DNA of 58,892 bases from positions 1 through 58,892 of IMG/VR virus record IMGVR_UViG_3300007516_000020, one strand, 5' to 3'. The notes beneath the pieces are model-generated. The model saw nothing but the letters and a program-made list of their open reading frames with translations. It was not told the DNA's origin and did not search any database. Of the stretch, positions 1 to 58,892 are shown piece by piece (positions within the stretch are counted from its first letter, which is position 1; the number at the start of each line of letters is the position of its first letter). The translations under genes were made by a program, and so were the position numbers. Source of the DNA: a virus. Taxonomy: Duplodnaviria > Caudoviricetes.

Positions 1-323
1 CAAATTCGCGAAATTGAAGGATGAAAACACGGCGTTACGTTGCAGGGATGAAGTTTAGATACAAGGGGAGCAAGCAAACATGCCAGTCGTTATATTTCTG
101 ACCATCATTCTTATTACTCTCGCGGTCGTGTTACCCAAAGCAGTGGGTTCTATGACCCGTATTGTGCAGAGGGAGAACCGATAGTGTGTAACAAGGAATT
201 ACATGACGTTCAGATCCTCGTCGAAGATCAAGCCTTGTTGGTGCAGTCACAACTTTTGGTCCCTACCACCTTCAATTGGATGGATGCCGCGCAGATTGCC
301 TTTATTGAAAGCCTAACACGAAC

Positions 324-530
324 ATGAGACAAGTACACTTGACCCCAAAGACGAATAAGGGAAAAACACGGATCGGGAATTCTGGTAACGTGTGGAATGT
401 AGTTGAGGGCGCAGTCGAGTCGCTTACCCCTTCTCCTATCGATTCGCTGATGATACGGTCACTCGATGGTCACGATTTTCGTTGGGTGAAACTCAAGGAT
501 GACGTGAATTTTGTTGTGGAGGTATTATGA
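324..530 (+). CDS. hypothetical phage protein
   Basis: ORF track; overlaps next start (ATGA). Confidence 0.6.
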   Translation: MRQVHLTPKTNKGKTRIGNSGNVWNVVEGAVESLTPSPIDSLMIRSLDGHDFRWVKLKDDVNFVVEVL

Positions 531-823
531 AAACTTCGAAGACAATGGTATGGCATTCAGCAAAGTCTCCAATAGTGGTGTCAAAGACGGCGGCGACGGA
601 GTTGGTCGATCTCATTGTGGCACTTCGAGAAGAAATTGCATCCCTCAAAGAAGAGAATCAGGCTCTTGCTGAGGATTCTACTTCTCTCATTTCCAGGAAC
701 GATCAACTTGAAGATGAATGGGAGACTGAAGTTGACGGAACATATCGAAGTGGACACGCTGCGGGACATGACGAGGGATATGCCAAGGGATTTTCTGATG
801 GGTACGAGTCAGCCAAGAACTAA
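527..823 (+). CDS. coiled-coil protein with GYxxG-repeat C-terminus (paralogue 1)
   Basis: GGAGG RBS; TELVDLIVAL..LKEENQAL shared with 860 and 1093 ORFs. Confidence 0.65.
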   Translation: MKTSKTMVWHSAKSPIVVSKTAATELVDLIVALREEIASLKEENQALAEDSTSLISRNDQLEDEWETEVDGTYRSGHAAGHDEGYAKGFSDGYESAKN

Positions 824-859
824 ATTCAAGAAATTGAAGGATGCAAACAAGGGGACATT

Positions 860-1036
860 ATGAAAACGATTATGACGGAGTTGGTAGAACGCATTTTGGT
901 ACTCGAAGCAGAGATCGCAACCCACAAAGAAGAGAATCGGGCTCTTCAGGCTCTTGTTGATGGGGGATATAATCAGGGATATGGTGATGGGTATGCGAAA
1001 GGCGTTCGGAGATGCTCGACACAATATGAGAACTGA
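860..1036 (+). CDS. 58-aa paralogue 2 (MKTIMTELVERIL...), not in ORF track
   Basis: manual translation; nucleotide similarity to 1093 ORF. Confidence 0.5.
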   Translation: MKTIMTELVERILVLEAEIATHKEENRALQALVDGGYNQGYGDGYAKGVRRCSTQYEN

Positions 1037-1092
1037 TGGCCGAGGTAAGAACTAAATTCAAGAAATTGGAGGATGCAAACAAGGAGGACATT

Positions 1093-1368
1093 ATGAAAAC
1101 GATTATGACGGAGTTGGTAGATCTCATTGTGGCACTTCAAGCAGAAAACGCAACCCTCAAAGAAGAGAATCAGGCTCTTGTTGAGAAGTCAACTTCTCTC
1201 GCTTCTATGCACAAGGGAGTTGAACTTGAAGCTGAATTGAAGCTCCCATTTATCTTCAAGCACGATACGTATCAAAGTGGACACGATGATGGATATGATG
1301 GGGGGTATTTTGTGGGATATGATGTTGGATATGGCATAGGACTCAGAGAGGGTCTAGAGGGTGCGTGA
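1093..1368 (+). CDS. coiled-coil/GYxxG paralogue 3
   Basis: AGGAGG RBS before ATG 1093 within ORF 1036..1368. Confidence 0.6.
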   Translation: MKTIMTELVDLIVALQAENATLKEENQALVEKSTSLASMHKGVELEAELKLPFIFKHDTYQSGHDDGYDGGYFVGYDVGYGIGLREGLEGA

Positions 1369-1783
1369 TCTGATGGCCGAGGTAAAAGTCAAATTCGCGA
1401 AATTGAAGGATGAAAACACGGCGTTACGTTCTCGCCGGCGCCATATCATCGAAGAGTGGTATGGAATGTTGGGGCAACAGATCGTGGACTTAGAACGGAA
1501 CCTGAATTCCGCAGTCGATTCAGACTTTCCACGACCAACCGACGTTGCGGTACTGTGCTACAAGGCCGGGATGAAGTTTAGATACAAGGATACACACGGC
1601 AAAATCGGAGATCAGATCTTTATCCTTGCAAAAACAGAATCCGTGGTCTACAATCTCATTGGCCTGAACGATGGAAACTGTTGGTCGAATGCCCTTATGT
1701 GCGTGGGGGATATTTCAAAGACCGTTTTCGATAAGCATTTCTGTGACGCAGAAGCCGCCGAATGGTTGTTACTAACTTCCTAA
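1361..1783 (+). CDS. hypothetical protein
   Basis: ORF track; pieces duplicated at window positions 1-66. Confidence 0.6.
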   Translation: MRDLMAEVKVKFAKLKDENTALRSRRRHIIEEWYGMLGQQIVDLERNLNSAVDSDFPRPTDVAVLCYKAGMKFRYKDTHGKIGDQIFILAKTESVVYNLIGLNDGNCWSNALMCVGDISKTVFDKHFCDAEAAEWLLLTS

Positions 1784-1968
1784 TACGAGGATACCATGAA
1801 CATTCTGAAATATTTCAAAGGACGTTCGCGAGCCAAACAACTGAAGATTAACGCCCTCACTCTTCTGGCCAAGAGCGGAACACTCCGTAACGGGGATCAT
1901 GCAATTCGTCACGTCATGTCCAAGAGGGAAATGCGGAAACTAATGAGCCCTGAAGGAAGGTCAACTGT

Positions 1969-2178
1969 ATGAGACAACCACATACACCGAACGCGAACCC
2001 CGCGGTCGAAGAGATCATGCAAGCGTATCTGAAAACCTATATGTCTGAACGACAATTCGAAGAGTTGGTTGAGAAAGCTATTCTAGATGCGAAGGCAGAG
2101 GGTGGCGGTGGAAGTACCGTGGAAGCATATGACAAGGGATTTTCTGATGGGTACGATTCAGCCGTGGCGGGAGGCTAA
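1969..2178 (+). CDS. hypothetical protein with KGFSDGY C-terminal motif
   Basis: ORF track; motif shared with 527 ORF. Confidence 0.55.
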   Translation: MRQPHTPNANPAVEEIMQAYLKTYMSERQFEELVEKAILDAKAEGGGGSTVEAYDKGFSDGYDSAVAGG

Positions 2179-2180
2179 CC

Positions 2181-2396
2181 ATGTGTTACGGAGGTTGTGA
2201 TTGTAGACGTTGCGGCGGCGACCCGCCAGTGATCAAGAACGCGGATCGACATAAGGACGAGCCGCCAGTGATCAAGAACGTGTATCGACATAAGAACGAG
2301 GATGAGGATATTGACTGGGACAGCTATAAAAAAGGTGTTTCAGATGGATTTGCGCTAGCGAGGAAACTATTTTCGCACAACTTACCGAGGGAGTGA
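2181..2396 (+). CDS. small protein, Cys-rich N-terminus, internal 13-aa duplication
   Basis: GGAGG RBS; 39-bp tandem repeat. Confidence 0.55.
   Translation: MCYGGCDCRRCGGDPPVIKNADRHKDEPPVIKNVYRHKNEDEDIDWDSYKKGVSDGFALARKLFSHNLPRE
2223..2300 (+). repeat. 39-bp in-frame tandem duplication (PPVIKNxxRHKxE x2)
   Basis: ccgccagtgatcaagaacg... seen twice. Confidence 0.85.
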
Positions 2397-2403
2397 AAAT
2401 AAC

Positions 2404-2607
2404 GTGATCATCTCAGAATTGTTGCTCGCCACTCTTGTTGGCACCACCATCTACTTCCTGGTCAGGAGAACACACTTTAGGAGAACACACTATTGGGTCT
2501 CTCTGGTTGGTTATATCCTGGCATTTTTTATCATCGTTGCCATTGTGTTCGCTTTGGGCTACTTTTGGCATATGTGCGAGTCTGATATTCCCACATATTA
2601 CATGTAA
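2404..2607 (+). CDS. small membrane protein (2 TM)
   Basis: two hydrophobic stretches. Confidence 0.5.
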   Translation: MIISELLLATLVGTTIYFLVRRTHFRRTHYWVSLVGYILAFFIIVAIVFALGYFWHMCESDIPTYYM

Positions 2608-2627
2608 AATCAATGACTTAGAGCTTC

Positions 2628-2655
2628 TTGACATTTTCTCCCACTATGTTATACT
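2628..2655 (+). promoter_or_regulatory. sigma70-type early promoter
   Basis: TTGACA-16-TATACT with TGn. Confidence 0.75.
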
Positions 2656-2691
2656 AATAGTGTAGGGATTGGGGAAAACAAGGAGGATATC

Positions 2692-3111
2692 ATGGCATTT
2701 ATGAATCAGGATCGCAAAAAGGTGTTAGCCGTTCATCTCAAGAAGGCAATGGCAGGTTACAATATCAAGTATACGCTTGGGGTCAACCACCATTCCACTA
2801 TTGTTATGAGGATTACTGAGGGGGATCTTGACATTATTGGAAATGCTCAGGCTGTCAATGATAGTCACCCCAACCCAGATCGCCATAGAAATTCGCGTGG
2901 GAACGGACCAGCCACCCACCTATCAGTGAATAACTATTATATTGATGACCACTACACTGGCGTGGTCAAGGGAATGTTGAGTGCTGCGAATGCTGCCCTG
3001 TCTGTAGGCAACCACGACAGATCGGATATTCAAAGCGATTATTTTGATGTGGGATGGTATATTAGCATCTCAGTGGGGACGTGGGACAAACCCTACAAGT
3101 TGGTGAACTAA
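2692..3111 (+). CDS. conserved phage early hypothetical protein (C-terminal DIQSDYFDVGWY)
   Basis: AGGAGG RBS, promoter upstream. Confidence 0.75.
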   Translation: MAFMNQDRKKVLAVHLKKAMAGYNIKYTLGVNHHSTIVMRITEGDLDIIGNAQAVNDSHPNPDRHRNSRGNGPATHLSVNNYYIDDHYTGVVKGMLSAANAALSVGNHDRSDIQSDYFDVGWYISISVGTWDKPYKLVN

Positions 3112-3112
3112 C

Positions 3113-3301
3113 ATGAAACAGTTGACCGAGAAACAGTGGAGGATCGCGGTCGATCTTCTTATTGATTGTGTGGAGATATCACAGACTCAGATAGCCCAAG
3201 TAATCAATGACCCCGAAAATCCCAAGCACCTTAACGATCTGGCTATACGTTTCAAACTCAGCAAGATGACCGTTGCAGCGGTGAAAAGGTGTATCACATA
3301 A
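3113..3301 (+). CDS. hypothetical protein
   Basis: ORF track, operon spacing. Confidence 0.55.
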   Translation: MKQLTEKQWRIAVDLLIDCVEISQTQIAQVINDPENPKHLNDLAIRFKLSKMTVAAVKRCIT

Positions 3302-3329
3302 ATCTCTATACGGTTCATAGGAGAATGGT

Positions 3330-3746
3330 ATGGCTACTCGCTGTCAAGTAAAAATTACAGGGAAGAATGATGCTACAGAAGCCGTCACCCTCTATCACCA
3401 CTACGATGGATGTCCAACCAGTATGGTCCCACTCATTGCAGACGCCTATGCCGCAGATTGGAAGCACGGCTTTGTGGGGAAGGTTGCTAGCTTTGTGGTC
3501 TCGCGAGACCCCGCAGGATATGATATTGAGGCGGATCATGGGATTCATGGTGACATCGAGTGGTATTATGTTTTGGAAGTAGGATCCGAAACGCATGTCG
3601 AATTCGTCCCAAAATGGTTCCTCACCGTCTATGACGCGAAATCTGCTTATGTTGTTTCTGATATGCGAAAGGTATTCAGTGGTTTGATCCAGGATGCCAT
3701 ACCACTTGCCGAGTCGATGGAACAGTATGAGGGGGAGGACGAATAG
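3330..3746 (+). CDS. phage hypothetical protein (MATR...LYHHYDGCP motif)
   Basis: AGGAG RBS; MxTR..HxDGxP motif common in phage ORFs. Confidence 0.7.
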   Translation: MATRCQVKITGKNDATEAVTLYHHYDGCPTSMVPLIADAYAADWKHGFVGKVASFVVSRDPAGYDIEADHGIHGDIEWYYVLEVGSETHVEFVPKWFLTVYDAKSAYVVSDMRKVFSGLIQDAIPLAESMEQYEGEDE

Positions 3747-3932
3747 TGTTTGCTGGATTATACACAATCCTCGTGAGGAGTGTTCCTGAGATGCCGTTAT
3801 GGTTCGCGGTGAGTTTTTCGGCCACCGCCACCATAATCCTAGGTTTATCAGTGGCTTTAATCATGAAGCGAGGTCGTATCTAAATAACCATTTAGTCAAC
3901 CAAACTTCCAACATATACCACTAGGAGGCCCT

Positions 3933-5390
3933 ATGAAGAAGCTGTTCGCCGCGATAGTATTTGCCATGACATTGGCATGTTTGCCATTGATGGCAGATGC
4001 AAAAGACCTATATGTTCGTGCCCTACCAGCCTGTGCCCTTTCGGGCAATGGATTCGAATATGGCTGTGCAACAGTCGCCGGTGGGGTGGGAGCTATTCGC
4101 GGAACCGCCGCAATCCCATGGGCAACCGTCGTGCCTAATGATAAAGTAATCATTTGTGGTGTACATGAAATCACTAATCCCGCGTTTCGAGTGACCCCTA
4201 CGGTCAGTGGAGCGTTAGGGAAGCCTATCACAATCACTGGTTCATGCGTGAATGATCCTGGTGTACTTGACGGTATGAACCATGCCGCTGGTATCCGTCT
4301 TATCAATCTTGGAAGTGCTGGACCTATCAATCATTTTGTGATTGATGGATTGTGGATCAGAAACGTACCCAATACCACTGACTATGCTCTTTCGGGTCAC
4401 GACAATGCAGCGGGCGGAGTTGTAGATCGTCATATCACAATTGTCAACAATCGATTCACCAACATCGGCTGGATTGGTATGTGGCTATGGGGATCAGAAT
4501 TCACGGTCGTGAATAACACTCTTGATGGTGTCGGCGACGATGCAATTTATGTGAAGGGCGGAAAGAATACTGTCATTGCTGGAAACAAAGTCATAAATGT
4601 CAGTACGAATGGTATTGGGGGAGATTGTATCCAATTCGATTCAGCGGCAACACAGGGCACGATTGGAACAGGTACCGTTATCGTGAGTGATAACCTCTGT
4701 GACAAACGCGGCGGCACGAATGTGAAGTATGGGGTATTAGTGGGACCAGTGACAGGATTGACCGTCATTGAAAATAACAAGATTTACTGCCCAGCACCTT
4801 CCACACTTCAGACAGCGTGTAGCCCAATCTACATCAATGCAGCGGGTACCGCAAAGACCGCACAAGTGATCATCCGAGGCAACTTCGTCTCAATGGGATG
4901 GAGAGGTATCACACTCGCAACCGCGGATAATCCTAATGTGCGCCATCATCTGACAGGTAACGTGATTGAGAAAGCAGGAACATTTGGTGTATGGCTGGAT
5001 GCAAACACCGATAATGTTGATGTCACCAACAATGTATTTGGACAGAATGCTGATGTGGGATTGTATCTTGGTAAAGTGTCAACCACCCATCGCATTGAGA
5101 ATAACATATTCTACGGAAACGCTAAGGGTATCTTCTACTTGAATGCCCCAAGTCGTGGACATAAGTATAATGACTTCTTTCAGAATAGCGTAGCGAATAT
5201 CACAGATTCGTCGGGACCAAAGGCTCTTGATGCAACCGACGTGACTATTGATCCCCAGTTTACATTCACAACGGATTGGAAGCTTCCAGCAGATTCGATC
5301 CTGCGTAATGTTGGACAACCATTGCCCCTTCTCTGTCTCGATAAGGTCTTAGGGTATTGCTGGACACCAGCGAACCTGGGCGCATACTAA
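3933..5390 (+). CDS. exported right-handed parallel beta-helix (pectin-lyase-like) protein
   Basis: Sec-type signal peptide MKKLFAAIVF...ADA; repeated xxNNxx beta-helix rungs; AGGAGG RBS. Confidence 0.75.
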   Translation: MKKLFAAIVFAMTLACLPLMADAKDLYVRALPACALSGNGFEYGCATVAGGVGAIRGTAAIPWATVVPNDKVIICGVHEITNPAFRVTPTVSGALGKPITITGSCVNDPGVLDGMNHAAGIRLINLGSAGPINHFVIDGLWIRNVPNTTDYALSGHDNAAGGVVDRHITIVNNRFTNIGWIGMWLWGSEFTVVNNTLDGVGDDAIYVKGGKNTVIAGNKVINVSTNGIGGDCIQFDSAATQGTIGTGTVIVSDNLCDKRGGTNVKYGVLVGPVTGLTVIENNKIYCPAPSTLQTACSPIYINAAGTAKTAQVIIRGNFVSMGWRGITLATADNPNVRHHLTGNVIEKAGTFGVWLDANTDNVDVTNNVFGQNADVGLYLGKVSTTHRIENNIFYGNAKGIFYLNAPSRGHKYNDFFQNSVANITDSSGPKALDATDVTIDPQFTFTTDWKLPADSILRNVGQPLPLLCLDKVLGYCWTPANLGAY

Positions 5391-5416
5391 GTTCGTCTTT
5401 ATTATGGGGTGATGTG

Positions 5417-5974
5417 ATGTTGCCAGAATTTGAGTCATTCAAGAAAATTCCCAGGCTCAGCCGTGTGTGTACCGTCACAGAAAAGCTGGACGGTACCAAC
5501 GGTCAGATCCTTATCACTGAGGATGGACTGTTATACGCTGGCAGCCATCGCCGCTGGCTCTTGACCCCCGAAGGGTTGGGTGAAGATAACCATGGATTCG
5601 GTCGCTGGGTGCTTGAGCACAAGGACGAACTCCTCCTAGGCCTGGGTATCGGTCGACACTACGGAGAGTGGTGGGGACAAGGTATACAGCGAAAGTATGG
5701 TTTGACTGAGAAACGATTCTCATTGTTCAATACGCATATGTGGGGCGACGAGACTGTCAGACCTGCTTGTTGCTCTGTGGTGCCTGTGTTGTACAAAGGA
5801 ATGTTCGATCAGATCATCATACAGGATTGCCTGAATGGTTTGGGGAAAAATGGAAGTGTGGCCTCCCCAGGATTCATGAAACCAGAGGGTGTTGTGATTT
5901 ACCACGAAGCGGCAAAGACATATTTCAAGAAGACTATCGAAGGGGACGAGAAACCCAAAGGGTCGCAAGAATGA
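5417..5974 (+). CDS. Rnl2-like ATP-dependent RNA ligase (adenylation domain)
   Basis: FxKIPRL, TEKLDGTN (motif I), YGEWWG, EGVVI. Confidence 0.8.
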   Translation: MLPEFESFKKIPRLSRVCTVTEKLDGTNGQILITEDGLLYAGSHRRWLLTPEGLGEDNHGFGRWVLEHKDELLLGLGIGRHYGEWWGQGIQRKYGLTEKRFSLFNTHMWGDETVRPACCSVVPVLYKGMFDQIIIQDCLNGLGKNGSVASPGFMKPEGVVIYHEAAKTYFKKTIEGDEKPKGSQE

Positions 5975-6138
5975 TCAAACACCACATATGGTGCTCTGAG
6001 GCGGCAACTATCATTGAAGGCAGTTGCCGCCAATGTGAGGACCTGGAAAGACAATATCCACCACAAGGCAGTCTGGACTATACAGACATGCTCAATGAAT
6101 ATTTCCTCATTACCGACGAACCCCCAACAGACTCCTAG
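5971..6138 (+). CDS. small hypothetical protein
   Basis: ATGA overlap with ligase stop. Confidence 0.45.
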   Translation: MIKHHIWCSEAATIIEGSCRQCEDLERQYPPQGSLDYTDMLNEYFLITDEPPTDS

Positions 6139-6160
6139 AACCTCCTAAAACGGTCCAGGA
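6133..6160. repeat. 28-bp dispersed repeat, copy 1 (copy 2 at 32000-32027)
   Basis: tcctagaacctcctaaaacgg(t/c)ccagga. Confidence 0.85.
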
Positions 6161-6244
6161 CGGTCGATCCCCCACAACCTCTGCCTTACCATCCATTTAG
6201 ATGTGTGTTTTTAACACACTACCAAAGATGATCGAAAATAGTGC

Positions 6245-6272
6245 TTGACATCTTACCCCAATCTGTTATACT
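6245..6272 (+). promoter_or_regulatory. sigma70-type promoter
   Basis: TTGACA-16-TATACT with TGn. Confidence 0.7.
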
Positions 6273-6327
6273 AAGAGAGTAGAAGCAAGGGAAGATGTGA
6301 GATAACCACTGCATGGGAGAAACGGGA

Positions 6328-6516
6328 ATGAACAAGCCTAAACTGAAATTGATTGGGAAGGATGGGAATGCGTTCATGGTACTCGGTCTTGCCAAGAAAG
6401 CCGCAGACCGAGCGAAGTGGCCCAAGGAGAAGTGGGAAGGTGTTCGTAAAGAGATGTTGGCGGGAAACTACTCCCATCTGTTAGCAGTAGCAAAGGAACA
6501 CTTTGACGTTTCATAA
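6328..6516 (+). CDS. conserved phage hypothetical protein (GxDGNAF motif)
   Basis: LIGKDGNAFMVLG...GNYSHLL. Confidence 0.7.
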   Translation: MNKPKLKLIGKDGNAFMVLGLAKKAADRAKWPKEKWEGVRKEMLAGNYSHLLAVAKEHFDVS

Positions 6517-6737
6517 ACGTGTGTCGTGTCTGTTCGGCGGGATTGGAGAAGTGTACGCAGCAAAGAAGTCTAAATAGATGAATGCACAAAGCTGACACCA
6601 TGGAAATACAACTTCTCAAGCAACTAGAAACGCTGACCGATAGGCATGGCAGTTTCTCGTTGGCTAATCCAGCAGCCCAAGCAAAGATGCGAGCGGTGGT
6701 CATTCAATTTCTTTCGAAGGCTGGTAAAAAATAGTTG

Positions 6738-6766
6738 TTGACAATGACCCGCGGTTGTGTTATCAT
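6738..6766 (+). promoter_or_regulatory. sigma70-type promoter
   Basis: TTGACA-17-TATCAT. Confidence 0.6.
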
Positions 6767-6792
6767 GTGCCTATAACTTGGTAAGGAGTAAC

Positions 6793-7029
6793 ATGGTAAA
6801 GAATGATTCTGACATTATCGAGACTGCCGATCCTCTGTATGGTACGGGCAACATGGTCGTACTCAAGTACATGGCACTAGAGGATCCGTGGACTGTGGAG
6901 AACAGTTCTTGGGATTTTCTTCAGAAGTCGTGGACTTACACAATTTCGAAGCCAGCAATCGGTGCAGAAATTCGCGAAGGCCGGGCATTTGAAAACGATC
7001 TGAGGCTGGTTTCTTTGGGACGAAAGTAA
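6793..7029 (+). CDS. hypothetical protein
   Basis: TAAGGAG RBS before ATG 6793. Confidence 0.6.
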   Translation: MVKNDSDIIETADPLYGTGNMVVLKYMALEDPWTVENSSWDFLQKSWTYTISKPAIGAEIREGRAFENDLRLVSLGRK

Positions 7030-7035
7030 AAGTTG

Positions 7036-7043
7036 TATAAATA
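7036..7043 (+). promoter_or_regulatory. T4-type late promoter upstream of tRNA operon
   Basis: TATAAATA. Confidence 0.6.
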
Positions 7044-7055
7044 GAAAGAAAGTGC

Positions 7056-7084
7056 TTGACATTGAGGAATGGTTGTGTTATACT
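7056..7084 (+). promoter_or_regulatory. sigma70-type promoter of tRNA operon leader
   Basis: TTGACA-17-TATACT with TGn. Confidence 0.8.
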
Positions 7085-7128
7085 CCTCAGTACGATGCAC
7101 AAACGATTTAGCGAAACAATAGGAAGAT

Positions 7129-7242
7129 ATGCAGCAACTAGATTTGACCGATACGAAACTGAATACCCCCGAATGCCCATCACCTGTAAGATATACAGCA
7201 TGGCAGGCGTCTAAGATTCAATTCGGAGGTATGAAAGCCTAA
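7129..7242 (+). CDS. putative 37-aa leader peptide MQQLDLTDTKLNTPECPSPVRYTAWQASKIQFGGMKA
   Basis: AGGA 4 nt before ATG; lies between promoter and terminator. Confidence 0.45.
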   Translation: MQQLDLTDTKLNTPECPSPVRYTAWQASKIQFGGMKA

Positions 7243-7283
7243 GTCCTCGTTACCCATCTCCCGGGTAACTGGGAAAGTCGAAG

Positions 7284-7317
7284 AAAGCCAGGGAGAAATC
7301 TCTGGCTTTTTGTTTTT
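7284..7317 (+). terminator. intrinsic terminator/attenuator immediately before first tRNA
   Basis: 11-bp stem aaagccaggga/tctctggcttt, GAAA loop, U-tract. Confidence 0.8.
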
Positions 7318-7318
7318 C

Positions 7319-7392
7319 GGGGCCATCGTCCAATAGGAAGATAGCTGAATGGCATTCAGCAGACGAGGGGGCGGTACCCTCTGGCTCCACCA
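7319..7392 (+). tRNA. tRNA-Ala(GGC)
   Basis: cloverleaf, G3:U70, CCA; T-loop GGCGGTA. Confidence 0.85.
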
Positions 7393-7399
7393 CAAATAT

Positions 7400-7475
7400 G
7401 CGCTGGTACTCTAACTAGCAAGGGGCCCACCCGATAAGTGGGAATATGTGAGTGCAAATCTCACCCGGCGCACCA
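7400..7475 (+). tRNA. tRNA-Ile(GAT), C33
   Basis: cccac-cc GAT aa-gtggg; CCA. Confidence 0.85.
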
Positions 7476-7482
7476 AGCGTAT

Positions 7483-7556
7483 ATGGGATAAGTGTTACAG
7501 CAGCACAGTAGTCTCCAAAACTACGGGCGCAGGTGCGACTCCTGCATCCCATGCCA
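7483..7556 (+). tRNA. tRNA-Trp(CCA)
   Basis: gtagt-ct CCA aa-actac; G73 CCA. Confidence 0.9.
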
Positions 7557-7574
7557 AAAGAAGAGGAATGTATC

Positions 7575-8102
7575 ATGTTGTCAATGACTTTGTTACTCAA
7601 CACCACCTATGAACCTATCCAGGTCGTTGGTTGGCAGCGAGCGATTACCCTGTTGTTTCAGGGAAAGTGTGAAGTCCTTGAGGAACACGATGAAGAAATC
7701 CATTCGATTTCTTTCACGATGAAGATTCCTTCAGTACTCAGAATGTTGATGCCAGCAAGGATCAAGCGTAAGGTCCCAGTGAAGTTCACCAGGTTGAACA
7801 TCTTTACGCGAGACGGTTGGAAGTGTCAATACTGCGGCGACAAGTTTTCCAGCAATGAATTGACTTTCGACCATGTTGTTCCTGTGACTCAGGGTGGCCG
7901 TAAAAGTTGGGAAAACATCACGACCGCGTGCGTGGACTGTAACTCTCGGAAGGCTGGGCGTACTCCTCAGCAAGCAGGAATGAAGCTCTTGAAGAAGCCC
8001 AAGCAGCCTATGTGGTCACAAGTAATCACTGTTACCGCGGGGCTACGAAAGACCCCTGATAACTGGGCATCATACTTGTACTGGAATGTTGAGCTGACAT
8101 AA
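7575..8102 (+). CDS. HNH endonuclease (McrA-like)
   Basis: RDGWKCQYCG, TFDHVVP, WENITTACVDCNSRK. Confidence 0.9.
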   Translation: MLSMTLLLNTTYEPIQVVGWQRAITLLFQGKCEVLEEHDEEIHSISFTMKIPSVLRMLMPARIKRKVPVKFTRLNIFTRDGWKCQYCGDKFSSNELTFDHVVPVTQGGRKSWENITTACVDCNSRKAGRTPQQAGMKLLKKPKQPMWSQVITVTAGLRKTPDNWASYLYWNVELT

Positions 8103-8107
8103 ATCCT

Positions 8108-8197
8108 GTGGAGTGGTGTAAACACCAAGCACGATAAACGCAGAGGGGAAGACCCTCAAATGCGGGATAAGTAGGAGTCTAGAAATCTCCTCTCCAC
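8108..8197 (+). ncRNA. tRNA-like structured RNA without CCA
   Basis: gtggag/ctccac closing stem plus three hairpins. Confidence 0.45.
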
Positions 8198-8209
8198 TGA
8201 AAATAGTTC

Positions 8210-8238
8210 TTGACAAACGGTTCGGAATTTGTTATAGT
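8210..8238 (+). promoter_or_regulatory. sigma70-type promoter
   Basis: TTGACA-17-TATAGT. Confidence 0.7.
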
Positions 8239-8267
8239 AAGAGAGTGAGATAAGAAATTGAGAGTTT

Positions 8268-8343
8268 GCCGCTGTGAGTCAGATAGTTGATTGCCTCTCT
8301 TGTAAGGAGGATTAGGCTGGTGCAAGTCCAGTCAGCGGCTCCA
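8268..8343 (+). tRNA. tRNA-Thr(TGT)
   Basis: cctct-ct TGT aa-ggagg; CCA. Confidence 0.88.
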
Positions 8344-8560
8344 TTGTTGATAGGCAATCCAACGTAGTGTTGGATGGGACGCCAGGGAAAGTGCCACGTG
8401 CAACTCTTTCCCAGTCAGCGGCTCCATTGTTGATAGGCAATCCAACGTAGTGTTGGATGGGACGCCAGGGAAAGTGCCACGTGCAACTCTTTTCCGGTCA
8501 GCGGCTCCATTGTTGATAGGCAAACCAACGTAGTGTTGGATGGGACGCCAGGGAAAGTGC
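8331..8560 (+). repeat. 83-bp tandem repeat (about 2.8 copies) beginning with the tRNA-Thr 3' end
   Basis: gtcagcggctccattgttgatagg starts at 8331, 8414, 8497. Confidence 0.92.
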
Positions 8561-8653
8561 AACTCTTTCAGACCCTATCGAATAGCGCGGAAATGGGTGT
8601 AGCGCGATACAAATAGCCCGTACATTTTCCTCTTGAGAAACAGAGGATCGATT

Positions 8654-8728
8654 GTGATCGTAGCATAAGTAGTAATGCGCTAGTTTGTGGCACTAGTTAA
8701 GAGGGTGCAAGTCCCTTCGATCACCCCA
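8654..8728 (+). tRNA. tRNA-His(GTG)
   Basis: ctagt-tt GTG gc-actag; C73; -1 base is T. Confidence 0.88.
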
Positions 8729-8758
8729 TAGCCAATCATGACGATTGGCACGAAGCAT

Positions 8759-8808
8759 GATAGCATCCACCTGAGACGTGGACTGTGAGCAACAGGGAAA
8801 CTGCTATC
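8759..8808 (+). ncRNA. unidentified three-way-junction RNA with CTGAGAC loop
   Basis: gatagca/tgctatc, tccac/gtgga, ctgt/acag. Confidence 0.4.
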
Positions 8809-8815
8809 GATATAC

Positions 8816-8891
8816 GGGCCCTTAGCTCATTCAGGAGAGCGCCGCACTTGCAATGCGGAGGTGGTCGGAGCAAAGCCGACAGGGTCCACCA
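8816..8891 (+). tRNA. tRNA-Ala(TGC)
   Basis: ccgca-ct TGC aa-tgcgg; G3:U70. Confidence 0.9.
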
Positions 8892-8950
8892 TAAAGTCCT
8901 GGTAGGGATTTAGAAGGCAGAATATCGGGACCAGAATTTTGAGAAAATAT

Positions 8951-9025
8951 CTAGGTGTGGGTCAATGGCAGACCACTCGGTTTGGGGCCGAGACCATGCA
9001 GGTTCGAGTCCTGTCACCTAGACCA
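8951..9025 (+). tRNA. tRNA-Pro(TGG)
   Basis: ctcgg-tt TGG gg-ccgag; C1:G72. Confidence 0.92.
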
Positions 9026-9097
9026 CTAACTCGGCACAATCGCTATTGTGCGATGCCCCCACGGTTCGGTGGGGTTAGAGTGCCGGCACTAAAATAC

Positions 9098-9172
9098 GCT
9101 CCCATCGAATACTGGCTAGTTCATCTGGCTTTCAACCAGAAAAAGAGAGATCGATACTCTCTGGGAGCACCA
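9098..9172 (+). tRNA. tRNA-Glu(TTC)
   Basis: tctgg-ct TTC aa-ccaga. Confidence 0.88.
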
Positions 9173-9183
9173 TTAGAATAGAC

Positions 9184-9261
9184 GCCGGCGTGAAGGGAAT
9201 TGGTATACCTGTTTGGTCGAGAGCCAGACGCTTGTGGGTTCGACTCCCACCGACGGCACCA
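9184..9261 (+). tRNA. tRNA-Leu(GAG), short variable loop, C33
   Basis: tttgg-tc GAG ag-ccaga; Leu-type D-loop GGTATAC; A73; one acceptor mismatch. Confidence 0.7.
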
Positions 9262-9271
9262 AAAGAATTAT

Positions 9272-9347
9272 AGCGGGTGGATGGGGATAGTTCTCCTATT
9301 GGGCTCATAACCCGATGTCCGTAGTGCAATTCTACGACCCGCAACCA
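9272..9347 (+). tRNA. initiator tRNA-fMet(CAT)
   Basis: three G:C pairs in anticodon stem; 1:72 mismatch. Confidence 0.85.
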
Positions 9348-9355
9348 CATAGTAC

Positions 9356-9429
9356 TGCGGTAAGCACAAGCGTAGCAGAACGATTTCATAAGTCGTTTCT
9401 AGAGGGTGCGACTCCCTCTACCGCAACCA
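9356..9429 (+). tRNA. tRNA-Met(CAT) elongator (Ile2 not excluded)
   Basis: acgat-tt CAT aa-gtcgt; weak D-stem. Confidence 0.75.
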
Positions 9430-9436
9430 ACTTTGT

Positions 9437-9513
9437 GCGCCTGTAGCCCAACGGCAGGAGGCGACGGTCTTAGAAGCCGTACAGTACAGGTTCAAATCCT
9501 GTCAGGCGCACCA
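9437..9513 (+). tRNA. tRNA-Leu(TAG), short variable loop
   Basis: acggt-ct TAG aa-gccgt. Confidence 0.88.
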
Positions 9514-9525
9514 TAATAGAATTAT

Positions 9526-9600
9526 GGGTTGCAAGCTTTCAAAGTGAAGCTCCCGGCTTTTAACCGGAGGAACTCGGCGCGATACCGAGGCGACCCACCA
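9526..9600 (+). tRNA. tRNA-Lys(TTT)
   Basis: ccgg-ct TTT aa-ccgg; T-loop CGCGATA. Confidence 0.85.
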
Positions 9601-9673
9601 ACGAATTGCTCAGTGTACGAGTCAATGGAAGTTGTTTTGATGTCTTTGACTCAGATACGAAGCACGAATTTAG

Positions 9674-9740
9674 CGAGGCTCTACAATTACTGAGACACCG
9701 TAGAGCGTAAAGGGAAATGGAGTTAGTAATTTCCCCCTCG
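9674..9740 (+). ncRNA. unidentified junction RNA with CTGAGAC-containing loop
   Basis: cgag/ctcg, gctctac/gtagagc, gggaaat/atttccc. Confidence 0.4.
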
Positions 9741-9749
9741 TAAAGTCAC

Positions 9750-9839
9750 GCACCCGCGCCTTGATAGGCAGAGGGGCCTTATAAGCCCGTCGCTCTAGAT
9801 CAGAGCCTTGACTGGGTTTGATTCCCAGCGGGTGTACCA
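9750..9839 (+). tRNA. non-canonical long-variable-arm tRNA with UAU anticodon (allo-tRNA-like)
   Basis: gggc-ct TAT aa-gccc; V-arm gctct/agagc; 4-nt D-loop; folds as 7/5 or 8/4; CCA. Confidence 0.75.
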
Positions 9840-9859
9840 TACATATAAAGGGGATGCTC

Positions 9860-10072
9860 ATGAAGGTCAAGGACAGAAACTTAAAAGTTTTGGTCGATGT
9901 AGCCGAGAAAGGTTGTCAGGGGTTCAAGTGCTACTGGCCGCGCCCAGACCCAGGCGTCTTCACTCAAGGCTCTGGATATCGGTCCCGCGACCCATCTGGC
10001 AAAACCAAGCCCGGTTGGTTGTGCGGCACCCGAGAAATACGTGGTTGCCCGGACAATCCTGTACCACGATAG
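9860..10072 (+). CDS. small Cys-containing hypothetical protein
   Basis: AAGGGG RBS; part of ORF 9818..10072. Confidence 0.5.
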   Translation: MKVKDRNLKVLVDVAEKGCQGFKCYWPRPDPGVFTQGSGYRSRDPSGKTKPGWLCGTREIRGCPDNPVPR

Positions 10073-10145
10073 ATGACCCGAAACACAGGGATTCTGGTGT
10101 ACACAAGTGTACACATTAGAATTCTCTAATGTTGAAGAAAAGCCC

Positions 10146-10173
10146 TTGACTTATTTCCTCGTTATGCTATAAT
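10146..10173 (+). promoter_or_regulatory. sigma70-type promoter
   Basis: TTGACT-16-TATAAT with TGn. Confidence 0.7.
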
Positions 10174-10186
10174 TAGAGCATAGGGA

Positions 10187-10402
10187 ATGGAGAACAAGAT
10201 GACTGAGAACAAAAATAGGAACATCATCATTGCCCAGTTCACCAACCACGATGATGCAATGACCGCATTCGTTGTTGAGTCGTTTCTAGGTGGATACGGT
10301 GTCTCCCTTCGCGACGACGACTCCGGCGAGTTCGTCGGATTCGCGATCCACGGCATCAAGAGCTTAGGGACCGCGATTGCTAAGGCGAAGGAAGTGCTTT
10401 AA
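10187..10402 (+). CDS. hypothetical protein
   Basis: promoter upstream; start 10187 or 10199. Confidence 0.65.
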   Translation: MENKMTENKNRNIIIAQFTNHDDAMTAFVVESFLGGYGVSLRDDDSGEFVGFAIHGIKSLGTAIAKAKEVL

Positions 10403-10462
10403 ATAAGGCTTGTATTAGTGATAACGTAGTCTATAGTGTTTTCAACGCAAAGGAGACTTATA

Positions 10463-10738
10463 ATGGAAATGTCAGAGCATGAATTGGTGACGGTCTCGAC
10501 GCCTGGTGGGGACCTACATTATCGCCTGCACGATGGCGAGATTGTTCAACAATGGGTCGAGGGAGAGGGAGAGTGGGTGGATCAAACCAGTAGTGGGCCG
10601 AAAGATGAAGTGGCATTGACCCAACTCTCGGTGACTCCTGGCCATGTATTTTACGCGACGAGGTTCGGGGAACGGTGGCAGTGGGTTCAGACGACAGAAC
10701 AGTGGATGATGGTCACCGGCAAACATATTTCGGCGTGA
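10463..10738 (+). CDS. hypothetical protein
   Basis: AAGGAG RBS. Confidence 0.65.
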   Translation: MEMSEHELVTVSTPGGDLHYRLHDGEIVQQWVEGEGEWVDQTSSGPKDEVALTQLSVTPGHVFYATRFGERWQWVQTTEQWMMVTGKHISA

Positions 10739-10752
10739 AGAGACTCAATAAC

Positions 10753-10836
10753 GGAGGTATAGTCTCGTACGGCGCGAGGGCTGGCTGTAAACCAGTTGTT
10801 AATACCCAGAGGGTTCGATTCCTTCTACCTCCACCA
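10753..10836 (+). tRNA. tRNA-Tyr(GTA)
   Basis: gctgg-ct GTA aa-ccagt. Confidence 0.88.
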
Positions 10837-10845
10837 TAATGCCAA

Positions 10846-10929
10846 TAGTCACTGTGAAGAGACTCAAGAGTAGTAGCATACCGCGGGGAAGGCATGGGGG
10901 AGGACCTGGTTCAATTCCAGGCATGACTA
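10846..10929 (+). ncRNA. tRNA-like RNA or pseudo-tRNA with intact T-arm, no CCA
   Basis: tagtca/tgacta closing stem; cctgg-ttcaatt-ccagg. Confidence 0.45.
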
Positions 10930-11060
10930 CATAAGATCAGATATCTTGTAGGCATATAAGATGTACAGCGTGTAGGCATACAAGCTGTGTGGCGTGTACA
11001 GCCGTGATCGGAGTAGTCATGGAGTATGATGGATTGTATACCCCTGTATTTTGGAGTCAG

Positions 11061-11204
11061 ATGAAAGTTTACAAGAAGAAGCGCCGAAGTTGCCCAATGT
11101 GCAAACCAAATAAGATGGGGATAGAGCCCTGTTGGACAGCGAAGGATCTTGATAGACTGAAGCGAATGGAAAAGGAAGCGAGAGAAATAAAGAGAACAGA
11201 TTAG
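11061..11204 (+). CDS. small basic protein with CxxC (RSCPMCKP)
   Basis: GGAG RBS; 3' part of ORF 10989..11204. Confidence 0.5.
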   Translation: MKVYKKKRRSCPMCKPNKMGIEPCWTAKDLDRLKRMEKEAREIKRTD

Positions 11205-11210
11205 AAATAT

Positions 11211-11286
11211 GCACTCGGAGCCTGTAGGATGGGCGCTTGATTGTCAATCAAGAATAAAGCGGGATCGTTACCCGTCGAGTGCGCCA
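11211..11286 (+). tRNA. tRNA-Asp(GTC)
   Basis: cttga-tt GTC aa-tcaag; G73. Confidence 0.85.
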
Positions 11287-11290
11287 TGAT

Positions 11291-11364
11291 GTCGATGTAG
11301 CCAAGGGGATTGGCACCGGTCTGCAAAACCGTTTACGTTGGTTCGATTCCAACCATCGACTCCA
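11291..11364 (+). tRNA. tRNA-Cys(GCA)
   Basis: cggt-ct GCA aa-accg; U73. Confidence 0.9.
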
Positions 11365-11372
11365 TACAATAC

Positions 11373-11447
11373 GCACTGCAAGCATTAGTGGTGATGCTTC
11401 CGGCTCTTAACCGGAAGAACCGAGTTCGACTCTCGGGCGGTGCACCA
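11373..11447 (+). tRNA. tRNA-Lys(CTT)
   Basis: tccgg-ct CTT aa-ccgga. Confidence 0.9.
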
Positions 11448-11450
11448 TAT

Positions 11451-11524
11451 AGGGATATCGTCTAATAGCAAGACAACAGGCTTTGAACCTGTGAACCTAG
11501 GGGCGGTACCTAGTATCCCTTCCA
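11451..11524 (+). tRNA. tRNA-Gln(TTG)
   Basis: acagg-ct TTG aa-cctgt; T-loop GGCGGTA. Confidence 0.85.
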
Positions 11525-11535
11525 TAGAGGTTATC

Positions 11536-12048
11536 ATGACAGTCTTTTTGACAGCGGATACACATTTCGGCCACGCGGGTATCTGTACATTCTTGAATGC
11601 AGATGGAACGAAAGTGCGACCCTGGACTGATGTTGCCGAGATGGATGAAGAGTTGGTCAAGCGGTGGAATGAAGTCGTAAAGCCAACAGACAAAGTGTAT
11701 CACCTGGGCGATGTGGTGATCAGCCGAAAGGCACTAGCGATCCTGGGTCGTTTGAATGGGGACAAGGTACTTATCAAGGGAAATCATGACATCTTCAAGG
11801 TGTCTGACTATCTGAAGTATTTTCGTGATATCCGTAGTTACCATGTGACGGATAAGCTGATTTTATCGCATATCCCTATTCACCCCGATAGCAAAGGTCG
11901 CTTTCGTGGAAATGTTCATGGACACTTGCATGGGCGAGCATTAGAGGATACGTGGTATCAGTGTGTATGTGTTGAGCATACAGATTATCGACCAATTGCT
12001 TTTGAGGAGATTCAAAGAAGGACTAACAAAGGAATTATTGCGGATTAG
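11536..12048 (+). CDS. calcineurin-like metallophosphoesterase
   Basis: DTHFGH, HLGDV, KGNHD, SHIP, HGHLH; stop lies inside next tRNA. Confidence 0.9.
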   Translation: MTVFLTADTHFGHAGICTFLNADGTKVRPWTDVAEMDEELVKRWNEVVKPTDKVYHLGDVVISRKALAILGRLNGDKVLIKGNHDIFKVSDYLKYFRDIRSYHVTDKLILSHIPIHPDSKGRFRGNVHGHLHGRALEDTWYQCVCVEHTDYRPIAFEEIQRRTNKGIIAD

Positions 12049-12112
12049 CCAAACGGCCAGGCAGTGGACTCTGAATCCACCTAACAAGGTTCGACTCCTT
12101 GATCCGCAACCA
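12039..12112 (+). tRNA. tRNA-Gln(CTG)
   Basis: gtgga-ct CTG aa-tccac; U1:A72. Confidence 0.9.
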
Positions 12113-12129
12113 AATATCGCAGAATGTAT

Positions 12130-12207
12130 TCCGGTCTAGCATTCAGGGTGAGTGCGCTCCGCTGTTAACGGAGAACGAGCCAGGTTCGATCCCTGGGACC
12201 GGAGCCA
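12130..12207 (+). tRNA. tRNA-Asn(GTT)
   Basis: ctccg-ct GTT aa-cggag; G73. Confidence 0.9.
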
Positions 12208-12211
12208 ACAT

Positions 12212-12285
12212 GCTCCTATAGCACAATGGTAGTGCGACCGCCTGAAGAGCGGTACACCGAGGTTCGATTCCTCGTGGGAGCGCCA
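12212..12285 (+). tRNA. tRNA-Phe(GAA)
   Basis: accgc-ct GAA ga-gcggt. Confidence 0.88.
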
Positions 12286-12292
12286 AGAGAAT

Positions 12293-12367
12293 GCGGGTGT
12301 GGCAGAATGGTTTTGCACTTCCTTGCCAAGGAAGACTACGCGGGTTCGATCCCCGCCACCCGCTCCA
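12293..12367 (+). tRNA. tRNA-Gly(GCC)
   Basis: cttcc-tt GCC aa-ggaag; U73. Confidence 0.92.
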
Positions 12368-12544
12368 TTAGAGATCCAGGGCGTAGGAAAGTCGCCCCTC
12401 AAGAAACAATAGAGAAAATTCGACAAGGTGTTTTGAAATATAATGCGGGTTTGGTATAGAAGCTGTGCCTCAGCCTTCCAAGCTGAAGAGGCCGTTGCGA
12501 GTACGGCAACCCGCTCCATTAGAGATCCAGGGCGTAGGAAAGTC
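12358..12544 (+). repeat. 36-bp direct repeat (12358-12393 and 12509-12544): Gly 3' end, spacer, Pro 5' end
   Basis: acccgctccattagagatccagggcgtaggaaagtc twice. Confidence 0.9.
12445..12518 (+). tRNA. tRNA-Gly(TCC)
   Basis: tcagc-ct TCC aa-gctga; U73. Confidence 0.85.
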
Positions 12545-12605
12545 TGGTTGATCCTCTCCCCTCGGAAGGGAGAAATCGGTGGTTCAAATCCACCCGCCCT
12601 GACCA
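12528..12605 (+). tRNA. tRNA-Pro(CGG)
   Basis: ctccc-ct CGG aa-gggag; C1:G72; A37. Confidence 0.9.
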
Positions 12606-12634
12606 AAATGAGTGCTTGACATTGATATACTATT

Positions 12635-12709
12635 GCCCTGTAAGACTAGAAAGCGAGTTGCCTGTTTCGTAAGCAGGAGAGAACGATGCAAGTTCGTTAC
12701 GGGGCTCCA
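12635..12709 (+). tRNA. tRNA-Thr(CGT)
   Basis: cctgt-tt CGT aa-gcagg. Confidence 0.82.
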
Positions 12710-12715
12710 TTATAT

Positions 12716-12792
12716 GCTGGTGTAGACCAAGGGCAGAGTCACCAAACTTAAAATCTGGACAAGTGCAGGTTCGATTCCTGTCACCAGCACCA
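12716..12792 (+). tRNA. tRNA-Leu(TAA), short variable loop
   Basis: ccaaa-ct TAA aa-tctgg. Confidence 0.82.
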
Positions 12793-12796
12793 ATAC

Positions 12797-12873
12797 GCCG
12801 AAGTGATGCAACTGGCAGACATGGCTGATTCAAAACCAGTCTCTTGTGGGTTCGACTCCCACCTTCGGCACCA
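12797..12873 (+). tRNA. tRNA-Leu(CAA), short variable loop
   Basis: gctga-tt CAA aa-ccagt; GGCAGAC D-loop. Confidence 0.82.
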
Positions 12874-12918
12874 ATGCGTAGATTAGAGTAGGTTTTCTCC
12901 GCAAAATAGAAAGGAAAA

Positions 12919-13198
12919 TAGGACAACTAAACCATCACAAGTCTTACGACTTGAGGAACTTCGGGACACCAAGAACAGGACAGTGGCTAACGACCACCCA
13001 GAGTAATCTGAGGATTAGAGCCACAGTGACGATGCCGCGCAAGCGGAGTGAAACGAGCAATCTCTGTCCGGTGCAACTCCAAATAGGCTGGTGTGCTGTT
13101 CGCACAAGACCCAGCGGGTAGGAGGCTTGAGGGTATCAGTAATGATACTCCTAGAGAAATGATGGTTCACGACAGAATCCCGGGTATCGGTTGTCCTA
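12919..13198 (+). ncRNA. rnpB: RNase P RNA, compact bacterial type A
   Basis: P1 taggacaac/gttgtccta; P2 aaccatca/tgatggtt; GAGGAACTTCGGGA pairs with ACAGAATCCCGGGT (P4); GCCACAG; GTGAAACG; CAAATAGG; CGGGTAG; P6 gaaca/tgttc; P18. Confidence 0.92.
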
Positions 13199-13206
13199 CA
13201 ATTTAC

Positions 13207-13281
13207 GCCCTCAAAGAATAGATAGCGATTCGCCACCTTGGTAAGGTGGATAGACCGGCGCAAGTCCGGTTGAGGGCTCCA
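13207..13281 (+). tRNA. tRNA-Thr(GGT)
   Basis: ccacc-tt GGT aa-ggtgg. Confidence 0.87.
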
Positions 13282-13289
13282 TGAAATAC

Positions 13290-13364
13290 GCACCGCGAGC
13301 CGGTTGAATAGGCACCTGCCCTACAAGCAGATTCAAAGAGGTTTGATTCCTCTGCGGTGCACCA
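13290..13364 (+). tRNA. tRNA-Val(TAC), C33
   Basis: ctgc-cc TAC aa-gcag. Confidence 0.82.
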
Positions 13365-13441
13365 TGAGGTTGCAATGACACGCAACCAGACCGAAGTGTT
13401 ACTAGAAGATATGTTTCAGTGCGCGGCCGTAAAGAAATAAT

Positions 13442-13518
13442 GTCCCTGTGGTCCAGATGGAAAAGACGCCTCCCTGCGAAGGAGGAGATCGGTGGTTCAA
13501 GTCCACCCAGGGACACCA
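13442..13518 (+). tRNA. tRNA-Arg(GCG)
   Basis: cctcc-ct GCG aa-ggagg; A20. Confidence 0.88.
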
Positions 13519-13643
13519 TAAGAAAGGAACGTGATTGGACGTTCCTATTTTGATCGGGGATCTATGTTTGCTTTTACATTGCTGTTCTTATATGAGTTTT
13601 TTCTGTTTAGGCAAGCAGCAAAGTACTACGGTATGAAATAGAG

Positions 13644-13731
13644 GGAAGATTGGCAGAGAGGCCTATTGCGCTGGTTTGCTAAACCATGCGGGGTAACACC
13701 CACGAAGGTTCGAATCCTTCATCTTCCGCCA
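13644..13731 (+). tRNA. tRNA-Ser(GCT)
   Basis: long V-arm, G73, tt GCT aa. Confidence 0.92.
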
Positions 13732-13737
13732 TGTTTT

Positions 13738-13825
13738 GGAAGGTTCACCGGACAGGCGCGCCGGGACCGTCTCGAAAGCGGATCGAGGGTAACACCTTGG
13801 GGATCAAGACCTCAGCCTTCCGCCA
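13738..13825 (+). tRNA. tRNA-Ser(CGA)
   Basis: long V-arm, G73, ct CGA aa. Confidence 0.85.
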
Positions 13826-13842
13826 TTGTTATGAAAGGATAT

Positions 13843-14196
13843 ATGTCTCTTTTTGATGTTCTTGGTAATCCTAATAAGACTCCTGTCATATCCGCGGCCG
13901 TGGAATTGTACGCTGAGAGGTTGGAGGAACAAAATCATCGAGTGAAGATATTCGACACACCAAAGGGATTGTGTATGTCGTGTTACATGTCGCACATTTA
14001 TCGGTCACCGAAACTCGAAGGTGGGAACTGGCATATCACTTGTACGGTTCCCAAAGGACCATCACTCATTATGCCCGACGATATCTCTTACTGCAATCGC
14101 TTCGAGAAGAAGGGTGAACAGACACTTGATGATATGAAGCGGGTAGCAAGACTCATTGAAAAAGAAGATGGGAAAAAGGTTGGATTCACGGCATAA
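13843..14196 (+). CDS. hypothetical protein with CxxC (possible Zn-binding)
   Basis: AAGGA RBS; 3' part of ORF 13666..14196. Confidence 0.65.
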   Translation: MSLFDVLGNPNKTPVISAAVELYAERLEEQNHRVKIFDTPKGLCMSCYMSHIYRSPKLEGGNWHITCTVPKGPSLIMPDDISYCNRFEKKGEQTLDDMKRVARLIEKEDGKKVGFTA

Positions 14197-14199
14197 TAT

Positions 14200-14287
14200 G
14201 GAAGAGTGACCGAGAGGCTAATGGTGCTCGCTTGGAAAGCGATGCGGTGTAACAGCCACGCAGGTTCAAATCCTGTCTCTTCCGCCA
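14200..14287 (+). tRNA. tRNA-Ser(GGA)
   Basis: long V-arm, G73, tt GGA aa. Confidence 0.92.
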
Positions 14288-14297
14288 TAATTAGTGC

Positions 14298-14326
14298 TTG
14301 ACATTCTTAGTCAGTTTGTGTATAAT
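14298..14326 (+). promoter_or_regulatory. consensus sigma70 promoter abutting tRNA-Ser(TGA)
   Basis: TTGACA-17-TATAAT. Confidence 0.7.
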
Positions 14327-14327
14327 T

Positions 14328-14417
14328 GGAAGTGTAATCAGGCGAGCGTACTGGGACCGCCTTGAAAGCGGATCGGCGGTGAAAGCCGTTGGGGTGCAAG
14401 TCCTCACACTTCCGCCA
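14328..14417 (+). tRNA. tRNA-Ser(TGA)
   Basis: long V-arm, G73, ct TGA aa. Confidence 0.87.
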
Positions 14418-14750
14418 TTTTATATGAAGGATGTGTTGTGTCTAATCTATTGTGGCTAGCCCTGGGTCTGTTGGTATGGTGTAAGAGGAAACCCATGTTG
14501 AAATTGAAATTTGAATTGTCCGATGAGGACTGGAAAAAGGTTAATCGGTTCATACGAAAACAGGACAAGCTCACTGGCACCGGCGCAAATTATGGAGCGA
14601 TTGGTGGAGGTTATACCTACCAATTTACACCTACCTCGTTGGGGGTCATAGTCAAAGTTGAGAATTGTGTGACAAAGGCATCCATCAATCTGACAGATTT
14701 TGATAGCTGGTAACAGCGTTGGGGTGCAAGTCCTCACACTTCCGCCATTT
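14387..14750 (+). repeat. 34-bp direct repeat of tRNA-Ser 3' end (14387-14420, 14717-14750) flanking one ORF
   Basis: cgttggggtgcaagtcctcacacttccgccattt twice. Confidence 0.92.
14495..14713 (+). CDS. conserved phage hypothetical protein (GAIGGGYTYQFTPTSLG)
   Basis: GAGG RBS; motif common in phage ORFs. Confidence 0.7.
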   Translation: MLKLKFELSDEDWKKVNRFIRKQDKLTGTGANYGAIGGGYTYQFTPTSLGVIVKVENCVTKASINLTDFDSW

Positions 14751-14811
14751 GGATAATTATGGAAGTTGTAGTCACATCGGGGTTGTGGTTTGAGAGATAG
14801 AATCATAATTT

Positions 14812-15155
14812 GGGGGTGAATTAGGTATCGACAGAGGCGTATAGAGAAGAACGGACATGCCGTGGACCAGGACCACGTAAATACTTGGAAAAACCAGAAA
14901 TGCCGAACAAGAGTTTGCATTAGCGGCATAAACGCCGCTCTCTGAAAGACCAAGAGGCTCCTGTAGGTCTGGAAGGGTCATTCATTGGAGGCACAGTGAT
15001 AAAGGCTAGCATGGTAGAGTGTTAGCTGAGTGTCAATCTACCACAGATCATATAAGGTGTCAGTCCCTTATGTGAGCGTTGTAAGACTGACTAGCATGGA
15101 ATATCCACTTTGACGTTGCTTTTGGACCCGGGTGCAACTCCCGGCACCTCCACCA
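14812..15155 (+). ncRNA. ssrA: tmRNA; tag reading frame 14902-14931 encodes AEQEFALAA*
   Basis: GGGGGTG/CACCTCC-ACCA with G3:U; 5' GGTATCGAC; 3' GGACCCGGGTGCAACTCCCGG; ALAA-ending tag. Confidence 0.95.
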
Positions 15156-15238
15156 ATTCATTCGCTCGACTGCCATGTGTAGGAAATGGGCATACGAGAG
15201 GGACCCTCAAGACTTCAGATTGGGGTCCCAGCTTTTAC

Positions 15239-15312
15239 GCTCCCATAGATTATTAGTAGATCGCTGGATTCTCAATCCAGAGAGCCGGGGGCAGTACCCG
15301 GTGGGAGCACCA
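15239..15312 (+). tRNA. tRNA-Glu(CTC)
   Basis: ctgga-tt CTC aa-tccag. Confidence 0.87.
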
Positions 15313-15318
15313 AAATAT

Positions 15319-15394
15319 GTCCCTGTGGGCCAACTGAAAGGTCACCCGCCTTCTAAGCGGGATTATGCGAGTTTGAGTCTCGCCGGGGACACCA
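15319..15394 (+). tRNA. tRNA-Arg(TCT)
   Basis: cccgc-ct TCT aa-gcggg. Confidence 0.87.
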
Positions 15395-15463
15395 AAGTAT
15401 ATTATGAGATTGACAGAAATCAAGCGCGAATTCAGAGGTTCAAACTGGAATGAAAGAATAAAC

Positions 15464-15538
15464 GCCGCTGTAGCCTAGTGTACAGGCACCTGCCTCCTAA
15501 GCGGGATAACGTGGGTTAGATTCCCACCAGTGGCACCA
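15464..15538 (+). tRNA. tRNA-Arg(CCT)
   Basis: cctgc-ct CCT aa-gcggg. Confidence 0.87.
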
Positions 15539-15544
15539 CATAAC

Positions 15545-15622
15545 CTCCCTGTGATGGCAATTGGACGCCGACCGCGCTTCGAACGCGGGATTATGTAGGT
15601 TCGAATCCTATCAGGGAGACCA
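15545..15622 (+). tRNA. tRNA-Arg(TCG)
   Basis: ccgcg-ct TCG aa-cgcgg. Confidence 0.85.
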
Positions 15623-15626
15623 TTAC

Positions 15627-15700
15627 AGACCCTTAGTACATTAGCAGTATCCCGCCCCGACACGGCGGAGAGGACAGGGCAGAACTGTCAGGGTCTACCA
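15627..15700 (+). tRNA. tRNA-Val(GAC), C33
   Basis: ccgcc-cc GAC ac-ggcgg. Confidence 0.82.
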
Positions 15701-15703
15701 TAT

Positions 15704-15780
15704 CGGACCGTAAACTTTAACTAGATGAGTGCCTGGCTTAAGCCAGGAAAACGAGGCGCGCTTCCTCGGCGGTCCGGCCA
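15704..15780 (+). tRNA. aberrant tRNA: 8-bp acceptor stem, 6-nt anticodon loop CTTAAG, CCA end
   Basis: cggaccgt/gcggtccg-G-CCA; cctgg/ccagg; cgagg/cctcg. Confidence 0.6.
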
Positions 15781-15781
15781 A

Positions 15782-16396
15782 TCAATTCGCCAGTTTCGTG
15801 ATACTGAGTGCCACAGATCGTAGTGCAGGTCCACCAGCCAATGTTGTCGCCGCCCGTAACCCCGTTGACCCCGAGGTATTGTTAATTGCCTGAACCAACT
15901 CAATATAGTCATTGGCATTTAACCGTGTCGTGGCGCGCAATGTCATAGGGTACCCCAAGGTTGGTTTGGTAATTGTGGTGCGCGTTGCGGTGCCAATAAT
16001 ATTCACATTATTTTTCCGTAACCAACAGTCGGCAAAGCGTCCGTTCCCCCCGCCACCTGTGCGTAGGTAATTCCCTGTTGCAACAATATGATACCATCCA
16101 TTTGAGAGTACTGAGACACGAGAATTGGCGAGAGCATGGGCTGCACCAATCAAGAGGTCATTGGAATTGAATGTGACGATATACGCAGAAGTATTGGTGG
16201 GCACCTGATCGATGGTGCTAGACACTTGTGCTGTTGAGAGGGCGAACAACGAGGCACCGTTTGCTAAGATGACCACGGCGCCATTGGCATGTTTACAATA
16301 GAGGAGTTGGTCGCCAGCGTTGAGTGCAAGCTCCCCGTTCGCTAACACGACTGGTGTATTTCCAGGATTTGTAGAGTGTTTGACTTTAACGATCAT
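15782..16396 (-). CDS. virion-associated protein: LANGELA N-terminus plus C1q/TNF-like beta C-terminus
   Basis: N-terminus paralogous to next gene; GWYHIVA...LNANDYIEL. Confidence 0.65.
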   Translation of the reverse strand: MIVKVKHSTNPGNTPVVLANGELALNAGDQLLYCKHANGAVVILANGASLFALSTAQVSSTIDQVPTNTSAYIVTFNSNDLLIGAAHALANSRVSVLSNGWYHIVATGNYLRTGGGGNGRFADCWLRKNNVNIIGTATRTTITKPTLGYPMTLRATTRLNANDYIELVQAINNTSGSTGLRAATTLAGGPALRSVALSITKLAN

Positions 16397-16402
16397 GAAA
16401 AA

Positions 16403-16936
16403 TTAGAATGTACCGCCATCAATGTCGGTGACCGCGAAGGTGATTCTATCATTCGCTTGATCAGTCGTAATGTTGATACTTTCTCCCGCAACCAAGGTTA
16501 GAGTGTCCGTATTAGAATCAGCCACAACATTGTTCTGGCCCGCGACATTGAAGATTGAGAATGTGTTTTGTTGCGACCCACTGGCAGCAATAGTGATAAT
16601 AGAATTCTGGGCATCTGTGTTGATAATAATACCAACCCCAGCTTGCAATGTCAGGGTATCATTATTGGAATCCGCTGTAATATTAGACTGTCCTGCTACG
16701 TTGATGGTCGAAAAGGAGAGATTTGCGGCTGCGTTGGCTTTGTCGAATGCTCCATTGGCACGGAGCCGCGCATAATCATCGACCCCAAGCTGTGCGCCAT
16801 TGGCAAGCTGAAGGATGGAACCGTTCGCATGTTTGTAATAGAGAATTTGATCGGCAAAATTGATTGCCAACTCACCATTTGCCAAGGTGACAGGAGCGTT
16901 GCCTGTATTGCCTGAATTTTTGATCTGAATTTGCAT
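16403..16936 (-). CDS. fibre-like structural protein with internal repeat, C-terminal IDGGTF
   Basis: FSxINVAGQxNxxADSNxDTLTLxAG twice. Confidence 0.7.
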   Translation of the reverse strand: MQIQIKNSGNTGNAPVTLANGELAINFADQILYYKHANGSILQLANGAQLGVDDYARLRANGAFDKANAAANLSFSTINVAGQSNITADSNNDTLTLQAGVGIIINTDAQNSIITIAASGSQQNTFSIFNVAGQNNVVADSNTDTLTLVAGESINITTDQANDRITFAVTDIDGGTF

Positions 16937-17133
16937 TAGAAGGTTCCTCCGTTTACGGACGTGATGGTTGCGTTGGCACCTGAGAATATAGTGCCGCCTT
17001 GTGTTACGCCGTCTGAAATTCTGAGGATACCGTCAAAGGGATCATAGAACAACTCACCATAGCTTCCAATGAAGCTGAGGGCGCTTGAACCGCCTAACTT
17101 TTCCACATATGGTCGGTAAATGACATTTGACAT
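16936..17133 (-). CDS. small structural protein (GELFYD..LRISDGVTQGG)
   Basis: motif typical of phage fibre N-termini; late promoter upstream. Confidence 0.65.
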   Translation of the reverse strand: MSNVIYRPYVEKLGGSSALSFIGSYGELFYDPFDGILRISDGVTQGGTIFSGANATITSVNGGTF

Positions 17134-17154
17134 GATTTCCTCAAAGTATAATAC

Positions 17155-17162
17155 TATTTATG
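17155..17162 (-). promoter_or_regulatory. late promoter
   Basis: CATAAATA on minus strand. Confidence 0.7.
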
Positions 17163-17221
17163 GTTAATGTGAGCCCACTCCCACCCCCCACTAATACTAT
17201 ACAATCAATGAGTTATAGGAC

Positions 17222-17250
17222 TTGACAACGTGCCTAGACTCTGTTATACT
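17222..17250 (+). promoter_or_regulatory. sigma70-type promoter
   Basis: TTGACA-17-TATACT with TGn. Confidence 0.75.
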
Positions 17251-17256
17251 TATAAC

Positions 17257-18195
17257 ATGATGAGAACACACATAGTGAATATGGTTTTCGGTTCCCACCT
17301 CTACGGCACGTCAAGCCCTTTGTCCGATAAGGACTACAAGGGCGTCTTTGTGCCTACCACCGACGAAATGCTATTGGGAAGATTCCCTAAGTCTATCAAT
17401 GAGTCCACGAAACTAAACTCAGGCGAAAAGAACACCGCCGCTGACACAGATAAGGAAACGTATTCCCTTCACTACTTCTTGGAATTGGCCAGGAAGGGTG
17501 AGACTGTGGCACTTGATATGCTTCATGCTCCAAAATCAGCGTGGGTGTCGCATAGCTGGCATTGGGAATATCTTGTTGCCAACAGACAAAAATTCTACAC
17601 CAAAAACCTTTCATCCTTGGTTGGTTATGCGCGGAAGCAATCGGCAAAGTATGGGGTGAAGGGAAGTAGACTTGCGGAAGCTAAGACTGTGTTGTCGCTT
17701 CTTGAAGCTACATTCTCAGGGGTCAAGGTGTCTGATATTGTGACACTTCTTCCTGTGGGTGAGCATTGTGGTATGATGACTGGGAATGGGGTCACGTTCT
17801 ATCAAGTGTGTGGAAAGAAATTGACTCTCAATGCCCTTGCTTCTCACTATGTCCCTATGATGGAAAAGTTTGTCAAGGAATATGGGGATCGGGCGAAGCA
17901 AGCAGAGGCGAACATGGGTGTGGACTGGAAAGCTGTGAGCCATGCTTTTCGTGCCGCCTATCAAGTTCGTGCGATCTTGCGAGATGGGGATTTCACCTAT
18001 CCATTATCTGAGACTGAGTTTATTCGTGCGGTGAAGTCGGGTACGCTGAACTTCAAGACTGAAGTGGGACCTAAGCTTGATGAACTGATGGATGAAGTTG
18101 AAAAACTATCCTCAGAATCAACTCTTCCCGAAGAAGTGAGTGGTGAGTTTGTTGATGCGGTGCTGTTGCACCTTGTAAAGAATACGGAGTTATAA
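17257..18195 (+). CDS. Pol-beta-superfamily nucleotidyltransferase (RlaP / T4 NrdC.11-like)
   Basis: FGSHLYGTSSPLSDKDYKG; DWKAVSHAFR. Confidence 0.8.
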   Translation: MMRTHIVNMVFGSHLYGTSSPLSDKDYKGVFVPTTDEMLLGRFPKSINESTKLNSGEKNTAADTDKETYSLHYFLELARKGETVALDMLHAPKSAWVSHSWHWEYLVANRQKFYTKNLSSLVGYARKQSAKYGVKGSRLAEAKTVLSLLEATFSGVKVSDIVTLLPVGEHCGMMTGNGVTFYQVCGKKLTLNALASHYVPMMEKFVKEYGDRAKQAEANMGVDWKAVSHAFRAAYQVRAILRDGDFTYPLSETEFIRAVKSGTLNFKTEVGPKLDELMDEVEKLSSESTLPEEVSGEFVDAVLLHLVKNTEL

Positions 18196-18196
18196 A

Positions 18197-19324
18197 ATGA
18201 GAGAGAAGAAATTTCCTACGTTGTATGGTTTGTCCTCAAGTGGCGTGGTCAAGTCTTGGAAGATTTGGGTCGCCGAATTTCCTCTGGATACGGCGATTTT
18301 TGTCGAACATGGTCAGTTGGATGGCAAGAAACAATTGTCGCCTGAGAAGATCCGTGAGGGAAAGAACCTCGGCAAGGCGAATGAAACCTCGCACTTCGAA
18401 CAGGCTTGCCTTGAGGCAGAATCGAAGTGGAAGAAGAAGCATGACGCAAACTACACCGAGAATAAGCCAGAAACTCAGGAAGCCGCAGCGTCTTCTCCAA
18501 AGCTGTTGCCGATGTTGGCGCAGAAGTACAAGGAACGCAAGCATAAGATTGTCTGGCCTGCGTTTGGGCAACCTAAGCTGAACGGTGTTCGCTGTCTCGT
18601 GGAACGGAAGAATGGGAAGATCACTTACTGGTCAAGGAAAGCCAAGCAGTATAAGAATTTCAATCTGTTCATGGATCAAGAATTCCTGAGTTTCATGAAG
18701 GATGGTGATATCCTTGACGGTGAGATGTACAATCACGGAGATATCACATTCCAAGAATTGATGTCACTGATCAAGGATGAAAAGACTCCTGATATCGAAA
18801 AACTGAAGCGCTATGTGTCTTTTAATTGCTATGATTGTCCTAGTGTGCCGGGTGGGTTCAACACACGTTTCATGAACTGGCCAGCCCCGCTCAACCTACA
18901 GTATTTCGCAAAGGTGGTGTCCTACAAGTTGAATGATGAACTTGAGATGCTGGCCCTTCACAAGAGAGTGACCGAGCAAAATTATGAAGGCACAATGGTG
19001 CGGTCAGGTGGAGATGAAGCATACAATTTCCAGTATCGTGACAATCAATTGCAGAAGTACAAGGATTTCTTAGATGATGAATTCAAGATCGTGGGCTGCA
19101 AAGAAGGCACAGGGAAGGATGAAGGTAAGGCGATTTTCCGCTGCATAATTAAGAGTGGAAAGGAATTCGATGTTCGTTGTAAGGGTGCCGATGAAGTCAG
19201 AATCGAGCAATGGCAGAATCGGAAGTCCTACATGGGTAAGGAATTGACGGTTCGCTATCAGACTCTCAGCGATGATGGAATTCCAATTTTCCCCGTTGGT
19301 ATCACTGTGCGAGACTATGAATAG
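18197..19324 (+). CDS. ATP-dependent DNA ligase
   Basis: PMLA, QPKLNGVR, LDGEMY, YEGTMVR, KYKDF, OB-domain GIPIFP. Confidence 0.9.
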   Translation: MREKKFPTLYGLSSSGVVKSWKIWVAEFPLDTAIFVEHGQLDGKKQLSPEKIREGKNLGKANETSHFEQACLEAESKWKKKHDANYTENKPETQEAAASSPKLLPMLAQKYKERKHKIVWPAFGQPKLNGVRCLVERKNGKITYWSRKAKQYKNFNLFMDQEFLSFMKDGDILDGEMYNHGDITFQELMSLIKDEKTPDIEKLKRYVSFNCYDCPSVPGGFNTRFMNWPAPLNLQYFAKVVSYKLNDELEMLALHKRVTEQNYEGTMVRSGGDEAYNFQYRDNQLQKYKDFLDDEFKIVGCKEGTGKDEGKAIFRCIIKSGKEFDVRCKGADEVRIEQWQNRKSYMGKELTVRYQTLSDDGIPIFPVGITVRDYE

Positions 19325-19334
19325 GAGCTATGAT

Positions 19335-19526
19335 ATGCAAGAGTCAATTTCTGATTTGGATTTAAAGCTTGAATGGAGTCGAACTGGGGAAGATCTGAGG
19401 GTCACCAATAAGGGTAAGGTTCTTTATAGTAGTGTGAGTGGTCTGGTGTCCCCCTCTCTTTCACCGAGACAAGTCAGGTGGATTACAGAGGACTATGAGA
19501 GGAAGAGAAAACAATATGCTTACTAA
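19335..19526 (+). CDS. hypothetical protein
   Basis: AGGAG RBS. Confidence 0.5.
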   Translation: MQESISDLDLKLEWSRTGEDLRVTNKGKVLYSSVSGLVSPSLSPRQVRWITEDYERKRKQYAY

Positions 19527-19728
19527 AAGTTACTTCCCCATTCCCTTTGACCGATGGTATACCGAGAATCTGCCTGATATTCGTCGTGAGTTTAGCAAAG
19601 ATGGTCTGGATAAATTGAGGAATAGTCCAGAAAAGTTTGCTGCCTTGTTATACACTCTCAGGGTGGAGCACGATCAGAAGCGATGGACCAATTACTTGCA
19701 GTTTGTTGAGGATAATTATGTCGTATAA
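19516..19728 (+). CDS. hypothetical protein
   Basis: overlapping operon spacing. Confidence 0.55.
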   Translation: MLTKSYFPIPFDRWYTENLPDIRREFSKDGLDKLRNSPEKFAALLYTLRVEHDQKRWTNYLQFVEDNYVV

Positions 19729-20908
19729 CATCTTACAGTCGGGGCATACTCCAATCAAGGTCTGGGCGCCCCTTCACGAAGTCGAGTCGGGAGCTATCTC
19801 TCAGTTACACAACGCCGCTTCGTTGCCATTCATCTTCAAGCACGGTATGGCAGTTATGCCCGACGTGCACCAGGGCTACGGTGTCACTGTAGGTTCCGTT
19901 ATGCCTACGGTCAAGTCTATTGTGCCTGGTGGTGTGGGGGTCGACATTGGCTGTGGAATGGGTGCTAAGAGGATGCCGTTCAAGTCAAATCGTTTGCCTG
20001 ATAACTTGCGGGGTTTGTACGATGCAATCTGCAAGGCCGTGCCTGTGGGTCAAGGTATGCATTCCTATGACTCAGCCGTAAGACATGATCTAACCATTGA
20101 TGAAGGCTACAAGACCCTTCCTGAAGCCTTACAAGACGATCCTGGACGTGTCTGGAAGCAGGTAGGAACGCTCGGTGGTGGAAACCACTTCATCGAAATT
20201 TGTCTCGATACCGAAGACAATGTGTGGGTGATGTTACATTCTGGTTCGCGCGGTATCGGAAACAGGATTGGTAACTACTACATCGACGAAGCCAAGAAGA
20301 TCATGGACATTCAGGAAATCAAGTTGCGGGACCCCGATCTTGCTTACTTGACTGAAGGGACCACGATATTTGATGACTACTGGCGCGACTTGCAGTGGGC
20401 CCAGCACTATGCACTCAAGAACCGCGAAGTGATGATGTCATTAGTCATGTCCTGTATCTCTGAAGTGATTTTCGGTGACAAGCGAACTGTGGTGTCTCCT
20501 ACGTTCTCAGTGAACTGTCACCACAACTATGCAGAGCGCGAAGATCACTTTGGTGAAAACATCATTGTGACCCGTAAGGGAGCGGTGCGAGCACGAGTGG
20601 GTGACTATGGTATCATCCCTGGGTCGATGGGTACCCGCTCATATATCGTAGAAGGATTGGGAAACGTGGATTCCTATTGTTCGTGTTCACATGGCGCAGG
20701 TCGTGTGTTGTCACGAGGAAAGGCAAAGAAGAAGTTTACCTTAGCGGACATCGAATCACAGACCGCGGGTATCATGTGTCGAAAGGATGAAGGTATCCTT
20801 GACGAATTGCCAGGCGCCTATAAGCCCATCGACCAGGTGATGGAGCACCAAAAGGACTTGGTAAAGGTGTTTGCTACACTCAAGCAAGTCTTGTGTGTGA
20901 AGGGATGA
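19718..20908 (+). CDS. rtcB: RtcB RNA ligase (3'-phosphate/5'-OH)
   Basis: MPDVH, GVDIGCG, GTLGGGNHF, HSGSRG, HHNY, PGSMG, SHGAGR, YKPI. Confidence 0.97.
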   Translation: MSYNILQSGHTPIKVWAPLHEVESGAISQLHNAASLPFIFKHGMAVMPDVHQGYGVTVGSVMPTVKSIVPGGVGVDIGCGMGAKRMPFKSNRLPDNLRGLYDAICKAVPVGQGMHSYDSAVRHDLTIDEGYKTLPEALQDDPGRVWKQVGTLGGGNHFIEICLDTEDNVWVMLHSGSRGIGNRIGNYYIDEAKKIMDIQEIKLRDPDLAYLTEGTTIFDDYWRDLQWAQHYALKNREVMMSLVMSCISEVIFGDKRTVVSPTFSVNCHHNYAEREDHFGENIIVTRKGAVRARVGDYGIIPGSMGTRSYIVEGLGNVDSYCSCSHGAGRVLSRGKAKKKFTLADIESQTAGIMCRKDEGILDELPGAYKPIDQVMEHQKDLVKVFATLKQVLCVKG

Positions 20909-21149
20909 TCAATCCACGAACAGTTGCAGAGGAAGTTACCAGGGGCCATTTCTACTCGATGACTCCTGGTACTCCTGCCCCCTTGCCCATGAGGTGCCAG
21001 AGGGCATCTGTAATTGTGAATTGTAAGAGGTGATAGAGAGGTCCCGCAAGGTGCTTGAGCGAATCTATAAGGCTGGGTTGTGTTGTGAACCCATAAAGGA
21101 ACATCATGGAACCGTTTAGTGAAGGCATACTTGAAGGCATACTGATAGG

Positions 21150-21226
21150 ATTGATAGTGGGCATGATAACTATCATGCTCATATGGAATTGATAGTGGGC
21201 ATGATAACTATCATGCTCATATGGAA
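21150..21226. repeat. 38-bp tandem duplication with internal palindrome
   Basis: attgatagtgggcatgataactatcatgctcatatgga x2. Confidence 0.85.
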
Positions 21227-21293
21227 CAGATAGTCATGTGGCATATTGTAGTCATAAGGATGATGAAGTGATCCACCGATCTGATATTTGTGC

Positions 21294-21322
21294 TTGCTTT
21301 TTCTGTGTGTCTGTGTTATGCT
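21294..21322 (+). promoter_or_regulatory. sigma70-type promoter
   Basis: TTGCTT-17-TATGCT. Confidence 0.5.
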
Positions 21323-21356
21323 GTTGCTAAATAGCAGTATCACTGGAAAGGGTACG

Positions 21357-22451
21357 ATGAAAATCAAACGACAAACTACAGATTCGCGAGTCAAAGCACT
21401 TCTCTCCAAAGATGAGCCTACCTACGGGTTCATGGAATTGTCAGGGACAGAATTGACCCTGGCACTCAATTGGTATTCTCAGAACAAAGAGAAGGAAACT
21501 GCATTCAAGTATATGGCAGAGTACTGTAAGGCTAAGGGAATTTCTGCCAAGACAGAACAGATCGAACAAACAGTCAGTACAGTTGGATTTGTGTGTAGGA
21601 TGATCACCCGCGGTGCAATACTTGATAGCAAATCCCTCAAATGGCTTGCTGAACATCTGAAGGCCATGACCCTCATTCCTGTCGAGTATAATGCTCCAGT
21701 CGCGGTAGCCCCAGTCAAGGTCGTCTCCATTCAGGATCGTATCAAGGCAAAATCCAGTGAAAGCATCGGTCTCCTGGAAGGATTGGTTGACGAGTTTATC
21801 CTGTCAGATTTCAAAAAGATCCCCAATATTCTGCAACGCATGAGAGACAGTGAAGTGAAGGCATCTCATGGCCCCCATATTGTCAACTTCTTCAAGAAGT
21901 ATCGTGACGAGATCAGACTAGCACTCGCGAAGACTGACAGCCAGATTTCAGAAGGCTATAGCAATTATAGCACTCATGAATTGAGGAAGATGGATAGTCT
22001 CTACGACCAGATCATCTCAGATACACTCTCCATCATGGGCGAAGCGAATGTCGAAAAGTCACCCCGAAAAAAGAAAATCAAGTCTCCTGAAAAGCAAGTC
22101 CATTCCCTGAAGTATTGTGTGGAAGATACCGCACTCAAGATCAAGTCCATTCCCCCCACTCGCATGATTGGTGCAGAGGGTGTCTGGGTCTACAATCGAA
22201 AGAACAGAATGCTGTCATGTTATATGGCCGACGATGCATCGGGGTTGGGAGTAAAAGGTTGTGCGTTTCAGAATACCTCCAAGACAAAATGCCAATCAAA
22301 GAAGCTTCGCAAGCCCGAAGAGACGCTAGCTAAGGTGATGACTGGTGGGAAGGTTGCACTGAAGAATTTGTTTGAAAGCCTTTCAACCAAGGATGCCAAG
22401 CCAACAGGACGAACCAACAAAGAAACCCTATTGCTACGAGTAATCGTATAG
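21357..22451 (+). CDS. conserved T4-like hypothetical protein upstream of rnh
   Basis: ALNWY, SIQDRI, KKLRKPEE, GRTNKETLLL; synteny. Confidence 0.75.
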   Translation: MKIKRQTTDSRVKALLSKDEPTYGFMELSGTELTLALNWYSQNKEKETAFKYMAEYCKAKGISAKTEQIEQTVSTVGFVCRMITRGAILDSKSLKWLAEHLKAMTLIPVEYNAPVAVAPVKVVSIQDRIKAKSSESIGLLEGLVDEFILSDFKKIPNILQRMRDSEVKASHGPHIVNFFKKYRDEIRLALAKTDSQISEGYSNYSTHELRKMDSLYDQIISDTLSIMGEANVEKSPRKKKIKSPEKQVHSLKYCVEDTALKIKSIPPTRMIGAEGVWVYNRKNRMLSCYMADDASGLGVKGCAFQNTSKTKCQSKKLRKPEETLAKVMTGGKVALKNLFESLSTKDAKPTGRTNKETLLLRVIV

Positions 22452-22475
22452 AATCAAATTGAAAGTGACTATATT

Positions 22476-23327
22476 ATGATCATTGTGGACTTTTCACAGA
22501 TATCTTACGCTTGCATCCTCGATCACCTCGCTTCTACCAAGACAGTGAGCCCAGACATCAAACTGGTGCGATACATCATTTTGAATTCTCTCAGGTCACA
22601 TGTCAAGAGATTCAAAGCTGAGTATGGCGAAGTGGTCATTGCGTTTGATGATAAGTCCTATTGGCGAACAGACTACTTCCCCCACTATAAAGCCAACCGC
22701 AAAAAGAGCCGAGCGAAATCCCCCTTCGATTGGAATTCAATCTTCCTCTGTATGGATGCATTGAAGAAAGAACTTCGCGAAAATCTCATGTACAAAATCA
22801 TTCAGGTTGACAAATGTGAGGCGGACGATATCATTGGACTCTTGACACAGGTGAATGCCCCTAGTCAGAAGATTATGATTGTGTCGGGGGACAAGGACTT
22901 CAATCAACTCCAAACCAACTCCAATGTGCGCCAATATTCCCCATTGCTCAAGAAACAGATCATTGAGCAGTTTCCTCAAGCCTCACTTCGTCAATTGATT
23001 ATCCGCGGTGACACGAGTGATGGGGTACCCAACATCCTCTCACCGGATGATGTCTTCGTGAGTGGGGGCCGACAGAGGCCCATCATGGAGAAGAAGATTA
23101 TTACATGGATAAATACACCTGTTGAGATGTTTTGCACAAACGAAGAAATGCTCAGGAACTTCAGACGCAACGAGAAGTTGATTGATTTGAGGCAGATTCC
23201 TGCCGATATCAATACCAAGATTGCAGAGGCTTACGAGGGTGCCACCGCACATAGTCGTGGACATTTCTTGAAGTACCTCATTACCTCTGGATTGCGTGAA
23301 CTGACATCTTCGGTATCGGATTTCTAA
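22476..23327 (+). CDS. rnh: T4-type RNase H / 5'-3' exonuclease
   Basis: IVDFSQ, YWR..FPHYKANR, EADDII, SGDKDF.QL, GDTSDGVPNILS. Confidence 0.95.
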   Translation: MIIVDFSQISYACILDHLASTKTVSPDIKLVRYIILNSLRSHVKRFKAEYGEVVIAFDDKSYWRTDYFPHYKANRKKSRAKSPFDWNSIFLCMDALKKELRENLMYKIIQVDKCEADDIIGLLTQVNAPSQKIMIVSGDKDFNQLQTNSNVRQYSPLLKKQIIEQFPQASLRQLIIRGDTSDGVPNILSPDDVFVSGGRQRPIMEKKIITWINTPVEMFCTNEEMLRNFRRNEKLIDLRQIPADINTKIAEAYEGATAHSRGHFLKYLITSGLRELTSSVSDF

Positions 23328-23335
23328 CCAATGAG

Positions 23336-23920
23336 GTGACTATGAATTACTCAAGTGTTTTGTTCAATGAGATTTTCGCTGAATTTGATCTATGTAAGAA
23401 TCGCGAAACCCGCCTGGCCGTCCTGCAAAAGTACGGGCGGAATATCTGGTTCAAGGAATTCTTGAACTACGCATTCAATCCAAAGATCCAATTCGACATC
23501 TCTCAAATTCCTAACTACAAGCCAGCCGTCGAGCCAGCAGGGGTCTGCTATTCAAACCTCAGCAATGAGATGCGTAGGTTATATATCTTCATCGTCGGAC
23601 ACCCAAAGCGTACTGTCAAATTGCCAGCAGTGAAGGAAGCACGAATCCTCAATGCCTTACTCGGCGCAATCCACAAGGAAGAAGCCGAATTATTGGTCAA
23701 GTGTTTCAAGAAGGACCTGGAAATTCGCTACCTCACCGCACGACTCGTGAAAGAAGCTTTCCCTGGTCTTCCATTTGAATTGCCAGAACAGGTGGTTCAA
23801 AAGGATGAAGAAGTGAAGACGATCAAAAAGGATGAAGAAGTGAAGACGATCAAGAAGGATGAAGAAGTGAAGACGATCAAGATCAAAATCAAAACAACGG
23901 GCGCAACCGTAAAGGTGTAA
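23336..23920 (+). CDS. conserved T4-like hypothetical protein
   Basis: ORF after rnh; C-terminal VKEAFPGL and repeats. Confidence 0.75.
   Translation: MTMNYSSVLFNEIFAEFDLCKNRETRLAVLQKYGRNIWFKEFLNYAFNPKIQFDISQIPNYKPAVEPAGVCYSNLSNEMRRLYIFIVGHPKRTVKLPAVKEARILNALLGAIHKEEAELLVKCFKKDLEIRYLTARLVKEAFPGLPFELPEQVVQKDEEVKTIKKDEEVKTIKKDEEVKTIKIKIKTTGATVKV
23801..23881 (+). repeat. 27-bp in-frame tandem repeat x3 (KDEEVKTIK)
   Basis: aaggatgaagaagtgaagacgatcaa(a/g). Confidence 0.9.
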
Positions 23921-23922
23921 CT

Positions 23923-24108
23923 ATGGACACAGTTGAAGTGAAATTGTTAGTTGCTGATGATGGTACGCTGATCCTCAAGTACCCAAAGACTGAACCTCTT
24001 TGGAATATGGAAGGATACTATTTCCTTTCGTCGATGCCTGGATTCAATGGAGCTATGGCGAAGTTGAGTGATGAGCAGGTGGCAGAATACGGACTCGATT
24101 CAAAATGA
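23923..24108 (+). CDS. hypothetical protein
   Basis: ORF track, operon spacing. Confidence 0.6.
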   Translation: MDTVEVKLLVADDGTLILKYPKTEPLWNMEGYYFLSSMPGFNGAMAKLSDEQVAEYGLDSK

Positions 24109-24887
24109 AATCCTTTGCTGTAATCACCCCAACAATCGGCTCATTTCATCTGAGGCAGAATATCCTCTCGCTTCGTGGTCAAAACTGTACACACTATATT
24201 GTGGTGGATGGGAAGGAATACTTAGCAGAGGTAAATAAGATTCTCCTGGGTGTCGGTCTAACAGAGCAGGAGAAGATTATCTCCTTGGAACACAACATCG
24301 GTAAGGGGTGGTATGGACATCGGGTCTATGCGGCAGCATCGTTTCTGGTGAATGAAGATGTGCTATGTTACCTTGATGAAGATAACTATGTACAACCCAA
24401 TTTTATCAATGGGTTCCAAGAGGTCTTCGAAGATCCTAAATATGCATGGGCATACACGCTCAGGAACATCATCGGACCAAAGGGGCAGTATATTGGCCAG
24501 GATAATTGTGAAAGTTTAGGACACTGGCCAGTCTCATTTAGTGCTGACAGGAGAGAGCATATCGACACGGGTTGCTTTGCTGTGCCGCGGGATCTTGCTG
24601 TAAGGGTAGGTCATGCTTGGTACGCACAATGGGGTGCAGATCGACAATTCTTTGCCGCACTGAAAGCAGTCGCACCAGAATTTGGATGCACCACACAGCA
24701 CACACTGAATTATAGAATGGGCAGTGAGACAAATCGTGCAACGGTAGATATGTTTATAGATGGGAACAAACTCTCCGAACAAGCTTATGTAAGCGAAAGG
24801 TATTACCCTTGGCACGAACAAAGAAGCCCGAAAAAGCAACTCCCGACCCAGTGGACGTATCAAACCACACAGGCGAGACAACCATAA
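24105..24887 (+). CDS. GT-A (family 2-like) glycosyltransferase
   Basis: AVITPTIG, YIVVDG, CYLDED (DxD), WGADR. Confidence 0.85.
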   Translation: MKSFAVITPTIGSFHLRQNILSLRGQNCTHYIVVDGKEYLAEVNKILLGVGLTEQEKIISLEHNIGKGWYGHRVYAAASFLVNEDVLCYLDEDNYVQPNFINGFQEVFEDPKYAWAYTLRNIIGPKGQYIGQDNCESLGHWPVSFSADRREHIDTGCFAVPRDLAVRVGHAWYAQWGADRQFFAALKAVAPEFGCTTQHTLNYRMGSETNRATVDMFIDGNKLSEQAYVSERYYPWHEQRSPKKQLPTQWTYQTTQARQP

Positions 24888-25456
24888 TTCTACAAGAGCC
24901 CATGGCTGATGCAGATGTGGTTGGCCAAGGATTGTTGGGCCATCACACACATTTTCTTACAGGAGAAATCAGCTACGAGAATACCAACAGAGCGATTCAG
25001 TGGATTGTGTTTGAACACACGGCCGCAGATAGGCCTGATCATCTCACGATCTATATCAATTCGGGAGGAGGTGACTTGTACAACGCATTCGCCCTTGCAG
25101 ACATCATGAAGTTGTCGAAGATCCCTGTGTACACAGTAGGCATCGGAAACATCATGTCAGCCGCCGCGTTGATTTTTGCTTGTGGTGCCCCAGGACGTAG
25201 ATATATCGCTAAGCACACAGGTATTATGATGCATGAATTTTCTTCTGACATGGAAGGAAAAGAGCACGAACTCAAAGCAGGAATGGTCGAACTGGGTTAT
25301 TGCAGGGCCCGTGTCAACGATTTGTTGACCTCGCATTGTGGTATCACTGAGAAGAAGATCAAGCAGAAGTTGTTACAACCTTCCGACGTGTGGCTAACTG
25401 CGGAGGAGGCAATCAAGTACAGACTAGCCGATCAAATACTCACCCAAATCCTTTAG
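24809..25456 (+). CDS. clpP: ClpP-family serine protease subunit (start uncertain)
   Basis: IYINSGGG, IMSAAA (Ser), IMMHE (His), SDVWLTAEEA (Asp). Confidence 0.9.
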   Translation: MARTKKPEKATPDPVDVSNHTGETTIILQEPMADADVVGQGLLGHHTHFLTGEISYENTNRAIQWIVFEHTAADRPDHLTIYINSGGGDLYNAFALADIMKLSKIPVYTVGIGNIMSAAALIFACGAPGRRYIAKHTGIMMHEFSSDMEGKEHELKAGMVELGYCRARVNDLLTSHCGITEKKIKQKLLQPSDVWLTAEEAIKYRLADQILTQIL

Positions 25457-25465
25457 GAGGATACA

Positions 25466-25621
25466 ATGTTTCAGTCGAGACAGATAGAGAAGCCCACGAC
25501 CAAGACGAAATTCCGCAAGCAGCCAGAAGAAGAGATTACTGCCAAGCAGAGAAAAAAGCAGCAACAAAAGCAGATGTCACAGAAACGCAGCTTTGATATG
25601 TGGGAGGATGAAAATGAGTAG
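25466..25621 (+). CDS. 51-aa basic protein, not in ORF track
   Basis: AGGAGG RBS; manual translation MFQSRQIEKP... Confidence 0.55.
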   Translation: MFQSRQIEKPTTKTKFRKQPEEEITAKQRKKQQQKQMSQKRSFDMWEDENE

Positions 25622-25796
25622 CGATGAAGCTTTCGAAGCAATGATTCGTAATGCCAAGGACGAGCTGAAAGATGCAGAGTCTGGCGTGAAGCATAAGCGG
25701 GAGTGGTTGCGGGGCTTGGAAGATGAATACGCCCAGTCCAAGCGTCGAAAAGTCTCTGAAGAACACAAGGACACCCGGACCCTTCTCAATGACTAA
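25614..25796 (+). CDS. small coiled-coil hypothetical protein
   Basis: GGAGG RBS; part of ORF 25593..25796. Confidence 0.5.
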   Translation: MSSDEAFEAMIRNAKDELKDAESGVKHKREWLRGLEDEYAQSKRRKVSEEHKDTRTLLND

Positions 25797-26025
25797 TCCA
25801 GGAGTGTTGGTTGTGGATTGCAGGGGGCTTGAATGCCCCATGCCCATCCTACAAGTTCGCCTTGCCTTGAATGTCTCCAAGAAGGATGACATTCTAATCG
25901 TGTATGCTGATGACTCCACTTTTGAGAGTGAATTTGCCCGATTCTGCTACCTCGCGGACATCAAACTCCTCAATAAACACCACCGTGATACCTTCCAAGA
26001 GTATGAAGTTCAAGTTATCAAATAA
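25789..26025 (+). CDS. tusA: TusA/SirA-family sulfur carrier
   Basis: VDCRGLECPMPIL (CPxP), ILIVYADD, 78 aa. Confidence 0.85.
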   Translation: MTNPGVLVVDCRGLECPMPILQVRLALNVSKKDDILIVYADDSTFESEFARFCYLADIKLLNKHHRDTFQEYEVQVIK

Positions 26026-26043
26026 ATCAACAACTTACACACC

Positions 26044-26173
26044 AAAATAGTCCTTGCTTTTTCCTGTGGGTATGATATACTCATAGTATGGTTGTTTATA
26101 CCCAATACGCATTTGACGTTGTTGTACCGAAAAATAGTCCTTGCTTTTTCCTGTGGGTATGATATACTCATAG
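26044..26173 (+). repeat. duplicated 43-bp promoter block (26044-26086, 26131-26173)
   Basis: aaaatagtccTTGCTTtttcctgtgggtatgaTATACTcatag twice. Confidence 0.85.
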
Positions 26174-26197
26174 AGTGGTTAACATCACGGAGGACCA

Positions 26198-26386
26198 ATG
26201 GTAAAGAAGATTAGGAAGGCATCCAAGAAAGCTCAACATCCTGAGAAGGATACTGAGTTGCCCGAAGAAATCACCTTAGTTGAGGAGGGCGACGAATTAG
26301 ATTCTTTGTATAGCTTGTTCGGTGTGGGAGAGGATACTGATATCGGGGCAGTGATGGACGGCAGAGTAGAATCTGAAGAGTGGTAA
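26198..26386 (+). CDS. small protein, basic N-terminus and acidic C-terminus
   Basis: GGAGG RBS. Confidence 0.65.
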   Translation: MVKKIRKASKKAQHPEKDTELPEEITLVEEGDELDSLYSLFGVGEDTDIGAVMDGRVESEEW

Positions 26387-26408
26387 AGTAAACAATTTGG
26401 AGAACATA

Positions 26409-26621
26409 ATGACACAAACACAGCAAGGAACACGAGCGGTATTTTCGTCATGGCTGTCTACAAAAAAGAGCATGACATACACAAAATATTGTGGTTTACC
26501 AACAGACAAGAAGCTGGCAATTCAGAAGGAATATTCCGGCCGAGGAAGGGAGTCAAACCGTGAGCCTGGACAAAGCAATTCGACACAAGAAGGAACAGCG
26601 GGAGCCGTATCGAAAGTCTAA
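26409..26621 (+). CDS. hypothetical protein
   Basis: GGAG RBS. Confidence 0.55.
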   Translation: MTQTQQGTRAVFSSWLSTKKSMTYTKYCGLPTDKKLAIQKEYSGRGRESNREPGQSNSTQEGTAGAVSKV

Positions 26622-26748
26622 GTCATTCGATAGTAGTTGCCGCAATCATGGGCGTTGCTCATGGTGCGTAAGTAACAGAACGGTTCACGACCAAAAGGCC
26701 GAATCATCTGCCAATGAAAGAGGAGAATTAGATTATGTCGATGAATAA
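26560..26748 (+). CDS. conserved phage protein (SLDKAI...SCRNHGRCSWC)
   Basis: GGGAG RBS, GTG start, Cys/His motif. Confidence 0.6.
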   Translation: MSLDKAIRHKKEQREPYRKSKSFDSSCRNHGRCSWCVSNRTVHDQKAESSANERGELDYVDE

Positions 26749-26962
26749 GGAAATGCTTGCACCCAAGGAATTGACCTCCAAGGAACTCCAGGTGTTGGTC
26801 GATGAATATGTTGCCAACGGTGGCGTCATTACTCAGTGTGACCCGGGCGTGGCCCTCAATTTCAGGACTCCCGAAATCCCCAAGGTGAGCCGACCGAAGC
26901 ATCTCAGGAAACCTGTGAAGAAGACCAAAAAGCCTGTCAAGAAGACGAAAGCGAAGCGATAA
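26735..26962 (+). CDS. small basic hypothetical protein
   Basis: AGGAG RBS; Lys-rich tail. Confidence 0.6.
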   Translation: MSMNKEMLAPKELTSKELQVLVDEYVANGGVITQCDPGVALNFRTPEIPKVSRPKHLRKPVKKTKKPVKKTKAKR

Positions 26963-26979
26963 TAAAAGACTTGACAAGC

Positions 26980-27009
26980 TTGACAAGTCAGTCAGAATTG
27001 TGTTATAAT
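26980..27009 (+). promoter_or_regulatory. sigma70-type promoter
   Basis: TTGACA-18-TATAAT with TGn. Confidence 0.65.
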
Positions 27010-27014
27010 TCATC

Positions 27015-27344
27015 ATGGAGAATATTATGGTACGTGGTAAGAATAAGAAATCGGGACAGCCAGAAAAACTTTTGCTTGTGTTGTTGGATGGGCGGGAAGT
27101 TCCCGTTGGGGAAATCGAAGCCCTTCTCGGTTCACAAGTTGTGCTTGCTCGCCTCTCTACCTACTTTTGGGAACTCCGAAAGAAGTTTGGTGCCCAGATC
27201 AAGACTAACAGGGTAGGTCGTAAGATCGTGTCCCATCAGCTTATCAATGTCGATGAAATGACCACCTACGCAAGGGAACGCAAACTCATTGCTCCGTTGC
27301 CTGTCGTGCTGACCGCCGATGATCTCATGGTTGCCGCAGGGTAA
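27015..27344 (+). CDS. putative winged-helix DNA-binding protein
   Basis: helix pattern LSTYFWELRKK plus beta wing; start may be 27027. Confidence 0.55.
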   Translation: MENIMVRGKNKKSGQPEKLLLVLLDGREVPVGEIEALLGSQVVLARLSTYFWELRKKFGAQIKTNRVGRKIVSHQLINVDEMTTYARERKLIAPLPVVLTADDLMVAAG

Positions 27345-27346
27345 AT

Positions 27347-28006
27347 ATGGGACTGAGAATTGTCGCCCTCAGCGATACTCACGGGTATCATACTAGGCTC
27401 AAGGTTCCCGATGGAGATGTATTGATCCATGCGGGTGACTTTTCAATGCGAGCACAGCGAAGCCATGTCAGGGAGTTTGCTCATTGGTTCAAACAGCAAC
27501 CCCACAAGCACAAAATCATTGTGCCGGGCAACCATGATGTGGCGTGTGACGGGCATCGTCTTTGGGCAGCAGAGGAATTCAATCCAGTCCAATACTTGGA
27601 TCATGAGTCCTGTCTGATAGAAGGCTACACGGTGTTTGGTTCGCCATACACTTCTTCAATACAAGAGCCTTCGTATTGGTCCTTTGATTATCCTCGCTAT
27701 GGGGCCCAGGCAAAGCATTTGTGGGGAACGGTGCCTGATCATGTGGATATCCTCGTGACGCACGGCCCCCCACACAAAATCATGGATCGTGTGCCATGCG
27801 CTGCCCCTGGGGAAGATCCGAATGTAGGTGACCCCTATCTCATGAGTCGAATCGAACAGATTCTTCCGCGTGTTCATATTTTTGGACACATTCACGAGGG
27901 GTATGGTTCCTTCTCAACCCCGGGGTTGACAACAAAGTTCTACAATGTCTGTGTCTGTGATGGTTACTACACGCCATCTAATCCTATCACTGTTATTGAT
28001 CTATAA
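27347..28006 (+). CDS. metallophosphoesterase
   Basis: SDTHG, HAGD, GNHD, THGPP, FGHIHE. Confidence 0.9.
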   Translation: MGLRIVALSDTHGYHTRLKVPDGDVLIHAGDFSMRAQRSHVREFAHWFKQQPHKHKIIVPGNHDVACDGHRLWAAEEFNPVQYLDHESCLIEGYTVFGSPYTSSIQEPSYWSFDYPRYGAQAKHLWGTVPDHVDILVTHGPPHKIMDRVPCAAPGEDPNVGDPYLMSRIEQILPRVHIFGHIHEGYGSFSTPGLTTKFYNVCVCDGYYTPSNPITVIDL

Positions 28007-28015
28007 GGGGGTCCT

Positions 28016-28162
28016 ATGCCATTCTATGTTGTTGAGAATACTGAAACCAAGGTCGTGAGTGATCTTCCACAGATGTCTTTTGTGGAATTACAGAAGTTCC
28101 TCACCGACAATCCAACCTATTCGCACGTTATTACACCGCCCGCGTTCGTCAAGGTGAACTAA
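28016..28162 (+). CDS. 48-aa paralogue of next gene, not in ORF track
   Basis: MPFYVVENTET...MSFVELQKFLTDNP resembles next ORF. Confidence 0.55.
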   Translation: MPFYVVENTETKVVSDLPQMSFVELQKFLTDNPTYSHVITPPAFVKVN

Positions 28163-28422
28163 TGCGCTACGACATGAAGAACAAAGAGACAGGGGAAATT
28201 ACTGAGTCGGCAATGCCTTACGCTGATCTTGAAGGATTCTTGGTGAGCCACCCAGAACTTGAAGTGGTGTTTTTGTCCATGAACATCGGCGACCCTGTGA
28301 TCTTGGGTGTCCAGCGGCCGCCGGCGGATTTCACGAACCATGTACTCGCTCCAATCGAACGTCGTTACAATAGCGGCAAACAGCGCGAGACTCGATTCGG
28401 TCGCAAGGCCCAGCAACTATAA
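28162..28422 (+). CDS. conserved T4-like small protein (FmdB-like N-terminus)
   Basis: YDMKNKETGEI...FLVSHPEL; precedes exonuclease. Confidence 0.65.
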   Translation: MRYDMKNKETGEITESAMPYADLEGFLVSHPELEVVFLSMNIGDPVILGVQRPPADFTNHVLAPIERRYNSGKQRETRFGRKAQQL

Positions 28423-29105
28423 TGGAATTCAAGCACACTACCATCGCCGGGTTAGCCTATCAGTTACCTGCAAAGACCAGTATGACTGGGCGATGGTACA
28501 CCACACCCGAGGGTAAAAGCTATCCCTCTGCTTCATCCGTTGCTGGTCTTCTAAACCGTGATGCGATTGCAAAGTGGAGAGCTAAGGTGGGTGCTGAGGA
28601 AGCTGACAGGAAGACGAAGAAGGGTGCCGACCGCGGTACCTATATCCACCTTCTCTGTGAGCAATACCTCCTCAATACCATGACACTACAGACCCGCCTG
28701 GGTATGATGCCATTCATGAAGGAATTATTCCTCCAATTGAAGAAAGAATTCGACAAGCATATCACCGAAATTTACTGCATTGAACAGGCCCTCTACTCAG
28801 ATCGTTTGTGCATAGCAGGTCGGTGTGACGCTATCGTGATGTGGGATGAAATTCCTGTGGTCCTCGATATTAAGACCGCGGGGTATATCAAGCCCGAGGC
28901 GTGGATTCTCAACTACTTTGTTCAAACCACTGCCTATGCGGAGATGTTCGAAGAACGCACAGGAATTCAGATCAACCACGTTCTACTCGCCACGGCTGTT
29001 GAAGGTGAGATGTTTCCCACAATCACCCTGAAGAAGAAGGATGCCTATCTGCCCGTCCTGGATGATTGTATTGCGCGGTACTACTTGGAGCAAGACACAA
29101 AATGA
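28422..29105 (+). CDS. PD-(D/E)XK exonuclease
   Basis: YPSASSV, RGTYIH, IEQALYS, AGRCD, DIKT, QTTAYA. Confidence 0.88.
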   Translation: MEFKHTTIAGLAYQLPAKTSMTGRWYTTPEGKSYPSASSVAGLLNRDAIAKWRAKVGAEEADRKTKKGADRGTYIHLLCEQYLLNTMTLQTRLGMMPFMKELFLQLKKEFDKHITEIYCIEQALYSDRLCIAGRCDAIVMWDEIPVVLDIKTAGYIKPEAWILNYFVQTTAYAEMFEERTGIQINHVLLATAVEGEMFPTITLKKKDAYLPVLDDCIARYYLEQDTK

Positions 29106-29650
29106 AGAAATTTATGATTTTGCCATTCCTCTTCGCCCTACTACTTCCCCTCTTTCCTCTCTTGGAGATTGCAGAAGAGTTTGCCGAGTTGGTTGACCTT
29201 TCTCGTTCTGAGTATGTGATTCGTGACTTCAAGGTCGAACACACACTCCGTGAAGAGAGGTGTTTGACTGAAGCCATCTACTACGAGGCTGGAAACCAAT
29301 CAGAAATCGGCAAAGAAGCGGTAGCCCTGGTGATTATGAATCGTGTGGTCCAATCCAACAGACCCAACACAGTCTGTGGAGTGATTACCCAAGCACGCAC
29401 TGTCAATGATCGCAAGATTTGCCAATTCTCATTCTGGTGTGAGACGAAGTATAAGCCCAACAAAGTTCGTTGGGAAGAATCGAGAAATATCGCTCGTAGG
29501 TCATTGACAAATTACTGGAAACGTGATATCATATCACAATACGAAACGGCGACTTACTTTCACGCTGACTATGTAAAGCCAAAGTGGCACAAGCACAAGG
29601 AATACCTTGGCAAGATCGATAACCATTTATTCTATGGAGACAAACATTGA
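29102..29650 (+). CDS. SleB/CwlJ-type cell wall hydrolase with N-terminal signal/anchor
   Basis: CLTEAIYYEA, VIMNRV, CQFSFWC, FHADYVKPKW. Confidence 0.9.
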   Translation: MKKFMILPFLFALLLPLFPLLEIAEEFAELVDLSRSEYVIRDFKVEHTLREERCLTEAIYYEAGNQSEIGKEAVALVIMNRVVQSNRPNTVCGVITQARTVNDRKICQFSFWCETKYKPNKVRWEESRNIARRSLTNYWKRDIISQYETATYFHADYVKPKWHKHKEYLGKIDNHLFYGDKH

Positions 29651-29792
29651 GGACCGATCCTGAAAGCGTGACATACATGGTGGTGATCGCCGTCGGCGAT
29701 ATCGCCCTGGCTGTAACCTTCGTATTGTTAGTGTTGACCAAGACTGTGACGTTCGGCATTTCAATCTTCAACCTTATAATGGGAGAATAATC

Positions 29793-30062
29793 ATGGCAGA
29801 AAAAACAAATCCAGTTGCAAACTTGACAGAAGAACAGCGCACCATTCTGATGAAGACCTTCAAGGACTTCTCAGACAGCCATTTCCGCTCTGAGGCGGAG
29901 AGTGAATTTGTTCGTGAGTTGATCAAGAAGACCGCTGAGGACTTGACTATTCCCAAGAAGTTGATCGGCGTCATGGCGATGGTCTATCACAAGCAGAACT
30001 TCGATGAAGTGGTCGAAGAACATAAGCAGTTCGAACTGCTTTACAAGACCGTGGTCAAATAA
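29793..30062 (+). CDS. dsbA: T4 DsbA-like dsDNA-binding protein
   Basis: YHKQNF...ELLY; directly upstream of gp33. Confidence 0.75.
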   Translation: MAEKTNPVANLTEEQRTILMKTFKDFSDSHFRSEAESEFVRELIKKTAEDLTIPKKLIGVMAMVYHKQNFDEVVEEHKQFELLYKTVVK

Positions 30063-30295
30063 TGCCCACCAAAGATGAAATACGAAACTTCTCACTGATG
30101 TTGCGGGAATATGCTGAACGCAACAAACTGGGGTTGTGGGATGCCCTAAACCTTTATTGTGAGACATTCAATGTGGAGTCTGAAGTTGCTGCAAGTCAAC
30201 TATCACGTGATATCCTCGCAGACCTCACAATAGAGGTTAGTGATTTGAACCTTCTCAAAGAACGAGGCAAGAAATCGGGTCGTTTAGAATTCTAA
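30062..30295 (+). CDS. 33: late transcription coactivator gp33
   Basis: FS...DA...YCE..E.E....LNLL; synteny. Confidence 0.8.
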   Translation: MPTKDEIRNFSLMLREYAERNKLGLWDALNLYCETFNVESEVAASQLSRDILADLTIEVSDLNLLKERGKKSGRLEF

Positions 30296-30296
30296 T

Positions 30297-30938
30297 ATGC
30301 GATATACAGGTCCCATGACGGGCTATGAAACATGTGTGATGTACATGGCCCTCAAACATCATTTTGATCCCTCCTCCTCATACGATTTTTTCAAGTATGA
30401 GGGGAGGCTCCGCTGGCTTACCCCTCAGAAGTACGAACTGCGCCCCGACAAGTGGTTTTGTCATGGTCTCTCGAAATTATATCCCGATAACGCAACTTGC
30501 TTATTCTTTCTCGCCTCAAACTTCTTTGAGGGGAACACCACCTGGGTTCGCGACCTTCTAAGTGAGGAGTCAAAGATAATTTTCCAAGACAAACTCAAGA
30601 TCAAAGAATCACTTGAGTACGAAGTAACCCAGGATCTCAACATTGCTCTTGCTGGTCCTGACGGTACCCTTACGACCCAGGCACTCAAGGATGCTCTACG
30701 AGTGGTCAAGGGTCGGCATCCCACCTTGCTCACCGGAGCACTTCAGGGATCGATCCGCAAAGAAACACTCATCGTCCTCAATTCCTTGATAGGATTCCTA
30801 CCGGTTTGGGAAAAGAAAATCTCCGACACAATCCTCTTTCCACCCTTCAAACACAAGTGTGTGTCCTATGAACCTTTCCTCTGTATCGACAAAAAGAAAT
30901 TTCAACAATCCTTCAGAATGAGATTGACAAATACCTAA
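30297..30938 (+). CDS. 59: helicase loader gp59
   Basis: YMALKHHF, YDFFKYEG, ETLIVL; synteny. Confidence 0.88.
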   Translation: MRYTGPMTGYETCVMYMALKHHFDPSSSYDFFKYEGRLRWLTPQKYELRPDKWFCHGLSKLYPDNATCLFFLASNFFEGNTTWVRDLLSEESKIIFQDKLKIKESLEYEVTQDLNIALAGPDGTLTTQALKDALRVVKGRHPTLLTGALQGSIRKETLIVLNSLIGFLPVWEKKISDTILFPPFKHKCVSYEPFLCIDKKKFQQSFRMRLTNT

Positions 30939-30952
30939 ATATATGTTACAAT
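30924..30952 (+). promoter_or_regulatory. sigma70-type promoter for gene 32
   Basis: TTGACA-17-TACAAT with TGn. Confidence 0.65.
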
Positions 30953-31040
30953 GAATCCGTTATCCTGGATTTATTGATACACTAACGAATCCGTTATCCT
31001 GGATTCAATCTTTACACACTATCAACAGGAGGTTTAGTTT

Positions 31041-31931
31041 ATGCCCACACCTACAAGTTTTTCCGCCCTCAAGAGGTCACGCGGCTCGGTCGCGCAGTTG
31101 ACCCAAGCCATTCAGGCATCAACCCAAGCCAAGAAAGAAGATGAGCGTTTTTGGGAATTGTCGGTCGACAAGGCTGGCAATGGACATGCCGTTCTTCGTT
31201 TTCTTCCCGCTCCACCACAGGATGGAGAGGATGGCCTTCCGTGGATTCGTACTTACTCACATGGATTCAAGGGACCAGGCGGCTGGCTGATCGATTTGTG
31301 TTTGACCACTATCGATCAAAAGTGCCCAGTTTGTGAAGCCAACAGTCTGTTGTGGAACACTGGCATCGAAGCGAACAAGACCGTGGCCCGTGACCGCAAG
31401 CGTAAGTTGTCGTACACAGCGAACGTGTTGATTGTGGCAGATCCTTCCGCACCAGAGAACGAAGGTAAGGTGAAGCTGTTCAGGTTTGGTAAGAAGATTT
31501 TCGATAAGGTATTTGAGAAGATGCATCCAGACCCAGCGTTTGGAGAAACAGCAATCAACCCATTCGATTTGTGGGAAGGTGCAAACTTCAAGCTGAGAGC
31601 CCGTAAGGTTGCCGACTATCGCAACTACGATTCCAGCGAGTTTGCTGCACCAAGTCCAGTGAGTGGTGACGATGCGAAGTTGGAAGAGATTTGGAAGTCT
31701 GAATCCTCTTTGGCAGAGTTTACTGCACCAAAGAACTTCAAGTCCCACGAACAGACCAAGAACCGTCTTGGAAAGGTGTTGGGAACAAGTGTCTTGGCAG
31801 CAACCGCAGATCAAGCACCAGCACAGAACTTCGAAGATCCCGACAATGGGGTCAAAACGGTAGACGTGGGTGGAAGTGATGAAGAACCTGAAGATATGCA
31901 GTTCTTCGCAAAGTTGGCCGAAGACAACTAA
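31041..31931 (+). CDS. 32: ssDNA-binding protein gp32
   Basis: DKAGNG.AVLRFLP, HGFKGPGGW, CLTT..CPVC, FGKKIFDK, acidic tail. Confidence 0.97.
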   Translation: MPTPTSFSALKRSRGSVAQLTQAIQASTQAKKEDERFWELSVDKAGNGHAVLRFLPAPPQDGEDGLPWIRTYSHGFKGPGGWLIDLCLTTIDQKCPVCEANSLLWNTGIEANKTVARDRKRKLSYTANVLIVADPSAPENEGKVKLFRFGKKIFDKVFEKMHPDPAFGETAINPFDLWEGANFKLRARKVADYRNYDSSEFAAPSPVSGDDAKLEEIWKSESSLAEFTAPKNFKSHEQTKNRLGKVLGTSVLAATADQAPAQNFEDPDNGVKTVDVGGSDEEPEDMQFFAKLAEDN

Positions 31932-31953
31932 ATATCGGTTTGCAGTGTAGTTT

Positions 31954-31997
31954 GGGGTGCCATGAAGGTTTATAAACCTCTGTGGCACCCTTTTTTA
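31954..31997 (+). terminator. intrinsic terminator after gene 32
   Basis: gggtgcca/tggcaccc stem plus T-tract. Confidence 0.8.
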
Positions 31998-31999
31998 TG

Positions 32000-32027
32000 T
32001 CCTAGAACCTCCTAAAACGGCCCAGGA
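32000..32027. repeat. 28-bp dispersed repeat, copy 2
   Basis: 27/28 identical to 6133-6160. Confidence 0.85.
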
Positions 32028-32071
32028 GGGCTTATTCTTGGCTGGATGACTCAGGATAGAGGGAACAGCTA

Positions 32072-33919
32072 TTAGGAAGAGGAAAAGCCTCTATCTAAAG
32101 AGCGGAGATAGCTGGTTTCCCCACTTCTAGGATCAGGCATACTTTGTTGCAGGTTCGTGATGTTGGAATGACTGTTTTTGACATTGTTGATGACCATCCC
32201 ACCACTTCCGCCTGTTCCTACCATTTGATTAGACATTGCAGCAGCCCTCTGGAAGTCTGAAGCCTGGGCAAGACTCAATCCTGTCTGAGGATCAACAGGC
32301 GCCAATTCAGTAGGACTCATGAGAGACCCCACCGTTGGGGGTGTAGAACTACTCACCGCCGTTGGAGGCGTTGACGTAGATAATGTCATTCCGAGAGTCT
32401 TGGTAGCCTCTCTGACCATACTTGGTACTCTCTTAGCCGCAAGCTCTGGATCATCGGTTCTTGGAGTAAGTGGGTTACCTTGTTTATCCTTGAAGACTTC
32501 TCCATAGGACTTGGAAACTAACTGTGTGACTGCACCTATGGTTGCCCTCTCTTGAGGTGTTCCGACAGGGGCAGTTCGTCCCAAGAGTGACGCACTCGCC
32601 GCGGCATCGTACTGGCCACTCTTCAATCCTTCGGCCGCACTACTTTTCGCTTCAGTAGGAATCTTGCTCGCAAAGCTTTGTGCAAACTTGGCAATGGCAG
32701 AGGAATTCTCATTGGGTGTCGCCACCTTCTCATCATTCAACGACTGGAGCTTTCGCTGTGCGCGTTCGGCATCGGGCCCCTCTCCCTTTGCGGTCTCTGA
32801 TAACTTCATCATTCGTTCTTCAGGAGTCGCCGCTTTCTTTCCAGCTTTCCCGAAACTAATGGTATAGAGCAGGTCTTGCACATACTCAACGATGGTATCA
32901 AACATATCTTTGACCACATCAAGGAACTGGGTTGCCTTGTTGGATATCCAACTACCAGCATCACTGAAGGCTCGCTTGACACCCTCCCACATCCCAACCG
33001 CAGACTCTTTGAGTAACGTGAACGACAGCTTGAGTTTATCCCATTGCTCTATGAGCATACCAGCGGCGACTCCCAATAAGGCAAACGCGCCGACCAGGCC
33101 TAGTTTGAAGTTACCTATGAGGTCTTTGATAAAGTCGAATGCTGTGTTGGATACTTCCTTGACCTTCTCTTTTACTCCTCCAAGACGGCTAGGCTTTCTG
33201 CTTGCACCAGCTAGAGCGCCAGCATCCCTTTCGGCGTCTATTTGTTGCTGTGAGAGTTTCGCAGATAGCCTTTGGATGGTTTCAATGTTCGTGAGACGTG
33301 CGAGCATTTGTGAGAGGGTGCTCGCCATCTTCGTGAGGATGGGGGCACTGTCTCCGCCACGACCACTACTGCGCTCCATTGATGGACTCCCCATACCTCT
33401 ACCAAAGAACGGCGTAGGCAAATCCATTCCAGGTGCGAGGTCAGCAAACGAACGAACCGATTTCTCAGAGCGTCCCATGACTTTACCCGCTAGGGCTGTC
33501 AACAATCTGGAACCCCCAGTGACTTTCTTGACGATGTTGAGAGGATCGAACTTGTGTTTCAGTTGTGCGACCTTGAGCCCCATTGCGGCTTTTGCAGCAC
33601 CACCAATTCCACCACCGCCGGCGAGGTGCTCGGCTGCAACATCACCCATAGTTGCACCCTGCTCCATCTGAGTCCTGCGGAGTTGACCTTGCATCGCCTT
33701 TAGAGTTTCTTTATTTGCCTTTGCAAGTTCCTTTAGTGTCTCTTTTCCCAGTTCTACCTTTGGGCCTCGTGCAGTAGGTCTATGGTCATGGGAAATTTGC
33801 GCCCGGGCAACCTTCGCCACAGGTTTCTGAGCCTCGACAAGCTTGTCAAGACTTTCGTGCATTTCCTTGAATTGATCCTTTAAATCCTTGAACTCCTCGT
33901 TGTGTTTATCTTCAGCCAT
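32072..33919 (-). CDS. tape-measure / gp29-like hub protein
   Basis: 615 aa, helical Ala/Gly-rich with W-spaced segment and hydrophobic stretch; follows gp26/gp51. Confidence 0.6.
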   Translation of the reverse strand: MAEDKHNEEFKDLKDQFKEMHESLDKLVEAQKPVAKVARAQISHDHRPTARGPKVELGKETLKELAKANKETLKAMQGQLRRTQMEQGATMGDVAAEHLAGGGGIGGAAKAAMGLKVAQLKHKFDPLNIVKKVTGGSRLLTALAGKVMGRSEKSVRSFADLAPGMDLPTPFFGRGMGSPSMERSSGRGGDSAPILTKMASTLSQMLARLTNIETIQRLSAKLSQQQIDAERDAGALAGASRKPSRLGGVKEKVKEVSNTAFDFIKDLIGNFKLGLVGAFALLGVAAGMLIEQWDKLKLSFTLLKESAVGMWEGVKRAFSDAGSWISNKATQFLDVVKDMFDTIVEYVQDLLYTISFGKAGKKAATPEERMMKLSETAKGEGPDAERAQRKLQSLNDEKVATPNENSSAIAKFAQSFASKIPTEAKSSAAEGLKSGQYDAAASASLLGRTAPVGTPQERATIGAVTQLVSKSYGEVFKDKQGNPLTPRTDDPELAAKRVPSMVREATKTLGMTLSTSTPPTAVSSSTPPTVGSLMSPTELAPVDPQTGLSLAQASDFQRAAAMSNQMVGTGGSGGMVINNVKNSHSNITNLQQSMPDPRSGETSYLRSLDRGFSSS

Positions 33920-34136
33920 GTTTTGTCCTTGCTCGTGAAGCGTTTGCTGCGTTGAGTGCCTTGATTCGTTCGTTCTCTCGTTCGACTCGTTGCTGGACCA
34001 GGGTCAAGTAAATCAACTTCTCCCAGGGTATCATGTCTTCAAGTTCTGAGATAGAAAATTTATGATCCTGAACCAAAGCGAAAGTAGTTGTATAATAGTT
34101 CGCTAGATTATCATGGCTCAGGATTAGACGAAAAAA
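33912..34136 (-). CDS. 51: gp51-like baseplate hub assembly frame without canonical start (probable -1 frameshift extension of gp26)
   Basis: LSHDNLANYYTTTFALVQDHKFSISELEDMIPWEKLIY; slippery T TTT TTC at 34136-34130. Confidence 0.8.
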   Translation of the reverse strand, partial: FFRLILSHDNLANYYTTTFALVQDHKFSISELEDMIPWEKLIYLTLVQQRVERENERIKALNAANASRARTKHG

Positions 34137-34864
34137 TTCTCAAGTCCCTTTATCATGATCTCTTCTTGGTATGCACACTTTGGACAGTTGAACTGGATAG
34201 GATGCTGGATCTTCGGCATTGTATCAAAGAACACATCCATTTTTTCCACTTGCTGTTTCGTCATATCATCCACAAACTCTTGAACGTCAGATGGTGTCAC
34301 GTCCTTGGTGTAGGTCACATTGTCGGCATCGTGGATCGATTCAATACAATCGATCAGGAATGCAAACGCTTCATCCGCTGGAAGATCCTTCCTGGAAATG
34401 GTACGGAAGGACTTGAATGTAGGATAACGGAACGTAAGACCCACGTCACCAGTCAATTGCACAACTTTCGAGTGACCCGGCGCAAAGCCTGGCTTGATAT
34501 CCAACAGATTGACCTCGTAGCTCGATACTGCACCGCATATTACAGATACTCCATTAGCATCCGTGACATTCTGGTTGCAACGATAGTCCAGCTTGACTAC
34601 TTCGCCGATACTGCGGGCCCTGAGATTCAGGAATAAAAATTCAACATCAAACAAGGGAAGCTTGTCGATATCTATTCCTGAGATAACCCCAACACAGTTA
34701 TCTAGGACCATCTTTGCTGAATTCAGGATGGTCGCAGTTTCATCCGACTGCATCGCGGTGATTAGCATCTTCTCTTCTTTCACGAGGAACGGTCGAAAAG
34801 ACACTTTCAATCCAGACGGACATACCACATCATAGAGGGTGATAGGTAGTTTCGGTAATGCCAT
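34124..34864 (-). CDS. 26: baseplate hub assembly protein gp26
   Basis: MALPKL, FRPFLVKEEK, FDVEFLFLNLRARSIGE, FFDTMPK, CPKC, GLENFF. Confidence 0.92.
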   Translation of the reverse strand: MALPKLPITLYDVVCPSGLKVSFRPFLVKEEKMLITAMQSDETATILNSAKMVLDNCVGVISGIDIDKLPLFDVEFLFLNLRARSIGEVVKLDYRCNQNVTDANGVSVICGAVSSYEVNLLDIKPGFAPGHSKVVQLTGDVGLTFRYPTFKSFRTISRKDLPADEAFAFLIDCIESIHDADNVTYTKDVTPSDVQEFVDDMTKQQVEKMDVFFDTMPKIQHPIQFNCPKCAYQEEIMIKGLENFFV

Positions 34865-34884
34865 AATAATACTCCATTCTTAGA

Positions 34885-35532
34885 TTATGATTGACTGCTT
34901 CCCTTTGGAGGAACCGGAGCGGACCCTGATGGTGGTTGTGCGAGTTTCACGACACCTACGGTGCCTAGGGTATACCATTCATACGCAAGTGTTACAGAGA
35001 CACGATGCAACCCATCTTCCGACCAAGCCACAGGCATTTGATTGATCGCGGTGGGAAAGGCCTTGTGCATGGTCCAGACGGCAATTGCGGCAAGTCCTTC
35101 ACCTCGCACTTGTGGCTTGGCAACAGAGAACCCGGGTGCGGTATCTGTCACATCATATTGTGTGAGTGTGACAGGGTAACGATATGCCTGTGGGTATTGG
35201 AGAATGTTGTTCTCAGGATTATAGATGCTACTCATCCATGATTCAAAGAACCCGCGAATCACAAATGATCCTGTTTCCAAGAAGTTGAGTGTGATTTCCT
35301 GATAGACAGATTGGTAAGGGGTCTTGTACGTTGGTCCATAGGTACGTGAATCATTTGAGACGATCTGTCGACCTGGCAATTCTGTTGCCTCACAGCGCAA
35401 CCCCAAGACCCTCTGAATATCGGAGAATTTCTCATCATTCGACAAGACAGGAATAGAGACAAGATAATGAGAAGTCTTAGAAACACCATAACGACTGATC
35501 GATGATAGGAAGTCTCTGAGTTGACCCGCCAT
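34885..35532 (-). CDS. gp19/gp54-family tail tube initiator
   Basis: LRCEATELPG, FFESWM, AFPTAI, SVTLAYEWY. Confidence 0.75.
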   Translation of the reverse strand: MAGQLRDFLSSISRYGVSKTSHYLVSIPVLSNDEKFSDIQRVLGLRCEATELPGRQIVSNDSRTYGPTYKTPYQSVYQEITLNFLETGSFVIRGFFESWMSSIYNPENNILQYPQAYRYPVTLTQYDVTDTAPGFSVAKPQVRGEGLAAIAVWTMHKAFPTAINQMPVAWSEDGLHRVSVTLAYEWYTLGTVGVVKLAQPPSGSAPVPPKGSSQS

Positions 35533-35533
35533 G

Positions 35534-36190
35534 TTAGTATTTCTCCTTGCTGTCTTTCCAAACTTGTTCTTTGTGAACGCTCGATCCGCGAGCCTTGCGA
35601 GTTTGTGAGTCTTCGTTCATGGCCGCGCGTTGTGTCTTCTGTAGCTGTGCTCTAAAATCTTGCACTGGCAATGTGGCAGCGATATCCCATTCCTCTGGGG
35701 GGATTTCGATATACCTGGACATCACATGACCAGCAAGGTAACGCTTCACACACGGTGTGGCTCGATATAACTGTGACATCGCGGAAAGGATCGGGTAACT
35801 CATCTTCAATCGTGTGTGTTCATCATTTGGGGACCCTGTAGCGAAGCGTCTAAGCTGCGTCAAGAGGATCATCCTATCCCTGGGGTAAATGTAGTGTAGA
35901 TTCAATCCCAAGAACCCATCTGGGTAGCGTTGCAGAGGGATAACCAACGGGAAACGATCCCAGTAGGGCAAGTCTTCCTTGGTCTTGGCACTATACATAA
36001 AAAAGTAGAATCGGCCGATCATCGTCCTGGTACGCTGTTGTTCACGATCCTTGATGATCTCCATACGGTCTTTGGCCGTAGGATTCAGCTTGGCCATCTT
36101 TTGGAGTAGCCAAGACCTTCCAAAAGCCGAGGACGTATCCACGTTCTTCTGTACAACCTGTTCTCTGATGCGAGTGATAATAGTGCCCAT
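35534..36190 (-). CDS. 2: DNA end protector gp2
   Basis: KEDLPYWDRFPL, GFLGLNLHY, CVKRYL; start reset to ATG 36190 after late promoter. Confidence 0.9.
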   Translation of the reverse strand: MGTIITRIREQVVQKNVDTSSAFGRSWLLQKMAKLNPTAKDRMEIIKDREQQRTRTMIGRFYFFMYSAKTKEDLPYWDRFPLVIPLQRYPDGFLGLNLHYIYPRDRMILLTQLRRFATGSPNDEHTRLKMSYPILSAMSQLYRATPCVKRYLAGHVMSRYIEIPPEEWDIAATLPVQDFRAQLQKTQRAAMNEDSQTRKARGSSVHKEQVWKDSKEKY

Positions 36191-36195
36191 GGTCC

Positions 36196-36203
36196 TATTT
36201 ATG
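36196..36203 (-). promoter_or_regulatory. late promoter for gp2
   Basis: CATAAATA on minus strand. Confidence 0.65.
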
Positions 36204-36206
36204 CAT

Positions 36207-36656
36207 TCAGAAAGAGAAATTCTTCTCTGTGATGACCTGGAAGTTCCAGCCCTGTTTTTTAGCGAACTCGACGGCTGCGTTCCATTTGGCATGGTTGGTA
36301 GCCACATCGCGAACTTCTTGGAGATATTGCCTACTGGTACGCTTCGGGGCTGTTCGAAGGTTAGTTTGGTAGTCGGGTTTGATTTCAATGATGGTGACCG
36401 TTATTTCTCCTGTACGAGTGAGGGCTCTTACCAGGAAATCGGGGAAATAGCGTCGGATTCGGTTAGAGACAGGATCAAAGTATTTTATCACCAGTTCCTC
36501 ACTCGCCCACGACAAGACTTTCTCATTTTGATCTAACTGATGCATGAATTTCAATTCCCAGGAGGAGCGATAGACGATGTTGTTTGCGTTCCCCACATAT
36601 TTGTTGGGAAACTTTGGTGTGAAAATTCCTTTATGTGATGTTCTCCTGGTTCCCAT
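36207..36656 (-). CDS. 4: head completion nuclease gp4
   Basis: KYVGN..NIVYRSSWE, WASEE, RYFPDF, IEIKP, NHAKW. Confidence 0.92.
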   Translation of the reverse strand: MGTRRTSHKGIFTPKFPNKYVGNANNIVYRSSWELKFMHQLDQNEKVLSWASEELVIKYFDPVSNRIRRYFPDFLVRALTRTGEITVTIIEIKPDYQTNLRTAPKRTSRQYLQEVRDVATNHAKWNAAVEFAKKQGWNFQVITEKNFSF

Positions 36657-36672
36657 GCGTCTCCTAAGGTGA

Positions 36673-36710
36673 CATAAATAGACTTGGACATTCATTGGAG
36701 GTTATTTATG
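36673..36710. promoter_or_regulatory. facing pair of late promoters between divergent gp4 and gp48 genes
   Basis: CATAAATA + at 36673-36680 and - at 36703-36710. Confidence 0.65.
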
Positions 36711-37802
36711 CCAGAGCCGGGGTTCATAGAAACACTAAAAAACGGAGCACAAGCTGTTGGTGATGCCGTGGGTACAGTGTTCAACAAGCTAGAAGCGGTT
36801 GCTGGCACAGAAACCAAGGAACAAGGTATAGCCCGGCGCAAAGATCAGACCGATTTCAGCTACACTCATCTAATATATCCTAGTGATTTATCGCCTACGT
36901 CACGCAATCCATATTGGATAACCTTCTATATCAATAAGCAACTCTTGTCCTCGTTCAATAATGGTAGTAGTGAGGGAGCGTTTGCGAAGCTTGCCAACGG
37001 AAGAAAAGGATCACCCATACAATCGACAGCACAGATCAACGCTAACCAATCTCGCAACCTTCAACGGAACTTCAAAGGTTCAAACGTCGGATTCGGTCGA
37101 AAGACACAGCGCACTAAAATGGCCATCCGATTGTTCATGCCCGATGGACTAAGCTGGAGCTATTCTAACGGTTACAAGGATGCGAGTATTTCGGGTATCA
37201 ATGGAATGGGTATTGCCTCTTCCCTCTCTACCATCGCCCCTCTCTATCGTTCTTCAGCGGAAGCCGCAAAGAAAGGTGGAATCGAGGGGGTCATGGCAAG
37301 CTTACAGTCTAATGAACTGAAGGCGGCTGCCGGCCCTGCATTTGAGGTTTTTGGAGATGCAACTGGACAGGGCTCCGAATTTGGGGCCGCCTTCCTTGGT
37401 CTTGCTGTGAACCCACAGGTTGACGTGATCTACATCTCCCCCGAACTTCGCCAGTTCACGTTTGACTTTTTATTTGCTCCCCAGACTGCTAGAGACGCCG
37501 GCGTCGTGCAAGAGATTATCAAGCAGTTCAAATTTCACTCAGCACCAGAAATGTTCGGTGGTAAAGAGGGTACAGGTATTGGAATTGGTCGTTACTATGT
37601 TCCTCCCGCCGAGTTTGACATCGAATTCTCTGTTAACACGATGGGAAGAATCTCAACCTGTGTCCTTCAGAACATTACTCTGGACTATGCGCCTTCAGGC
37701 ACCGCGTTTTATGTAGACGGAAAACCTGTCAATATTCGTATGACACTGCAATTCAAGGAATTGGAGTTTATCACCAAGGCACTTGTTGAGAAGGGGTTCT
37801 AA
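36708..37802 (+). CDS. 48: baseplate tail-tube cap gp48
   Basis: LIYPSDL, LFMP, AVNP, RQFTFDFLFAP, LQFKELE. Confidence 0.85.
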   Translation: MPEPGFIETLKNGAQAVGDAVGTVFNKLEAVAGTETKEQGIARRKDQTDFSYTHLIYPSDLSPTSRNPYWITFYINKQLLSSFNNGSSEGAFAKLANGRKGSPIQSTAQINANQSRNLQRNFKGSNVGFGRKTQRTKMAIRLFMPDGLSWSYSNGYKDASISGINGMGIASSLSTIAPLYRSSAEAAKKGGIEGVMASLQSNELKAAAGPAFEVFGDATGQGSEFGAAFLGLAVNPQVDVIYISPELRQFTFDFLFAPQTARDAGVVQEIIKQFKFHSAPEMFGGKEGTGIGIGRYYVPPAEFDIEFSVNTMGRISTCVLQNITLDYAPSGTAFYVDGKPVNIRMTLQFKELEFITKALVEKGF

Positions 37803-38423
37803 ATGCCAGGATCTTATTTTTCGAATTTCCCGTACATTGGTTACTCACTGAATTCCTCAGCCCAACCAGGCGAACTGCAATGGGTGACGGATATCTTTCG
37901 TCGTGTTGCACCTATCAGAAACCTTCTGAAGAACACAGAGATATTCTATTCCTATCAGGTCGTCGAAGGGGAAACCCCTGAGATGTTAGCAGATCGAATT
38001 TATGGCAGTCCTAAGTATCATTGGGTTATCACACTGATCAATAATATCCTGGACCCTCAACTGGACTGGCCAAAGGACTATGCCTACTTGGTGCGTTTTA
38101 TCATTGACAAGTATGGTTCGGTTGCAGCCGCGAGTGGATCGATCCACCACTACACGATGACGCTATCCAAGGTCGATTCTATCGGAAACTCAAGTCAGGA
38201 GACGTTCATCATCGATGTAGAGAAGTATACCTCATTGACCAGTCTCGTGCCAGTGGTTACAACCTTCAATAGTGGCGCAACAGTCACCGTCACAACTACT
38301 CGTGGAATCGTGGACAACTTTACCTATGAGACAGATCTCAACGAAGAGAAGAGGAACATTCAACTCCTCCAAGAATCCTTCCTTCCACAGATCGTCGCCG
38401 AACTTGAGAGATTACTAGCATAA
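37803..38423 (+). CDS. 53: baseplate wedge gp53
   Basis: YFSNFP, GETPEMLADRIYG, WVITLIN.I.DPQLDWP, NEEKRNI. Confidence 0.9.
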   Translation: MPGSYFSNFPYIGYSLNSSAQPGELQWVTDIFRRVAPIRNLLKNTEIFYSYQVVEGETPEMLADRIYGSPKYHWVITLINNILDPQLDWPKDYAYLVRFIIDKYGSVAAASGSIHHYTMTLSKVDSIGNSSQETFIIDVEKYTSLTSLVPVVTTFNSGATVTVTTTRGIVDNFTYETDLNEEKRNIQLLQESFLPQIVAELERLLA

Positions 38424-39736
38424 TGCCTATTCAAGATGGTCTTGGACAATCAACAGATTTCGATCTCGCTAGCCTAACCATAGTCAGTGCGGGAGGTCAG
38501 AGAGTCGATCTCCGTGAGGTCATGCGAGAGCTGAGTCTCTATGAGGATCTGTTCGGTAATGTCATGACGGGCAGTGTGTTCATTAGTGACACGCAAAATC
38601 TCATCAATATCCTCCCAATCGTCGGTGGGGAATTCCTTTTGGTGACTCTCAAGAAGCCCTCCGCCCTTCTGAAGATCGAGAAGGTGTTTCGTGTCTACAA
38701 GATCACCAATCGTCGAAAAGCTTCTCCTAGCTCGGAAGATTATATTCTACACTTCTGTTCTGAGGAATTGGCGATCAATGAATCCACACGAGTTTCAAAC
38801 TCCTATAAACAACTGACCATCTCTGCCATCGTGAGGGATATCACAACCAATTATCTCAAGATTGATTCTAAGAAGTTACCATTCCAGGAAATCACCCAGA
38901 CTGTTGGGAATTTTGATATCGTGATTCCCTACTGGTCGCCGTTCCACGCCATCAATTGGTTGTGCCGCATGGCGAGAACCAGCACGGCGCCTGGATGCTC
39001 ATTTGTGTTCTTTGAGGATACTACCGGTTTTCACTTCACCTCCATCGAATTACTCTCACAGCAAGAGCCTATCCAGATCATCAATTTCATGCCTCTCAAT
39101 CTTGCGGGGCAGACACGAGAGAAAAGCGAAAAGTCTGATACCCAGATGCGTATGGAGTCAGCGGAAGATTATGAACTTACCAACTCTCCTGATTTACTAC
39201 GCAGCATCACCACTGGTGCCTATGCGAGTAAGCTGGTGCGCGTGAATACTCTCGACCAACAGGTCAAGTTCTCTACCCTAGACGGAATTGATTTTTTCGG
39301 TAGGACGAAACATACCAACGACAGCACGTTCATGCAAGCACGACAGGATAGAATGCATGTACCTCAAAATCAGCGTCATGATGCACACTATAGAGTGGCG
39401 GTCGACACGCTGAAGGTGGAAACATGGATGCTGCAACGCAATGCCTATTTGTCCAGCCTACACGGATTCCAATTGAAGATCTCAATTGCAGGTAACATGA
39501 ACATGAGGGTCGGGCTCGTCGTAGTCCTCAACCTTCCCGCGGCGTCGATAGGACTCACAGAAGGTAAACCTATGGACATATTATATTCTGGAAACTATTT
39601 GATCACTGCGATCCAGCACAAAATTGACCGCAATAAGTATGTGTGTATTCTTGAGTTATCAAAGGATTCTATCAATACACCACTACCATTCAGCCTTGAG
39701 GGAAGCCCCTTTATGAATAGATTGAGGAGTGCATAA
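38423..39736 (+). CDS. baseplate hub protein (gp27-like)
   Basis: YEDLFG..MTG, PFHAINW, FVFFE, SGNYLITAIQH; between gp53 and gp5. Confidence 0.7.
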   Translation: MPIQDGLGQSTDFDLASLTIVSAGGQRVDLREVMRELSLYEDLFGNVMTGSVFISDTQNLINILPIVGGEFLLVTLKKPSALLKIEKVFRVYKITNRRKASPSSEDYILHFCSEELAINESTRVSNSYKQLTISAIVRDITTNYLKIDSKKLPFQEITQTVGNFDIVIPYWSPFHAINWLCRMARTSTAPGCSFVFFEDTTGFHFTSIELLSQQEPIQIINFMPLNLAGQTREKSEKSDTQMRMESAEDYELTNSPDLLRSITTGAYASKLVRVNTLDQQVKFSTLDGIDFFGRTKHTNDSTFMQARQDRMHVPQNQRHDAHYRVAVDTLKVETWMLQRNAYLSSLHGFQLKISIAGNMNMRVGLVVVLNLPAASIGLTEGKPMDILYSGNYLITAIQHKIDRNKYVCILELSKDSINTPLPFSLEGSPFMNRLRSA

Positions 39737-39737
39737 G

Positions 39738-40706
39738 ATGAACCAATCTGACTTGGGGGATCAGTTCATATGGTGGACAGGTGTGGTGGAAAGCCGACAG
39801 GACCCCTTGAAGGTAGGTCGTTGCCAGGTGCGTATTGCGGGTTCCCATACAGAAGTCAAATCGATCATTCCCACAAATTTCCTTCCATGGGCACAGGTCA
39901 TTCTTCCACCGAATGATAGTGCCTCACTTCAGATCAAGGAAGGTGACTATGTGGTGGGATTTTACTTGGATGGATCAGATCGACAGGTGCCTATCATCAT
40001 GGGTATCCTTCCTGGTATTCCCGTTGCACAAGGATCAATCACCACAGGATTTAGTGATCCTCGCACAGGACCAGAATTGTCTAGCGCACCACGCAAACCA
40101 GGCGCAAGTCCATCACGACACCCTATTCGTTTGAATGAACCGACATTCTCACGCTTGTCTCGCAATGAAAAGATTACTGATACCCCCGTAGCATCAAAGA
40201 AGATTGGTGTGAAGGTTGCAGTACCAGAAGCAGGTGGCGGAGTATGGAATGAACCCCCGACCCCATATGGTACAGTGTATCCTTATAATCGAGTCATGGA
40301 AACAGAGTCAGGTCACATTCTTGAGTTTGACGATACACCTGGCGCAGAACGAATTCATATTTACCATCGCTCAGGAACATTTGAAGAAGTGCACCCAGAC
40401 GGCACCAAGGTCACCCATATTGAGGAGAGTGCCTACGAGATTGTCTTGTCAGACAAGAAAGTCTTCATCAAGGGTGATCTTTCCATCACGACTGGTGGGA
40501 ATCTCAACCTAAAAGCTGGTCAAAGTGTAAACATTGAAGCCGGTCTAAATATTGTCTTGAATTCACTCGGTAGTGTGGTCACTCAGGCAGCTTTAGGTAT
40601 CTTCACCACGACTGTTGGCCCCATGGCATTTAATGGACTCCCTATCAATTGGAACGGTCCTCCTGTGGTTGTCCTTCCACCTCCGATTCCTGTGAGTGGA
40701 GTTTAA
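39738..40706 (+). CDS. 5: baseplate spike gp5 (OB-fold plus beta-helix, no lysozyme domain)
   Basis: WWTGVVE.RQDP..GRC.VRI.G.H, YPYNRV.ETESGH..EFDDTPG.ERI. Confidence 0.92.
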   Translation: MNQSDLGDQFIWWTGVVESRQDPLKVGRCQVRIAGSHTEVKSIIPTNFLPWAQVILPPNDSASLQIKEGDYVVGFYLDGSDRQVPIIMGILPGIPVAQGSITTGFSDPRTGPELSSAPRKPGASPSRHPIRLNEPTFSRLSRNEKITDTPVASKKIGVKVAVPEAGGGVWNEPPTPYGTVYPYNRVMETESGHILEFDDTPGAERIHIYHRSGTFEEVHPDGTKVTHIEESAYEIVLSDKKVFIKGDLSITTGGNLNLKAGQSVNIEAGLNIVLNSLGSVVTQAALGIFTTTVGPMAFNGLPINWNGPPVVVLPPPIPVSGV

Positions 40707-40707
40707 C

Positions 40708-41019
40708 ATGCCAATCGCACTTCCTGTCGTTCGTATGGGTGTGGATATGTGTAGCGGTCACCCGGCAGGACCGACATATTTTCCACCAAGACCGTCATTG
40801 ACAGGATCAACAGATGTTTTTGTAGAAGGGCTGCCCCTTGTTCGATCCTCCATCGATACCTGGACGCCCCACACAAATCTCATTAGTGTGCATCCTAGTA
40901 TGGGTGTAGGTGGTTCTCAGACTGTGTTCTGTAATGGAGTCCCTGTCATGCGCGTGGGCGATCCTCTTGATTGCGGATCAGTTGCCGCAATGGGTTCATC
41001 AACAGTCTTTTGTGGATAA
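40708..41019 (+). CDS. PAAR spike-tip protein (gp5.4)
   Basis: D.CSGH, RVGDPLDCGS..AMGSSTVF. Confidence 0.92.
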   Translation: MPIALPVVRMGVDMCSGHPAGPTYFPPRPSLTGSTDVFVEGLPLVRSSIDTWTPHTNLISVHPSMGVGGSQTVFCNGVPVMRVGDPLDCGSVAAMGSSTVFCG

Positions 41020-41028
41020 GGAGTTTTT

Positions 41029-41814
41029 GTGGCTTTTGATTTTGACTTCTCCCATATACCAGGAGGGCTAAGCCTTCCCGTACTACCAGAATCATCTACA
41101 GGCATCACTAATGTCTCCAGGAGTCTTGTGGACAAGATCACCACAGACCCAGGTAGCCTCTTCTCCAATCCTATGATCAACTCTGTCAACTTTCTTGGAG
41201 ATGGGGTATCTCGCTTGGAAACCAAGATGACGGGTATCTCAACGGGTGCTGAATTTAGTCCTAGCATCACCCAGGCAGATGCCGCGCAATATCTCTCAGA
41301 CGATCCTCTACAAGATATCCGATCCTCTATGGGAAATTTCATGATGCACACAGACCGTCTTTCGGGATTGCTCAAGAGTCAAGGGGTCCAGGCGCCTGGG
41401 TTGCAACAAATCTTGTCGATTGGTACACAGATGCAGAATATGGCAACACTCCTACAAGCTGGCAGTGGGTGCCTTCCTCTGATCGGTGGGGCCACAGGAC
41501 TATTCTCGCAAGATGCATTCAATGGGTTCCTAGGAACCGTGGAAGGATTACTTTCAAGGATTGAGCGCGGTGCGGCTACCATTGCAGATGTTGTGGACAC
41601 CATGGCGGGGTTGGCAAATCTCATTCGCGGTATCGCAAGCAAGGACAGCCAATTCCTCCAAAATGCCATCAATCAGTTACAAGCCGCTTCTGTGGGATTG
41701 ATCCTAGAGGCACTGAATTCCAATCCCTGTGCTGCGTTTGTGTTTCAGACCATTTCAAATACGAATCCAGGTGGATTGTTGAACGTCTTGAGTCAACCCA
41801 TCGACAGACAATAA
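41029..41814 (+). CDS. hypothetical helical protein
   Basis: AGGAG RBS; 261 aa between PAAR and gp25. Confidence 0.75.
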   Translation: MAFDFDFSHIPGGLSLPVLPESSTGITNVSRSLVDKITTDPGSLFSNPMINSVNFLGDGVSRLETKMTGISTGAEFSPSITQADAAQYLSDDPLQDIRSSMGNFMMHTDRLSGLLKSQGVQAPGLQQILSIGTQMQNMATLLQAGSGCLPLIGGATGLFSQDAFNGFLGTVEGLLSRIERGAATIADVVDTMAGLANLIRGIASKDSQFLQNAINQLQAASVGLILEALNSNPCAAFVFQTISNTNPGGLLNVLSQPIDRQ

Positions 41815-41816
41815 CA

Positions 41817-41824
41817 CATAAATA
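41817..41824 (+). promoter_or_regulatory. late promoter
   Basis: CATAAATA. Confidence 0.7.
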
Positions 41825-41832
41825 CGAGGACT

Positions 41833-42222
41833 ATGGCTAGACCAATCGTTTATCAAGACTTTCCGTTAGACTTCACTATTCATCCTATCCGAAAGGATCT
41901 GGTGCTGTTGTCTAATGAGGACTCGGTGGTTAGGGCCGTCAAGAATTTGCTCCAACTGAATCACTACGAGGTTCCATTCCATCCTGAGATCGGATCAAAT
42001 ATCCGAAAATTGTTATTTGAGAACGTGAGTGACTTTACCGCGCAGGACTTGTCGCGGTTTATTGAAGAGACGATTACAAACTTTGAGCCGCGGGTCACCA
42101 TCCAATCCTTGGTTGTGAGCCCCAACGAAGATCAGAACTCGTATGCCGTCAAACTTAGAGTGATCATCAATGCATCCTCAAAACCGTTGACCGTAGACTT
42201 CATCCTGGAAAGGGTCAGATAA
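41833..42222 (+). CDS. 25: baseplate wedge gp25
   Basis: EVPFHPEIGS, LLFE, NFEPRV, LERVR. Confidence 0.93.
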   Translation: MARPIVYQDFPLDFTIHPIRKDLVLLSNEDSVVRAVKNLLQLNHYEVPFHPEIGSNIRKLLFENVSDFTAQDLSRFIEETITNFEPRVTIQSLVVSPNEDQNSYAVKLRVIINASSKPLTVDFILERVR

Positions 42223-42223
42223 C

Positions 42224-44263
42224 ATGCCTGAGAAATTAGTGGTCACAGACTTAGAGTTTGAAACCATCAAACAAAACCTCAAGACCTTTCTGGGTACCCA
42301 GCAAACCTTCTTGGATTACAACTTCGAAGGTTCGGCGCTGGCAATCCTCATCAATCTCTTGGCGTACAACACCTATTACAACTCGTTCTACACCAACATG
42401 GCTGCGAATGAATTGTTTATCGATTCGGCGCAAATACGCAACTCACTTTTGTCCCACGCAAAATCATTGAATTACACACCTGTCAGTCGCCGTGCACCGA
42501 CAGCCATGTTGAATGTGGTCGTGACACCTCCTGGTGGCAATGGACAGTCACTTTTGACCATTGATCGTTTCACAGAATTCCAGTCACAAGCTATCGATGG
42601 TGTCAACCATACGTTCGTCACAGTCGCCGCGGCATCCGTGTACAAGGAAGTGGGAGTGTTCACATTCCCTTCACTTCAGGTCAAAGGTGGTACCCCACAA
42701 GTCGCAACATTCTCCTATGACGCAATCACCAATCCAGCAGCACGTTTCGAACTACCCAACGATGATATCGACACCAGCACATTGCTAGTGACTGTGCAAG
42801 CCTCCACGGTCAACACAGCATCGGAGGTGTTCACACTTTCCACCGACATCACCGAATCAACATCTCGAAGTGCGGTCTTCTACCTCAGCACCTCAACAAG
42901 CAACAAATATCAATTGTCGTTTGGAGATGGGGAAATCTCGCGAGCCTTGGCAAACGGAAATATTATCATTGCAAGCTACCTCTCCACTTTGGGGGCGGAT
43001 GCCAACAAAGCCAACTCATTTGCCACAGGTTCAATTCAGGGATTTTCCAACGTCTCAGTCCTTCCTGTTTCATCGGCGGCAGGTGGTGCAGATCGTGAAT
43101 CGGACGATTCTATTCGTGTTCACGCCCCTCTCAGCTACACCTCACAAGGTCGTGCGGTTACCCAAAAGGATTATGAAGCACTGTTGAAGCAGCTCTATCC
43201 AGACATTCAAAGCATTTTCGTATGGGGCGGTGAAGATAATGTTCCCCCAGTCTACGGGAAAGTGTTCATCTCCATTGCACCAAAGTCTGGTGTAATTATC
43301 AACATCGCCGAGAAGATTCGAATCGCAACAGAGATTCTTGGTCCTATCTCCATTCTCACAATCACTCCTGAGTTAGTCGATCCAGATTATGTGTACCTCA
43401 AGTTTGAATCTACTGCCGAGGTTGATGGTAAATTGACACTCCTCACCACCTCACAAATTGCTGAAGTGGTGCGTACGGCCATTATCAACTATTCAAATCA
43501 AATATTCAACCAATTCGGCGCAATCTTCGTCATTTCAAAGTTTGGTCGCGCCATCGACGATTCACTCCCAGCAATCATTGGATCTGATACGGTCGTGCGT
43601 CTTGAAAAGCGTTTCATCCCCAACTTCAACATACGCTCAACCTACGTGGTCAGCTTCGCTACAGGATTGAAGAATGCACCAATTCAAAGCGCACTCAAGT
43701 CAACAGCTTTCAAGGTGTATGATGGTTCAAACGTACTGCGAACAGCCTACATCGAAGAAACCTTCAACTCCTCAACGGGTGTAGACTCGATCACCATCAC
43801 GAACCCAGGCTACGGCTACACAGAACCTCCAACAGTTACCATCACAGGAGATGGAACGGGGGTGCGGGCAGAAGCAACTATCGTGAATGGTCGTATCGAA
43901 ACCATTACCGTCACTAAGCGAGGAACATCTTACACTTCAGGTCTTGTCGCAATCACAGGGGGTGGAGGACAAGCAGGTGCAGCCTCAGCGGTTGTACAGT
44001 CAAAGTTTGGCACCTTGCGGTTGTACTACTTCAACAGCAACTCAGAGAAAGTGGTCATCAACCCCGAACTGGGAACCATAGACTACTTTTTGGGTGAATT
44101 GGTGATTAGAGATTTGACCGTGGTAGAGTCGTTGACGGATACGAACGATATTAGAATCAGCGTAGAACCTGACGCCTCCATCATTGAGACCCAACAGAAC
44201 CAACTACTCCTTCTTGATTCAGATGATCCAAGTGCTATCAACATCTCTGTGTTCATCAGGTAA
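42224..44263 (+). CDS. 6: baseplate wedge gp6
   Basis: DYNFEGS, LLAYNTYY, NELFIDSA, FGDG, RAVT..DY, WGGEDN.PPVYGKVFI. Confidence 0.95.
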   Translation: MPEKLVVTDLEFETIKQNLKTFLGTQQTFLDYNFEGSALAILINLLAYNTYYNSFYTNMAANELFIDSAQIRNSLLSHAKSLNYTPVSRRAPTAMLNVVVTPPGGNGQSLLTIDRFTEFQSQAIDGVNHTFVTVAAASVYKEVGVFTFPSLQVKGGTPQVATFSYDAITNPAARFELPNDDIDTSTLLVTVQASTVNTASEVFTLSTDITESTSRSAVFYLSTSTSNKYQLSFGDGEISRALANGNIIIASYLSTLGADANKANSFATGSIQGFSNVSVLPVSSAAGGADRESDDSIRVHAPLSYTSQGRAVTQKDYEALLKQLYPDIQSIFVWGGEDNVPPVYGKVFISIAPKSGVIINIAEKIRIATEILGPISILTITPELVDPDYVYLKFESTAEVDGKLTLLTTSQIAEVVRTAIINYSNQIFNQFGAIFVISKFGRAIDDSLPAIIGSDTVVRLEKRFIPNFNIRSTYVVSFATGLKNAPIQSALKSTAFKVYDGSNVLRTAYIEETFNSSTGVDSITITNPGYGYTEPPTVTITGDGTGVRAEATIVNGRIETITVTKRGTSYTSGLVAITGGGGQAGAASAVVQSKFGTLRLYYFNSNSEKVVINPELGTIDYFLGELVIRDLTVVESLTDTNDIRISVEPDASIIETQQNQLLLLDSDDPSAINISVFIR

Positions 44264-44268
44264 ACACT

Positions 44269-46617
44269 ATGTCCAACACCGTTTCTCTATTAGTACGATC
44301 ACAACTGCCAGAATTTATCCGTAGCGATTACGATACCTTTGTCTCATTCGTTGCAGCATACTACGAATGGATGGATCAAACAGGTAATGCCATTGATCTA
44401 AGCAAAAACATTCCTGTGTACATGGACCTTGATACGACTTTAGATGATTTCACTGAATACTTCATGAAGCAGTTTGTGCCGCTATTCCCACCAGATCGTT
44501 TGAGCAATCCTACGTTCTTCATTCAACATGCCAAGGAATTCTATCGTTCAAGGGGTACCGCCAAAGCCGTGAAGTTATTTTTCCGTCTGTTGTACGGGCA
44601 AGACATTGAGATTTTCTATCCGAAAGTTAGTGTGCTCCGCGCGTCCTCTAGTGGATGGACTGAGATACCTTCGCTACGCCTTGACCCAACCATGTGGACA
44701 ATCCAGTATGGTGACGGTGTAACAACACGCTTTCGCGCATTAGATACTTCATTGGGTACAACTCCTAGTGTGTTTCTGAATGATGCGCTTCAAGTCAGTG
44801 GATTCCGACATTCCCCCAATGAACCGTATTTGATTTTTGATACCGCCCCAGTATTAGGTGTGGAATTGAAAGTTACCTATCCAGGCGAAGAACTCACTGA
44901 CCTTTTCGGTACGAATCGTATTGTGGTACGCATGGTCGGACAAACTTCGGGCGCCACTGCGGTGTCCGAAACACTTCAAGAGGTTATTGCTGATACGATC
45001 ACACAATTAGATTTGGGAGTATCCTCACCGCGGGGCACGTTCACACAGTTTGAAATCGTCAAAGGACGATGGGTATACGATACAGCTACCCAAGCCTATG
45101 TGGACATTTACGGAAGACTTGTTTCCTACCTGGCCTCAATCAGATTGACAGACGGTGGATTAGGATACAATGTTGGTGATCCTGTGATTGTCTCGGGTGG
45201 ATTTCCAGCGAATGCAGCCACCGCAGTAGTAGACTCCATCTTCTCAGCCCTCATTTCAAACATCACGGTCATTTCTGGTGGTGCAGGATATCAGCCTGGG
45301 CAAGCCGCCTACATTACTTCAACGCCTAACACAGGTTTGAATGTGTATGTGTTGTCAGTGGATACCTCTGAAGCTGTGCATCCAAATTCCTATCACATGA
45401 ACCAAGATGTCATGACCCTATGGGCAAACACAGTCATGTCTTCCCCTGATTTCTATTTCACTCCAGGTCTCTCAGAGAACGTGAACACCATCATGTCTCT
45501 TGCCCTCACTGATACGATCTTTGGGAAACAACCGAGCGAACGGTTGGGTCCAGTTTCAACTGTCACAATCACCACAAGCGCAGCGGTCTTCAATCCTGCC
45601 CCCACGCTCGCCATCGATGCACCCACATTGGTTGTCACAGGGATCAACGCAAATAGCAATGTCGCCACAGCTACAGTCTCGCTTGCCTACTTTGGTATTC
45701 TTGGCAAGATGAATGTTCGGAATGGCGGATCGAACTACCAAGTGGGAGATGAAGTGACCTTTGAGAATATCCCAGGTGTGGGGCTCGGCATTGGTGCGGC
45801 CGCTGAAGTGACAAGCCTTCACTTGGCAAATTCTGGTATCAGGACTGTCAACTTCAGACCTTCACGAGTCACAGGCACAGTCAATGTCAATCCTAGTATA
45901 TCCAATACAGAAGTCGTGGGTACAGGAACATTCTTCACCACGGAACTTATGGCAAATGACCGTATTGAAATCAACAGTGAATCGAGCTACGTCTCCACGA
46001 TCATCAACGCCACACACTTCATTGTCAATACTGCCTTCACTCGTACCTCAACCGCACGACGAATGGGTATCTATGGACGTTATTTTATCGGAGGCATGAA
46101 CTACAGTCAAAACAGCCTTCCGACAGTGATTGTGTTTTCTAATAATCCTGTAGCAATAGGGGCGAACATCGCAGCCGAATTAGTCCTCTCAGGCGGGGCG
46201 TCATTCCTCTTAGAGTCCCAAACTGAGGAGCCTGTGGGTAAGATTAGAACTATTCGTATCACGAATCACGGCTATGGCTACCAGTCTAGACCTACAATTG
46301 ATTTGTCGGGTAGCGGTAACGGAAAAGCTAATGCGGTAGCAATCATGCTGAGTAACCTGCTTAAGGGTGCAGGACGATATCAGACCACCGAGGGATTCCT
46401 CAGTTCAGATCAACGTCTACAGGATGAGAGTTATTACACCACATTCTCTTACGTCATACGATCTCAAACTGAACTTGCTAAGTATAAAATGGTCCTCAAG
46501 AACCTTGTGCACCCCGCAGGCGTATCGCTATGGGGAGAGTATGTGATTGAGAACGAGATTCCTGGGGAAACAAGTCTAGCGGCAAATGTCGCCAACACTT
46601 TCCAAGCGACCAGTTGA
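44269..46617 (+). CDS. 7: baseplate wedge initiator gp7-like
   Basis: QLPEFIR, KEFYRSRGT, LQDESYYTTFSYVIRS, LVHPAG. Confidence 0.85.
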   Translation: MSNTVSLLVRSQLPEFIRSDYDTFVSFVAAYYEWMDQTGNAIDLSKNIPVYMDLDTTLDDFTEYFMKQFVPLFPPDRLSNPTFFIQHAKEFYRSRGTAKAVKLFFRLLYGQDIEIFYPKVSVLRASSSGWTEIPSLRLDPTMWTIQYGDGVTTRFRALDTSLGTTPSVFLNDALQVSGFRHSPNEPYLIFDTAPVLGVELKVTYPGEELTDLFGTNRIVVRMVGQTSGATAVSETLQEVIADTITQLDLGVSSPRGTFTQFEIVKGRWVYDTATQAYVDIYGRLVSYLASIRLTDGGLGYNVGDPVIVSGGFPANAATAVVDSIFSALISNITVISGGAGYQPGQAAYITSTPNTGLNVYVLSVDTSEAVHPNSYHMNQDVMTLWANTVMSSPDFYFTPGLSENVNTIMSLALTDTIFGKQPSERLGPVSTVTITTSAAVFNPAPTLAIDAPTLVVTGINANSNVATATVSLAYFGILGKMNVRNGGSNYQVGDEVTFENIPGVGLGIGAAAEVTSLHLANSGIRTVNFRPSRVTGTVNVNPSISNTEVVGTGTFFTTELMANDRIEINSESSYVSTIINATHFIVNTAFTRTSTARRMGIYGRYFIGGMNYSQNSLPTVIVFSNNPVAIGANIAAELVLSGGASFLLESQTEEPVGKIRTIRITNHGYGYQSRPTIDLSGSGNGKANAVAIMLSNLLKGAGRYQTTEGFLSSDQRLQDESYYTTFSYVIRSQTELAKYKMVLKNLVHPAGVSLWGEYVIENEIPGETSLAANVANTFQATS

Positions 46618-46621
46618 AACA

Positions 46622-46629
46622 CATAAATA
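46622..46629 (+). promoter_or_regulatory. late promoter
   Basis: CATAAATA. Confidence 0.7.
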
Positions 46630-46650
46630 GGACAATGGATAAGGAACTTT

Positions 46651-47991
46651 ATGGCGAATAACTTTTCTAGTGTCTCCAGACGCCTCGGCTACGAGCGAGC
46701 ACTCACATTTTATGATAGCTTTGTCACGTCCGCAAACGATGCAGCCGTAGGCTATATCATGATCGGACGCAGCATCACCTGGAATGCGGGCGATGTCCCT
46801 CAGCCAATCTACGACACAGAAAAGTCACTCTTCGATACCTTCAATGACTTTCTTGGTGGAAAGAAGATCACAGGCAATGATGTATTCCCTGTTATCCCGC
46901 GACACAACTGGGTAGCCAATACTATTTGGACACCGTACGACGACGAAAGCAACACACAATTCTCCTCAACCAACTCCATGTTTGTCTACGCAAGCGGCGG
47001 CAATGTCTACAAGTGCTTGAATAATGCCAACGGTGCCTACTCAACCATTGAACCAGCGAATAACTATAGTAGCGCAAACGGATTCACCAGCCCAGGAGAT
47101 GGATACACCTGGAAGTATATGTACAAGGTGCCTAGCGGAAGCAAATTCTTGACTACAACTTGGATGCCTGTTCCACTAACTCAGAGTGGTGCCTATTTTG
47201 GATTTGCCAACAACCTGCTTTCAGGAACGATTTCACGAGTTATTCTCACGACAGGGGGAAATGGTTACTCAAATACCAATACAACGATCTCTGTTACAGG
47301 TTCAGGTCAGGGTGCCAATGTCACAGCGAATGTCAATGCCGCAGGGAACATTCAATCCGTCACTTTAGATGCTCGCGGCGCCGGATACACCAGACACAAC
47401 ACACGAGTGACTATCGTAGGCTCAGGAGCGAATGCCGCGATCCGCACGATTCTTTCACCATACGGCGGTCATGGCTTCAATCCCGCACGAGAACTGGGTG
47501 CCAACTCAGTCATGATCTCCGTGCGAGTGGGAGAAGTAGACTCTACAGAAGGTGGAACAATCACAGCCAATAACGATTTCAGACAGATAGGGGTGCTCAT
47601 GCGCCCACATCGTTACGGAGAAAGTGTCGCAGTAGCTACTGCCAATGCGAACGTGGCAATCAGCATGGTCAGTCAGATCCTTTTGACCTCTGGTTCATCC
47701 TATCTCAAGGATGAATTGGTCTATCAGGGTAGCAATGTTGCCTTCTCATCGTTCTCTGCGAACGTGTCGGACGTGTTCACAAATGCTGTGGAAACCACAC
47801 ACATGCGTGGAGGAATCACCACTGGACAACTCCTTATCGGGAACACATCAGGTATTTCTCGTACTGTTGTGGCATTTACGAACCCAGACCTTGAAGAAGA
47901 GACTGGAGATCTTGTATATACCGAAAATCGCTCACCAGTCACTAGAAGTGTGGGACAGGCCGAGTGGATAAAGATTGTGTTGAATTTCTAA
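46651..47991 (+). CDS. 8: baseplate wedge gp8
   Basis: VYKCLNN, DGYTWKYMY, GGHG, NDFRQIG, YTENRSPVTR. Confidence 0.9.
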   Translation: MANNFSSVSRRLGYERALTFYDSFVTSANDAAVGYIMIGRSITWNAGDVPQPIYDTEKSLFDTFNDFLGGKKITGNDVFPVIPRHNWVANTIWTPYDDESNTQFSSTNSMFVYASGGNVYKCLNNANGAYSTIEPANNYSSANGFTSPGDGYTWKYMYKVPSGSKFLTTTWMPVPLTQSGAYFGFANNLLSGTISRVILTTGGNGYSNTNTTISVTGSGQGANVTANVNAAGNIQSVTLDARGAGYTRHNTRVTIVGSGANAAIRTILSPYGGHGFNPARELGANSVMISVRVGEVDSTEGGTITANNDFRQIGVLMRPHRYGESVAVATANANVAISMVSQILLTSGSSYLKDELVYQGSNVAFSSFSANVSDVFTNAVETTHMRGGITTGQLLIGNTSGISRTVVAFTNPDLEEETGDLVYTENRSPVTRSVGQAEWIKIVLNF

Positions 47992-48000
47992 ACAATGTCT

Positions 48001-48008
48001 TATAAATA
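48001..48008 (+). promoter_or_regulatory. late promoter
   Basis: TATAAATA. Confidence 0.75.
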
Positions 48009-48030
48009 GATCATAACCTGGAGAGATTAC

Positions 48031-51000
48031 ATGGCTATCGATTTGACGCAAGACCCGTATTATGATGATTTTGACGACACAAAGAACTTCCACAAGATTT
48101 TGTTTCGCCCCAGCTTTGCTGTGCAGGCGCGTGAACTCACACAATCTCAGACGATTCTCCAAGATCAAATCAAGAAGTTTGGCAACAACATCTTCCAGAA
48201 CGGCTCTATTGTTACTGGGGGATTGACCACACTTGAATCTCAGGGTACCAAGTATGTCTGTGTTGAAGCCACCGATCCAACGGGCGCCGTTGTTGATGTA
48301 GCGAATTTTATTGGGAAGTTCATTGTTGACGGCGACGATCAAGGCATTCGTGCGTATGTTATCGCCGGCGCTGAAGCCACACTCACGTCCCCAACCGTAC
48401 TCATTGTCAAGTACACCTCTGGACAAGTCTTCAATACCTCACTCACACAGCCTATCACCACAGATGGTGGGGCATACTCTGTTGCGATCATTGCCAGCCT
48501 CAGCACTCCTGTCAACTTCACTGATGTTGTCAGTGGTCTGAAGTTTGGTAGTGCATCTATTTGCAGTATCAATGAGGGTGTCTTTTTCGTTAGTGGATAC
48601 TTCGTGCAAGTATCCCCACAGACCACCATTCTTGATGCCTTCAGCAACACACCAACCTATCGCATAGGACTTGAGATTGAAGAAATCTTAGTTGATGCAA
48701 CAATGGATGCGTCCTTGCTTGACCCCGCACAAGCTGCGACGAACTTCCAAGCACCAGGAGCAGACCGATACCAGATCAACCTAACATTAGTAAAGCGATC
48801 ACTCACCTCTGAGGATGATAGTAAGTTCATTGAGTTGCTTCGCGTGACTGATGGAGTGCTTACCAAGAAAGTTGTGTACCCACTCTATTCAAACCTTGAA
48901 GACACACTCGCTCGGCGTACCAACGATGAATCAGGATCATACACTGTTCGTGCATTCAAGATTGCTACACTGGATCACCCAACACACGCCAATGCCTTCA
49001 ATATCGTTATAGAGCCTGGTAAAGCGTATGTGCAGGGGTATGAATTTGAAACAATTGCTCCAACAGCCATAAAGACAGAACGGGCCCGCGCTGCGGCGAA
49101 CGTCACAAATTATAACACCACCATTGACTTCCAGAATTGGATTGAAGTCACCAACATGGTTGGTCCAATTCCATTCAAGACGCTACAACCCGCAGTCCTC
49201 CATTGTGTGGGCACTGCAAACGTCGCCCTCGCAAACGCAGCGGCCGCTGCGAATACCTCAATGGGCACGCTTCGTGTCCGCGCACTTGATTATCAGAGTG
49301 GTGCGAATGGTACGTCAATCAGCACGGCAGTTTGGAGAGCCTATGCCTTCGATAGTAACATCGGCGAAAGCATCACCGCAAACTGCGCGGCCGCTGGTAG
49401 TGCGAACACCATCTTCCTTGCTCCTAACTTCTCCTCTGTAGCTAATGCCTATGTGGGAGTCAAGTTTACTGTCGTTTCCCATGCGGGTGTGTCACTTTCT
49501 GAAACGCACACGATTGGAAGATACGACGGACCCAACAATCAAGTGTTCTTGCAAGGTACAGAAACCTTTGCCTTTGGTACACCTTCAACAGCGACACGCT
49601 ACAGACTTGACTATGAAGCGAAGGATATTGAATCCATTGTCTATGCGAACACCAGCGTCAACCAACACCTCTTCTCAACGAGTATGGATATTAGCACATC
49701 CAGTAAGGAAGCGTTTCTCATTGACCGATACGAGGGTACATACTTCACTGATACCAGTTTCAATTCATCCATCATTGGACTGCCATATTCCCCTATTGCC
49801 GATCAGACAGTCGTGGGCGGTTCACCGCTAACCAACACTGAATACTTCGGACGTAAAGCCTTCACGGGTCAGAGTTTCACACAAAACGTCACGACAATTA
49901 CGAGTGCTGCGGGTATCACAAGTGCTGTGAACGGAACATTGTCTGGTTCTGATGCCGTAGACAACATCCTTGTCGTGGTAAGAAATGGTACTGGTACGCC
50001 TATTAGTAACAACCAAGTCATCAACTTTTCGTCGGGCAACCCAGGCGGAAACACCGTGGTTGTTACGACAGTTAGCAACACGTCTACTTGGACCATCACG
50101 GTTCCTGATATGAATAGTGCCTCAGCCGCAGACGTGTATGTCAAGGTCAAGCTGCCATACGCTCATGCGCTTGGAAACTTGCTCAAAAGCAAGACAGCGA
50201 GAATTGCTAACGTCCAAAGTGGATTGAATTCAGGTGGTATCCAGATTGCCGACCCAACAGGATTGGTGCAATGGTTCTCACAGGGTTCGGGTACACTAGG
50301 TGCTCAAATCACGATCTATTCTAACTCAGCCGCCTGGTTGAACCTCAAAGATCCAAGCAAGGCGCAGTCACTCTATACCTCAGACGTGATAACACTTCGT
50401 AAGGTCATCGATGTAGGATCAAACTTCATTGAAGATGGTAACGTGGGTATTGCTGCGGATATCACGAGCCGTTACACGCTTGATACAGGACAGCGTGATA
50501 ACTCTTACGATCACGCTTCAATCACACTGAAACCAAACTCTCCGGGTCCATCAGGCAACGTCGTCATCTATGTTGACTATCTCACTCACTCTGGTTTGGG
50601 ATACCTCACCGTGGATTCCTATGCCTCAGCGAACATTGGGTATGCTAATATCCCAACCTATACCTCAGCCACATCGGGAGAGGTGTACAGCTTAGCCGAC
50701 AGTATTGACTTCCGCCCACGCCGACAGGATGCGGATTACAACGGTGTATATGATGAACTGGTATTTGGAATTTCAGGACTCACCTTTGAGACCGATTTCT
50801 CCTACTACCTCCCACGTATTGATAAGGTCATCCTCACACGAGATCGTGTGTTTGAAGTCTTGACAGGCATTCCTTCGTTGGCTCCGGTTCCGCCATCCGA
50901 CAAAGAAAATGCCATGACTTTGTACACCTTGACGCTGCCGGCATATACAGCTTCAACCAAGGATATTCGTCAACGCTACAACGACAACAGACGCTACACG

Positions 51001-54000
51001 ATGCGTGACATTGGTACGTTGGAAAAGCGTATCACGAACTTGGAATACTACACGTCATTGAACTTGCTTGAGCAATCAGCAAAGAGTCTTGAAATCACAG
51101 ACGATACTGGGGCGAATCGTTTCAAGAATGGTATCCTCGTTGATCCATTCAGAGGACACTCTATTGGAGACGTATTGAATCCAGATCATCGTTGTGCGAT
51201 GGACAGAGTGAACGGCGAAATGCGTCCTCCATTCCTCATCAAGAGTCTTGGACTTGCGGTGACCGAAACCAATTCGGCCCACTTTGCCCGTCTCGGCGGT
51301 TTCGTCACGCTACCATATACTGTGGTCACATTTGTCGATCAGTCTCTTGCATCCTTTGCAATCAATGTGAACCCATTCAACACAGTTGCATTCATCGGGC
51401 AATTGAAACTTGATCCTTCCTCAGATACCTGGGTGGACAAGAACCAAGCACCTGACGTGAATGTGAACATTGCTGGTGACTCAGACGCATGGGAAGCCCT
51501 GGCATTCCAGGTCAACAAAGTATCAGCCAACCAGACCTTCGGTGCGACAACTTTTGGAACAATGTGGGATGATTGGGAAACAGATAACTTCGGGGTCACA
51601 CAAAAGAGAAATATTATCAGACCACGACGGGAAGGCAACTCGGGGGCAGCAGCGTTGCCACGATTTAGAAACATTCTCAGCCGTCAGACGGTCACGACTA
51701 CACAGAGCCAGAGCCGTGAGGGCATCAGGAGTGAATTTGGAACAGAAGCAGTCACCGAGTCACTTGGTAACAGGGTGATCGACGTGTCTGTCATTCCTTA
51801 CATGCGCTCAACAGGCGTCTTGTTTGTCGGAAAGATGTTCTCCCCTAACACGAACCTCTATGCCTTCTTTGACGAAACCGCAGTCACGAATTACTGCTTG
51901 CGCTCAAGCGTGGTCAAACTCGCTGGCACAACCTCTGTGTACAGCGACGAGTACCAAAATCCAGAATCAGTGCGTGTATGGGACCCAGCAGGTAACAAGA
52001 ATACCGCCCATGCTATCGTAGTTACGTCCCGTACTCAGTCGGATCACACGAATGTTAGCATCGTGCGTATCACAGGCGGAGACGATGGAAACGTAGCCAA
52101 TGCGTACTTCATGCACACAACCAATTCAACTTTCTTGATTGGTGAAACGAGCGGAGCCAACTCGCGTATCTCAGGCTACTACCATAACTTTGGATTCTGC
52201 GAAAACCCAAATACCTCTAGCATCCTCTTGCAGAGCGACGTAAGGAATTCAAACGTAGCATTTTCCAACACCTTCCTTGTCGGGAAGACCATTCACTTTG
52301 CGACCTCTCAGGGTCTTGGACAATCATCTGTGATTACGTCCTACAATGCGAACACTCGCAACGTGGCATTCAGTCCAGCATTGTCAATCGCACCAAGCAC
52401 CTCCACCGCGTATTCTATCGGTCAGTTCAAAACGGATTATCGCGGAGAAGTGTCTGGTGTGTTTGTTATTCCATCTACAGCCGATGTCCGATTCCGCACA
52501 GGCGAACGACAGTTCACACTTGTTGACTCCTTCTCGGGAACCCTTGAAGGATCAGCTACAAACGGATCAGTCAAGTACACTGCGTCGGGTATGTTGCAGA
52601 CCTCAGAGAATACTCTACTTACCACGAGACAGCCTGTGATTCAGCGTACTGATTTGACTGATGCGCGAACAGTTGTCACCTCAAAGGTAACAGATACCGT
52701 TATCGGTCGCCAGGTAGTCGGGTGGTATGATCCTCTTGCACAGACATTCCTAGTCGATCAGACATTCCACCCATCAGGTGTTATGTTGACGGGTATTCGT
52801 TTGTTGGTCAAGACTTCAGATCCTAACATTCCATTGGCCATACAGCTACGTCCGGTGGTCAACGGATTCCCTCACTCTTCGCAAGTCATCCCTGGTTCAG
52901 ATATCGTCTTGAATGCAAGCGACATCAACCTATGCAGCGAGGAGACTCTAGCCGCAAAGTATGCAGCAGGACTCAATCCATTGGATGATGCGACACTCTA
53001 TACACAAGCCAACTTCAGTGGACCTGTGTTCTTACAGCAAGGCGCAGAATATTGCGTGGTCCTTTTGGCGAACTCTGTGTTGTACCAGGTCTATGTGGTC
53101 CGCATGGGATCAACGATTTTGGGTACCTCGCGAATCAGTTCCGATCAGCCATACCTTGGAGTCTTGTTCAAGTCTCAGAACTCTACAACATGGACCCCAG
53201 TTCAGGAAGAGGACTTGACCTTCCGATTGCTCCGAGCAGAGTTTGACATCAGTGCCCAGGCGAACGTGGAATTTCAGTTATTGGGAAGTGATATCACCGC
53301 CAACGTGCCAATGGATACATTCTTTGTGTCCTCTGGTAACTTGTTGCTCCCAAATACCTCTATTAGTGCATTGACCGCTACAACGACCTCAACAGGATTC
53401 AAAGAAGGAAATGGTTCTATTGAATTGAACGAGAACGTCTACTTTGATGATACGCTTGGTCGTCGTGTAGCGACAACCACAACATCATCATTCAAATTGC
53501 GATTGCTCTTGAATTCATTTGATAGAAAAATTTCCCCGATTGTGGACTTGGACAGACTCTCATTGATTGCTATTGAGAACCTTGCCAATAACCTTGAGCT
53601 AGGTAACTCATCACTTGTCGTGGTCAGTTCTAGCAACAATTGGTTCAATGCAGATGGATTGACTGTTACAATCTCAGGTGGTGGTGGAAGTGGCGCAAAT
53701 GCGTACATTGCCAACACTCAGATTGACAGTAACAACCGTGTTTTGGCTAATGTGGTGGTGGATGCAACGGGCAGCGGATATACCTCTGCACCAACTGTGA
53801 CTATCACAGGAAACAACAGCATCACCGCGAACGTGCAAGTTGTAGGTGAAAATCGTTCTTCAGGTGGACCAGCATTTGCGAAGTACATTACACGTAAGGT
53901 CACACTCGCTGACGGATTAGACGCAGGAGATTTCCGTGTCTACTTTGCAGCCTACAAACCATCAACCGCGAACATCTATGTGTACTACAAGATCCTCTCA

Positions 54001-54267
54001 TCGGATGATGCAGACGTGTTTGATAACAAGGGATACCAGCTCATGACCGTGATCCAGGGTGCCAATAACCTTTCACTCAACCAAAATGACGTGAAGGACT
54101 TTGTGTACGCTCCTGGCACTGACAATGTTGCTGACAACAAGGTGCAGTATGGTTCGTTCACAAGCTTCAAGTATTTCGCAATCAAGGTGGTCCTCACATC
54201 AACGGACCCAACCAAAGTACCACGAGTTAGAGATTTCCGAGTTGTAGCCCTGCCATCTCTTTCATAA
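48031..54267 (+). CDS. VrlC/DUF4815-like large virion structural protein
   Basis: PYYDDFD, LFRP..AVQARELTQ.Q, APGADR, YTMRDIG.LEKRI..LEYYTSL, DPLAQTF. Confidence 0.88.
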   Translation: MAIDLTQDPYYDDFDDTKNFHKILFRPSFAVQARELTQSQTILQDQIKKFGNNIFQNGSIVTGGLTTLESQGTKYVCVEATDPTGAVVDVANFIGKFIVDGDDQGIRAYVIAGAEATLTSPTVLIVKYTSGQVFNTSLTQPITTDGGAYSVAIIASLSTPVNFTDVVSGLKFGSASICSINEGVFFVSGYFVQVSPQTTILDAFSNTPTYRIGLEIEEILVDATMDASLLDPAQAATNFQAPGADRYQINLTLVKRSLTSEDDSKFIELLRVTDGVLTKKVVYPLYSNLEDTLARRTNDESGSYTVRAFKIATLDHPTHANAFNIVIEPGKAYVQGYEFETIAPTAIKTERARAAANVTNYNTTIDFQNWIEVTNMVGPIPFKTLQPAVLHCVGTANVALANAAAAANTSMGTLRVRALDYQSGANGTSISTAVWRAYAFDSNIGESITANCAAAGSANTIFLAPNFSSVANAYVGVKFTVVSHAGVSLSETHTIGRYDGPNNQVFLQGTETFAFGTPSTATRYRLDYEAKDIESIVYANTSVNQHLFSTSMDISTSSKEAFLIDRYEGTYFTDTSFNSSIIGLPYSPIADQTVVGGSPLTNTEYFGRKAFTGQSFTQNVTTITSAAGITSAVNGTLSGSDAVDNILVVVRNGTGTPISNNQVINFSSGNPGGNTVVVTTVSNTSTWTITVPDMNSASAADVYVKVKLPYAHALGNLLKSKTARIANVQSGLNSGGIQIADPTGLVQWFSQGSGTLGAQITIYSNSAAWLNLKDPSKAQSLYTSDVITLRKVIDVGSNFIEDGNVGIAADITSRYTLDTGQRDNSYDHASITLKPNSPGPSGNVVIYVDYLTHSGLGYLTVDSYASANIGYANIPTYTSATSGEVYSLADSIDFRPRRQDADYNGVYDELVFGISGLTFETDFSYYLPRIDKVILTRDRVFEVLTGIPSLAPVPPSDKENAMTLYTLTLPAYTASTKDIRQRYNDNRRYTMRDIGTLEKRITNLEYYTSLNLLEQSAKSLEITDDTGANRFKNGILVDPFRGHSIGDVLNPDHRCAMDRVNGEMRPPFLIKSLGLAVTETNSAHFARLGGFVTLPYTVVTFVDQSLASFAINVNPFNTVAFIGQLKLDPSSDTWVDKNQAPDVNVNIAGDSDAWEALAFQVNKVSANQTFGATTFGTMWDDWETDNFGVTQKRNIIRPRREGNSGAAALPRFRNILSRQTVTTTQSQSREGIRSEFGTEAVTESLGNRVIDVSVIPYMRSTGVLFVGKMFSPNTNLYAFFDETAVTNYCLRSSVVKLAGTTSVYSDEYQNPESVRVWDPAGNKNTAHAIVVTSRTQSDHTNVSIVRITGGDDGNVANAYFMHTTNSTFLIGETSGANSRISGYYHNFGFCENPNTSSILLQSDVRNSNVAFSNTFLVGKTIHFATSQGLGQSSVITSYNANTRNVAFSPALSIAPSTSTAYSIGQFKTDYRGEVSGVFVIPSTADVRFRTGERQFTLVDSFSGTLEGSATNGSVKYTASGMLQTSENTLLTTRQPVIQRTDLTDARTVVTSKVTDTVIGRQVVGWYDPLAQTFLVDQTFHPSGVMLTGIRLLVKTSDPNIPLAIQLRPVVNGFPHSSQVIPGSDIVLNASDINLCSEETLAAKYAAGLNPLDDATLYTQANFSGPVFLQQGAEYCVVLLANSVLYQVYVVRMGSTILGTSRISSDQPYLGVLFKSQNSTTWTPVQEEDLTFRLLRAEFDISAQANVEFQLLGSDITANVPMDTFFVSSGNLLLPNTSISALTATTTSTGFKEGNGSIELNENVYFDDTLGRRVATTTTSSFKLRLLLNSFDRKISPIVDLDRLSLIAIENLANNLELGNSSLVVVSSSNNWFNADGLTVTISGGGGSGANAYIANTQIDSNNRVLANVVVDATGSGYTSAPTVTITGNNSITANVQVVGENRSSGGPAFAKYITRKVTLADGLDAGDFRVYFAAYKPSTANIYVYYKILSSDDADVFDNKGYQLMTVIQGANNLSLNQNDVKDFVYAPGTDNVADNKVQYGSFTSFKYFAIKVVLTSTDPTKVPRVRDFRVVALPSLS

Positions 54268-54278
54268 TAAGGAACAAT

Positions 54279-54521
54279 ATGTCTACACTAAATACTGTCC
54301 AGATTGAAAACAATCCTGATTTGGTTCGTGATATGGATTCCAAAGCGGTATTGAGTATTGATGCAGCAGGGCTGAATCGTTACAAGGATCAACGTCGAAG
54401 AAGTCTCAGGCAAACCAAAGAGAGTCAAGAAACCAAGGCAAGGCTTGAGATGATGGAAATAGAAATGGCAAGCTTGAAGAAGATTGTGGGTGAATTGTCC
54501 AGCTTGAGGAGTCGCAGATAA
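54279..54521 (+). CDS. small coiled-coil protein
   Basis: LVRD..SKAV motif; follows VrlC-like gene. Confidence 0.75.
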   Translation: MSTLNTVQIENNPDLVRDMDSKAVLSIDAAGLNRYKDQRRRSLRQTKESQETKARLEMMEIEMASLKKIVGELSSLRSRR

Positions 54522-56834
54522 ATGTCTATCAACCAGATCAGTACAGCAAACACATTTGGTCAACTGATTACCGCCGTCGCGGCGATGATTGCGGTGTCAA
54601 ACAACTTGACCGATGGTCCACAAGTGACCTCCAATTCCGCATGGACGTTTACCAACCCAGGAGTAGGTGTCAACGTCTCTGGTGGATTGATCGCCACAAG
54701 GGCCACCATCGACACACTCAACACCTCTCATGCAAACGTCACCAATGAGACGGTGGTTCGGTCAAATGTCTCAACAGCGAACATCACCACCGCCAACATC
54801 GTTGGGGCGACCATCACGAACATCAACAGCACAGGTCATGCAACGGCCAATGTGAACGTGAGTGTGCTGCTTCAGGTTAGTGGTCGCGCAAATATCTTCT
54901 CAGCCAACATTGAATCCGCCAACGTCGGTACATTGATCATCACTTCATTGTCGGCTGCATCGTTGACTGTTCCTGTCCTCAATGCGTCCTTTGCCAATGT
55001 CACCACACTTTCCGTAACAGGTACCTCACAACACACGGCACTCGTTGCAGTCTTGACAACCACGGATAATGCAAACGTAAAAATACTGAATACTTCCTCA
55101 GCAAATATCTCAAACTTAACTGCGGCTACACTGAATGCGTCTTTTGCCAACATCACAACTATGACTGTTGGTACATTGAATTCAACCTCAGCGAACTTAT
55201 CACAAATCACAGTGCCTATCCTCAATGCGTCTTTTGCCAACATCACTTCATCGAATATCGTATCAACGAATGTGTCTACGGCTAACATTTCAAACTTGAC
55301 AGTCACCACATTGAATGTGTCTTTTGCGAATTTGACCACTGGCACAATGGCTTCAAACCCAACTACCAACCTAGGTATTTCTACAAAGAATTATGCCGAC
55401 ACTGGTGCGGGTGGAAATGTGGTATGGAAAAATACCTTCAGTGCCAAGGGTGATTTGCCTGTCGGAAGCGGCGTCAATACCTTTTCGATCATTAGTAGTT
55501 CTGGCAGTAATGGTCAGGTATTGTTGGTGGATACTCAAACCGCTTCTGGATTGCGTTATTCGAACCGGGCATCACAAACATTCCGCGGTTTAGTAATCGG
55601 CACCTCAGTGAAGGATAAGGTCGCTAATGGTACCCAATTGACCGTAACGGCTCTTGATGAGGTTGTTATGGATGATGGAGAAGTAGTTGGAGGATGGACT
55701 GTTCCCGCCACGATTGACATCAGCTCAAGTGGAAACGCTGCTTTACTCGATACTGGGGCTGCTATCGCCAATACTTGGTATGAAGTATATGCTATTCGTA
55801 AACGATCCGATGGAACTAAGAATTTCATTTTACATAGAGCATTAGATCGATTGGCCAACCAAAACACATTTACTACGTCGTATCCGCTTCAGACCTTCTT
55901 GGCCGCAGGCCTCGCGGCTAACAATACATCCAACTTGTATATTAGACTAGCACAGAGTTTTACACCGAATATTGCAGGTCCGTTGACCAGCATCGAAATT
56001 CGTGCATTCAGGACAAGTACACCGACTGGAAATATGTGGCTAACACTTGAAGCGAATACGGCGGGTGCACCAAGTGGTACAACCCTTGCAACAAGCAGAA
56101 GAATGGATGTAGCTAGGTTGCCACTTACAAATCCAGCGAATCTGCGATTTGTTTTTGACTCGACTGCCAACGTAGAGCTTTCAACATCATATTTTTGGAT
56201 TTTCAATTCAGATTATGCTGGTAGCGGCACTGCATTTGTCAACGTAGCCTTTTCCCTTGCCAATACCAATATCGGTGCAAACGGAGTCAATAGAGGATTA
56301 CCATACGGAAACACAGGCAGTACATGGGATCAATTGACCAGCGTAGGAACATTTATTTACAAAACATATGTGGAAGCAAACAGCACCCCACTAACTCTTC
56401 CCGCCGGATTCGATCAAAGATGTTTGATAAGTTATGCTGCAACAGATGTCAACACCAGACTTAAAGAGTATCATCAAAAAGATCGTACTATTACTGCATA
56501 CCCTACTGCACAGTGGGCGGTTCATACTTTACAAATAGCAAATCCAGAAGTCATAGACCTTGGCGTTTTTGCTACTATTCCTCCTGTGCCATGTGTGGTG
56601 TCATTCTTTGCAACCGGGACCAGTCTTAATACCTATGGAATCGGAAGATTACATGCACTCGATTTACCAAGTGCCGCGTCCACGTCTGATATACCTGGCG
56701 GAGCGGTTATTGGACAAATCAGTTTCAGTACCACCGCTTCGGCCAGTGCACCGGTATTGGTTGCGGCGCAAGCGGTACTTGTAAAATCTGGACTAGCAAA
56801 CTTCAAACTTTTTCCAGTATCGATCACGTTCTAA
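54522..56834 (+). CDS. tail-fibre-like protein, paralogue A (LNASFAN repeats)
   Basis: Asn/Thr-rich repeats, TKNYAD, AKGDL; C-terminal half similar to next gene. Confidence 0.7.
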   Translation: MSINQISTANTFGQLITAVAAMIAVSNNLTDGPQVTSNSAWTFTNPGVGVNVSGGLIATRATIDTLNTSHANVTNETVVRSNVSTANITTANIVGATITNINSTGHATANVNVSVLLQVSGRANIFSANIESANVGTLIITSLSAASLTVPVLNASFANVTTLSVTGTSQHTALVAVLTTTDNANVKILNTSSANISNLTAATLNASFANITTMTVGTLNSTSANLSQITVPILNASFANITSSNIVSTNVSTANISNLTVTTLNVSFANLTTGTMASNPTTNLGISTKNYADTGAGGNVVWKNTFSAKGDLPVGSGVNTFSIISSSGSNGQVLLVDTQTASGLRYSNRASQTFRGLVIGTSVKDKVANGTQLTVTALDEVVMDDGEVVGGWTVPATIDISSSGNAALLDTGAAIANTWYEVYAIRKRSDGTKNFILHRALDRLANQNTFTTSYPLQTFLAAGLAANNTSNLYIRLAQSFTPNIAGPLTSIEIRAFRTSTPTGNMWLTLEANTAGAPSGTTLATSRRMDVARLPLTNPANLRFVFDSTANVELSTSYFWIFNSDYAGSGTAFVNVAFSLANTNIGANGVNRGLPYGNTGSTWDQLTSVGTFIYKTYVEANSTPLTLPAGFDQRCLISYAATDVNTRLKEYHQKDRTITAYPTAQWAVHTLQIANPEVIDLGVFATIPPVPCVVSFFATGTSLNTYGIGRLHALDLPSAASTSDIPGGAVIGQISFSTTASASAPVLVAAQAVLVKSGLANFKLFPVSITF

Positions 56835-56842
56835 TAGTGACT

Positions 56843-56850
56843 CATAAATA
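56843..56850 (+). promoter_or_regulatory. late promoter
   Basis: CATAAATA. Confidence 0.7.
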
Positions 56851-56858
56851 CCTTCACT

Positions 56859-58769
56859 ATGGCATTTATATGGAACACCGACCCCAACATTCCTCCTCTC
56901 GTACCCTCACCGGTCATAGGACCAAATGAGGTTTCCACCCAGGTGCACGTTGTCGCCAATACCGTCAACGTGCATGGTCTTGTTGTGGGATCAGTCTCCT
57001 ATAATACCGCCAACAAGGGGTATGATGTTATCTACGAACTCCCCTCATTGAACATTCAGAACGTATACGCCCGCACTCTACTCGCCCGCAATGCTTCAAT
57101 CGGCAATGCTTTCATCAATGTGGCAACAATCAATACTGTTACCATCAATACAGCAAATATTACTAGCGCCACTATTTTTAGTGGTATCATGGGGGTTCAC
57201 CCTGTTCAAAATCTTCAAATCGCCACCAAGGAATATGTTGACACTCGTGTAGCAAATTCAATTCCTCTCGGTGGAAATCTTCAATTACTCATTAGATCAA
57301 CGGGGGATCTACTTGCGGGCGTAGCAGATAATACTGCGGCTCGATTCCCAATTTCACCAACACAACGATCAATTCTTGTTGCTGGCAATACTAGCAACGC
57401 TATAGGTATTCAATGGAAGCAACCTATTCCATCTGGATATGCTGGAACATTTCGAGCATTATCGATGGGCACTGACCTCGACAGATCATCTAGAAGGACT
57501 CAAGTTAAAATAGTCTCTGTTGCTGAAATTGTTATGAATGATGGGCAGCGTATATCTAGCGGGTGGAATGGGTTGACAGCAAGCACCACTGCAAACGGGG
57601 GACCTGGATTTTTAGACACAGGAGTGGTAACCCCGAACACATGGTATGAAGTGTATGCAATCCGCAACAGCACCACCAATACTAATGCATTACTATTGCA
57701 TCGTGCGGTGGATCGTCAACTAGATGTCATAACAAATAGTGGTGTTGACCCCCTTCCTTCATTTGAAAGAAGAGTGTTATTTACAGCCACCGGGTCTCAT
57801 CCGATAAATGTGGTCAATATTTCCCAAAGTTTTATTGCTACGAAGAGTGGACCTTTTGTCGCTGTCGATGTGTCATTGGTGCGAGTTGGGCAGCCAGTGG
57901 GTAATTGTTGGATCACACTTCAGAATAATGTAAATGGAAACGCTTCAGGCACTCCATTATCCACAAGTAGGAGGCTCGATCTAACTAGACTACCTATATC
58001 GAATATGACGTTTACCCTTTGTAGGTTTATATTTGATGCAAAGGCTAATGTAGTATCGGGGAATTCATATCATTGTGTGTATCATGTGGACCACACCCCT
58101 GCCGGTCTCGCCTCCCCGCATTACAGTATACTGAGAGGGTTTAGCAATCTAATCGCTGGCACATATACCAGTGGGGAAAGTAAAAACTTCAGCGCAAACA
58201 CCAACTCATGGGAGGTGTCAAATAGTGGGGCCGGCTATAATAGCCCAGTGGGTCCTGGGGATCTATATATAAAAACGTATGTTGAAGCAAACGACACTCC
58301 TTTATCATTACCTACTGGTTATGATCAACGCTGTTTGATCAGTTACACTTGCACAGATCAATTTTCACAATTGAAAATATATACACAACAGCAACGTAGG
58401 ATGGTTATGCCACTCCTGAATGAATGGAGAGAAACCAGCTTTGGTCGAGGTGAAAGAACAGGTGATAGATACCAGATAGCTGTACACTTACACCAAGTCG
58501 TTCCCCCTGTTGTGTGTATTGTGCAATTTTCGACGACGGGATGGAGTGTCATTGCGCTTCCAGGAGGAATAGGTCAAGTATCTTGCACTGATGTTGGGGG
58601 GAATGGCCCCAGTCTTGGACCACTCGTACATGAGACTGAGGGGGTGTCATATGCAAGCGCCGGCGTCCCCGGTATCACAACTTTTGTGCCCGTGTTGGTC
58701 GAAACTCAATCGGTGATTGTGCATTTGGGAGTTGCAGCAAATGTATATGTAACTTCAGTGGATTTCTAA
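56859..58769 (+). CDS. tail-fibre-like protein, paralogue B
   Basis: ATKEYVD, NTWYEVYAIR, KTYVEAN..P..LP.G.DQRCLISY shared with A. Confidence 0.7.
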   Translation: MAFIWNTDPNIPPLVPSPVIGPNEVSTQVHVVANTVNVHGLVVGSVSYNTANKGYDVIYELPSLNIQNVYARTLLARNASIGNAFINVATINTVTINTANITSATIFSGIMGVHPVQNLQIATKEYVDTRVANSIPLGGNLQLLIRSTGDLLAGVADNTAARFPISPTQRSILVAGNTSNAIGIQWKQPIPSGYAGTFRALSMGTDLDRSSRRTQVKIVSVAEIVMNDGQRISSGWNGLTASTTANGGPGFLDTGVVTPNTWYEVYAIRNSTTNTNALLLHRAVDRQLDVITNSGVDPLPSFERRVLFTATGSHPINVVNISQSFIATKSGPFVAVDVSLVRVGQPVGNCWITLQNNVNGNASGTPLSTSRRLDLTRLPISNMTFTLCRFIFDAKANVVSGNSYHCVYHVDHTPAGLASPHYSILRGFSNLIAGTYTSGESKNFSANTNSWEVSNSGAGYNSPVGPGDLYIKTYVEANDTPLSLPTGYDQRCLISYTCTDQFSQLKIYTQQQRRMVMPLLNEWRETSFGRGERTGDRYQIAVHLHQVVPPVVCIVQFSTTGWSVIALPGGIGQVSCTDVGGNGPSLGPLVHETEGVSYASAGVPGITTFVPVLVETQSVIVHLGVAANVYVTSVDF

Positions 58770-58770
58770 T

Positions 58771-58892
58771 ATGGCATTTATATGGCAAGATACCCCAAGC
58801 AGTCCTCCTGTACCACTGCCAGTTCCGGTGGGAGCAGATAAGATCACGTTCAAAGTGCATGAGGTCGCCAATACCGTCAATGCTGGCGGTCA
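58771..58892 (+). CDS. start of a third paralogue (MAFIWQDTP...), truncated by window end
   Basis: N-terminus similar to 56859 ORF (MAFIW...VH.VANTVN). Confidence 0.7.
   Translation, partial: MAFIWQDTPSSPPVPLPVPVGADKITFKVHEVANTVNAGG

What the first reader, a model, noticed from the sequence alone, without database searches (positions are those of the whole stretch)
7036..7318. Codon-sampling uORF plus attenuator gating the tRNA operon
Seen: late and sigma70 promoters, then a leader of about 230 nt, then a strong intrinsic terminator ending 1 nt before the first tRNA. The leader holds a 37-codon uORF (7129-7242) using 19 of 20 amino acids and, by my count, 31 distinct codons (3 Leu, 3 Thr, 3 Pro, 3 Ala, both Gln, both Lys). 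A second overlapping 39-codon ORF (7095-7214) includes His. Alternative pairings exist: the loop TCTCCC of hairpin gttaccc/gggtaac can pair with GGGAGA in the terminator, and the uORF-end AAAGCC can pair with GGCTTT. Known: ribosome-mediated attenuation (trp/his leaders, whiB7/wblC). Inference: a general sensor in which loss of almost any host tRNA stalls the ribosome and turns on the phage tRNA genes. Internal promoters (8210, 10146, 14298) mean it may gate only part of the array.
Basis: partly seen in the sequence, partly recalled or inferred. Interest (0 to 1): 0.85.

Follow-up and report, generated by a model that had tools for sequence, protein, structure and literature searches.

The report
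All-amino-acid leader peptide before phage tRNAs
A phage tRNA gene array is headed by a tiny conserved gene whose 36-39-residue peptide almost always contains every one of the 20 amino acids, followed by a conserved hairpin and a terminator, which looks like a translation sensor for the tRNA genes but is untested.

Summary
Nearly all of the described anatomy is real: a sigma70-like promoter (7056-7084), a 37-codon ORF (7129-7242; 19 amino acids, 31 codons), a hairpin (7244-7274), a strong terminator (7282-7311) and a tRNA-like gene starting at 7319.

The window alone is not exceptional: 4 of 101 similar-sized ORFs use 19 or more amino acids. The family is.
- The ORF is a conserved coding gene. 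There are 11 distinct homologues, core dN/dS is 0.16-0.51, and it is the only frame open in all 4 DNA homologues.
- 9 of 11 peptides contain all 20 amino acids and 2 lack only His. Background for 20 is 0.5-0.8%.
- R, H, V, F, Y and D move between columns yet are retained. Three null models give P of 0.0004 or less.

Diversity of synonymous codons is not significant. The second ORF and the AAAGCC:GGCTTT pairing are not conserved.

The hairpin starts 1-3 nt after the stop codon. Its invariant loop UCUCCC is complementary to an invariant GGGAGA in the terminator.

No nested antiterminator exists: terminator pairing probability stays at 0.93 or above for every simulated ribosome position.

Best reading (0.45): an all-amino-acid translation-sensing leader that tunes read-through into the tRNA genes. 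The mechanism is inferred only. Main rival: an ordinary small early gene with a leaky terminator.

The parts
7036..7043 (+). TATAAATA, a possible T4-type late promoter
   Evidence: Exact match, one of 2 in the window against 0.99 expected. The other is at 48001, 30 nt before the 2078-aa ORF. The motif is conserved in L007 but not in L002 or L008. That TATAAATA is the T4 late consensus is recalled knowledge.
7056..7084 (+). Sigma70-like promoter TTGACA-17-TATACT with an extended TG
   Evidence: 11 of 12 matches. The homologous promoter is at the same place in L002 (11 of 12) and L008 (11 of 12). In L007 it reads TTGACT-17-TAGTCT and falls below the scan threshold.
7121..7126 (+). Shine-Dalgarno-like AGGAAG upstream of the ATG
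   Evidence: Read. AGGAA is kept in L002 and L008; L007 has a weaker GAAAG.
7129..7242 (+). 37-codon leader ORF (MQQLDLTDTKLNTPECPSPVRYTAWQASKIQFGGMKA), a member of a conserved 36-39 aa all-amino-acid peptide family
   Evidence: Core dN/dS is 0.16-0.51. It is the only frame open in all 4 DNA homologues. There are 11 members, of which 9 have all 20 amino acids.
7160..7220 (+). Predicted long imperfect hairpin inside the ORF (H0: TGAAT...ATTCA)
   Evidence: Present in the MFE fold of all 4 leaders. It is built mostly of invariant pairs, so it is not validated. Synonymous-site invariance is not linked to its pairing (Fisher p = 0.62).
7244..7274 (+). Hairpin H1. It begins 1 nt after the TAA stop. 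Loop AUCUCCC is at 7256-7262.
   Evidence: Present in the MFE fold of all 4 leaders. The stem sequences differ with compensatory changes: GUUACCC/GGGUAAC, UCACCC/GGGUGA, and ACUACC/GGUAGU plus CCGU/ACGG. The loop is invariant. H1 starts 1-3 nt after the stop codon in all 4.
7282..7318 (+). Intrinsic terminator T: 13-bp stem, GAAA loop and T-run. The invariant core GGGAGAAAUC is at 7291-7300.
   Evidence: The lower stem covaries (CG:2, GC:2 at one pair). GGGAGA (7291-7296) is complementary to the H1 loop UCUCCC (7257-7262).
7319..7393 (+). First gene of the array: a tRNA-like gene with Ala(GGC) anticodon, G3-U70, encoded CCA and an aberrant T-loop GGCGGUA
   Evidence: Rfam tRNA 38.3 bits. ARAGORN did not call it. 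Fold. Homologous sequence in L002, L007 and L008.

Best explanation
The region is a conserved leader module at the head of a T4-like phage's tRNA/tmRNA/RNase P RNA array. It runs: promoter, translated 36-39-codon ORF selected to contain every amino acid, hairpin H1 abutting the stop codon, intrinsic terminator T.

Proposed working (inferred):
- The ORF acts as a translation test track. A ribosome that can decode all amino acids runs to the stop codon, where its footprint melts H1.
- A ribosome held up anywhere upstream, for lack of any charged tRNA, leaves H1 folded.
- The folded H1 presents its invariant loop UCUCCC to the invariant GGGAGA in the upper 5' strand of T. This would be an H-type pseudoknot with a 1-nt first loop and a linker of about 16 nt.
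- That pairing hampers closure of the terminator, so RNA polymerase reads through into the tRNA genes.
- With H1 melted, T folds fully and transcription stops.

The direction of the switch and the pseudoknot are inference. The shown facts are the coding conservation, the all-amino-acid constraint, the H1 covariation and its spacing from the stop codon, the invariant complementary 6-mers, and the position of the module.
For: (1) Coding.
- The frame is open in 4 of 4 DNA homologues and the two other frames have 1-5 stops each.
- There are in-frame indels, and core dN/dS is 0.16-0.51.
- A profile search of 1.84 billion representatives gave 7 true relatives at E from 1.5e-23 to 4.4e-6.

(2) All-amino-acid constraint.
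- 9 of 11 members have 20 distinct residues in 36-39 residues; 2 have 19.
- Background P(20) is 0.5-0.8% in this phage's own long ORFs. It is 0.05-0.09% if the initiator Met is not counted, where 7 of 11 are still complete.
- Column permutation gives a mean of 2.68 complete members, with none of 20000 reaching 9.
- A tree-aware redraw gives a mean of 1.56, P = 0.0004.
- With the tree and each column's repertoire kept, the mean is 0.80 and none of 5000 reaches 9.
- R sits in columns 2, 21, 29, 7 or 19; H in 5 or 22; V in 20, 7, 36, 33 or 37; F in 33, 26 or 28; Y in 22, 4, 20 or 6; D in 8, 5 or 29.

(3) H1 is in the MFE fold of 4 of 4 leaders, with compensatory stem changes. It starts 1-3 nt after the stop codon despite C-terminal indels.

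(4) The H1 loop UCUCCC and the T core GGGAGA are invariant and complementary in 4 of 4, and form 7 bp in L007. My estimate for a chance perfect 6-mer complement is about 24/4096.

(5) The module is a single copy at the head of the array in 4 of 4 genomes, including one 100% complete genome.

(6) No sigma70-consensus promoter lies between T and the first three tRNA(-like) genes in 4 of 4. Those genes therefore need read-through of T.

(7) Context is a tRNA-maintenance island: Rnl-type RNA ligase, RtcB, nucleotidyltransferase, RNase P RNA and tmRNA.

(8) AlphaFold2 on the 11-row alignment gives pLDDT 57 and no secondary structure. This is weak evidence against a folded protein.
Against: - With a 30-nt ribosome footprint masked at every codon, mean terminator pair probability never falls below 0.93 in any of 4 leaders. 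No nested antiterminator exists, and at equilibrium T should win. The 6-bp pseudoknot is not modelled and cannot be tested by covariation, because both sides are invariant.
- The direction of any switch is not determined by the sequence.
- The window's own peptide lacks His. 4 of 11 members lack His and/or an internal (elongator) Met.
- Synonymous-codon diversity is not significant.
- Ten columns are invariant (M1 K10 L11 N12 E15 C16 W25 I30 Q31 G33). A pure composition sensor would not need this, and RNA pairing does not explain it.
- The distance from T to the first tRNA-like gene varies from 0 to about 325 nt, with inserted conserved sequence. Non-consensus promoters there are not excluded.
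- There is no expression, Ribo-seq or termination data. The RNA runs that were laid held only relatives' tRNA parts.
- DNA is available for only 4 of the 11 members.
Confidence: 0.45

Rival explanations
1. An ordinary small early gene. The peptide is a trans-acting micro-protein with its own promoter. T simply ends the early small-gene cluster and leaks enough to express the first tRNAs. Its position before the array is synteny, not regulation.
For: - Three similar promoter-plus-small-ORF units lie just upstream, at 6245, 6738 and 7056.
- Ten peptide columns are invariant and there is a clear motif, DTKLNxxECPxPVxYxAWxASxxIQFG.
- Core dN/dS is 0.16-0.51.
- No nested antiterminator exists.
- The terminator is up to about 325 nt from the first tRNA-like gene in relatives.
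Against: - It does not explain the retention of all 20 amino acids with relocation of six residue types.
- It does not explain the conserved 1-3 nt spacing between stop codon and H1, or the invariant complementary 6-mers in the H1 loop and T.
- No fold is predicted (pLDDT 57).
- No Pfam or PHROG family matches.
Confidence: 0.3
2. The product is the signal. The all-amino-acid peptide is completed only when every charged tRNA is available, and the finished peptide acts in trans on phage gene expression. The terminator is not the regulated step.
For: This accounts for both the composition constraint and the conserved motif. It is also consistent with the absence of a nested RNA switch.
Against: - No partner or fold is known.
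- It does not explain the H1/T conservation or the stop-to-H1 spacing.
- Any protein needs most amino acids, so a dedicated reporter peptide seems redundant.
Confidence: 0.12
3. A dual-function or 3'UTR-derived small RNA. H1, with its C-rich loop AUCUCCC, is a seed that pairs with Shine-Dalgarno-like GGGAGA/GGAG sites of other mRNAs. T is its Rho-independent 3' end.
For: The C/U-rich loop is invariant on a covarying stem, next to a terminator with a U-tail. That C-rich loops of this kind target ribosome-binding sites in known sRNAs is recalled knowledge.
Against: No Rfam family matches at E up to 1 or 0.1. No targets were searched for. It does not explain the peptide's composition constraint.
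Confidence: 0.08
4. Chance: a random ORF in a long 5' leader ahead of a terminator.
For: In the window alone, 4 of 101 ORFs of similar size reach 19 or more amino acids.
Against: Conservation of the frame, dN/dS and 11 homologues, plus the family-level statistics.
Confidence: 0.02

Closest known systems
Leader-peptide transcription attenuators of amino-acid operons (trp, his, pheL; multivalent ilv leader)
   Same: A short translated ORF is followed by an intrinsic terminator ahead of the controlled genes. The ribosome's position is thought to decide termination. (PMC1183508 and PMC3082878: abstracts seen in the listing. The details of trp, his and ilv are recalled.)
   Different: - There are no runs of one regulatory codon. 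Instead every amino acid is present once or a few times.
- No nested antiterminator alternative was found.
- The controlled genes are tRNA genes of a phage, not biosynthetic enzymes.
General translation-stress uORFs (E. coli toiL; actinobacterial whiB7/wblC leaders)
   Same: [quoted passage not shown] For the whiB7 uORF and alanine starvation I saw the listing and abstract only (10.1101/2023.06.02.543512).
   Different: Per its abstract, toiL acts through ribosome-binding-site occlusion and Rho. No all-amino-acid composition constraint is described in the abstracts I saw. There is no homology: no Rfam or Pfam hit.
T-box riboswitches
   Same: A cis leader with a terminator that reports tRNA charging status (recalled knowledge).
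   Different: A T-box binds one specific uncharged tRNA directly and has no ORF. No T-box hit appeared in the Rfam scan.
Phage tRNA arrays as counter-defence against tRNA-targeting nucleases
   Same: A large phage tRNA set sits next to RNA repair genes. Phage tRNAs are proposed to replace host tRNAs cleaved by anticodon nucleases (PMC10264068 and PMC11555353: abstracts seen).
   Different: PMC10264068 has 0 occurrences of 'promoter', 'terminator', 'leader' or 'transcribed' in its main text. Regulation of such arrays by a leader is not treated there.

Membership tests
Ribosome-mediated transcription attenuator (leader-peptide type) | Short translated leader ORF upstream of the regulated genes | tested here: met
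   Coding conservation is shown and the ORF has an SD-like AGGAAG. Translation itself was not observed.
Ribosome-mediated transcription attenuator (leader-peptide type) | Intrinsic terminator between the leader ORF and the regulated genes | tested here: met
   13-bp stem plus T-run at 7282-7318. It is conserved in 4 of 4.
Ribosome-mediated transcription attenuator (leader-peptide type) | Mutually exclusive antiterminator and terminator structures selected by ribosome position | tested here: not met
   For nested structures, terminator pair probability is 0.93 or above at every ribosome position in 4 of 4 leaders. A loop-to-terminator pseudoknot (UCUCCC:GGGAGA) remains possible but cannot be tested with these tools.
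Ribosome-mediated transcription attenuator (leader-peptide type) | Regulatory codons: clustered codons for the sensed amino acid | tested here: not met
   There are no runs. Instead 19-20 different amino acids occur in 36-39 residues.
General translation-stress uORF (toiL / whiB7 type) | Stalling at many positions in the uORF changes downstream expression | not testable with these tools
   This needs reporter or Ribo-seq data. The RNA runs that were laid did not cover the leader.
Any curated RNA family (Rfam 15) | Covariance-model match over 7036-7318 | tested here: not met
   No hit in the leader at E up to 1, and none in the homologous leaders at E up to 0.1.
Any curated protein family (Pfam-A, PHROGs) | Profile match of the 37-aa peptide | tested here: not met
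   0 families in Pfam and 0 in PHROGs.
Rho-independent terminator | G+C-rich stem-loop followed directly by a U-run | tested here: met
   13 pairs, 5 of them G-C, 4-nt loop, tail GTTTTTCGGG after a TTTTT in the stem. Fold.

The most novel reading that the evidence does not exclude
A pan-tRNA sentinel. The phage places in front of its tRNA/tmRNA/RNase P RNA island a leader peptide that must be decoded by all 20 amino-acid families. Loss of any charged tRNA stalls the ribosome; host anticodon nucleases or starvation are examples of causes. The stall leaves the H1 hairpin free to trap the terminator's GGGAGA in a pseudoknot, and that switches on the phage's own tRNA supply and repair genes. This would be the first attenuator built to sense all amino acids at once, and the first regulated phage tRNA array.
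Probability: 0.33. Interest if true: 0.92.

Novelty: new variant of a known kind. Interest (0 to 1): 0.8.

Why it matters
Phage tRNA arrays are now seen as counter-measures to host tRNA-cleaving defences, but how they are controlled is largely unknown.

A leader peptide kept under selection to contain every amino acid would be a simple, general way to read out whether translation is complete. It would extend leader-peptide attenuation from one amino acid to all of them.

The composition constraint is also a rare case where selection acts on which residues are present rather than where they sit. It is directly testable with a cell-free system and gives a search rule for similar sensors elsewhere: short conserved ORF, all 20 residues, terminator.

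In seven full-text searches I found no description of such a leader.

Tried and rejected
- BLASTN of 6500-8200 against INPHARED phages found no match.
- The upstream 78-aa protein used as an anchor found no relatives in IMG/VR.
- L003 and L004, which have an RNA ligase 55% identical, carry no tRNAs and no match to the leader model. They are uninformative.
- The DNA pattern CCATCTCCC..GGGAGAAATC in IMG/VR returned 10 stretches. Two are the known relatives' contigs. The other 8 (four distinct sequences) have no homologous ORF and are chance matches.
- The genome-contig scan gave one hit, L010 in a Dehalococcoidia MAG. It matches residues 1-17 only, lies in an intergenic stretch with no tRNA nearby, and the ORF diverges completely afterwards. 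My estimate is about 10 chance matches for that degenerate pattern in 596 Gb, so I rejected it as chance.
- Profile hits P0008-P0011 (124-766 aa, E from 1e-5 to 4e-4, partial or repeat matches) were not counted as family members. I read only P0010. P0008, P0009 and P0011 were dropped on length and partial coverage alone.
- I tested whether the invariant peptide columns are explained by the in-ORF hairpin H0. They are not (Fisher p = 0.62).
- Covariance model R1 forced L007 and L008 into the window's register, so I did not use its alignment for pair counts.
- Sequencing runs: the stretch is held by three freshwater DNA runs, one of which may be the source. X2 differs at one base (6752). Two sediment metatranscriptome runs held only contigs of relatives, over the tRNA-like, tRNA-Ile and HNH parts. 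They did not cover the leader. Nothing can be said about expression, ends or habitat.
- The structure model of the peptide had low confidence (pLDDT 57), so no fold search was run.
The DNA around P0002-P0007 and P0012 could therefore not be read.
- Supplementary files of papers were not consulted.

Full report
WHAT IS IN THE WINDOW

The window is a 58,892-bp IMG/VR virus record, about 35% complete. It carries T4-like baseplate and tail genes.

From 7319 to 15622 it holds 27 tRNA genes called by ARAGORN, plus four more tRNA-like hits by Rfam. The same stretch holds a tmRNA and a class-A RNase P RNA. An Rnl-type RNA ligase lies upstream. A nucleotidyltransferase, a ligase and RtcB lie downstream.

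The finding's anatomy is real:
- TATAAATA at 7036.
- TTGACA-17-TATACT at 7056-7084 (11 of 12).
- An SD-like AGGAAG.
- ATG at 7129 to TAA at 7240-7242: 37 codons, 19 amino acids, 31 codons.
- Hairpin H1 at 7244-7274.
- A 13-bp terminator T at 7282-7311 with a T-run.
- A tRNA-like gene starting at 7319.

RELATIVES

An RNA-ligase anchor, and then the peptide itself, found three relatives with DNA:
- L002, from a 38.8-kb record.
- L007, from a 176-kb record rated 100% complete.
- L008, from a 174.7-kb metagenome contig.

All three have the same order: promoter, small ORF, hairpin, terminator, then tRNA-like Ala, tRNA-Ile, tRNA-Trp, an HNH gene and tRNA-His. The ORF occurs once in the complete genome.

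THE ORF IS A GENE

- Only its frame is open in all four. The other two frames carry 1-5 stops in each.
- Indels are in frame.
- Pairwise dN/dS is 0.20-0.61 overall and 0.16-0.51 in the core.
- A profile search of 1.84 billion representative proteins gave 11 hits at E of 0.001 or better. Seven are full-length relatives (P0001, which equals L008, to P0007). I dropped four as partial matches in long or repetitive proteins.
- A second search added P0012.
- P0002 (53 aa) and P0003 (110 aa) were trimmed to the Met that aligns with the family start. This is my choice. Both are complete in composition either way.
- The overlapping ORF 7095-7214 is not conserved.

THE COMPOSITION CONSTRAINT

Counts across the 11 distinct peptides of 36-39 residues:
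- 9 contain all 20 amino acids.
- 2 (the window and P0006) lack only His.
- Not counting the initiator Met, 7 of 11 are still complete, 3 have 19 and 1 has 18.

Background in the window's own long ORFs:
- P(20 in 37-39 residues) is 0.5-0.8% and P(19 or more) is 3-4%.
- Without a forced Met, P(20) is 0.05-0.09%.

The relatives are kin, so I tested retention rather than occurrence:
- Permuting residues within columns gives a mean of 2.68 complete members. None of 20000 permutations reaches 9.
- Keeping a UPGMA tree and the parsimony events but redrawing each new residue gives a mean of 1.56 with P = 0.0004 (BLOSUM-conditional). With background frequencies, none of 5000 reaches 9.
- Keeping the tree and each column's own residue repertoire gives a mean of 0.80. 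The largest of 5000 is 8.

The reason is visible in the alignment. R, H, V, F, Y and D are lost from their usual columns in several lineages and reappear elsewhere.

Three points weaken the simple version of the claim:
- The window by itself is not remarkable: 4 of 101 ORFs of 33-42 codons reach 19 or more.
- Given each peptide, the number of distinct synonymous codons is not unusual (P = 0.05, 0.57, 0.29, 0.23). The sampling is of amino acids, not codons.
- Ten columns are invariant, which composition alone does not require.

RNA FEATURES

- All four leaders fold (MFE) into an in-ORF hairpin H0, H1 and T.
- H1's stem differs between genomes with compensatory changes, and its loop AUCUCCC(C) is invariant.
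- H1 begins 1, 1, 3 and 2 nt after the stop codon in the window, L002, L007 and L008, although the C-termini differ in length.
- T's lower stem covaries. Its upper part GGGAGAAAUC is invariant.
- UCUCCC and GGGAGA are complementary. L007 has 7 complementary bases.
- H0 is built mostly of invariant pairs, and synonymous-site invariance is not tied to it. I do not claim it.

TEST OF A CLASSICAL SWITCH

I masked a 30-nt footprint at each codon in turn and computed terminator pair probabilities. They stay between 0.93 and 0.98 in all four leaders, the same as with no ribosome. So there is no nested antiterminator.

What remains is a pseudoknot between the H1 loop and T's upper 5' strand. By my reading it is sterically plausible, but these tools do not model it, and covariation cannot test it because both sides never vary.

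IS T PASSED?

In all four genomes no sigma70-consensus site lies on the + strand between T and the first three tRNA(-like) genes. Those genes need read-through of T, or promoters of a kind the scan does not know.

The gap between T and the first tRNA-like gene is about 0, 80, 210 and 325 nt. It is filled in the relatives by partly conserved sequence.

READING

Most likely (0.45) this is a translation-sensing leader. Completion of the all-amino-acid ORF brings a ribosome onto the foot of H1. A stall anywhere upstream leaves H1 intact, and H1's loop can then hold T's GGGAGA and lower termination.

The facts shown are the coding conservation, the composition constraint, the H1 covariation and spacing, the invariant complementary 6-mers, and the position of the module. 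The coupling and its direction are inferred.

Rivals:
- A plain small early gene with a leaky terminator (0.30).
- A peptide whose completion is itself the signal (0.12).
- A small RNA with a C-rich seed loop (0.08).
- Chance (0.02).

COMPARISON AND NOVELTY

The module works like leader-peptide attenuators and like general stress uORFs such as toiL (PMC12121999, abstract read). It fails two defining features of the classical attenuator family, namely nested alternative structures and runs of regulatory codons. It matches no Rfam, Pfam or PHROG family.

Seven full-text searches turned up no all-amino-acid leader and no leader control of a phage tRNA array. PMC10264068 on phage tRNAs does not mention promoters, terminators or leaders in its main text. 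Supplements could not be read.

I rate it a new variant of a known kind.

LIMITS

- DNA is available for only four members.
- The trees are simple UPGMA and parsimony trees.
- There are no expression data.
- The host is unknown.

Noticed in passing
window 12919-13202 (+); also L022 10496-10798: A bacterial class-A RNase P RNA gene lies inside the phage tRNA array. It scores 180.7 bits in the window and 176.6 bits in the complete relative, against a gathering score of 100. A phage that carries its own tRNA-processing ribozyme seems unusual.
   Followed up: partly
window 14812-15155 (+); L022 7446-7797: A phage-encoded tmRNA with tag peptide AEQEFALAA lies in the same array (ARAGORN; Rfam 119.3 and 83.6 bits).
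   Followed up: partly
window 7319-7393, 11451-11525, 15239-15313 (+): Three tRNA-like genes that ARAGORN misses share an aberrant T-loop, GGCGGUA or GGCAGUA, in place of the usual TPsiC loop. By my fold their anticodons read GGC (Ala, with G3-U70), UUG (Gln) and CUC (Glu). They may be a special class of phage tRNA.
   Followed up: partly
window 8328-8560 (+): An 83-nt tandem repeat of 2.8 copies, 98% identical, lies just after the internal promoter at 8210 and before tRNA-His. Function unknown.
   Followed up: no
window 5357-5974, 17230-18195, 18197-19324, 19637-20908 (+): An RNA repair set flanks the array: an Rnl-type RNA ligase (Pfam RNA_ligase), a nucleotidyltransferase (phrog_388), an ATP-dependent ligase (phrog_114) and the RtcB tRNA-splicing ligase (phrog_1075).
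   Followed up: partly
window 7575-8102 (+); L002 9581-10108; L007 from about 3539: An HNH endonuclease gene sits between tRNA-Trp and tRNA-His at the same place in the window, L002 and L007, with closely similar N-termini. It therefore looks like a fixed resident rather than a recent mobile insertion.
   Followed up: no
L002 9096-9303; L007 3177-3256; L008 3191-3515: Variable inserts lie between the terminator and the first tRNA-like gene. They share a conserved hairpin-like element (GTCTAGTCAAC...GATTGACTA) that is absent from the window. No Rfam match.
   Followed up: no
window 48001-48008 (+): The only other TATAAATA in the window lies 30 nt upstream of the 2078-aa ORF (48031-54267). This fits a T4-type late promoter for a structural gene.
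   Followed up: no

Follow-up and report, generated by a model that had tools for sequence, protein, structure and literature searches.

Gene content of the array

The window, a 58,892-nucleotide stretch of viral DNA, carries 40 tRNA genes between positions 7,319 and 15,700, all on the (+) strand and each with an encoded CCA; a tmRNA and an RNase P RNA bring the RNA genes of the array to 42, in one orientation throughout (Table 1). Judged by its sequence, the locus holds the tRNA genes of a T4-like myophage from freshwater with a genome of roughly 168 kb: gp32, gp59, and baseplate and tail families point to the T4-like group, a gp6-like baseplate protein finds its best matches in Pelagibacter phage HTVC008M (40%) and Methylophilales phage Melnitz (36%), and the relative G051, a complete genome that has terminal repeats, measures 168,076 bp. 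In three freshwater metagenome runs, one of which may be the window's own source sample, contigs extend across tRNAs and the RNase P RNA, which rules out an assembly chimera at their junctions; the locus was seen in no RNA run.

By the cloverleaf scan, the tRNAs have 39 distinct anticodons, CAT being the sole duplicate (two copies), and cover all 20 amino acids. This bears out the initial annotation, which had described 40 co-oriented, CCA-encoding tRNAs with no other repeated anticodon; the tmRNA, RNase P RNA, HNH nuclease and phosphoesterase that it named are likewise present, although the last tRNA ends at 15,700 and not at the proposed array limit of 15,780. Its suggested confirmation by ARAGORN and Infernal-type searches was obtained for 30 of the tRNAs, whereas the other ten needed a relaxed or our own scan. 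Default ARAGORN reports 27 tRNAs and the tmRNA, Rfam at the gathering score reports 25 tRNAs, the tmRNA and RNaseP_bact_a, and in its E-value mode three more appear, two scoring at least 29 bits and one 27.5 bits; pooled, these tools give 30 tRNAs, or 31 if the hit below threshold is counted. Relaxed ARAGORN contributes Val-TAC, Ser-CGA, Lys-TTT and the element at 9,750 and, together with our cloverleaf scan, brings the total to 40. Its Gly-CCC (9,068), Arg-CCG, 'Gln' (14,661), permuted tmRNA and '???' calls were overlapping or lay on the minus strand and were dropped.

The ten tRNAs below standard thresholds comprise nine reported by no standard tool and the 27.5-bit CAT tRNA at 9,356. Those missed have unusual T loops; nine of the ten have a same-anticodon orthologue in the relative G002, where default ARAGORN calls five, and for Ser-CGA no orthologue was found in G002 or G051. 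Across the array, acceptor stems are fully paired (7/7) in 38 tRNAs and 6/7 in two; every T stem is 5/5, and in each of the 40 genes CCA follows the discriminator base. At an equal threshold, the rest of the window gave six hits over both strands; all of them lack a CCA tail and a 7/7 acceptor stem. The CAT tRNA at 9,272 is initiator-like, with a 1:72 mismatch and three G-C pairs adjoining the anticodon loop; the second has a fold z-score of -3.4 and an orthologue in G002. The minimum-free-energy fold of the TAT tRNA is the cloverleaf (z-score -4.16), and its orthologues in L003 and L002 are called Ile-tat, while the fold of tRNA-Ser(TGA) is by itself not distinctive (z-score -1.2).

Table 1. 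Features of the array and its flanks (A, ARAGORN; R, Rfam; S, cloverleaf scan)
Feature	Position	Strand	Evidence
RNA ligase gene, upstream flank	5357..5974	+	PF09414 51.7 bits (cut-off 27); phrog_548; also in G051
Terminator-like hairpin directly before first tRNA	7282..7311	+	13-pair stem, then T run
tRNA-Ala GGC, G55 type	7319..7392	+	R 38.3 bits; cloverleaf with CCA
tRNA-Ile GAT, G55 type, C33	7400..7475	+	A, R, S
tRNA-Trp CCA, G55 type	7483..7556	+	A, R, S
HNH endonuclease gene	7533..8102	+	PF01844 60.2 bits; phrog_16726 E 4e-40
Sigma-70-like promoter, 11/12, upstream of tRNA-Thr	8210..8238	+	promoter search
tRNA-Thr TGT, G55 type	8268..8343	+	own scan; L003 orthologue at 888-963 (A)
tRNA-His GTG, G55 type	8654..8728	+	A, R, S
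tRNA-Ala TGC, G55 type	8816..8891	+	A, R, S
tRNA-Pro TGG	8951..9025	+	A, R, S
tRNA-Glu TTC	9098..9172	+	A, R, S
tRNA-Leu GAG, short variable region, C33	9184..9261	+	A, S
tRNA CAT, initiator-like, G55 type	9272..9347	+	A; reading of S
Second tRNA CAT (elongator Met or Ile2), G55 type	9356..9429	+	R 27.5 bits (cut-off 29); S
tRNA-Leu TAG, short variable region	9437..9513	+	A, R, S
tRNA-Lys TTT, G55 type	9526..9600	+	relaxed A; S; orthologues in relatives
90-nt tRNA, anticodon TAT, long variable arm	9750..9839	+	relaxed A
Sigma-70-like promoter, 11/12	10146..10173	+	promoter search
tRNA-Tyr GTA	10753..10836	+	A, R, S
tRNA-Asp GTC	11211..11286	+	A, R (E-value mode), S
tRNA-Cys GCA	11291..11364	+	A, R, S
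tRNA-Lys CTT	11373..11447	+	A, R, S
Metallophosphoesterase gene	11440..12048	+	phrog_547 E 5e-51; PF12850 21.3 bits, under cut-off 27
tRNA-Gln TTG, G55 type	11451..11524	+	R 48.1 bits; S
tRNA-Gln CTG	12039..12112	+	A, R, S
tRNA-Asn GTT	12130..12207	+	A, S
tRNA-Phe GAA	12212..12285	+	A, R, S
tRNA-Gly GCC	12293..12367	+	A, R, S
tRNA-Gly TCC, G55 type	12445..12518	+	A, R, S
tRNA-Pro CGG	12528..12605	+	A, R, S
tRNA-Thr CGT, G55 type	12635..12709	+	own scan; orthologues in relatives
tRNA-Leu TAA, short variable region	12716..12792	+	A, R, S
tRNA-Leu CAA, short variable region	12797..12873	+	A, R, S
RNase P RNA, bacterial type A, 284 nt	12919..13202	+	RF00010 (RNaseP_bact_a) 180.7 bits, cut-off 100, whole model 1-367
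tRNA-Thr GGT, G55 type	13207..13281	+	own scan; position kept in G002, G051
tRNA-Val TAC, C33	13290..13364	+	relaxed A; S
tRNA-Arg GCG	13442..13518	+	A, R, S
tRNA-Ser GCT	13644..13731	+	A, R, S
tRNA-Ser CGA	13738..13825	+	relaxed A; S; blastn matches in other phages' tRNA regions
tRNA-Ser GGA	14200..14287	+	A, R, S
Sigma-70-like promoter, perfect 12/12	14298..14326	+	promoter search
tRNA-Ser TGA, G55 type	14328..14417	+	own scan; L003 orthologue at 6762-6851 (A)
tmRNA, one-piece, tag AEQEFALAA	14812..15155	+	A; RF00023 119.3 bits, cut-off 47
tRNA-Glu CTC, G55 type	15239..15312	+	R 49.6 bits; S
tRNA-Arg TCT	15319..15394	+	A, R, S
tRNA-Arg CCT	15464..15538	+	A, R, S
tRNA-Arg TCG	15545..15622	+	A, R (E-value mode), S
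tRNA-Val GAC, G55 type, C33	15627..15700	+	own scan; L003 orthologue at 8187, R 45.9 bits
RlaP-family nucleotidyltransferase gene, RNA-repair associated	17230..18195	+	PF10127 58 bits; phrog_388
ATP-dependent ligase gene	18197..19324	+	PF01068 43.3 bits
RtcB RNA ligase gene	19637..20908	+	PF01139 404.7 bits; equivalent relative place in G002, G051

The HNH gene probably has its true start downstream of the tRNA, the family match of the metallophosphoesterase begins at residue 29, and the ATP-dependent ligase is probably the phage DNA ligase. The array is best read as a phage version of the long tRNA array ('L-array') that carries an RNase P RNA of the phage's own as well as a tmRNA. Among 80 related loci sharing the metallophosphoesterase, 59 hold at least five tRNAs, and 79 of the records, many of them fragments, lack an RNase P RNA; since many of these ribozyme-less relatives hold 20-30 tRNAs, large arrays need no phage ribozyme.

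Promoter-like sites number 27 against 12.9 +/- 3.4 expected, with strong ones on the (+) strand at 8,210, 10,146 and 14,298; the last would initiate inside tRNA-Ser(TGA), which makes the transcript map uncertain. The spacing of the genes is tight (12 nt or less in 21 of 41 spacers), and in all but one of 41 genes a pyrimidine precedes the mature 5' end (24 T and 16 C, against a single G), with A at -2 in 32 of the 41 leaders counted by hand.

A structurally conserved phage RNase P RNA

The RNase P RNA has orthologues in G002 (312 nt, 192.2 bits) and G051 (330 nt, 191.1 bits), and all three phages share the order Leu-CAA, RNase P RNA, Thr-GGT, Val-TAC, Arg-GCG. The catalytic core is intact, with P4 and its bulged U, P15-P18 and the CCA-pairing GGU of L15, and L15 (CGGGUA), J5/15 (AAAUAGG) and P18 were identified in the window. 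P13 and P14 are missing in all three phages, P12 of the window is reduced to a minimal 4 bp, and P4 differs at sites that hardly vary among bacteria, so that ribozyme activity and RnpA binding are presumed. Both-sided compensatory changes occur at 26 of 78 predicted helix pairs, against 9.3 +/- 2.4 in shuffles (none of 500 reaches 26) and 0-3 pairs in a slid-partner control, in a comparison of three distinct sequences from which the tested structure was itself predicted; three of the eight pairs of the catalytic P4 helix are among those compensated. On this comparative evidence, the phage RNase P RNA is under selection for its structure and is not host scrap.

The altered P4 letters, shrunken P12 and lost P13/P14 could also mark a decoy that sequesters host RnpA and halts host tRNA maturation, or a captured host gene in decay, and a poxvirus RNase P-like RNA is reported to be inactive in vitro (PMC3001073). 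We consider this very improbable: P1, P4, P5/7 and P15/16 are held paired by compensatory changes across three lineages, and a decoy would have no need of the substrate-binding L15 GGU, P8-P11 and J11/12 that are retained. The P4 pattern yielded 44 matches in the genomes of 185,579 cellular species, none of them an RNase P RNA, and among 401 Pseudomonadota genomes, seven match the phage RNA, the closest with 70% identity over 238 nt.

RNase P RNAs lie within tRNA arrays in at least 14 other viral contigs, and we found no description of a phage RNase P RNA in the published literature. In the window, the 3' end of the RNase P RNA lies 4 nt from tRNA-Thr(GGT), a distance of 5 nt in both G002 and G051; of the 16 phage-array RNase P RNAs that could be assessed, 11 have a gap of at most 7 nt to the neighbouring tRNA.

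The ribozyme may have co-evolved with unusual phage tRNAs that the host enzyme would process poorly, meaning those with an A18:G55 elbow, the short-arm tRNA-Leu and the long-arm UAU tRNA. Of the 40 tRNAs of the window, 16 are of the G55 type, as are 7 of 18 in L002 and about one third of those in G002 and G051, as against 0-8% in 31 related arrays without the ribozyme; two unrelated RNase P-bearing arrays are also G55-rich (7/26 in L104, 3/5 in L129), and a phage RNase P RNA is present in each of the five G55-rich arrays that could be assessed. We nevertheless regard such specialisation as unlikely, given that the window, G002 and G051 form one clade and thus few independent events, that L104 and L129 were selected for having RNase P, and that G55 is absent from 10 of 14 other scanned RNase P loci and occurs once each in two, some of these loci having few tRNAs. 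In L129 the ribozyme is full length, so a reduced S domain does not go hand in hand with G55. The outer G19:C56 pair, on which RNase P stacks, is retained in the G55 tRNAs.

A decoding set that relies on host proteins

Genes for RnpA (PF00825) and SmpB (PF01668) were found in none of three records (the window, G002 and the complete 168-kb G051), and the phage ribozyme and tmRNA therefore depend on host proteins; host synthetases presumably charge the tRNAs. The initial annotation's near-complete parallel decoding set stands, complete or nearly so and accompanied by a real, conserved RNase P RNA and tmRNA, whereas its 'self-contained' module does not.

The reading that we favour, with some confidence, is that the phage-owned RNase P RNA, full tRNA set and tmRNA sustain late phage translation using host RnpA and SmpB. 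Starting at several sigma-70-like promoters, host RNA polymerase would make polycistronic precursors of the array, and the phage RNase P RNA would most likely join host RnpA, because the phage encodes none, and raise the processing capacity for these precursors. Bacterial RnpA proteins are exchangeable across species according to a review (PMC4919922), and the separation of polycistronic pre-tRNAs is given as the essential task of RNase P in E. coli by another source (PMC7049720). As copies of the phage genome accumulate and fill the cell with pre-tRNA, cutting capacity at 5' ends would be multiplied, and the cut at the 5' end of tRNA-Thr would also free the 3' end of the ribozyme itself. Once released, the tRNAs would form a full decoding set independent of the host pool, one that may sidestep the host's two essential anticodon-editing steps, with Arg-GCG/UCG in place of ACG and a UAU tRNA in place of lysidine-CAU. 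The tmRNA with host SmpB would release stalled ribosomes, and the flanking RNA ligase, RlaP and RtcB would mend cut RNAs.

Compensation for a codon mismatch between phage and host, with RNase P RNA and tmRNA as accessory passengers, is the classical and, according to one study (PMC10264068), most accepted explanation of phage tRNAs; the phage has a G+C of 45-51%, and its closest cultured relatives infect low-G+C, streamlined hosts. Here it seems improbable, since the array is no biased subset but serves nearly every codon box with a single tRNA for each anticodon, and since it leaves the conserved ribozyme unexplained.

An anti-tRNase role, as the initial annotation proposed, is plausible for the array: the tRNAs may chiefly replace host tRNAs cut by anticodon nucleases or similar defences, with the ligases mending and the ribozyme and tmRNA maintaining supply. 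This account overlaps with sustained late translation and differs in that selection would come from defence. Three studies document phage tRNAs that evade defences which cut tRNA (PMC10264068, PMC11555353, PMC12409363), the tRNAs of the array depart from the host-like consensus (C33 in 4/40, G55 in 16/40, A34 in none), and the array is flanked by an RNA ligase (PF09414) upstream and RlaP and RtcB downstream, RtcB being syntenic in all three phages, which fits a link to tRNA damage. We hold defence as the driving force to be possible but doubtful, as a full set of 40 tRNAs far exceeds the need of any known single defence, the RNase P RNA has no link to a known defence target, and a similar rtcB-linked array in Anabaena answers general translational stress (PMC8421152). 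If sustained late translation is the function of the array, the phage would keep up protein synthesis once the host ceases to make RNA or loses its tRNAs, from whatever cause.

Results

An RNase P RNA conserved inside a phage tRNA array

The RNase P RNA of the window matches the Rfam model of bacterial type A (RF00010) at 180.7 bits over model positions 1-367 (cut-off 100), with 284 nt against the 367 positions of the model. Viral contigs contain 244 relatives of the phosphoesterase encoded in the array; among the 80 of these loci that were fetched, a single record, G002, also matched RF00010 (312 nt, 192.2 bits). A pattern scan found a second related phage, G051, a genome of 168,076 bp with direct terminal repeats, rated 100% complete, in which the tRNA array is accompanied by a tmRNA and an RNase P RNA of 330 nt (191.1 bits). 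A further metagenome copy, L179, is identical to G002. The order Leu-CAA, RNase P, Thr-GGT, Val-TAC, Arg-GCG is common to the window, G002 and G051. Since 79 of the 80 related records have no ribozyme, it is an optional extra and no requirement of large arrays; the closest phosphoesterase relative, L002, is uninformative on this point because its contig stops before the expected RNase P site.

In the Rfam alignments the phage RNAs have P1-P5, P7-P11, P15-P18, the J5/15 motif AAAUAGG and an L15 CGGGUA that aligns with the CGGGUa of the model, in which the GGU motif pairs with the 3' CCA of tRNA. All eight pairs of the P4 pseudoknot are paired in the three sequences (100%), three of them having changed on both sides, and its bulged U is the unpaired U at alignment column 46; the letters of P4 depart from the bacterial consensus with compensation. 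P13/P14 are missing from all three RNAs. The window has a 4-bp hairpin as P12 and replaces 81 model positions with 23 nt, and G002 and G051 replace the P13/P14 block (43-46 model positions) with 0-3 nt. When the three sequences are aligned, 26 of the 78 pairs predicted have changed on both sides and are still paired, against 9.3 +/- 2.4 compensated pairs in column shuffles (none of 500 reaching 26) and 0-3 when partners are slid. Compensated pairs include 6/10 in P1, 3/8 in P4 and 5/5 in the P5/P7 stack; a caveat is that the structure used was predicted from the same three sequences, but its helices coincide with the Rfam consensus. On this comparative evidence, we judge the phage RNase P RNA to be real and under selection.

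Three freshwater metagenome runs (X1-X3) contain between 67 and 96% of the words sampled from the locus, and contigs from all three bridge tRNAs and RNase P RNA, so the arrangement is no assembly chimera; one of the runs may be the source sample of the window itself. All runs with the locus yielded DNA contigs, and no RNA run with it was found. The depth of the metagenome contigs rises about 10-fold at two stretches of the array and peaks at 403x on a 101-nt contig, so that organisms or phages of much greater abundance in these samples apparently share part of this DNA.

Lineage and origin of the ribozyme

The window record is 58,892 bp long and estimated to be about 35% complete. Its gp6-like baseplate wedge protein has its top matches, at 40% and 36% identity respectively, in Pelagibacter phage HTVC008M and Methylophilales phage Melnitz. 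Homologues of gp32 and gp59, a prohead protease and other baseplate and tail families are encoded as well, so that the record belongs to a T4-like myophage. A megablast of the array against the phage collection returned no close relative, and a distant search returned scattered tRNAs only. Amid the replication and structural genes outside the array lies a second metallophosphoesterase gene (PF00149, 41 bits).

The P4 pattern of this clade was searched for across 185,579 cellular species, each represented by one genome, and none of the 44 matches was an RNase P RNA, all being due to chance. The same pattern gave 86 matches in metagenomes, of which two were real and proved to be copies of G002 and G051; a match in the short viral contig L150 was also due to chance. 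A blast search for a donor among 401 genomes of Pseudomonadota, the one phylum tried, gave seven weak partial matches, none of them a donor, the best having 70% identity over 238 nt. The lack of a cellular RNase P RNA with this P4 and the weakness of the Pseudomonadota matches together argue that the phage RNase P RNA is not a recent host capture.

RNase P RNA in other viral contigs

A generic type-A P4 pattern matched 62 IMG/VR contigs, and 38 of the 49 records searchable with RF00010 were positive. The high scorers (about 255-328 bits) are mostly proviruses or short contigs with tRNA-free surroundings, and these look like host DNA. Fourteen of the 38 positive records have the RNase P RNA inside a dense tRNA array, often in a short form (269-330 nt), on contigs that extend up to a 463-kb record rated complete. 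Two of these ribozymes differ in form, that of locus L104 having neither P12-P14 nor P18 and that of locus L129 being full length. RNase P RNA in phage tRNA arrays is thus recurrent, and its origin or its reduction has happened more than once. Of the 16 phage arrays that could be assessed, the window clade included, 11 have a ribozyme that ends at most 7 nt before a co-oriented tRNA.

Literature searches yielded no paper on a phage-encoded RNase P RNA, although one may be listed in supplementary tables. When cultured phages were searched by blastn with two other phage-type RNase P RNAs, one gave no match and the other matched the record named Microcystis phage MaAM05 (locus L287), at an RNase P-like stretch surrounded by fabI, engB, mtgA and glyS. 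This region has a bacterial look, and the stretch, being outside any tRNA array, was not counted as a phage ribozyme. In another phage, L122, a 35-tRNA array contains a GOLLD RNA (RF02032, 191.6 bits) and an RNase P-like match of 204 nt that scores below threshold, at 46.4 bits.

Dependence on host proteins

The tmRNA matches RF00023 at 119.3 bits (cut-off 47), and ARAGORN predicts the tag AEQEFALAA, which ends in ALAA. RnpA (PF00825) was found neither in the window nor in G002 nor in the complete G051, with a positive control in 10 of 14 reference genomes; SmpB (PF01668) was likewise found in none of the three, with a positive control in 12 of 14. The ribozyme and the tmRNA must then use host proteins. 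The initial annotation had described the array as a self-contained module; its RNA parts are complete, but the lack of rnpA and smpB genes in all three records removes the claim of self-containment. Bacterial RnpA proteins are described as exchangeable across species in a review (PMC4919922), which makes a chimeric holoenzyme of phage RNA and host RnpA plausible.

A tRNA set partly invisible to standard tools

Default ARAGORN called 27 tRNAs and the tmRNA; Rfam at the gathering score called 25 tRNAs, the tmRNA and the RNase P RNA, and its E-value mode contributed three more, two of them at or above 29 bits and the third at 27.5 bits. Combined, these standard tools recover 30 of 40 tRNAs (default ARAGORN or Rfam at no less than 29 bits), and 31 if the sub-threshold call is counted; no tRNA-Thr or tRNA-Val is among them. 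The total of 40 was reached with relaxed ARAGORN, whose overlapping or minus-strand calls were dropped, and our own simple cloverleaf scan. All 40 lie on the + strand with a 5/5 T stem and an encoded N-CCA end, and the acceptor stem is 7/7 in 38 and 6/7 in two; in the rest of the window, on both strands at the same score, the scan gave six matches, none with a 7/7 acceptor stem or CCA. Spacers of 59 to 125 nt were considered as hidden tRNAs and contain hairpins, with no cloverleaf ending in CCA.

Ten tRNAs fall below standard thresholds (nine by every standard tool, and the 27.5-bit CAT tRNA). Nine of these have same-anticodon orthologues in G002, five of which default ARAGORN calls there; no orthologue was found for tRNA-Ser-CGA. 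G002 (34 tRNAs) and G051 (32 tRNAs) have the same anticodons in the same order with different stem letters, the cloverleaf being preserved by compensatory change. The array has 39 distinct anticodons, CAT alone occurring twice, and covers all 20 amino acids; under plain wobble rules the set decodes 59 of the 61 sense codons, and CCU and CCC need a tRNA-Pro(UGG) that reads the whole box. The annotated inventory thereby stands: 40 co-oriented, CCA-encoding tRNAs with a single duplicated anticodon, the tmRNA, the RNase P RNA, the HNH nuclease and the phosphoesterase were all recovered, with the reservation that a check by ARAGORN and Rfam at standard thresholds confirms 30 tRNAs and the other ten need relaxed settings or our scan. 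Because default finders miss a quarter of the array, every tRNA-Thr included, censuses of phage tRNAs probably undercount such sets.

Unusual features of the tRNAs

In 16 of the 40 tRNAs, G replaces U at T-loop position 55, in place of the canonical G18:U55 elbow, and most of these G55 tRNAs have AG, not GG, in the D loop. Among 106 tRNAs from the three phages, the D loop has no GG in 24 of 38 G55 tRNAs vs 4 of 68 U55 tRNAs (Fisher p = 2e-10), and several apparent exceptions have AGG. Orthologues shift from one elbow state to the other at both positions at once (Trp, Thr-CGT, Glu-CTC, Lys-CTT and others), a mark of true tertiary covariation. G55 tRNAs account for about a third of the set in the clade of the window, G002 and G051, vs 0-8% in 31 related arrays that have no ribozyme. 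Such tRNAs are common in the unrelated RNase P-bearing arrays L104 and L129 and absent or rare in 12 of 14 other RNase P-bearing loci scanned, so that their association with the phage ribozyme is only suggestive.

All four tRNA-Leu have variable regions of 5 to 6 nt, vs the long arm usual in bacterial tRNA-Leu. A tRNA of about 90 nt with anticodon UAU has discriminator A and a body of class II appearance (Leu- or Tyr-like), which makes the amino acid that it delivers to AUA codons ambiguous. Arg-GCG takes the place of the bacterial ACG and is accompanied by Arg-UCG; a UAU tRNA for AUA and this arginine pair, with no ACG, would make host TilS and TadA dispensable. Four of the 40 tRNAs have C33, not the near-universal U33, and the C33 of Leu-GAG is kept in G002 and G051.

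Features of the array, its surroundings and the loci compared (positions refer to the window unless a locus, here under its handle, or an accession is named)
Feature	Position	Strand	Basis or remark
HNH gene	7533-8102		
RNase P RNA	12919-13202	+	RF00010
rtcB	19637-20908		
Second metallophosphoesterase gene	27347-28006		PF00149
tRNAs with the A18:G55 elbow	7319-15700; L003; L148; L104; L129		16 of 40 in the window
Short-variable tRNA-Leu (four)	9184-9261, 9437-9513, 12716-12792, 12797-12873	+	cloverleaf reading
tRNA of about 90 nt, anticodon UAU	9750-9839; L003 2698-2786; L002 12064-12153		long variable arm, conserved
tRNA-Arg(GCG)	13442-13518	+	
tRNA-Arg(UCG)	15545-15622	+	
tRNAs with C33	7400 (Ile-GAT), 9184 (Leu-GAG), 13290 (Val-TAC), 15627 (Val-GAC)	+	
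Strong sigma-70-like promoter sites	8210, 10146, 14298	+	motif scan
Perfect TTGACA-17-TATAAT	14298-14326		ends 1 nt upstream of tRNA-Ser(TGA)
Contig spanning tRNAs and RNase P RNA, run X1	12515-14416		
Contigs spanning tRNAs and RNase P RNA, run X2	12515-12956, 13136-13701		
Contig spanning tRNAs and RNase P RNA, run X3	12515-13035		
Stretches of about 10-fold raised depth	10159-10860, 12265-12615		
Contig of peak depth	10496-10602		
GOLLD RNA	L122 7430-7900		RF02032
Locus L287 of the MaAM05 record, with the RNase P-like stretch	MW495066.1 111320-119472		not counted as phage

Putative processing and transcription signals

Spacers are short (at most 12 nt in 21 of 41). At position -1 to the mature 5' end, the 41 tRNA and tmRNA genes have T in 24, C in 16 and G in one, in a region that is 45% pyrimidine, and 32 of the 41 have A at -2, counted by hand from the leaders; uridine at -1 is a favoured RNase P context. 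The 3' end of the ribozyme precedes tRNA-Thr(GGU) by 4 nt in the window and by 5 nt in G002 and G051, so that a cut at the 5' end of this tRNA would trim the ribozyme too.

Sigma-70-like promoters are in excess (27 vs 12.9 +/- 3.4 expected), and a terminator-like hairpin lies directly upstream of the first tRNA. The array is probably made of several early transcription units. One promoter has perfect consensus boxes and lies so close to tRNA-Ser(TGA) that its start would fall within the tRNA.

Discussion

RNase P RNA is generally held to be a core cellular gene, and a phage-owned copy is the notable element of this array. The tRNA cluster of phage T4 is transcribed as polycistronic precursors that need RNase P and are processed by the host enzyme; with its 8 tRNAs, T4 depends wholly on the host ribozyme. 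The T4-like phage of the window shares with T4 a clustered tRNA region with a homing endonuclease (SegB in T4, according to PMC8421152) and, presumably, polycistronic precursors whose maturation depends on RNase P. It has the features by which L-arrays are recognised (PMC8421152), namely 40 co-oriented tRNAs, an HNH gene and rtcB. In L-arrays such as the trn operon of Anabaena PCC 7120, dozens of co-oriented tRNA genes (up to 43) are likewise accompanied by a gene for an HNH homing endonuclease, by rtcB, either linked or under common regulation, and by neighbouring RNA-processing genes, and phages with similar arrangements are mentioned in the same paper. The window array differs in being part of a lytic T4-like phage and in including tmRNA and RNase P RNA, the main text of that paper having no occurrence of RNase P. 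Huge phages, with up to 67 tRNAs (PMC7162821), and mycobacteriophages (PMC1475703) also have many tRNAs, tmRNAs and other translation genes; unlike the lineage of the window, huge phages can carry SmpB, and RNase P does not occur in the main text describing them (PMC7162821). The Melnitz-like myophages, the nearest cultured structural relatives, share the tmRNA; in Melnitz it is two-piece and goes with 4 tRNAs (PMC9004378), in the window it is one-piece and goes with 40.

The ribozyme itself resembles bacterial type-A RNase P RNA in its P1-P5, P7-P12 and P15-P18, its P4 pseudoknot with bulged U and its L15 GGU, and departs from it in the loss of P13/P14, the 4-bp P12, the altered P4 and in being encoded by a virus without an rnpA gene. 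Absence of P13/P14 is shared with archaeal type-A RNAs, as described in PMC4919922, and P18 is retained in the phage RNA. A poxvirus RNA is likewise virus-encoded and resembles RNase P RNA (PMC3001073); that case differs in coming from a eukaryotic virus, with a resemblance described as structural only, no tRNA context and no pre-tRNA cleavage in vitro.

We favour a reading in which the phage ribozyme, acting on host RnpA, would increase the processing of the phage's own polycistronic pre-tRNAs, multiplying the capacity available for these precursors. When the host RNA supply fails, translation would then go on with the full tRNA set, the tmRNA and the repair enzymes, whose genes lie on both flanks of the array. 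The selective force behind the array may be host shut-off, codon mismatch or tRNA-cutting defences of the kind described in PMC10264068 and PMC11555353. The recurrent placement of the ribozyme right before a tRNA suggests a simple self-releasing design. A wider reading, to which we give about one chance in four, joins this to the tRNAs and holds that some large phages possess a tRNA-maturation ribozyme of their own: a streamlined, self-excised phage RNase P RNA, working on host RnpA and cut from the precursor between tRNAs by the reaction that it catalyses, would have co-evolved with a tRNA set rebuilt for independence from host tRNA biology, with an A18:G55 elbow unable to carry pseudouridine 55, no need of TadA or TilS and a short-arm tRNA-Leu. 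If it holds, the phage would own both its decoding RNAs and the catalyst that produces them, a ribozyme tuned to its own substrates.

The 269-330-nt phage forms provide natural minimal type-A ribozymes, presumably working with a foreign protein subunit, and so offer useful material for work on the structure and specificity of RNase P. With a conserved copy under structural constraint in complete phage genomes, viral translation functions reach from the substrates, the tRNAs, to a catalyst that produces them.

Follow-up and report, generated by a model that had tools for sequence, protein, structure and literature searches.

The contact of G18 with U55 is almost universal at the corner of the tRNA L-shape. 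The passages on elbow pairs in a study of a yeast suppressor tRNA state that a single substitution in one of these pairs is enough to destroy function; G18A is reported there to be rescued only by U20G and not by a change at position 55, with the double mutant possibly unsampled (PMC4117946). For riboswitch T-loops, the sections of a second study that deal with them give UGNRA in 88.7% and CGNRA in 10.9%, an intercalating base that is almost exclusively A, and two hydrogen bonds from it to the sugar edge of the G at position 2; an rRNA T-loop of the form GGAAG is mentioned as well (bioRxiv 10.1101/2022.12.26.521914). Our literature search found no paper describing an A18:G55 swap in tRNAs.

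Here, a tRNA array on the + strand of a freshwater phage fragment was analyzed (positions 7319-15786 of the window, i.e., of the whole 58,892-nt stretch of DNA). It contains 40 tRNA genes, an RNase P RNA, a tmRNA and one decayed tRNA (Table 1), and CCA is encoded at the 3' end of 40/40 tRNA genes. A CCA-anchored cloverleaf parse called 38 of the 40; the remaining two, CAT-2 and the long-arm TAT tRNA, were assigned on the basis of folds and conserved orthologues. G55 was present in 16 tRNAs, the same count as in the original prediction, U55-C56 in 20, and four were non-C56. Within the array, Ala, Thr, Ile-GAT, Trp, His and both CAT tRNAs are represented by G55 genes only. The array is surrounded by RNA-repair genes.

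Table 1. RNA features of the array, with positions in the window; L numbers denote related loci.
Feature	Position	Strand	Class	D loop	T loop	Remarks
tRNA-Ala (GGC)	7319..7392	+	G55	A18 G19 (G20)	G54 G55 C56 G57 G58	G3:U70
tRNA-Ile (GAT)	7400..7475	+	G55	A18 G19	T54 G55 C56 A57 A58	C33
tRNA-Trp (CCA)	7483..7556	+	G55	A18 G19	T54 G55 C56 G57 A58	A8:T14; L004 orthologue G18/U55
tRNA-Thr (TGT)	8268..8343	+	G55	A18 G19	T54 G55 C56 A57 A58	not called by ARAGORN default or Rfam gathering
tRNA-His (GTG)	8654..8728	+	G55	A18 G19	T54 G55 C56 A57 A58	
tRNA-Ala (TGC)	8816..8891	+	G55	A18 G19 (G20)	A54 G55 C56 A57 A58	G3:U70
tRNA-Pro (TGG)	8951..9025	+	canonical	G18 G19	T54 T55 C56	L006 orthologue (89-92% identical) A18/G55
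tRNA-Glu (TTC)	9098..9172	+	A54 variant	G18 G19	A54 T55 C56 G57 A58	
tRNA-Leu (GAG)	9184..9261	+	canonical	G18 G19	T54 T55 C56	no long variable arm
initiator-like tRNA (CAT)	9272..9347	+	G55	A-G in irregular D arm	T54 G55 C56 A57 A58	1:72 mismatch; three G:C pairs adjoining anticodon loop
second CAT tRNA (CAT-2)	9356..9429	+	G55	A-G in irregular D arm	T54 G55 C56 G57 A58	Rfam 27.5 bits, R1 40 bits; orthologues in L004, L006
tRNA-Leu (TAG)	9437..9513	+	canonical	G18 G19	T54 T55 C56	no long variable arm
tRNA-Lys (TTT)	9526..9600	+	G55	A18 G19	C54 G55 C56 G57 A58	A8:T14; default tools missed
90-nt tRNA (TAT), long variable arm	9750..9839	+	19:56 = A:U	G18 A19	T55 T56	fold
tRNA-Tyr (GTA)	10753..10836	+	canonical	G-G	T54 T55 C56	
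tRNA-Asp (GTC)	11211..11286	+	swapped 54:58	G18 G19	A54 T55 C56 G57 T58	G8:G14
tRNA-Cys (GCA)	11291..11364	+	canonical	G18 G19	T54 T55 C56	L006 orthologue A18/G55
tRNA-Lys (CTT)	11373..11447	+	canonical	G18 G19	T54 T55 C56	A8:T14; L004, L001, L113 orthologues A18/G55
tRNA-Gln (TTG)	11451..11524	+	G55	A18 G19	G54 G55 C56 G57 G58	
tRNA-Gln (CTG)	12039..12112	+	canonical	G18 G19	T54 T55 C56	
tRNA-Asn (GTT)	12130..12207	+	canonical	G18 G19	T54 T55 C56	
tRNA-Phe (GAA)	12212..12285	+	canonical	G18 G19	T54 T55 C56	top Rfam score, 67.6 bits
tRNA-Gly (GCC)	12293..12367	+	canonical	G18 G19	T54 T55 C56	
tRNA-Gly (TCC)	12445..12518	+	G55	A18 G19	T54 G55 C56 G57 A58	T53:A61
tRNA-Pro (CGG)	12528..12605	+	canonical	G18 G19	T54 T55 C56	L090 orthologue A18/G55
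tRNA-Thr (CGT)	12635..12709	+	G55	A18 G19	T54 G55 C56 A57 A58	default tools missed; L004 orthologue G18/U55
tRNA-Leu (TAA)	12716..12792	+	canonical	G18 G19	T54 T55 C56	no long variable arm
tRNA-Leu (CAA)	12797..12873	+	canonical	G18 G19	T54 T55 C56	no long variable arm
RNase P RNA, bacterial type A, shortened specificity domain	12919..13202	+				Rfam RF00010, 180.7 bits
tRNA-Thr (GGT)	13207..13281	+	G55	A18 G19	C54 G55 C56 A57 A58	default tools missed; core identical in L090
tRNA-Val (TAC)	13290..13364	+	19:56 = A:U	G18 A19	T54 T55 T56	G8:G14; C33
tRNA-Arg (GCG)	13442..13518	+	canonical	G18 G19	T55 C56	orthologues C19:G56 (L004), A19:U56 (L006, L113)
tRNA-Ser (GCT)	13644..13731	+	canonical	G18 G19	T54 T55 C56	
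tRNA-Ser (CGA)	13738..13825	+	A54 variant	G18 G19	A54 T55 C56 A57 A58	paralogue Ser-TGA
tRNA-Ser (GGA)	14200..14287	+	canonical	G18 G19	T54 T55 C56	
tRNA-Ser (TGA)	14328..14417	+	G55		T54 G55 C56 A57 A58	found by cloverleaf parse only
tmRNA	14812..15155	+	G55		T54 G55 C56 A57 A58	ARAGORN; Rfam 119.3 bits
tRNA-Glu (CTC)	15239..15312	+	G55	A18 G19	G54 G55 C56 A57 G58	L006 orthologue (91% identical) G18/U55
tRNA-Arg (TCT)	15319..15394	+	19:56 = A:U	G18 A19	T55 T56	orthologues G:C (L004, L006, L113), U:A (L095), A18 U19 with G55 A56 (L090)
tRNA-Arg (CCT)	15464..15538	+	19:56 = U:A	G18 T19	T55 A56	orthologues U:A (L090, L095), G:C (L113)
tRNA-Arg (TCG)	15545..15622	+	canonical	G18 G19	T54 T55 C56	
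tRNA-Val (GAC)	15627..15700	+	G55	A18 G19	G54 G55 C56 A57 G58	C33; default tools missed
decayed Lys-like pseudo-tRNA, outside the 40	15705..15786	+			C58	6-nt anticodon loop; 3' end GCCA

As predicted, A-G was found in register in the D-loop of 16/16 G55 tRNAs, with the quoted examples Ile, Trp, Thr, His and Glu-CTC all correct, and G-G in that of 20/20 U55-C56 tRNAs. At the site where the G55 class has A-G, the other 24 array tRNAs read G-G or G-N. The window contained 16 A18/G55, 24 G18/U55 and 0 mixed states (Fisher's exact test on the table 16/0/0/24, p = 1.6e-11). In Ser-TGA, the A-G stands in the register at which its paralogue Ser-CGA, 73-79% identical and with the same T stem, has G-G; both Ala tRNAs read A-G-G, and a one-base slip to G-G is conceivable for them. 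Since the D-loop register rule favours purines, positions 18-19 look cleaner than under a neutral rule, but the rule cannot generate an association with the T-loop. Only 15% of trials with shuffled D-loops of G55 tRNAs yielded A-G at the chosen register. The earlier list of G55 T-loop motifs omitted A54-G55, C54-G55-C56-A57 and G54-G55...A59-A60, and also the three A54-U55 T-loops of Glu-TTC, Asp and Ser-CGA.

The survey was extended to 119 related viral loci plus the window with a scanner blind to loop sequence (threshold score 40), which yielded 1349 tRNAs and, on the window's reverse strand, no score of 30 or more. Removal of 34 matches without encoded CCA led to 1046 unique tRNAs, and a register was assignable in 1045. 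A18:G55 occurred in 65, G18:U55 in 976 and other states in four, i.e., two G18:C55 and two T18:U55 (p 3.6e-105, although p-values of this extent overstate independence because the sequences share kinship, the fair count being 19 sister pairs). The intermediates A18:U55 and G18:G55 were each found 0 times among these 1045 tRNAs, which fits the loss of function described for single changes in the yeast passages. The G55 share was about 40% in the window's nearest relatives and about 1% elsewhere in the family; seven cultured phages had G55 in 2/149 tRNAs. In the G55-rich clade, the spread over amino acids was uneven (Leu 0/94, Ala 7/7), and in the survey G55 was present in 24 of 48 anticodon families, with 53 clusters. 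Like this uneven spread, sequence conservation points to selection for function: 92% retained G53:C61, R57 was invariant, and the segment following position 19 was 2 nt long in 94%.

A-G and G-G fell in identical columns of a MAFFT alignment. In an Infernal alignment (150 matches, 143 unique), column 55 shared more mutual information with column 18 (0.76 bits) than with any other column (0.24 bits for the next best). Thus, the covariation survives the structural alignment that the original prediction had named as able to remove it. Among sister pairs of at least 75% identity, 19/19 differed at both positions, A18 versus G18. Within the window, the likeness of G55 tRNAs among themselves (0.427) resembled that of G55/U55 pairs (0.438; permutation p 0.70). 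The two-sided 18/55 covariation is strict and the variant is enriched in one phage lineage; the sequence comparisons show that G55 tRNAs arose repeatedly and independently among orthologues. The view that these are selected functional variants held up insofar as they look functional and, given the missing intermediates and the orthologues that flip both positions, the pairing appears to be under selection.

All four non-C56 tRNAs of the array have a Watson-Crick partner at position 19: D-loop G-A with T56 in Val-TAC and Arg-TCT, and G-T with A56 in Arg-CCT. The TAT tRNA allows two parses, and that with A19:U56 was chosen because its orthologues pair G-A with T56 (window, L001) and G-G with C56 (L004, L006, L007, others). 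The 19:56 covariation claimed for these tRNAs was seen directly in three and via orthologues in the TAT tRNA. Across the family survey, 30/30 non-C56 tRNAs were Watson-Crick matched at 19, and the outer pair occurred in every letter form (G:C, A:U, U:A, C:G). The 54:58 pair varies (U:A, A:U, G:G, A:A, C:A), with T54 retained in 25/66 G55 tRNAs versus 894/978. U54, the site of m5U, is absent from most G55 tRNAs.

In the RNase P RNA, 23 nt stand in for 81 model columns, and its homologues were found only in G55-rich relatives. The tmRNA carries G55 as claimed earlier; the accompanying D-side AG is undemonstrated, because its 5' D-loop analogue, an A-G-G of ambiguous register with a possible slip to G-G, reads the same in the U55 tmRNA of the relative L090. 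Lys tRNAs of the G55 class in L095 and L001 are homologues of the decayed pseudo-tRNA.

As to the rise from about 1% to about 40%, the explanation towards which we lean is that in this lineage the advantage of the canonical module was relaxed or even reversed. Either the phage tRNAs might have to reach their fold in the absence of host modification, or they might be avoiding something keyed to U54-U55. Selection, e.g., for evasion of elbow-reading host factors or modification needs as proposed at the outset, may have driven the switch; the RNA-repair genes around the array and the lineage-specific enrichment are compatible with it, but both fit a relaxed constraint equally well.

Whatever the cause, the G55 genes of the array are, with good probability, working tRNAs whose elbow has the same shape but is built from an alternative module. 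In the canonical module, the T-loop U54-U55-C56-R57-A58 accepts G18 between 57 and 58, with G18 bonding U55 and G19 pairing with C56. In the variant, the T-loop is N54-G55-C56-R57-N58, mostly UGCRA, CGCRA or GGCRG, and A18 would be the base that intercalates, presumably with bonds to the sugar edge of G55. By analogy with riboswitch T-loops, we infer that this A18-G55 contact is formed in three dimensions in the phage tRNAs. Chemically, pseudouridine is impossible with G at 55, as is Gm18 with A at 18. G55/A18 tRNAs would be expected to fold and function without host T-loop enzymes. The yeast G18A rescue pattern, as given in the passages cited above, counts against the A18-G55 module. If the reading is true, the matched A18/G55 means that nature has a second working way of building the tRNA elbow. 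The T-loop would thereby have left the tRNA type (UUCRA, intercalating G) for the one that prevails in riboswitches (YGNRA, intercalating A): riboswitch T-loops, as described in the sections concerned, and phage G55 tRNAs share G at position 2 and A as the intercalating base, the latter predicted for the phage tRNAs.

A dense array of RNA genes lies on the + strand of the window at 7319-15786, in a single virus record of 58,892 bases that also has an RtcB ligase as well as genes for a T4-like baseplate and tail. ARAGORN at default settings reported 27 tRNAs and a tmRNA, and Rfam gathering scores yielded 25 tRNAs, the tmRNA and a type-A RNase P RNA. A strict cloverleaf parse anchored on the encoded CCA gave 38 tRNAs; two further tRNAs, the second CAT tRNA and one of 90 nt with the anticodon TAT, have irregular D arms and were added on the basis of their folds and conserved orthologues. 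The total was 40 tRNAs in 8.5 kb, all ending in an encoded CCA, with a decayed Lys-like copy (15705-15786) left out of the count. ARAGORN or Rfam at these settings recovered 30 of the 40, and the 10 tRNAs missed by both all have unusual T-loops. Since standard finders miss 10/40 genes here, the tRNA repertoires of phages are undercounted. Sequence words from the array were present at 70-95% in three separate freshwater metagenome runs, the search for such runs having listed no RNA data set, and blastn against deposited phages returned only tRNA-sized matches to two array segments. The remaining RNA genes and the protein genes in and around the array are listed in the table.

RNA genes other than tRNAs and protein genes in and around the tRNA array of the window
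Feature	Position	Strand	Remarks
RNA ligase (PF09414)	5357-5974		array surroundings
HNH endonuclease	7533-8102		embedded in array
Metallophosphoesterase	11440-12048		inside array
RNase P RNA, bacterial type A	12919-13202	+	inside tRNA array, 284 nt
tmRNA	14812-15155	+	tag peptide AEQEFALAA, G55 T-loop
RlaP nucleotidyltransferase	17230-18195		RNA-repair gene set framing array
ATP-dependent ligase	18197-19324		RNA-repair gene set framing array
RtcB	19637-20908		RNA-repair gene set framing array

Several further peculiarities of the array were observed. An 83-nt tandem repeat (8328-8560; 2.8 copies, 98% identity) begins inside the 3' end of tRNA-Thr (TGT), so that each unit ends with about 13 last tRNA bases including CCA. 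After a small open reading frame, a 34-nt exact duplicate of the 3' end of tRNA-Ser (TGA) is found at 14717-14750, as would result from insertion of a small element into the tRNA gene with duplication of the gene end. The four tRNA-Leu genes (9184-9261, 9437-9513, 12716-12792 and 12797-12873) have lengths of 77-78 nt and no long variable arm of the kind usual in bacterial tRNA-Leu, while retaining long D-loops and canonical elbows. The TAT tRNA (9750-9839; 90 nt) has a long variable arm, a single nucleotide between acceptor and D stems, a D stem of 3 bp and a loop of 6 nt, and it is conserved across nine or more related loci. The near-universal U33 is replaced by C33 in Ile-GAT (7400-7475), Val-TAC (13290-13364) and Val-GAC (15627-15700); family-wide, C33 was found in 12 of 1053 unique tRNAs, chiefly Ile and Val.

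The T stem sets the register of the T-loop, and positions 54-58 could therefore be assigned unambiguously. The 40 tRNAs fell into three T-loop classes: 16 with G55, 20 with U55-C56 and 4 with U55 and a base other than C at 56. The tmRNA also has G55. All 20 U55-C56 tRNAs carry G-G in the D-loop, and A-G is found at the same site in 16/16 G55 tRNAs, the register being ambiguous where the D-loop reads A-G-G (both Ala tRNAs and the tmRNA), because a yeast screen showed that D-loops can slip in register. The original prediction that 16 of 40 tRNAs, plus the tmRNA, combine G55 with AG in place of GG in the D-loop was thus confirmed for the tRNAs, with an 18/55 table of 16/0/0/24 (p = 1.6e-11, a value inflated by relatedness, for which reason independent contrasts were counted as well). 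Its second element, covariation at 19:56, was likewise borne out: G-A in the D-loop goes with U56 in Val-TAC and Arg-TCT, and G-U goes with A56 in Arg-CCT. The TAT tRNA allows two parses, and its register was set by the orthologues, in which G-A goes with U56 and G-G with C56.

Opposite elbow states were found on similar backbones in five isoacceptor pairs of the window (Ser-CGA/TGA, Lys-CTT/TTT, Gly-GCC/TCC, Glu-TTC/CTC and Gln-CTG/TTG). All six conserved elbow nucleotides (G18, G19, U54, U55, C56 and A58) were present in only 17/40 tRNAs, i.e., the 20 U55-C56 tRNAs minus three with A54 (Glu-TTC, Asp and Ser-CGA); the rest are the 16 with A18/G55 and the 4 with non-C56. Each of the 16 G55 tRNAs combines G55 with a purine at 57, and their 54:58 pairs are U:A (9), C:A (2), G:G (4) and A:A (1). 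Position 8:14 is swapped too, to A8:U14 in Trp (7483-7556) and in the Lys tRNAs at 9526-9600 and 11373-11447, and to G8:G14 in Asp (11211-11286) and Val-TAC.

The 18/55 covariation is not an effect of the alignment. MAFFT, which is blind to the hypothesis, aligned A-G with G-G over the same two columns in most of the sequences. A covariance model was made from the MAFFT alignment, and the 150 best matches in the window and nine relatives were aligned with Infernal. Column 18 was then the highest mutual-information partner of column 55 among all other columns, with 0.76 bits as compared to 0.24 for the next best, so that the signal was retained in the proper alignment that had been proposed as a check. 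When the D-loops of the G55 tRNAs were shuffled, A-G fell into the chosen register in only 15% of trials.

For a family-wide tally, 119 related loci were fetched from viral contigs via two proteins of the window, the phosphoesterase of the array and RtcB. A scanner based on stems only found 1349 tRNAs, 1347 of them on the gene strand and 1315 with an encoded CCA; on the reverse strand of the window, no score of 30 or more was obtained at a scanner threshold of 40. A first tally contained 18 apparent exceptions, mostly parse artefacts such as long Tyr D-loops past the register limits and one-base frame shifts without CCA. Therefore, the final count was made with a wider register limit and after removal of 34 matches without CCA, which were mostly frame-shifted parses. 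This left 1046 unique tRNAs, 1045 of them with assignable register. Among the latter, 65 have A18:G55 and 976 have G18:U55, with neither A18:U55 nor G18:G55 occurring and 4 other combinations. Position 19:56 was G:C in 1015, A:U in 20, U:A in 8 and C:G in 2, and a Watson-Crick match at 19 was found in 30/30 non-C56 tRNAs. Thus, the elbow pairs themselves were maintained by matched changes. In the first tally (1071 unique tRNAs), 54:58 was mainly U:A (935), followed by A:U (69), G:G (29), A:A (23) and C:A (8), and 8:14 was U:A (895), A:U (49), U:U (41), G:G (25) or A:A (22).

Independent contrasts gave the same result. Of 48 anticodon families, 24 include G55 tRNAs, which form 53 clusters at 80% identity. 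For 19 G55 clusters, a U55 relative with the same anticodon was available at 75% identity or more, and in 19/19 of these comparisons the G55 member had A18 and the U55 member G18. The cleanest contrast is that of tRNA-Asp from two related loci (L065 and L033): positions 18 and 55 are the sole differences between their D- and T-loops. In the closest relatives, the elbow state varies from contig to contig in both directions for Trp, Pro-TGG, Cys, Lys-CTT and Glu-CTC. The 19:56 pair of Arg-TCT orthologues is G:C, A:U or U:A, with a double swap in the related contig L090, where A18 U19 faces G55 A56. Common descent of the window's G55 tRNAs by duplication was ruled out, as these did not cluster. 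Pairing of G55 with position 20 was also ruled out, C or T at 20 being present in 69% of G55 tRNAs and 83% of canonical tRNAs. An unrelated feature of L033 is a GOLLD RNA and a group I intron in its tRNA array (12990-13453 and 15352-15554).

The variant can be read against T-loops outside tRNA, which are 88.7% UGNRA and 10.9% CGNRA, and in which adenosine is almost the only base to intercalate between positions 4 and 5, according to the available text of bioRxiv 10.1101/2022.12.26.521914. The same source describes GGAAG as a T-loop form known from rRNA and the tRNA-type UUCRA loops as weaker performers in a riboswitch screen (FMN, cobalamin). The phage G55 T-loops are UGCRA, CGCRA, GGCRG or AGCRN, with A as the partner in the D-loop. 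Because these loops and their partner A resemble riboswitch-type forms, the swap is read as a module exchange, in which a general T-loop module would take the place of the tRNA-type module while the outer 19:56 pair stays Watson-Crick. The occurrence of A18 with G55 in 65/65 tRNAs, a matter of sequence covariation, is compatible with an intercalating adenosine, and we infer by analogy that A18 contacts G55 and lies between 57 and 58.

The exchange extends beyond the two positions. A57 is found in 58% of G55 tRNAs (the rest, 42%, having G) as compared to 15% of canonical tRNAs, and A60 in 55% as compared to 10%; two nucleotides follow position 19 in 94% as compared to 51%. G53:C61 is retained in 92% of the G55 tRNAs, and a purine at 57 in all. 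At 54:58, the G55 tRNAs of the family have U:A (25), G:G (23), A:U (11), C:A (4) or A:A (3), i.e., the Y:A form (U:A or C:A) accounts for only about 40%, and G:G has the rRNA precedent. U54 is retained in 25/66 G55 tRNAs, whereas 894/978 U55 tRNAs have it. For chemical reasons, a G at 55 cannot be converted to pseudouridine, nor an A at 18 to Gm18. With both modifications excluded and U54 mostly lost, the G55 tRNAs leave the regime of the host T-loop enzymes. Conservation and compensation suggest that the G55 genes are working tRNAs. The absence of intermediates from the phage family fits the yeast SUP4oc screen, in which single changes at G18-U55, G19-C56, U54-A58 and U8-A14 abolished function and rescue was possible by register slippage of the D-loop (available part of PMC4117946). 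Taken together, the reading of these genes as tRNAs with an alternative elbow module, in both its structural and its evolutionary aspects, is well supported by the sequence comparisons.

The variant is unevenly distributed. Of 145 unique tRNAs from the window and its closest relatives (the viral contigs L004/L098, L006/L097, L001, L095, L090, L113, L086, L089 and L094), 60 (41%) have G55. Each of these G55-rich contigs has about 30-50% G55, as compared to 0-2 G55 tRNAs per locus, about 1%, in the rest of the family. Seven unrelated cultured phages contained 2 G55 tRNAs among 149, namely Pro-TGG in Mesorhizobium phage Cp1R7A-A1 (L120) and Val-TAC in Streptomyces phage Coruscant (L126), both with A-G in the D-loop and with G at positions 54 and 58. 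The part of the Cp1R7A-A1 record that was inspected has no tRNA-Pro annotation. This phage was ruled out as a G55-rich near relative, its tRNAs being almost wholly canonical.

Amino acids are also affected unequally. In the rich clade, G55 was found in Ala 7/7, Val 13/15, Ile 4/4, His 3/3, Thr 9/11 and Lys 8/11, counts that serve as a lead and not as a test because orthologues were counted repeatedly. Most 19:56 swaps of the rich clade (10/19) are on Arg. Leu is never G55 (0/12 in the rich clade, 0/94 in the whole family), and the tRNA core is read by LeuRS. The available text of PMC2377443 describes this recognition. The uneven distribution fits a limit set by tRNA-specific partners on which tRNAs may switch.

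Why this lineage switched can be explained in several ways. First, both modules may be about equally good in phage tRNAs, which have fewer partners than host tRNAs; large populations would then cross the two-step valley often, and genes would flip without adaptive purpose. This near-neutral compensatory turnover is a reasonable possibility, held at somewhat less than even confidence. It is in line with the different sets of G55 tRNAs in close relatives, with the lack of fixation in the rich contigs and with the family-wide wandering of 8:14 and 54:58 among alternative pairs. However, neutrality alone leaves unexplained why the fraction is about 40% in one clade but about 1% in the rest of the family and 2/149 in cultured phages, and the strong unevenness over amino acids also speaks against it. 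Something changed in the G55-rich lineage.

Second, A18/G55 might be stable as bare RNA, whereas the canonical module would need pseudouridine 55, m5U54 and Gm18, and with about 40 tRNAs flooding the cell, the phage would gain from independence of modification. This explanation is tentative. The almost exclusive use of YGNRA plus A by unmodified natural RNAs and the weaker performance of UUCRA (bioRxiv 10.1101/2022.12.26.521914, as far as its available text goes) argue for it, as does the surrender of U54. In addition, the tRNAs need little host maturation because CCA is encoded in 1315/1349. On the other hand, 60% of this phage's tRNAs stay canonical, and the riboswitch context is unlike that of a tRNA.

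Third, the original prediction had proposed evasion of host factors. If the canonical T-loop or elbow is recognised or cut by some factor of the host or of a competitor (e.g., a toxin, a nuclease of tRNA or a modifying enzyme that serves as sensor), tRNAs without U54-U55 or G18 would be selected. At least one bacterial toxin domain is reported to cut tRNA between 54 and 55, which counts in favour of this explanation, and so does the restriction of G55 enrichment to one lineage. The RNA ligase, RlaP, RtcB and phosphoesterase genes around the array suggest that tRNA damage is part of this phage's life and are likewise in favour, but they do not single out the elbow. Protection would be partial at best, since 20 canonical tRNAs, including all four Leu, remain in the same array, and the switched set varies between close relatives, unlike a fixed target set. 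Evasion is accordingly regarded as rather unlikely.

Fourth, the tRNAs may have co-evolved with the RNase P RNA of the phage, a shortened enzyme of its own having freed them from the elbow requirements of the host enzyme. In this RNA, 81 model columns from J11/12 to the closing P11 strand are replaced by 23 nt, and P13 and P14 appear to be missing from the aligned sequence. Homologues were found in four related contigs only, all of them G55-rich (L095, L004/L098, L113 and L006/L097), and no RNase P RNA was detected in 7 G55-poor loci or in 5 G55-poor whole records, two of which are at least 92% complete. However, this correlation comes from one clade and is effectively one event, and RNase P RNA is absent from the 89-kb record (53% complete) of the G55-rich L090. 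The J11/12 strand, which docks the elbow, is conserved in the alignment. Furthermore, RNase P contacts the elbow by stacking against its 19:56 face (PMC4810234 and PMC3664808, in their available parts), and it should therefore not read position 55. Co-evolution with RNase P is thus considered improbable. The tmRNAs of related contigs have either G55 or U55, some with an 8-nt T-loop, and the related locus L048 carries a tmRNA of betaproteobacterial type (11815-12194).

Finally, pseudogenes, misassembly or biased alignment could account for odd genes, as the 10/40 missed by ARAGORN default and Rfam gathering and the one truly decayed adjoining copy might suggest, but this is highly improbable in view of intact cloverleaves, encoded CCA, conserved orthologues, perfect compensation, survival of the signal in the blind MAFFT and Infernal alignments and recurrence of the array in the three metagenome runs.

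A broader scenario may be drawn, although it is doubtful. In it, a lineage of freshwater phages would be refitting its own translation kit (about 40 tRNAs, a tmRNA and a minimal RNase P RNA) with an elbow out of reach of the T-loop enzymes of the host. Host or competitor factors that depend on U54-U55 or G18 would then miss the A18/G55 tRNAs, which would mature via the phage RNase P and would mark a general 'orthogonal elbow' of mobile tRNA sets in phages and bacteria.

G18-pseudouridine 55 has been treated as a fixed feature of tRNA, so that there was almost no natural covariation to learn from. The phage family offers dozens of independent matched switches, and by these comparisons a second elbow design appears to work. 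The parts that change together are 18 and 55, the short stretch after 19 and the freedom at 54:58, and tRNAs without the 'universal' pseudouridine 55 are predicted. Since the phages Coruscant and Cp1R7A-A1 carry one such gene each, the variant elbow can be tested at the bench in cultured phages. Full-text searches of sources other than subscription journals and supplements returned no description of an A18/G55 tRNA elbow, for which an older description is possible, and nothing on phage-encoded RNase P RNA. The window contributes an extensive family-wide data set in which orthologues switch, a connection to the T-loop rule of riboswitches, the series of pairs at 19:56 and 54:58 and the co-occurrence with phage RNase P RNA and a G55 tmRNA.

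Engineered suppressor tRNAs with a Watson-Crick inter-loop D/T helix are known. The phage tRNAs are unlike these: such a helix was ruled out, 18:55 not being Watson-Crick, with C18 in 0/65 G55 tRNAs and A18 in 0/~980 U55 tRNAs. As compared to the yeast SUP4oc map, the missing intermediates fit the intolerance of single changes, and the caveat on A-G-G loops fits the slippage seen there. Rescue by A18/G55 is not reported in the available part of that paper (PMC4117946), whereas the phage tRNAs supplied it many times.

Bacterial L-arrays, e.g., the trn operon of Anabaena (PMC8421152, available text), resemble the window in having tens of tandem tRNA genes, an embedded HNH gene and a link to RtcB. 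With 40 tandem tRNAs, the array exceeds the size of about 20 that marks L-arrays, and it has both the HNH and the RtcB gene. In contrast to L-arrays, which are located on bacterial chromosomes or plasmids and are inducible by stress on translation, it belongs to a virus record whose contig has phage tail and baseplate genes, and it includes RNase P RNA and tmRNA. Word searches found no mention of G55/A18, T-loop, G18, U55 or tertiary in the main text of PMC8421152, and none of G55 or A18 in PMC7912444.

Like canonical tRNA (Rfam RF00005), the tRNAs of the window have a 7-bp acceptor stem, a D arm, anticodon and T stems of 5 bp that each close a 7-nt loop, G53:C61, a purine at 57, the encoded CCA and identity elements, e.g., G3:U70 in the two Ala tRNAs. 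They differ from it by A18/G55 in 16/40, by A:U or U:A at 19:56 in 4 and by a position 54 that is often not U, whereas G18, G19, U54, U55 and C56 are treated as conserved in reviews (PMC4810234 and PMC7566577, in their available parts). With the T-loop motif of riboswitches and introns (YGNRA), as described in the available text of bioRxiv 10.1101/2022.12.26.521914, the G55 loops share G at position 2, a purine at position 4 and the partner base A; U:A or C:A at 1:5 is found in only about 40% of the family's G55 tRNAs, and the G/G form has an rRNA counterpart. They are unlike that motif in that the loop sits in a tRNA, position 3 is still Watson-Crick paired with D-loop position 19 and A54 forms occur. 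Through this likeness, the tRNA would be tied to the general T-loop rule of riboswitches.
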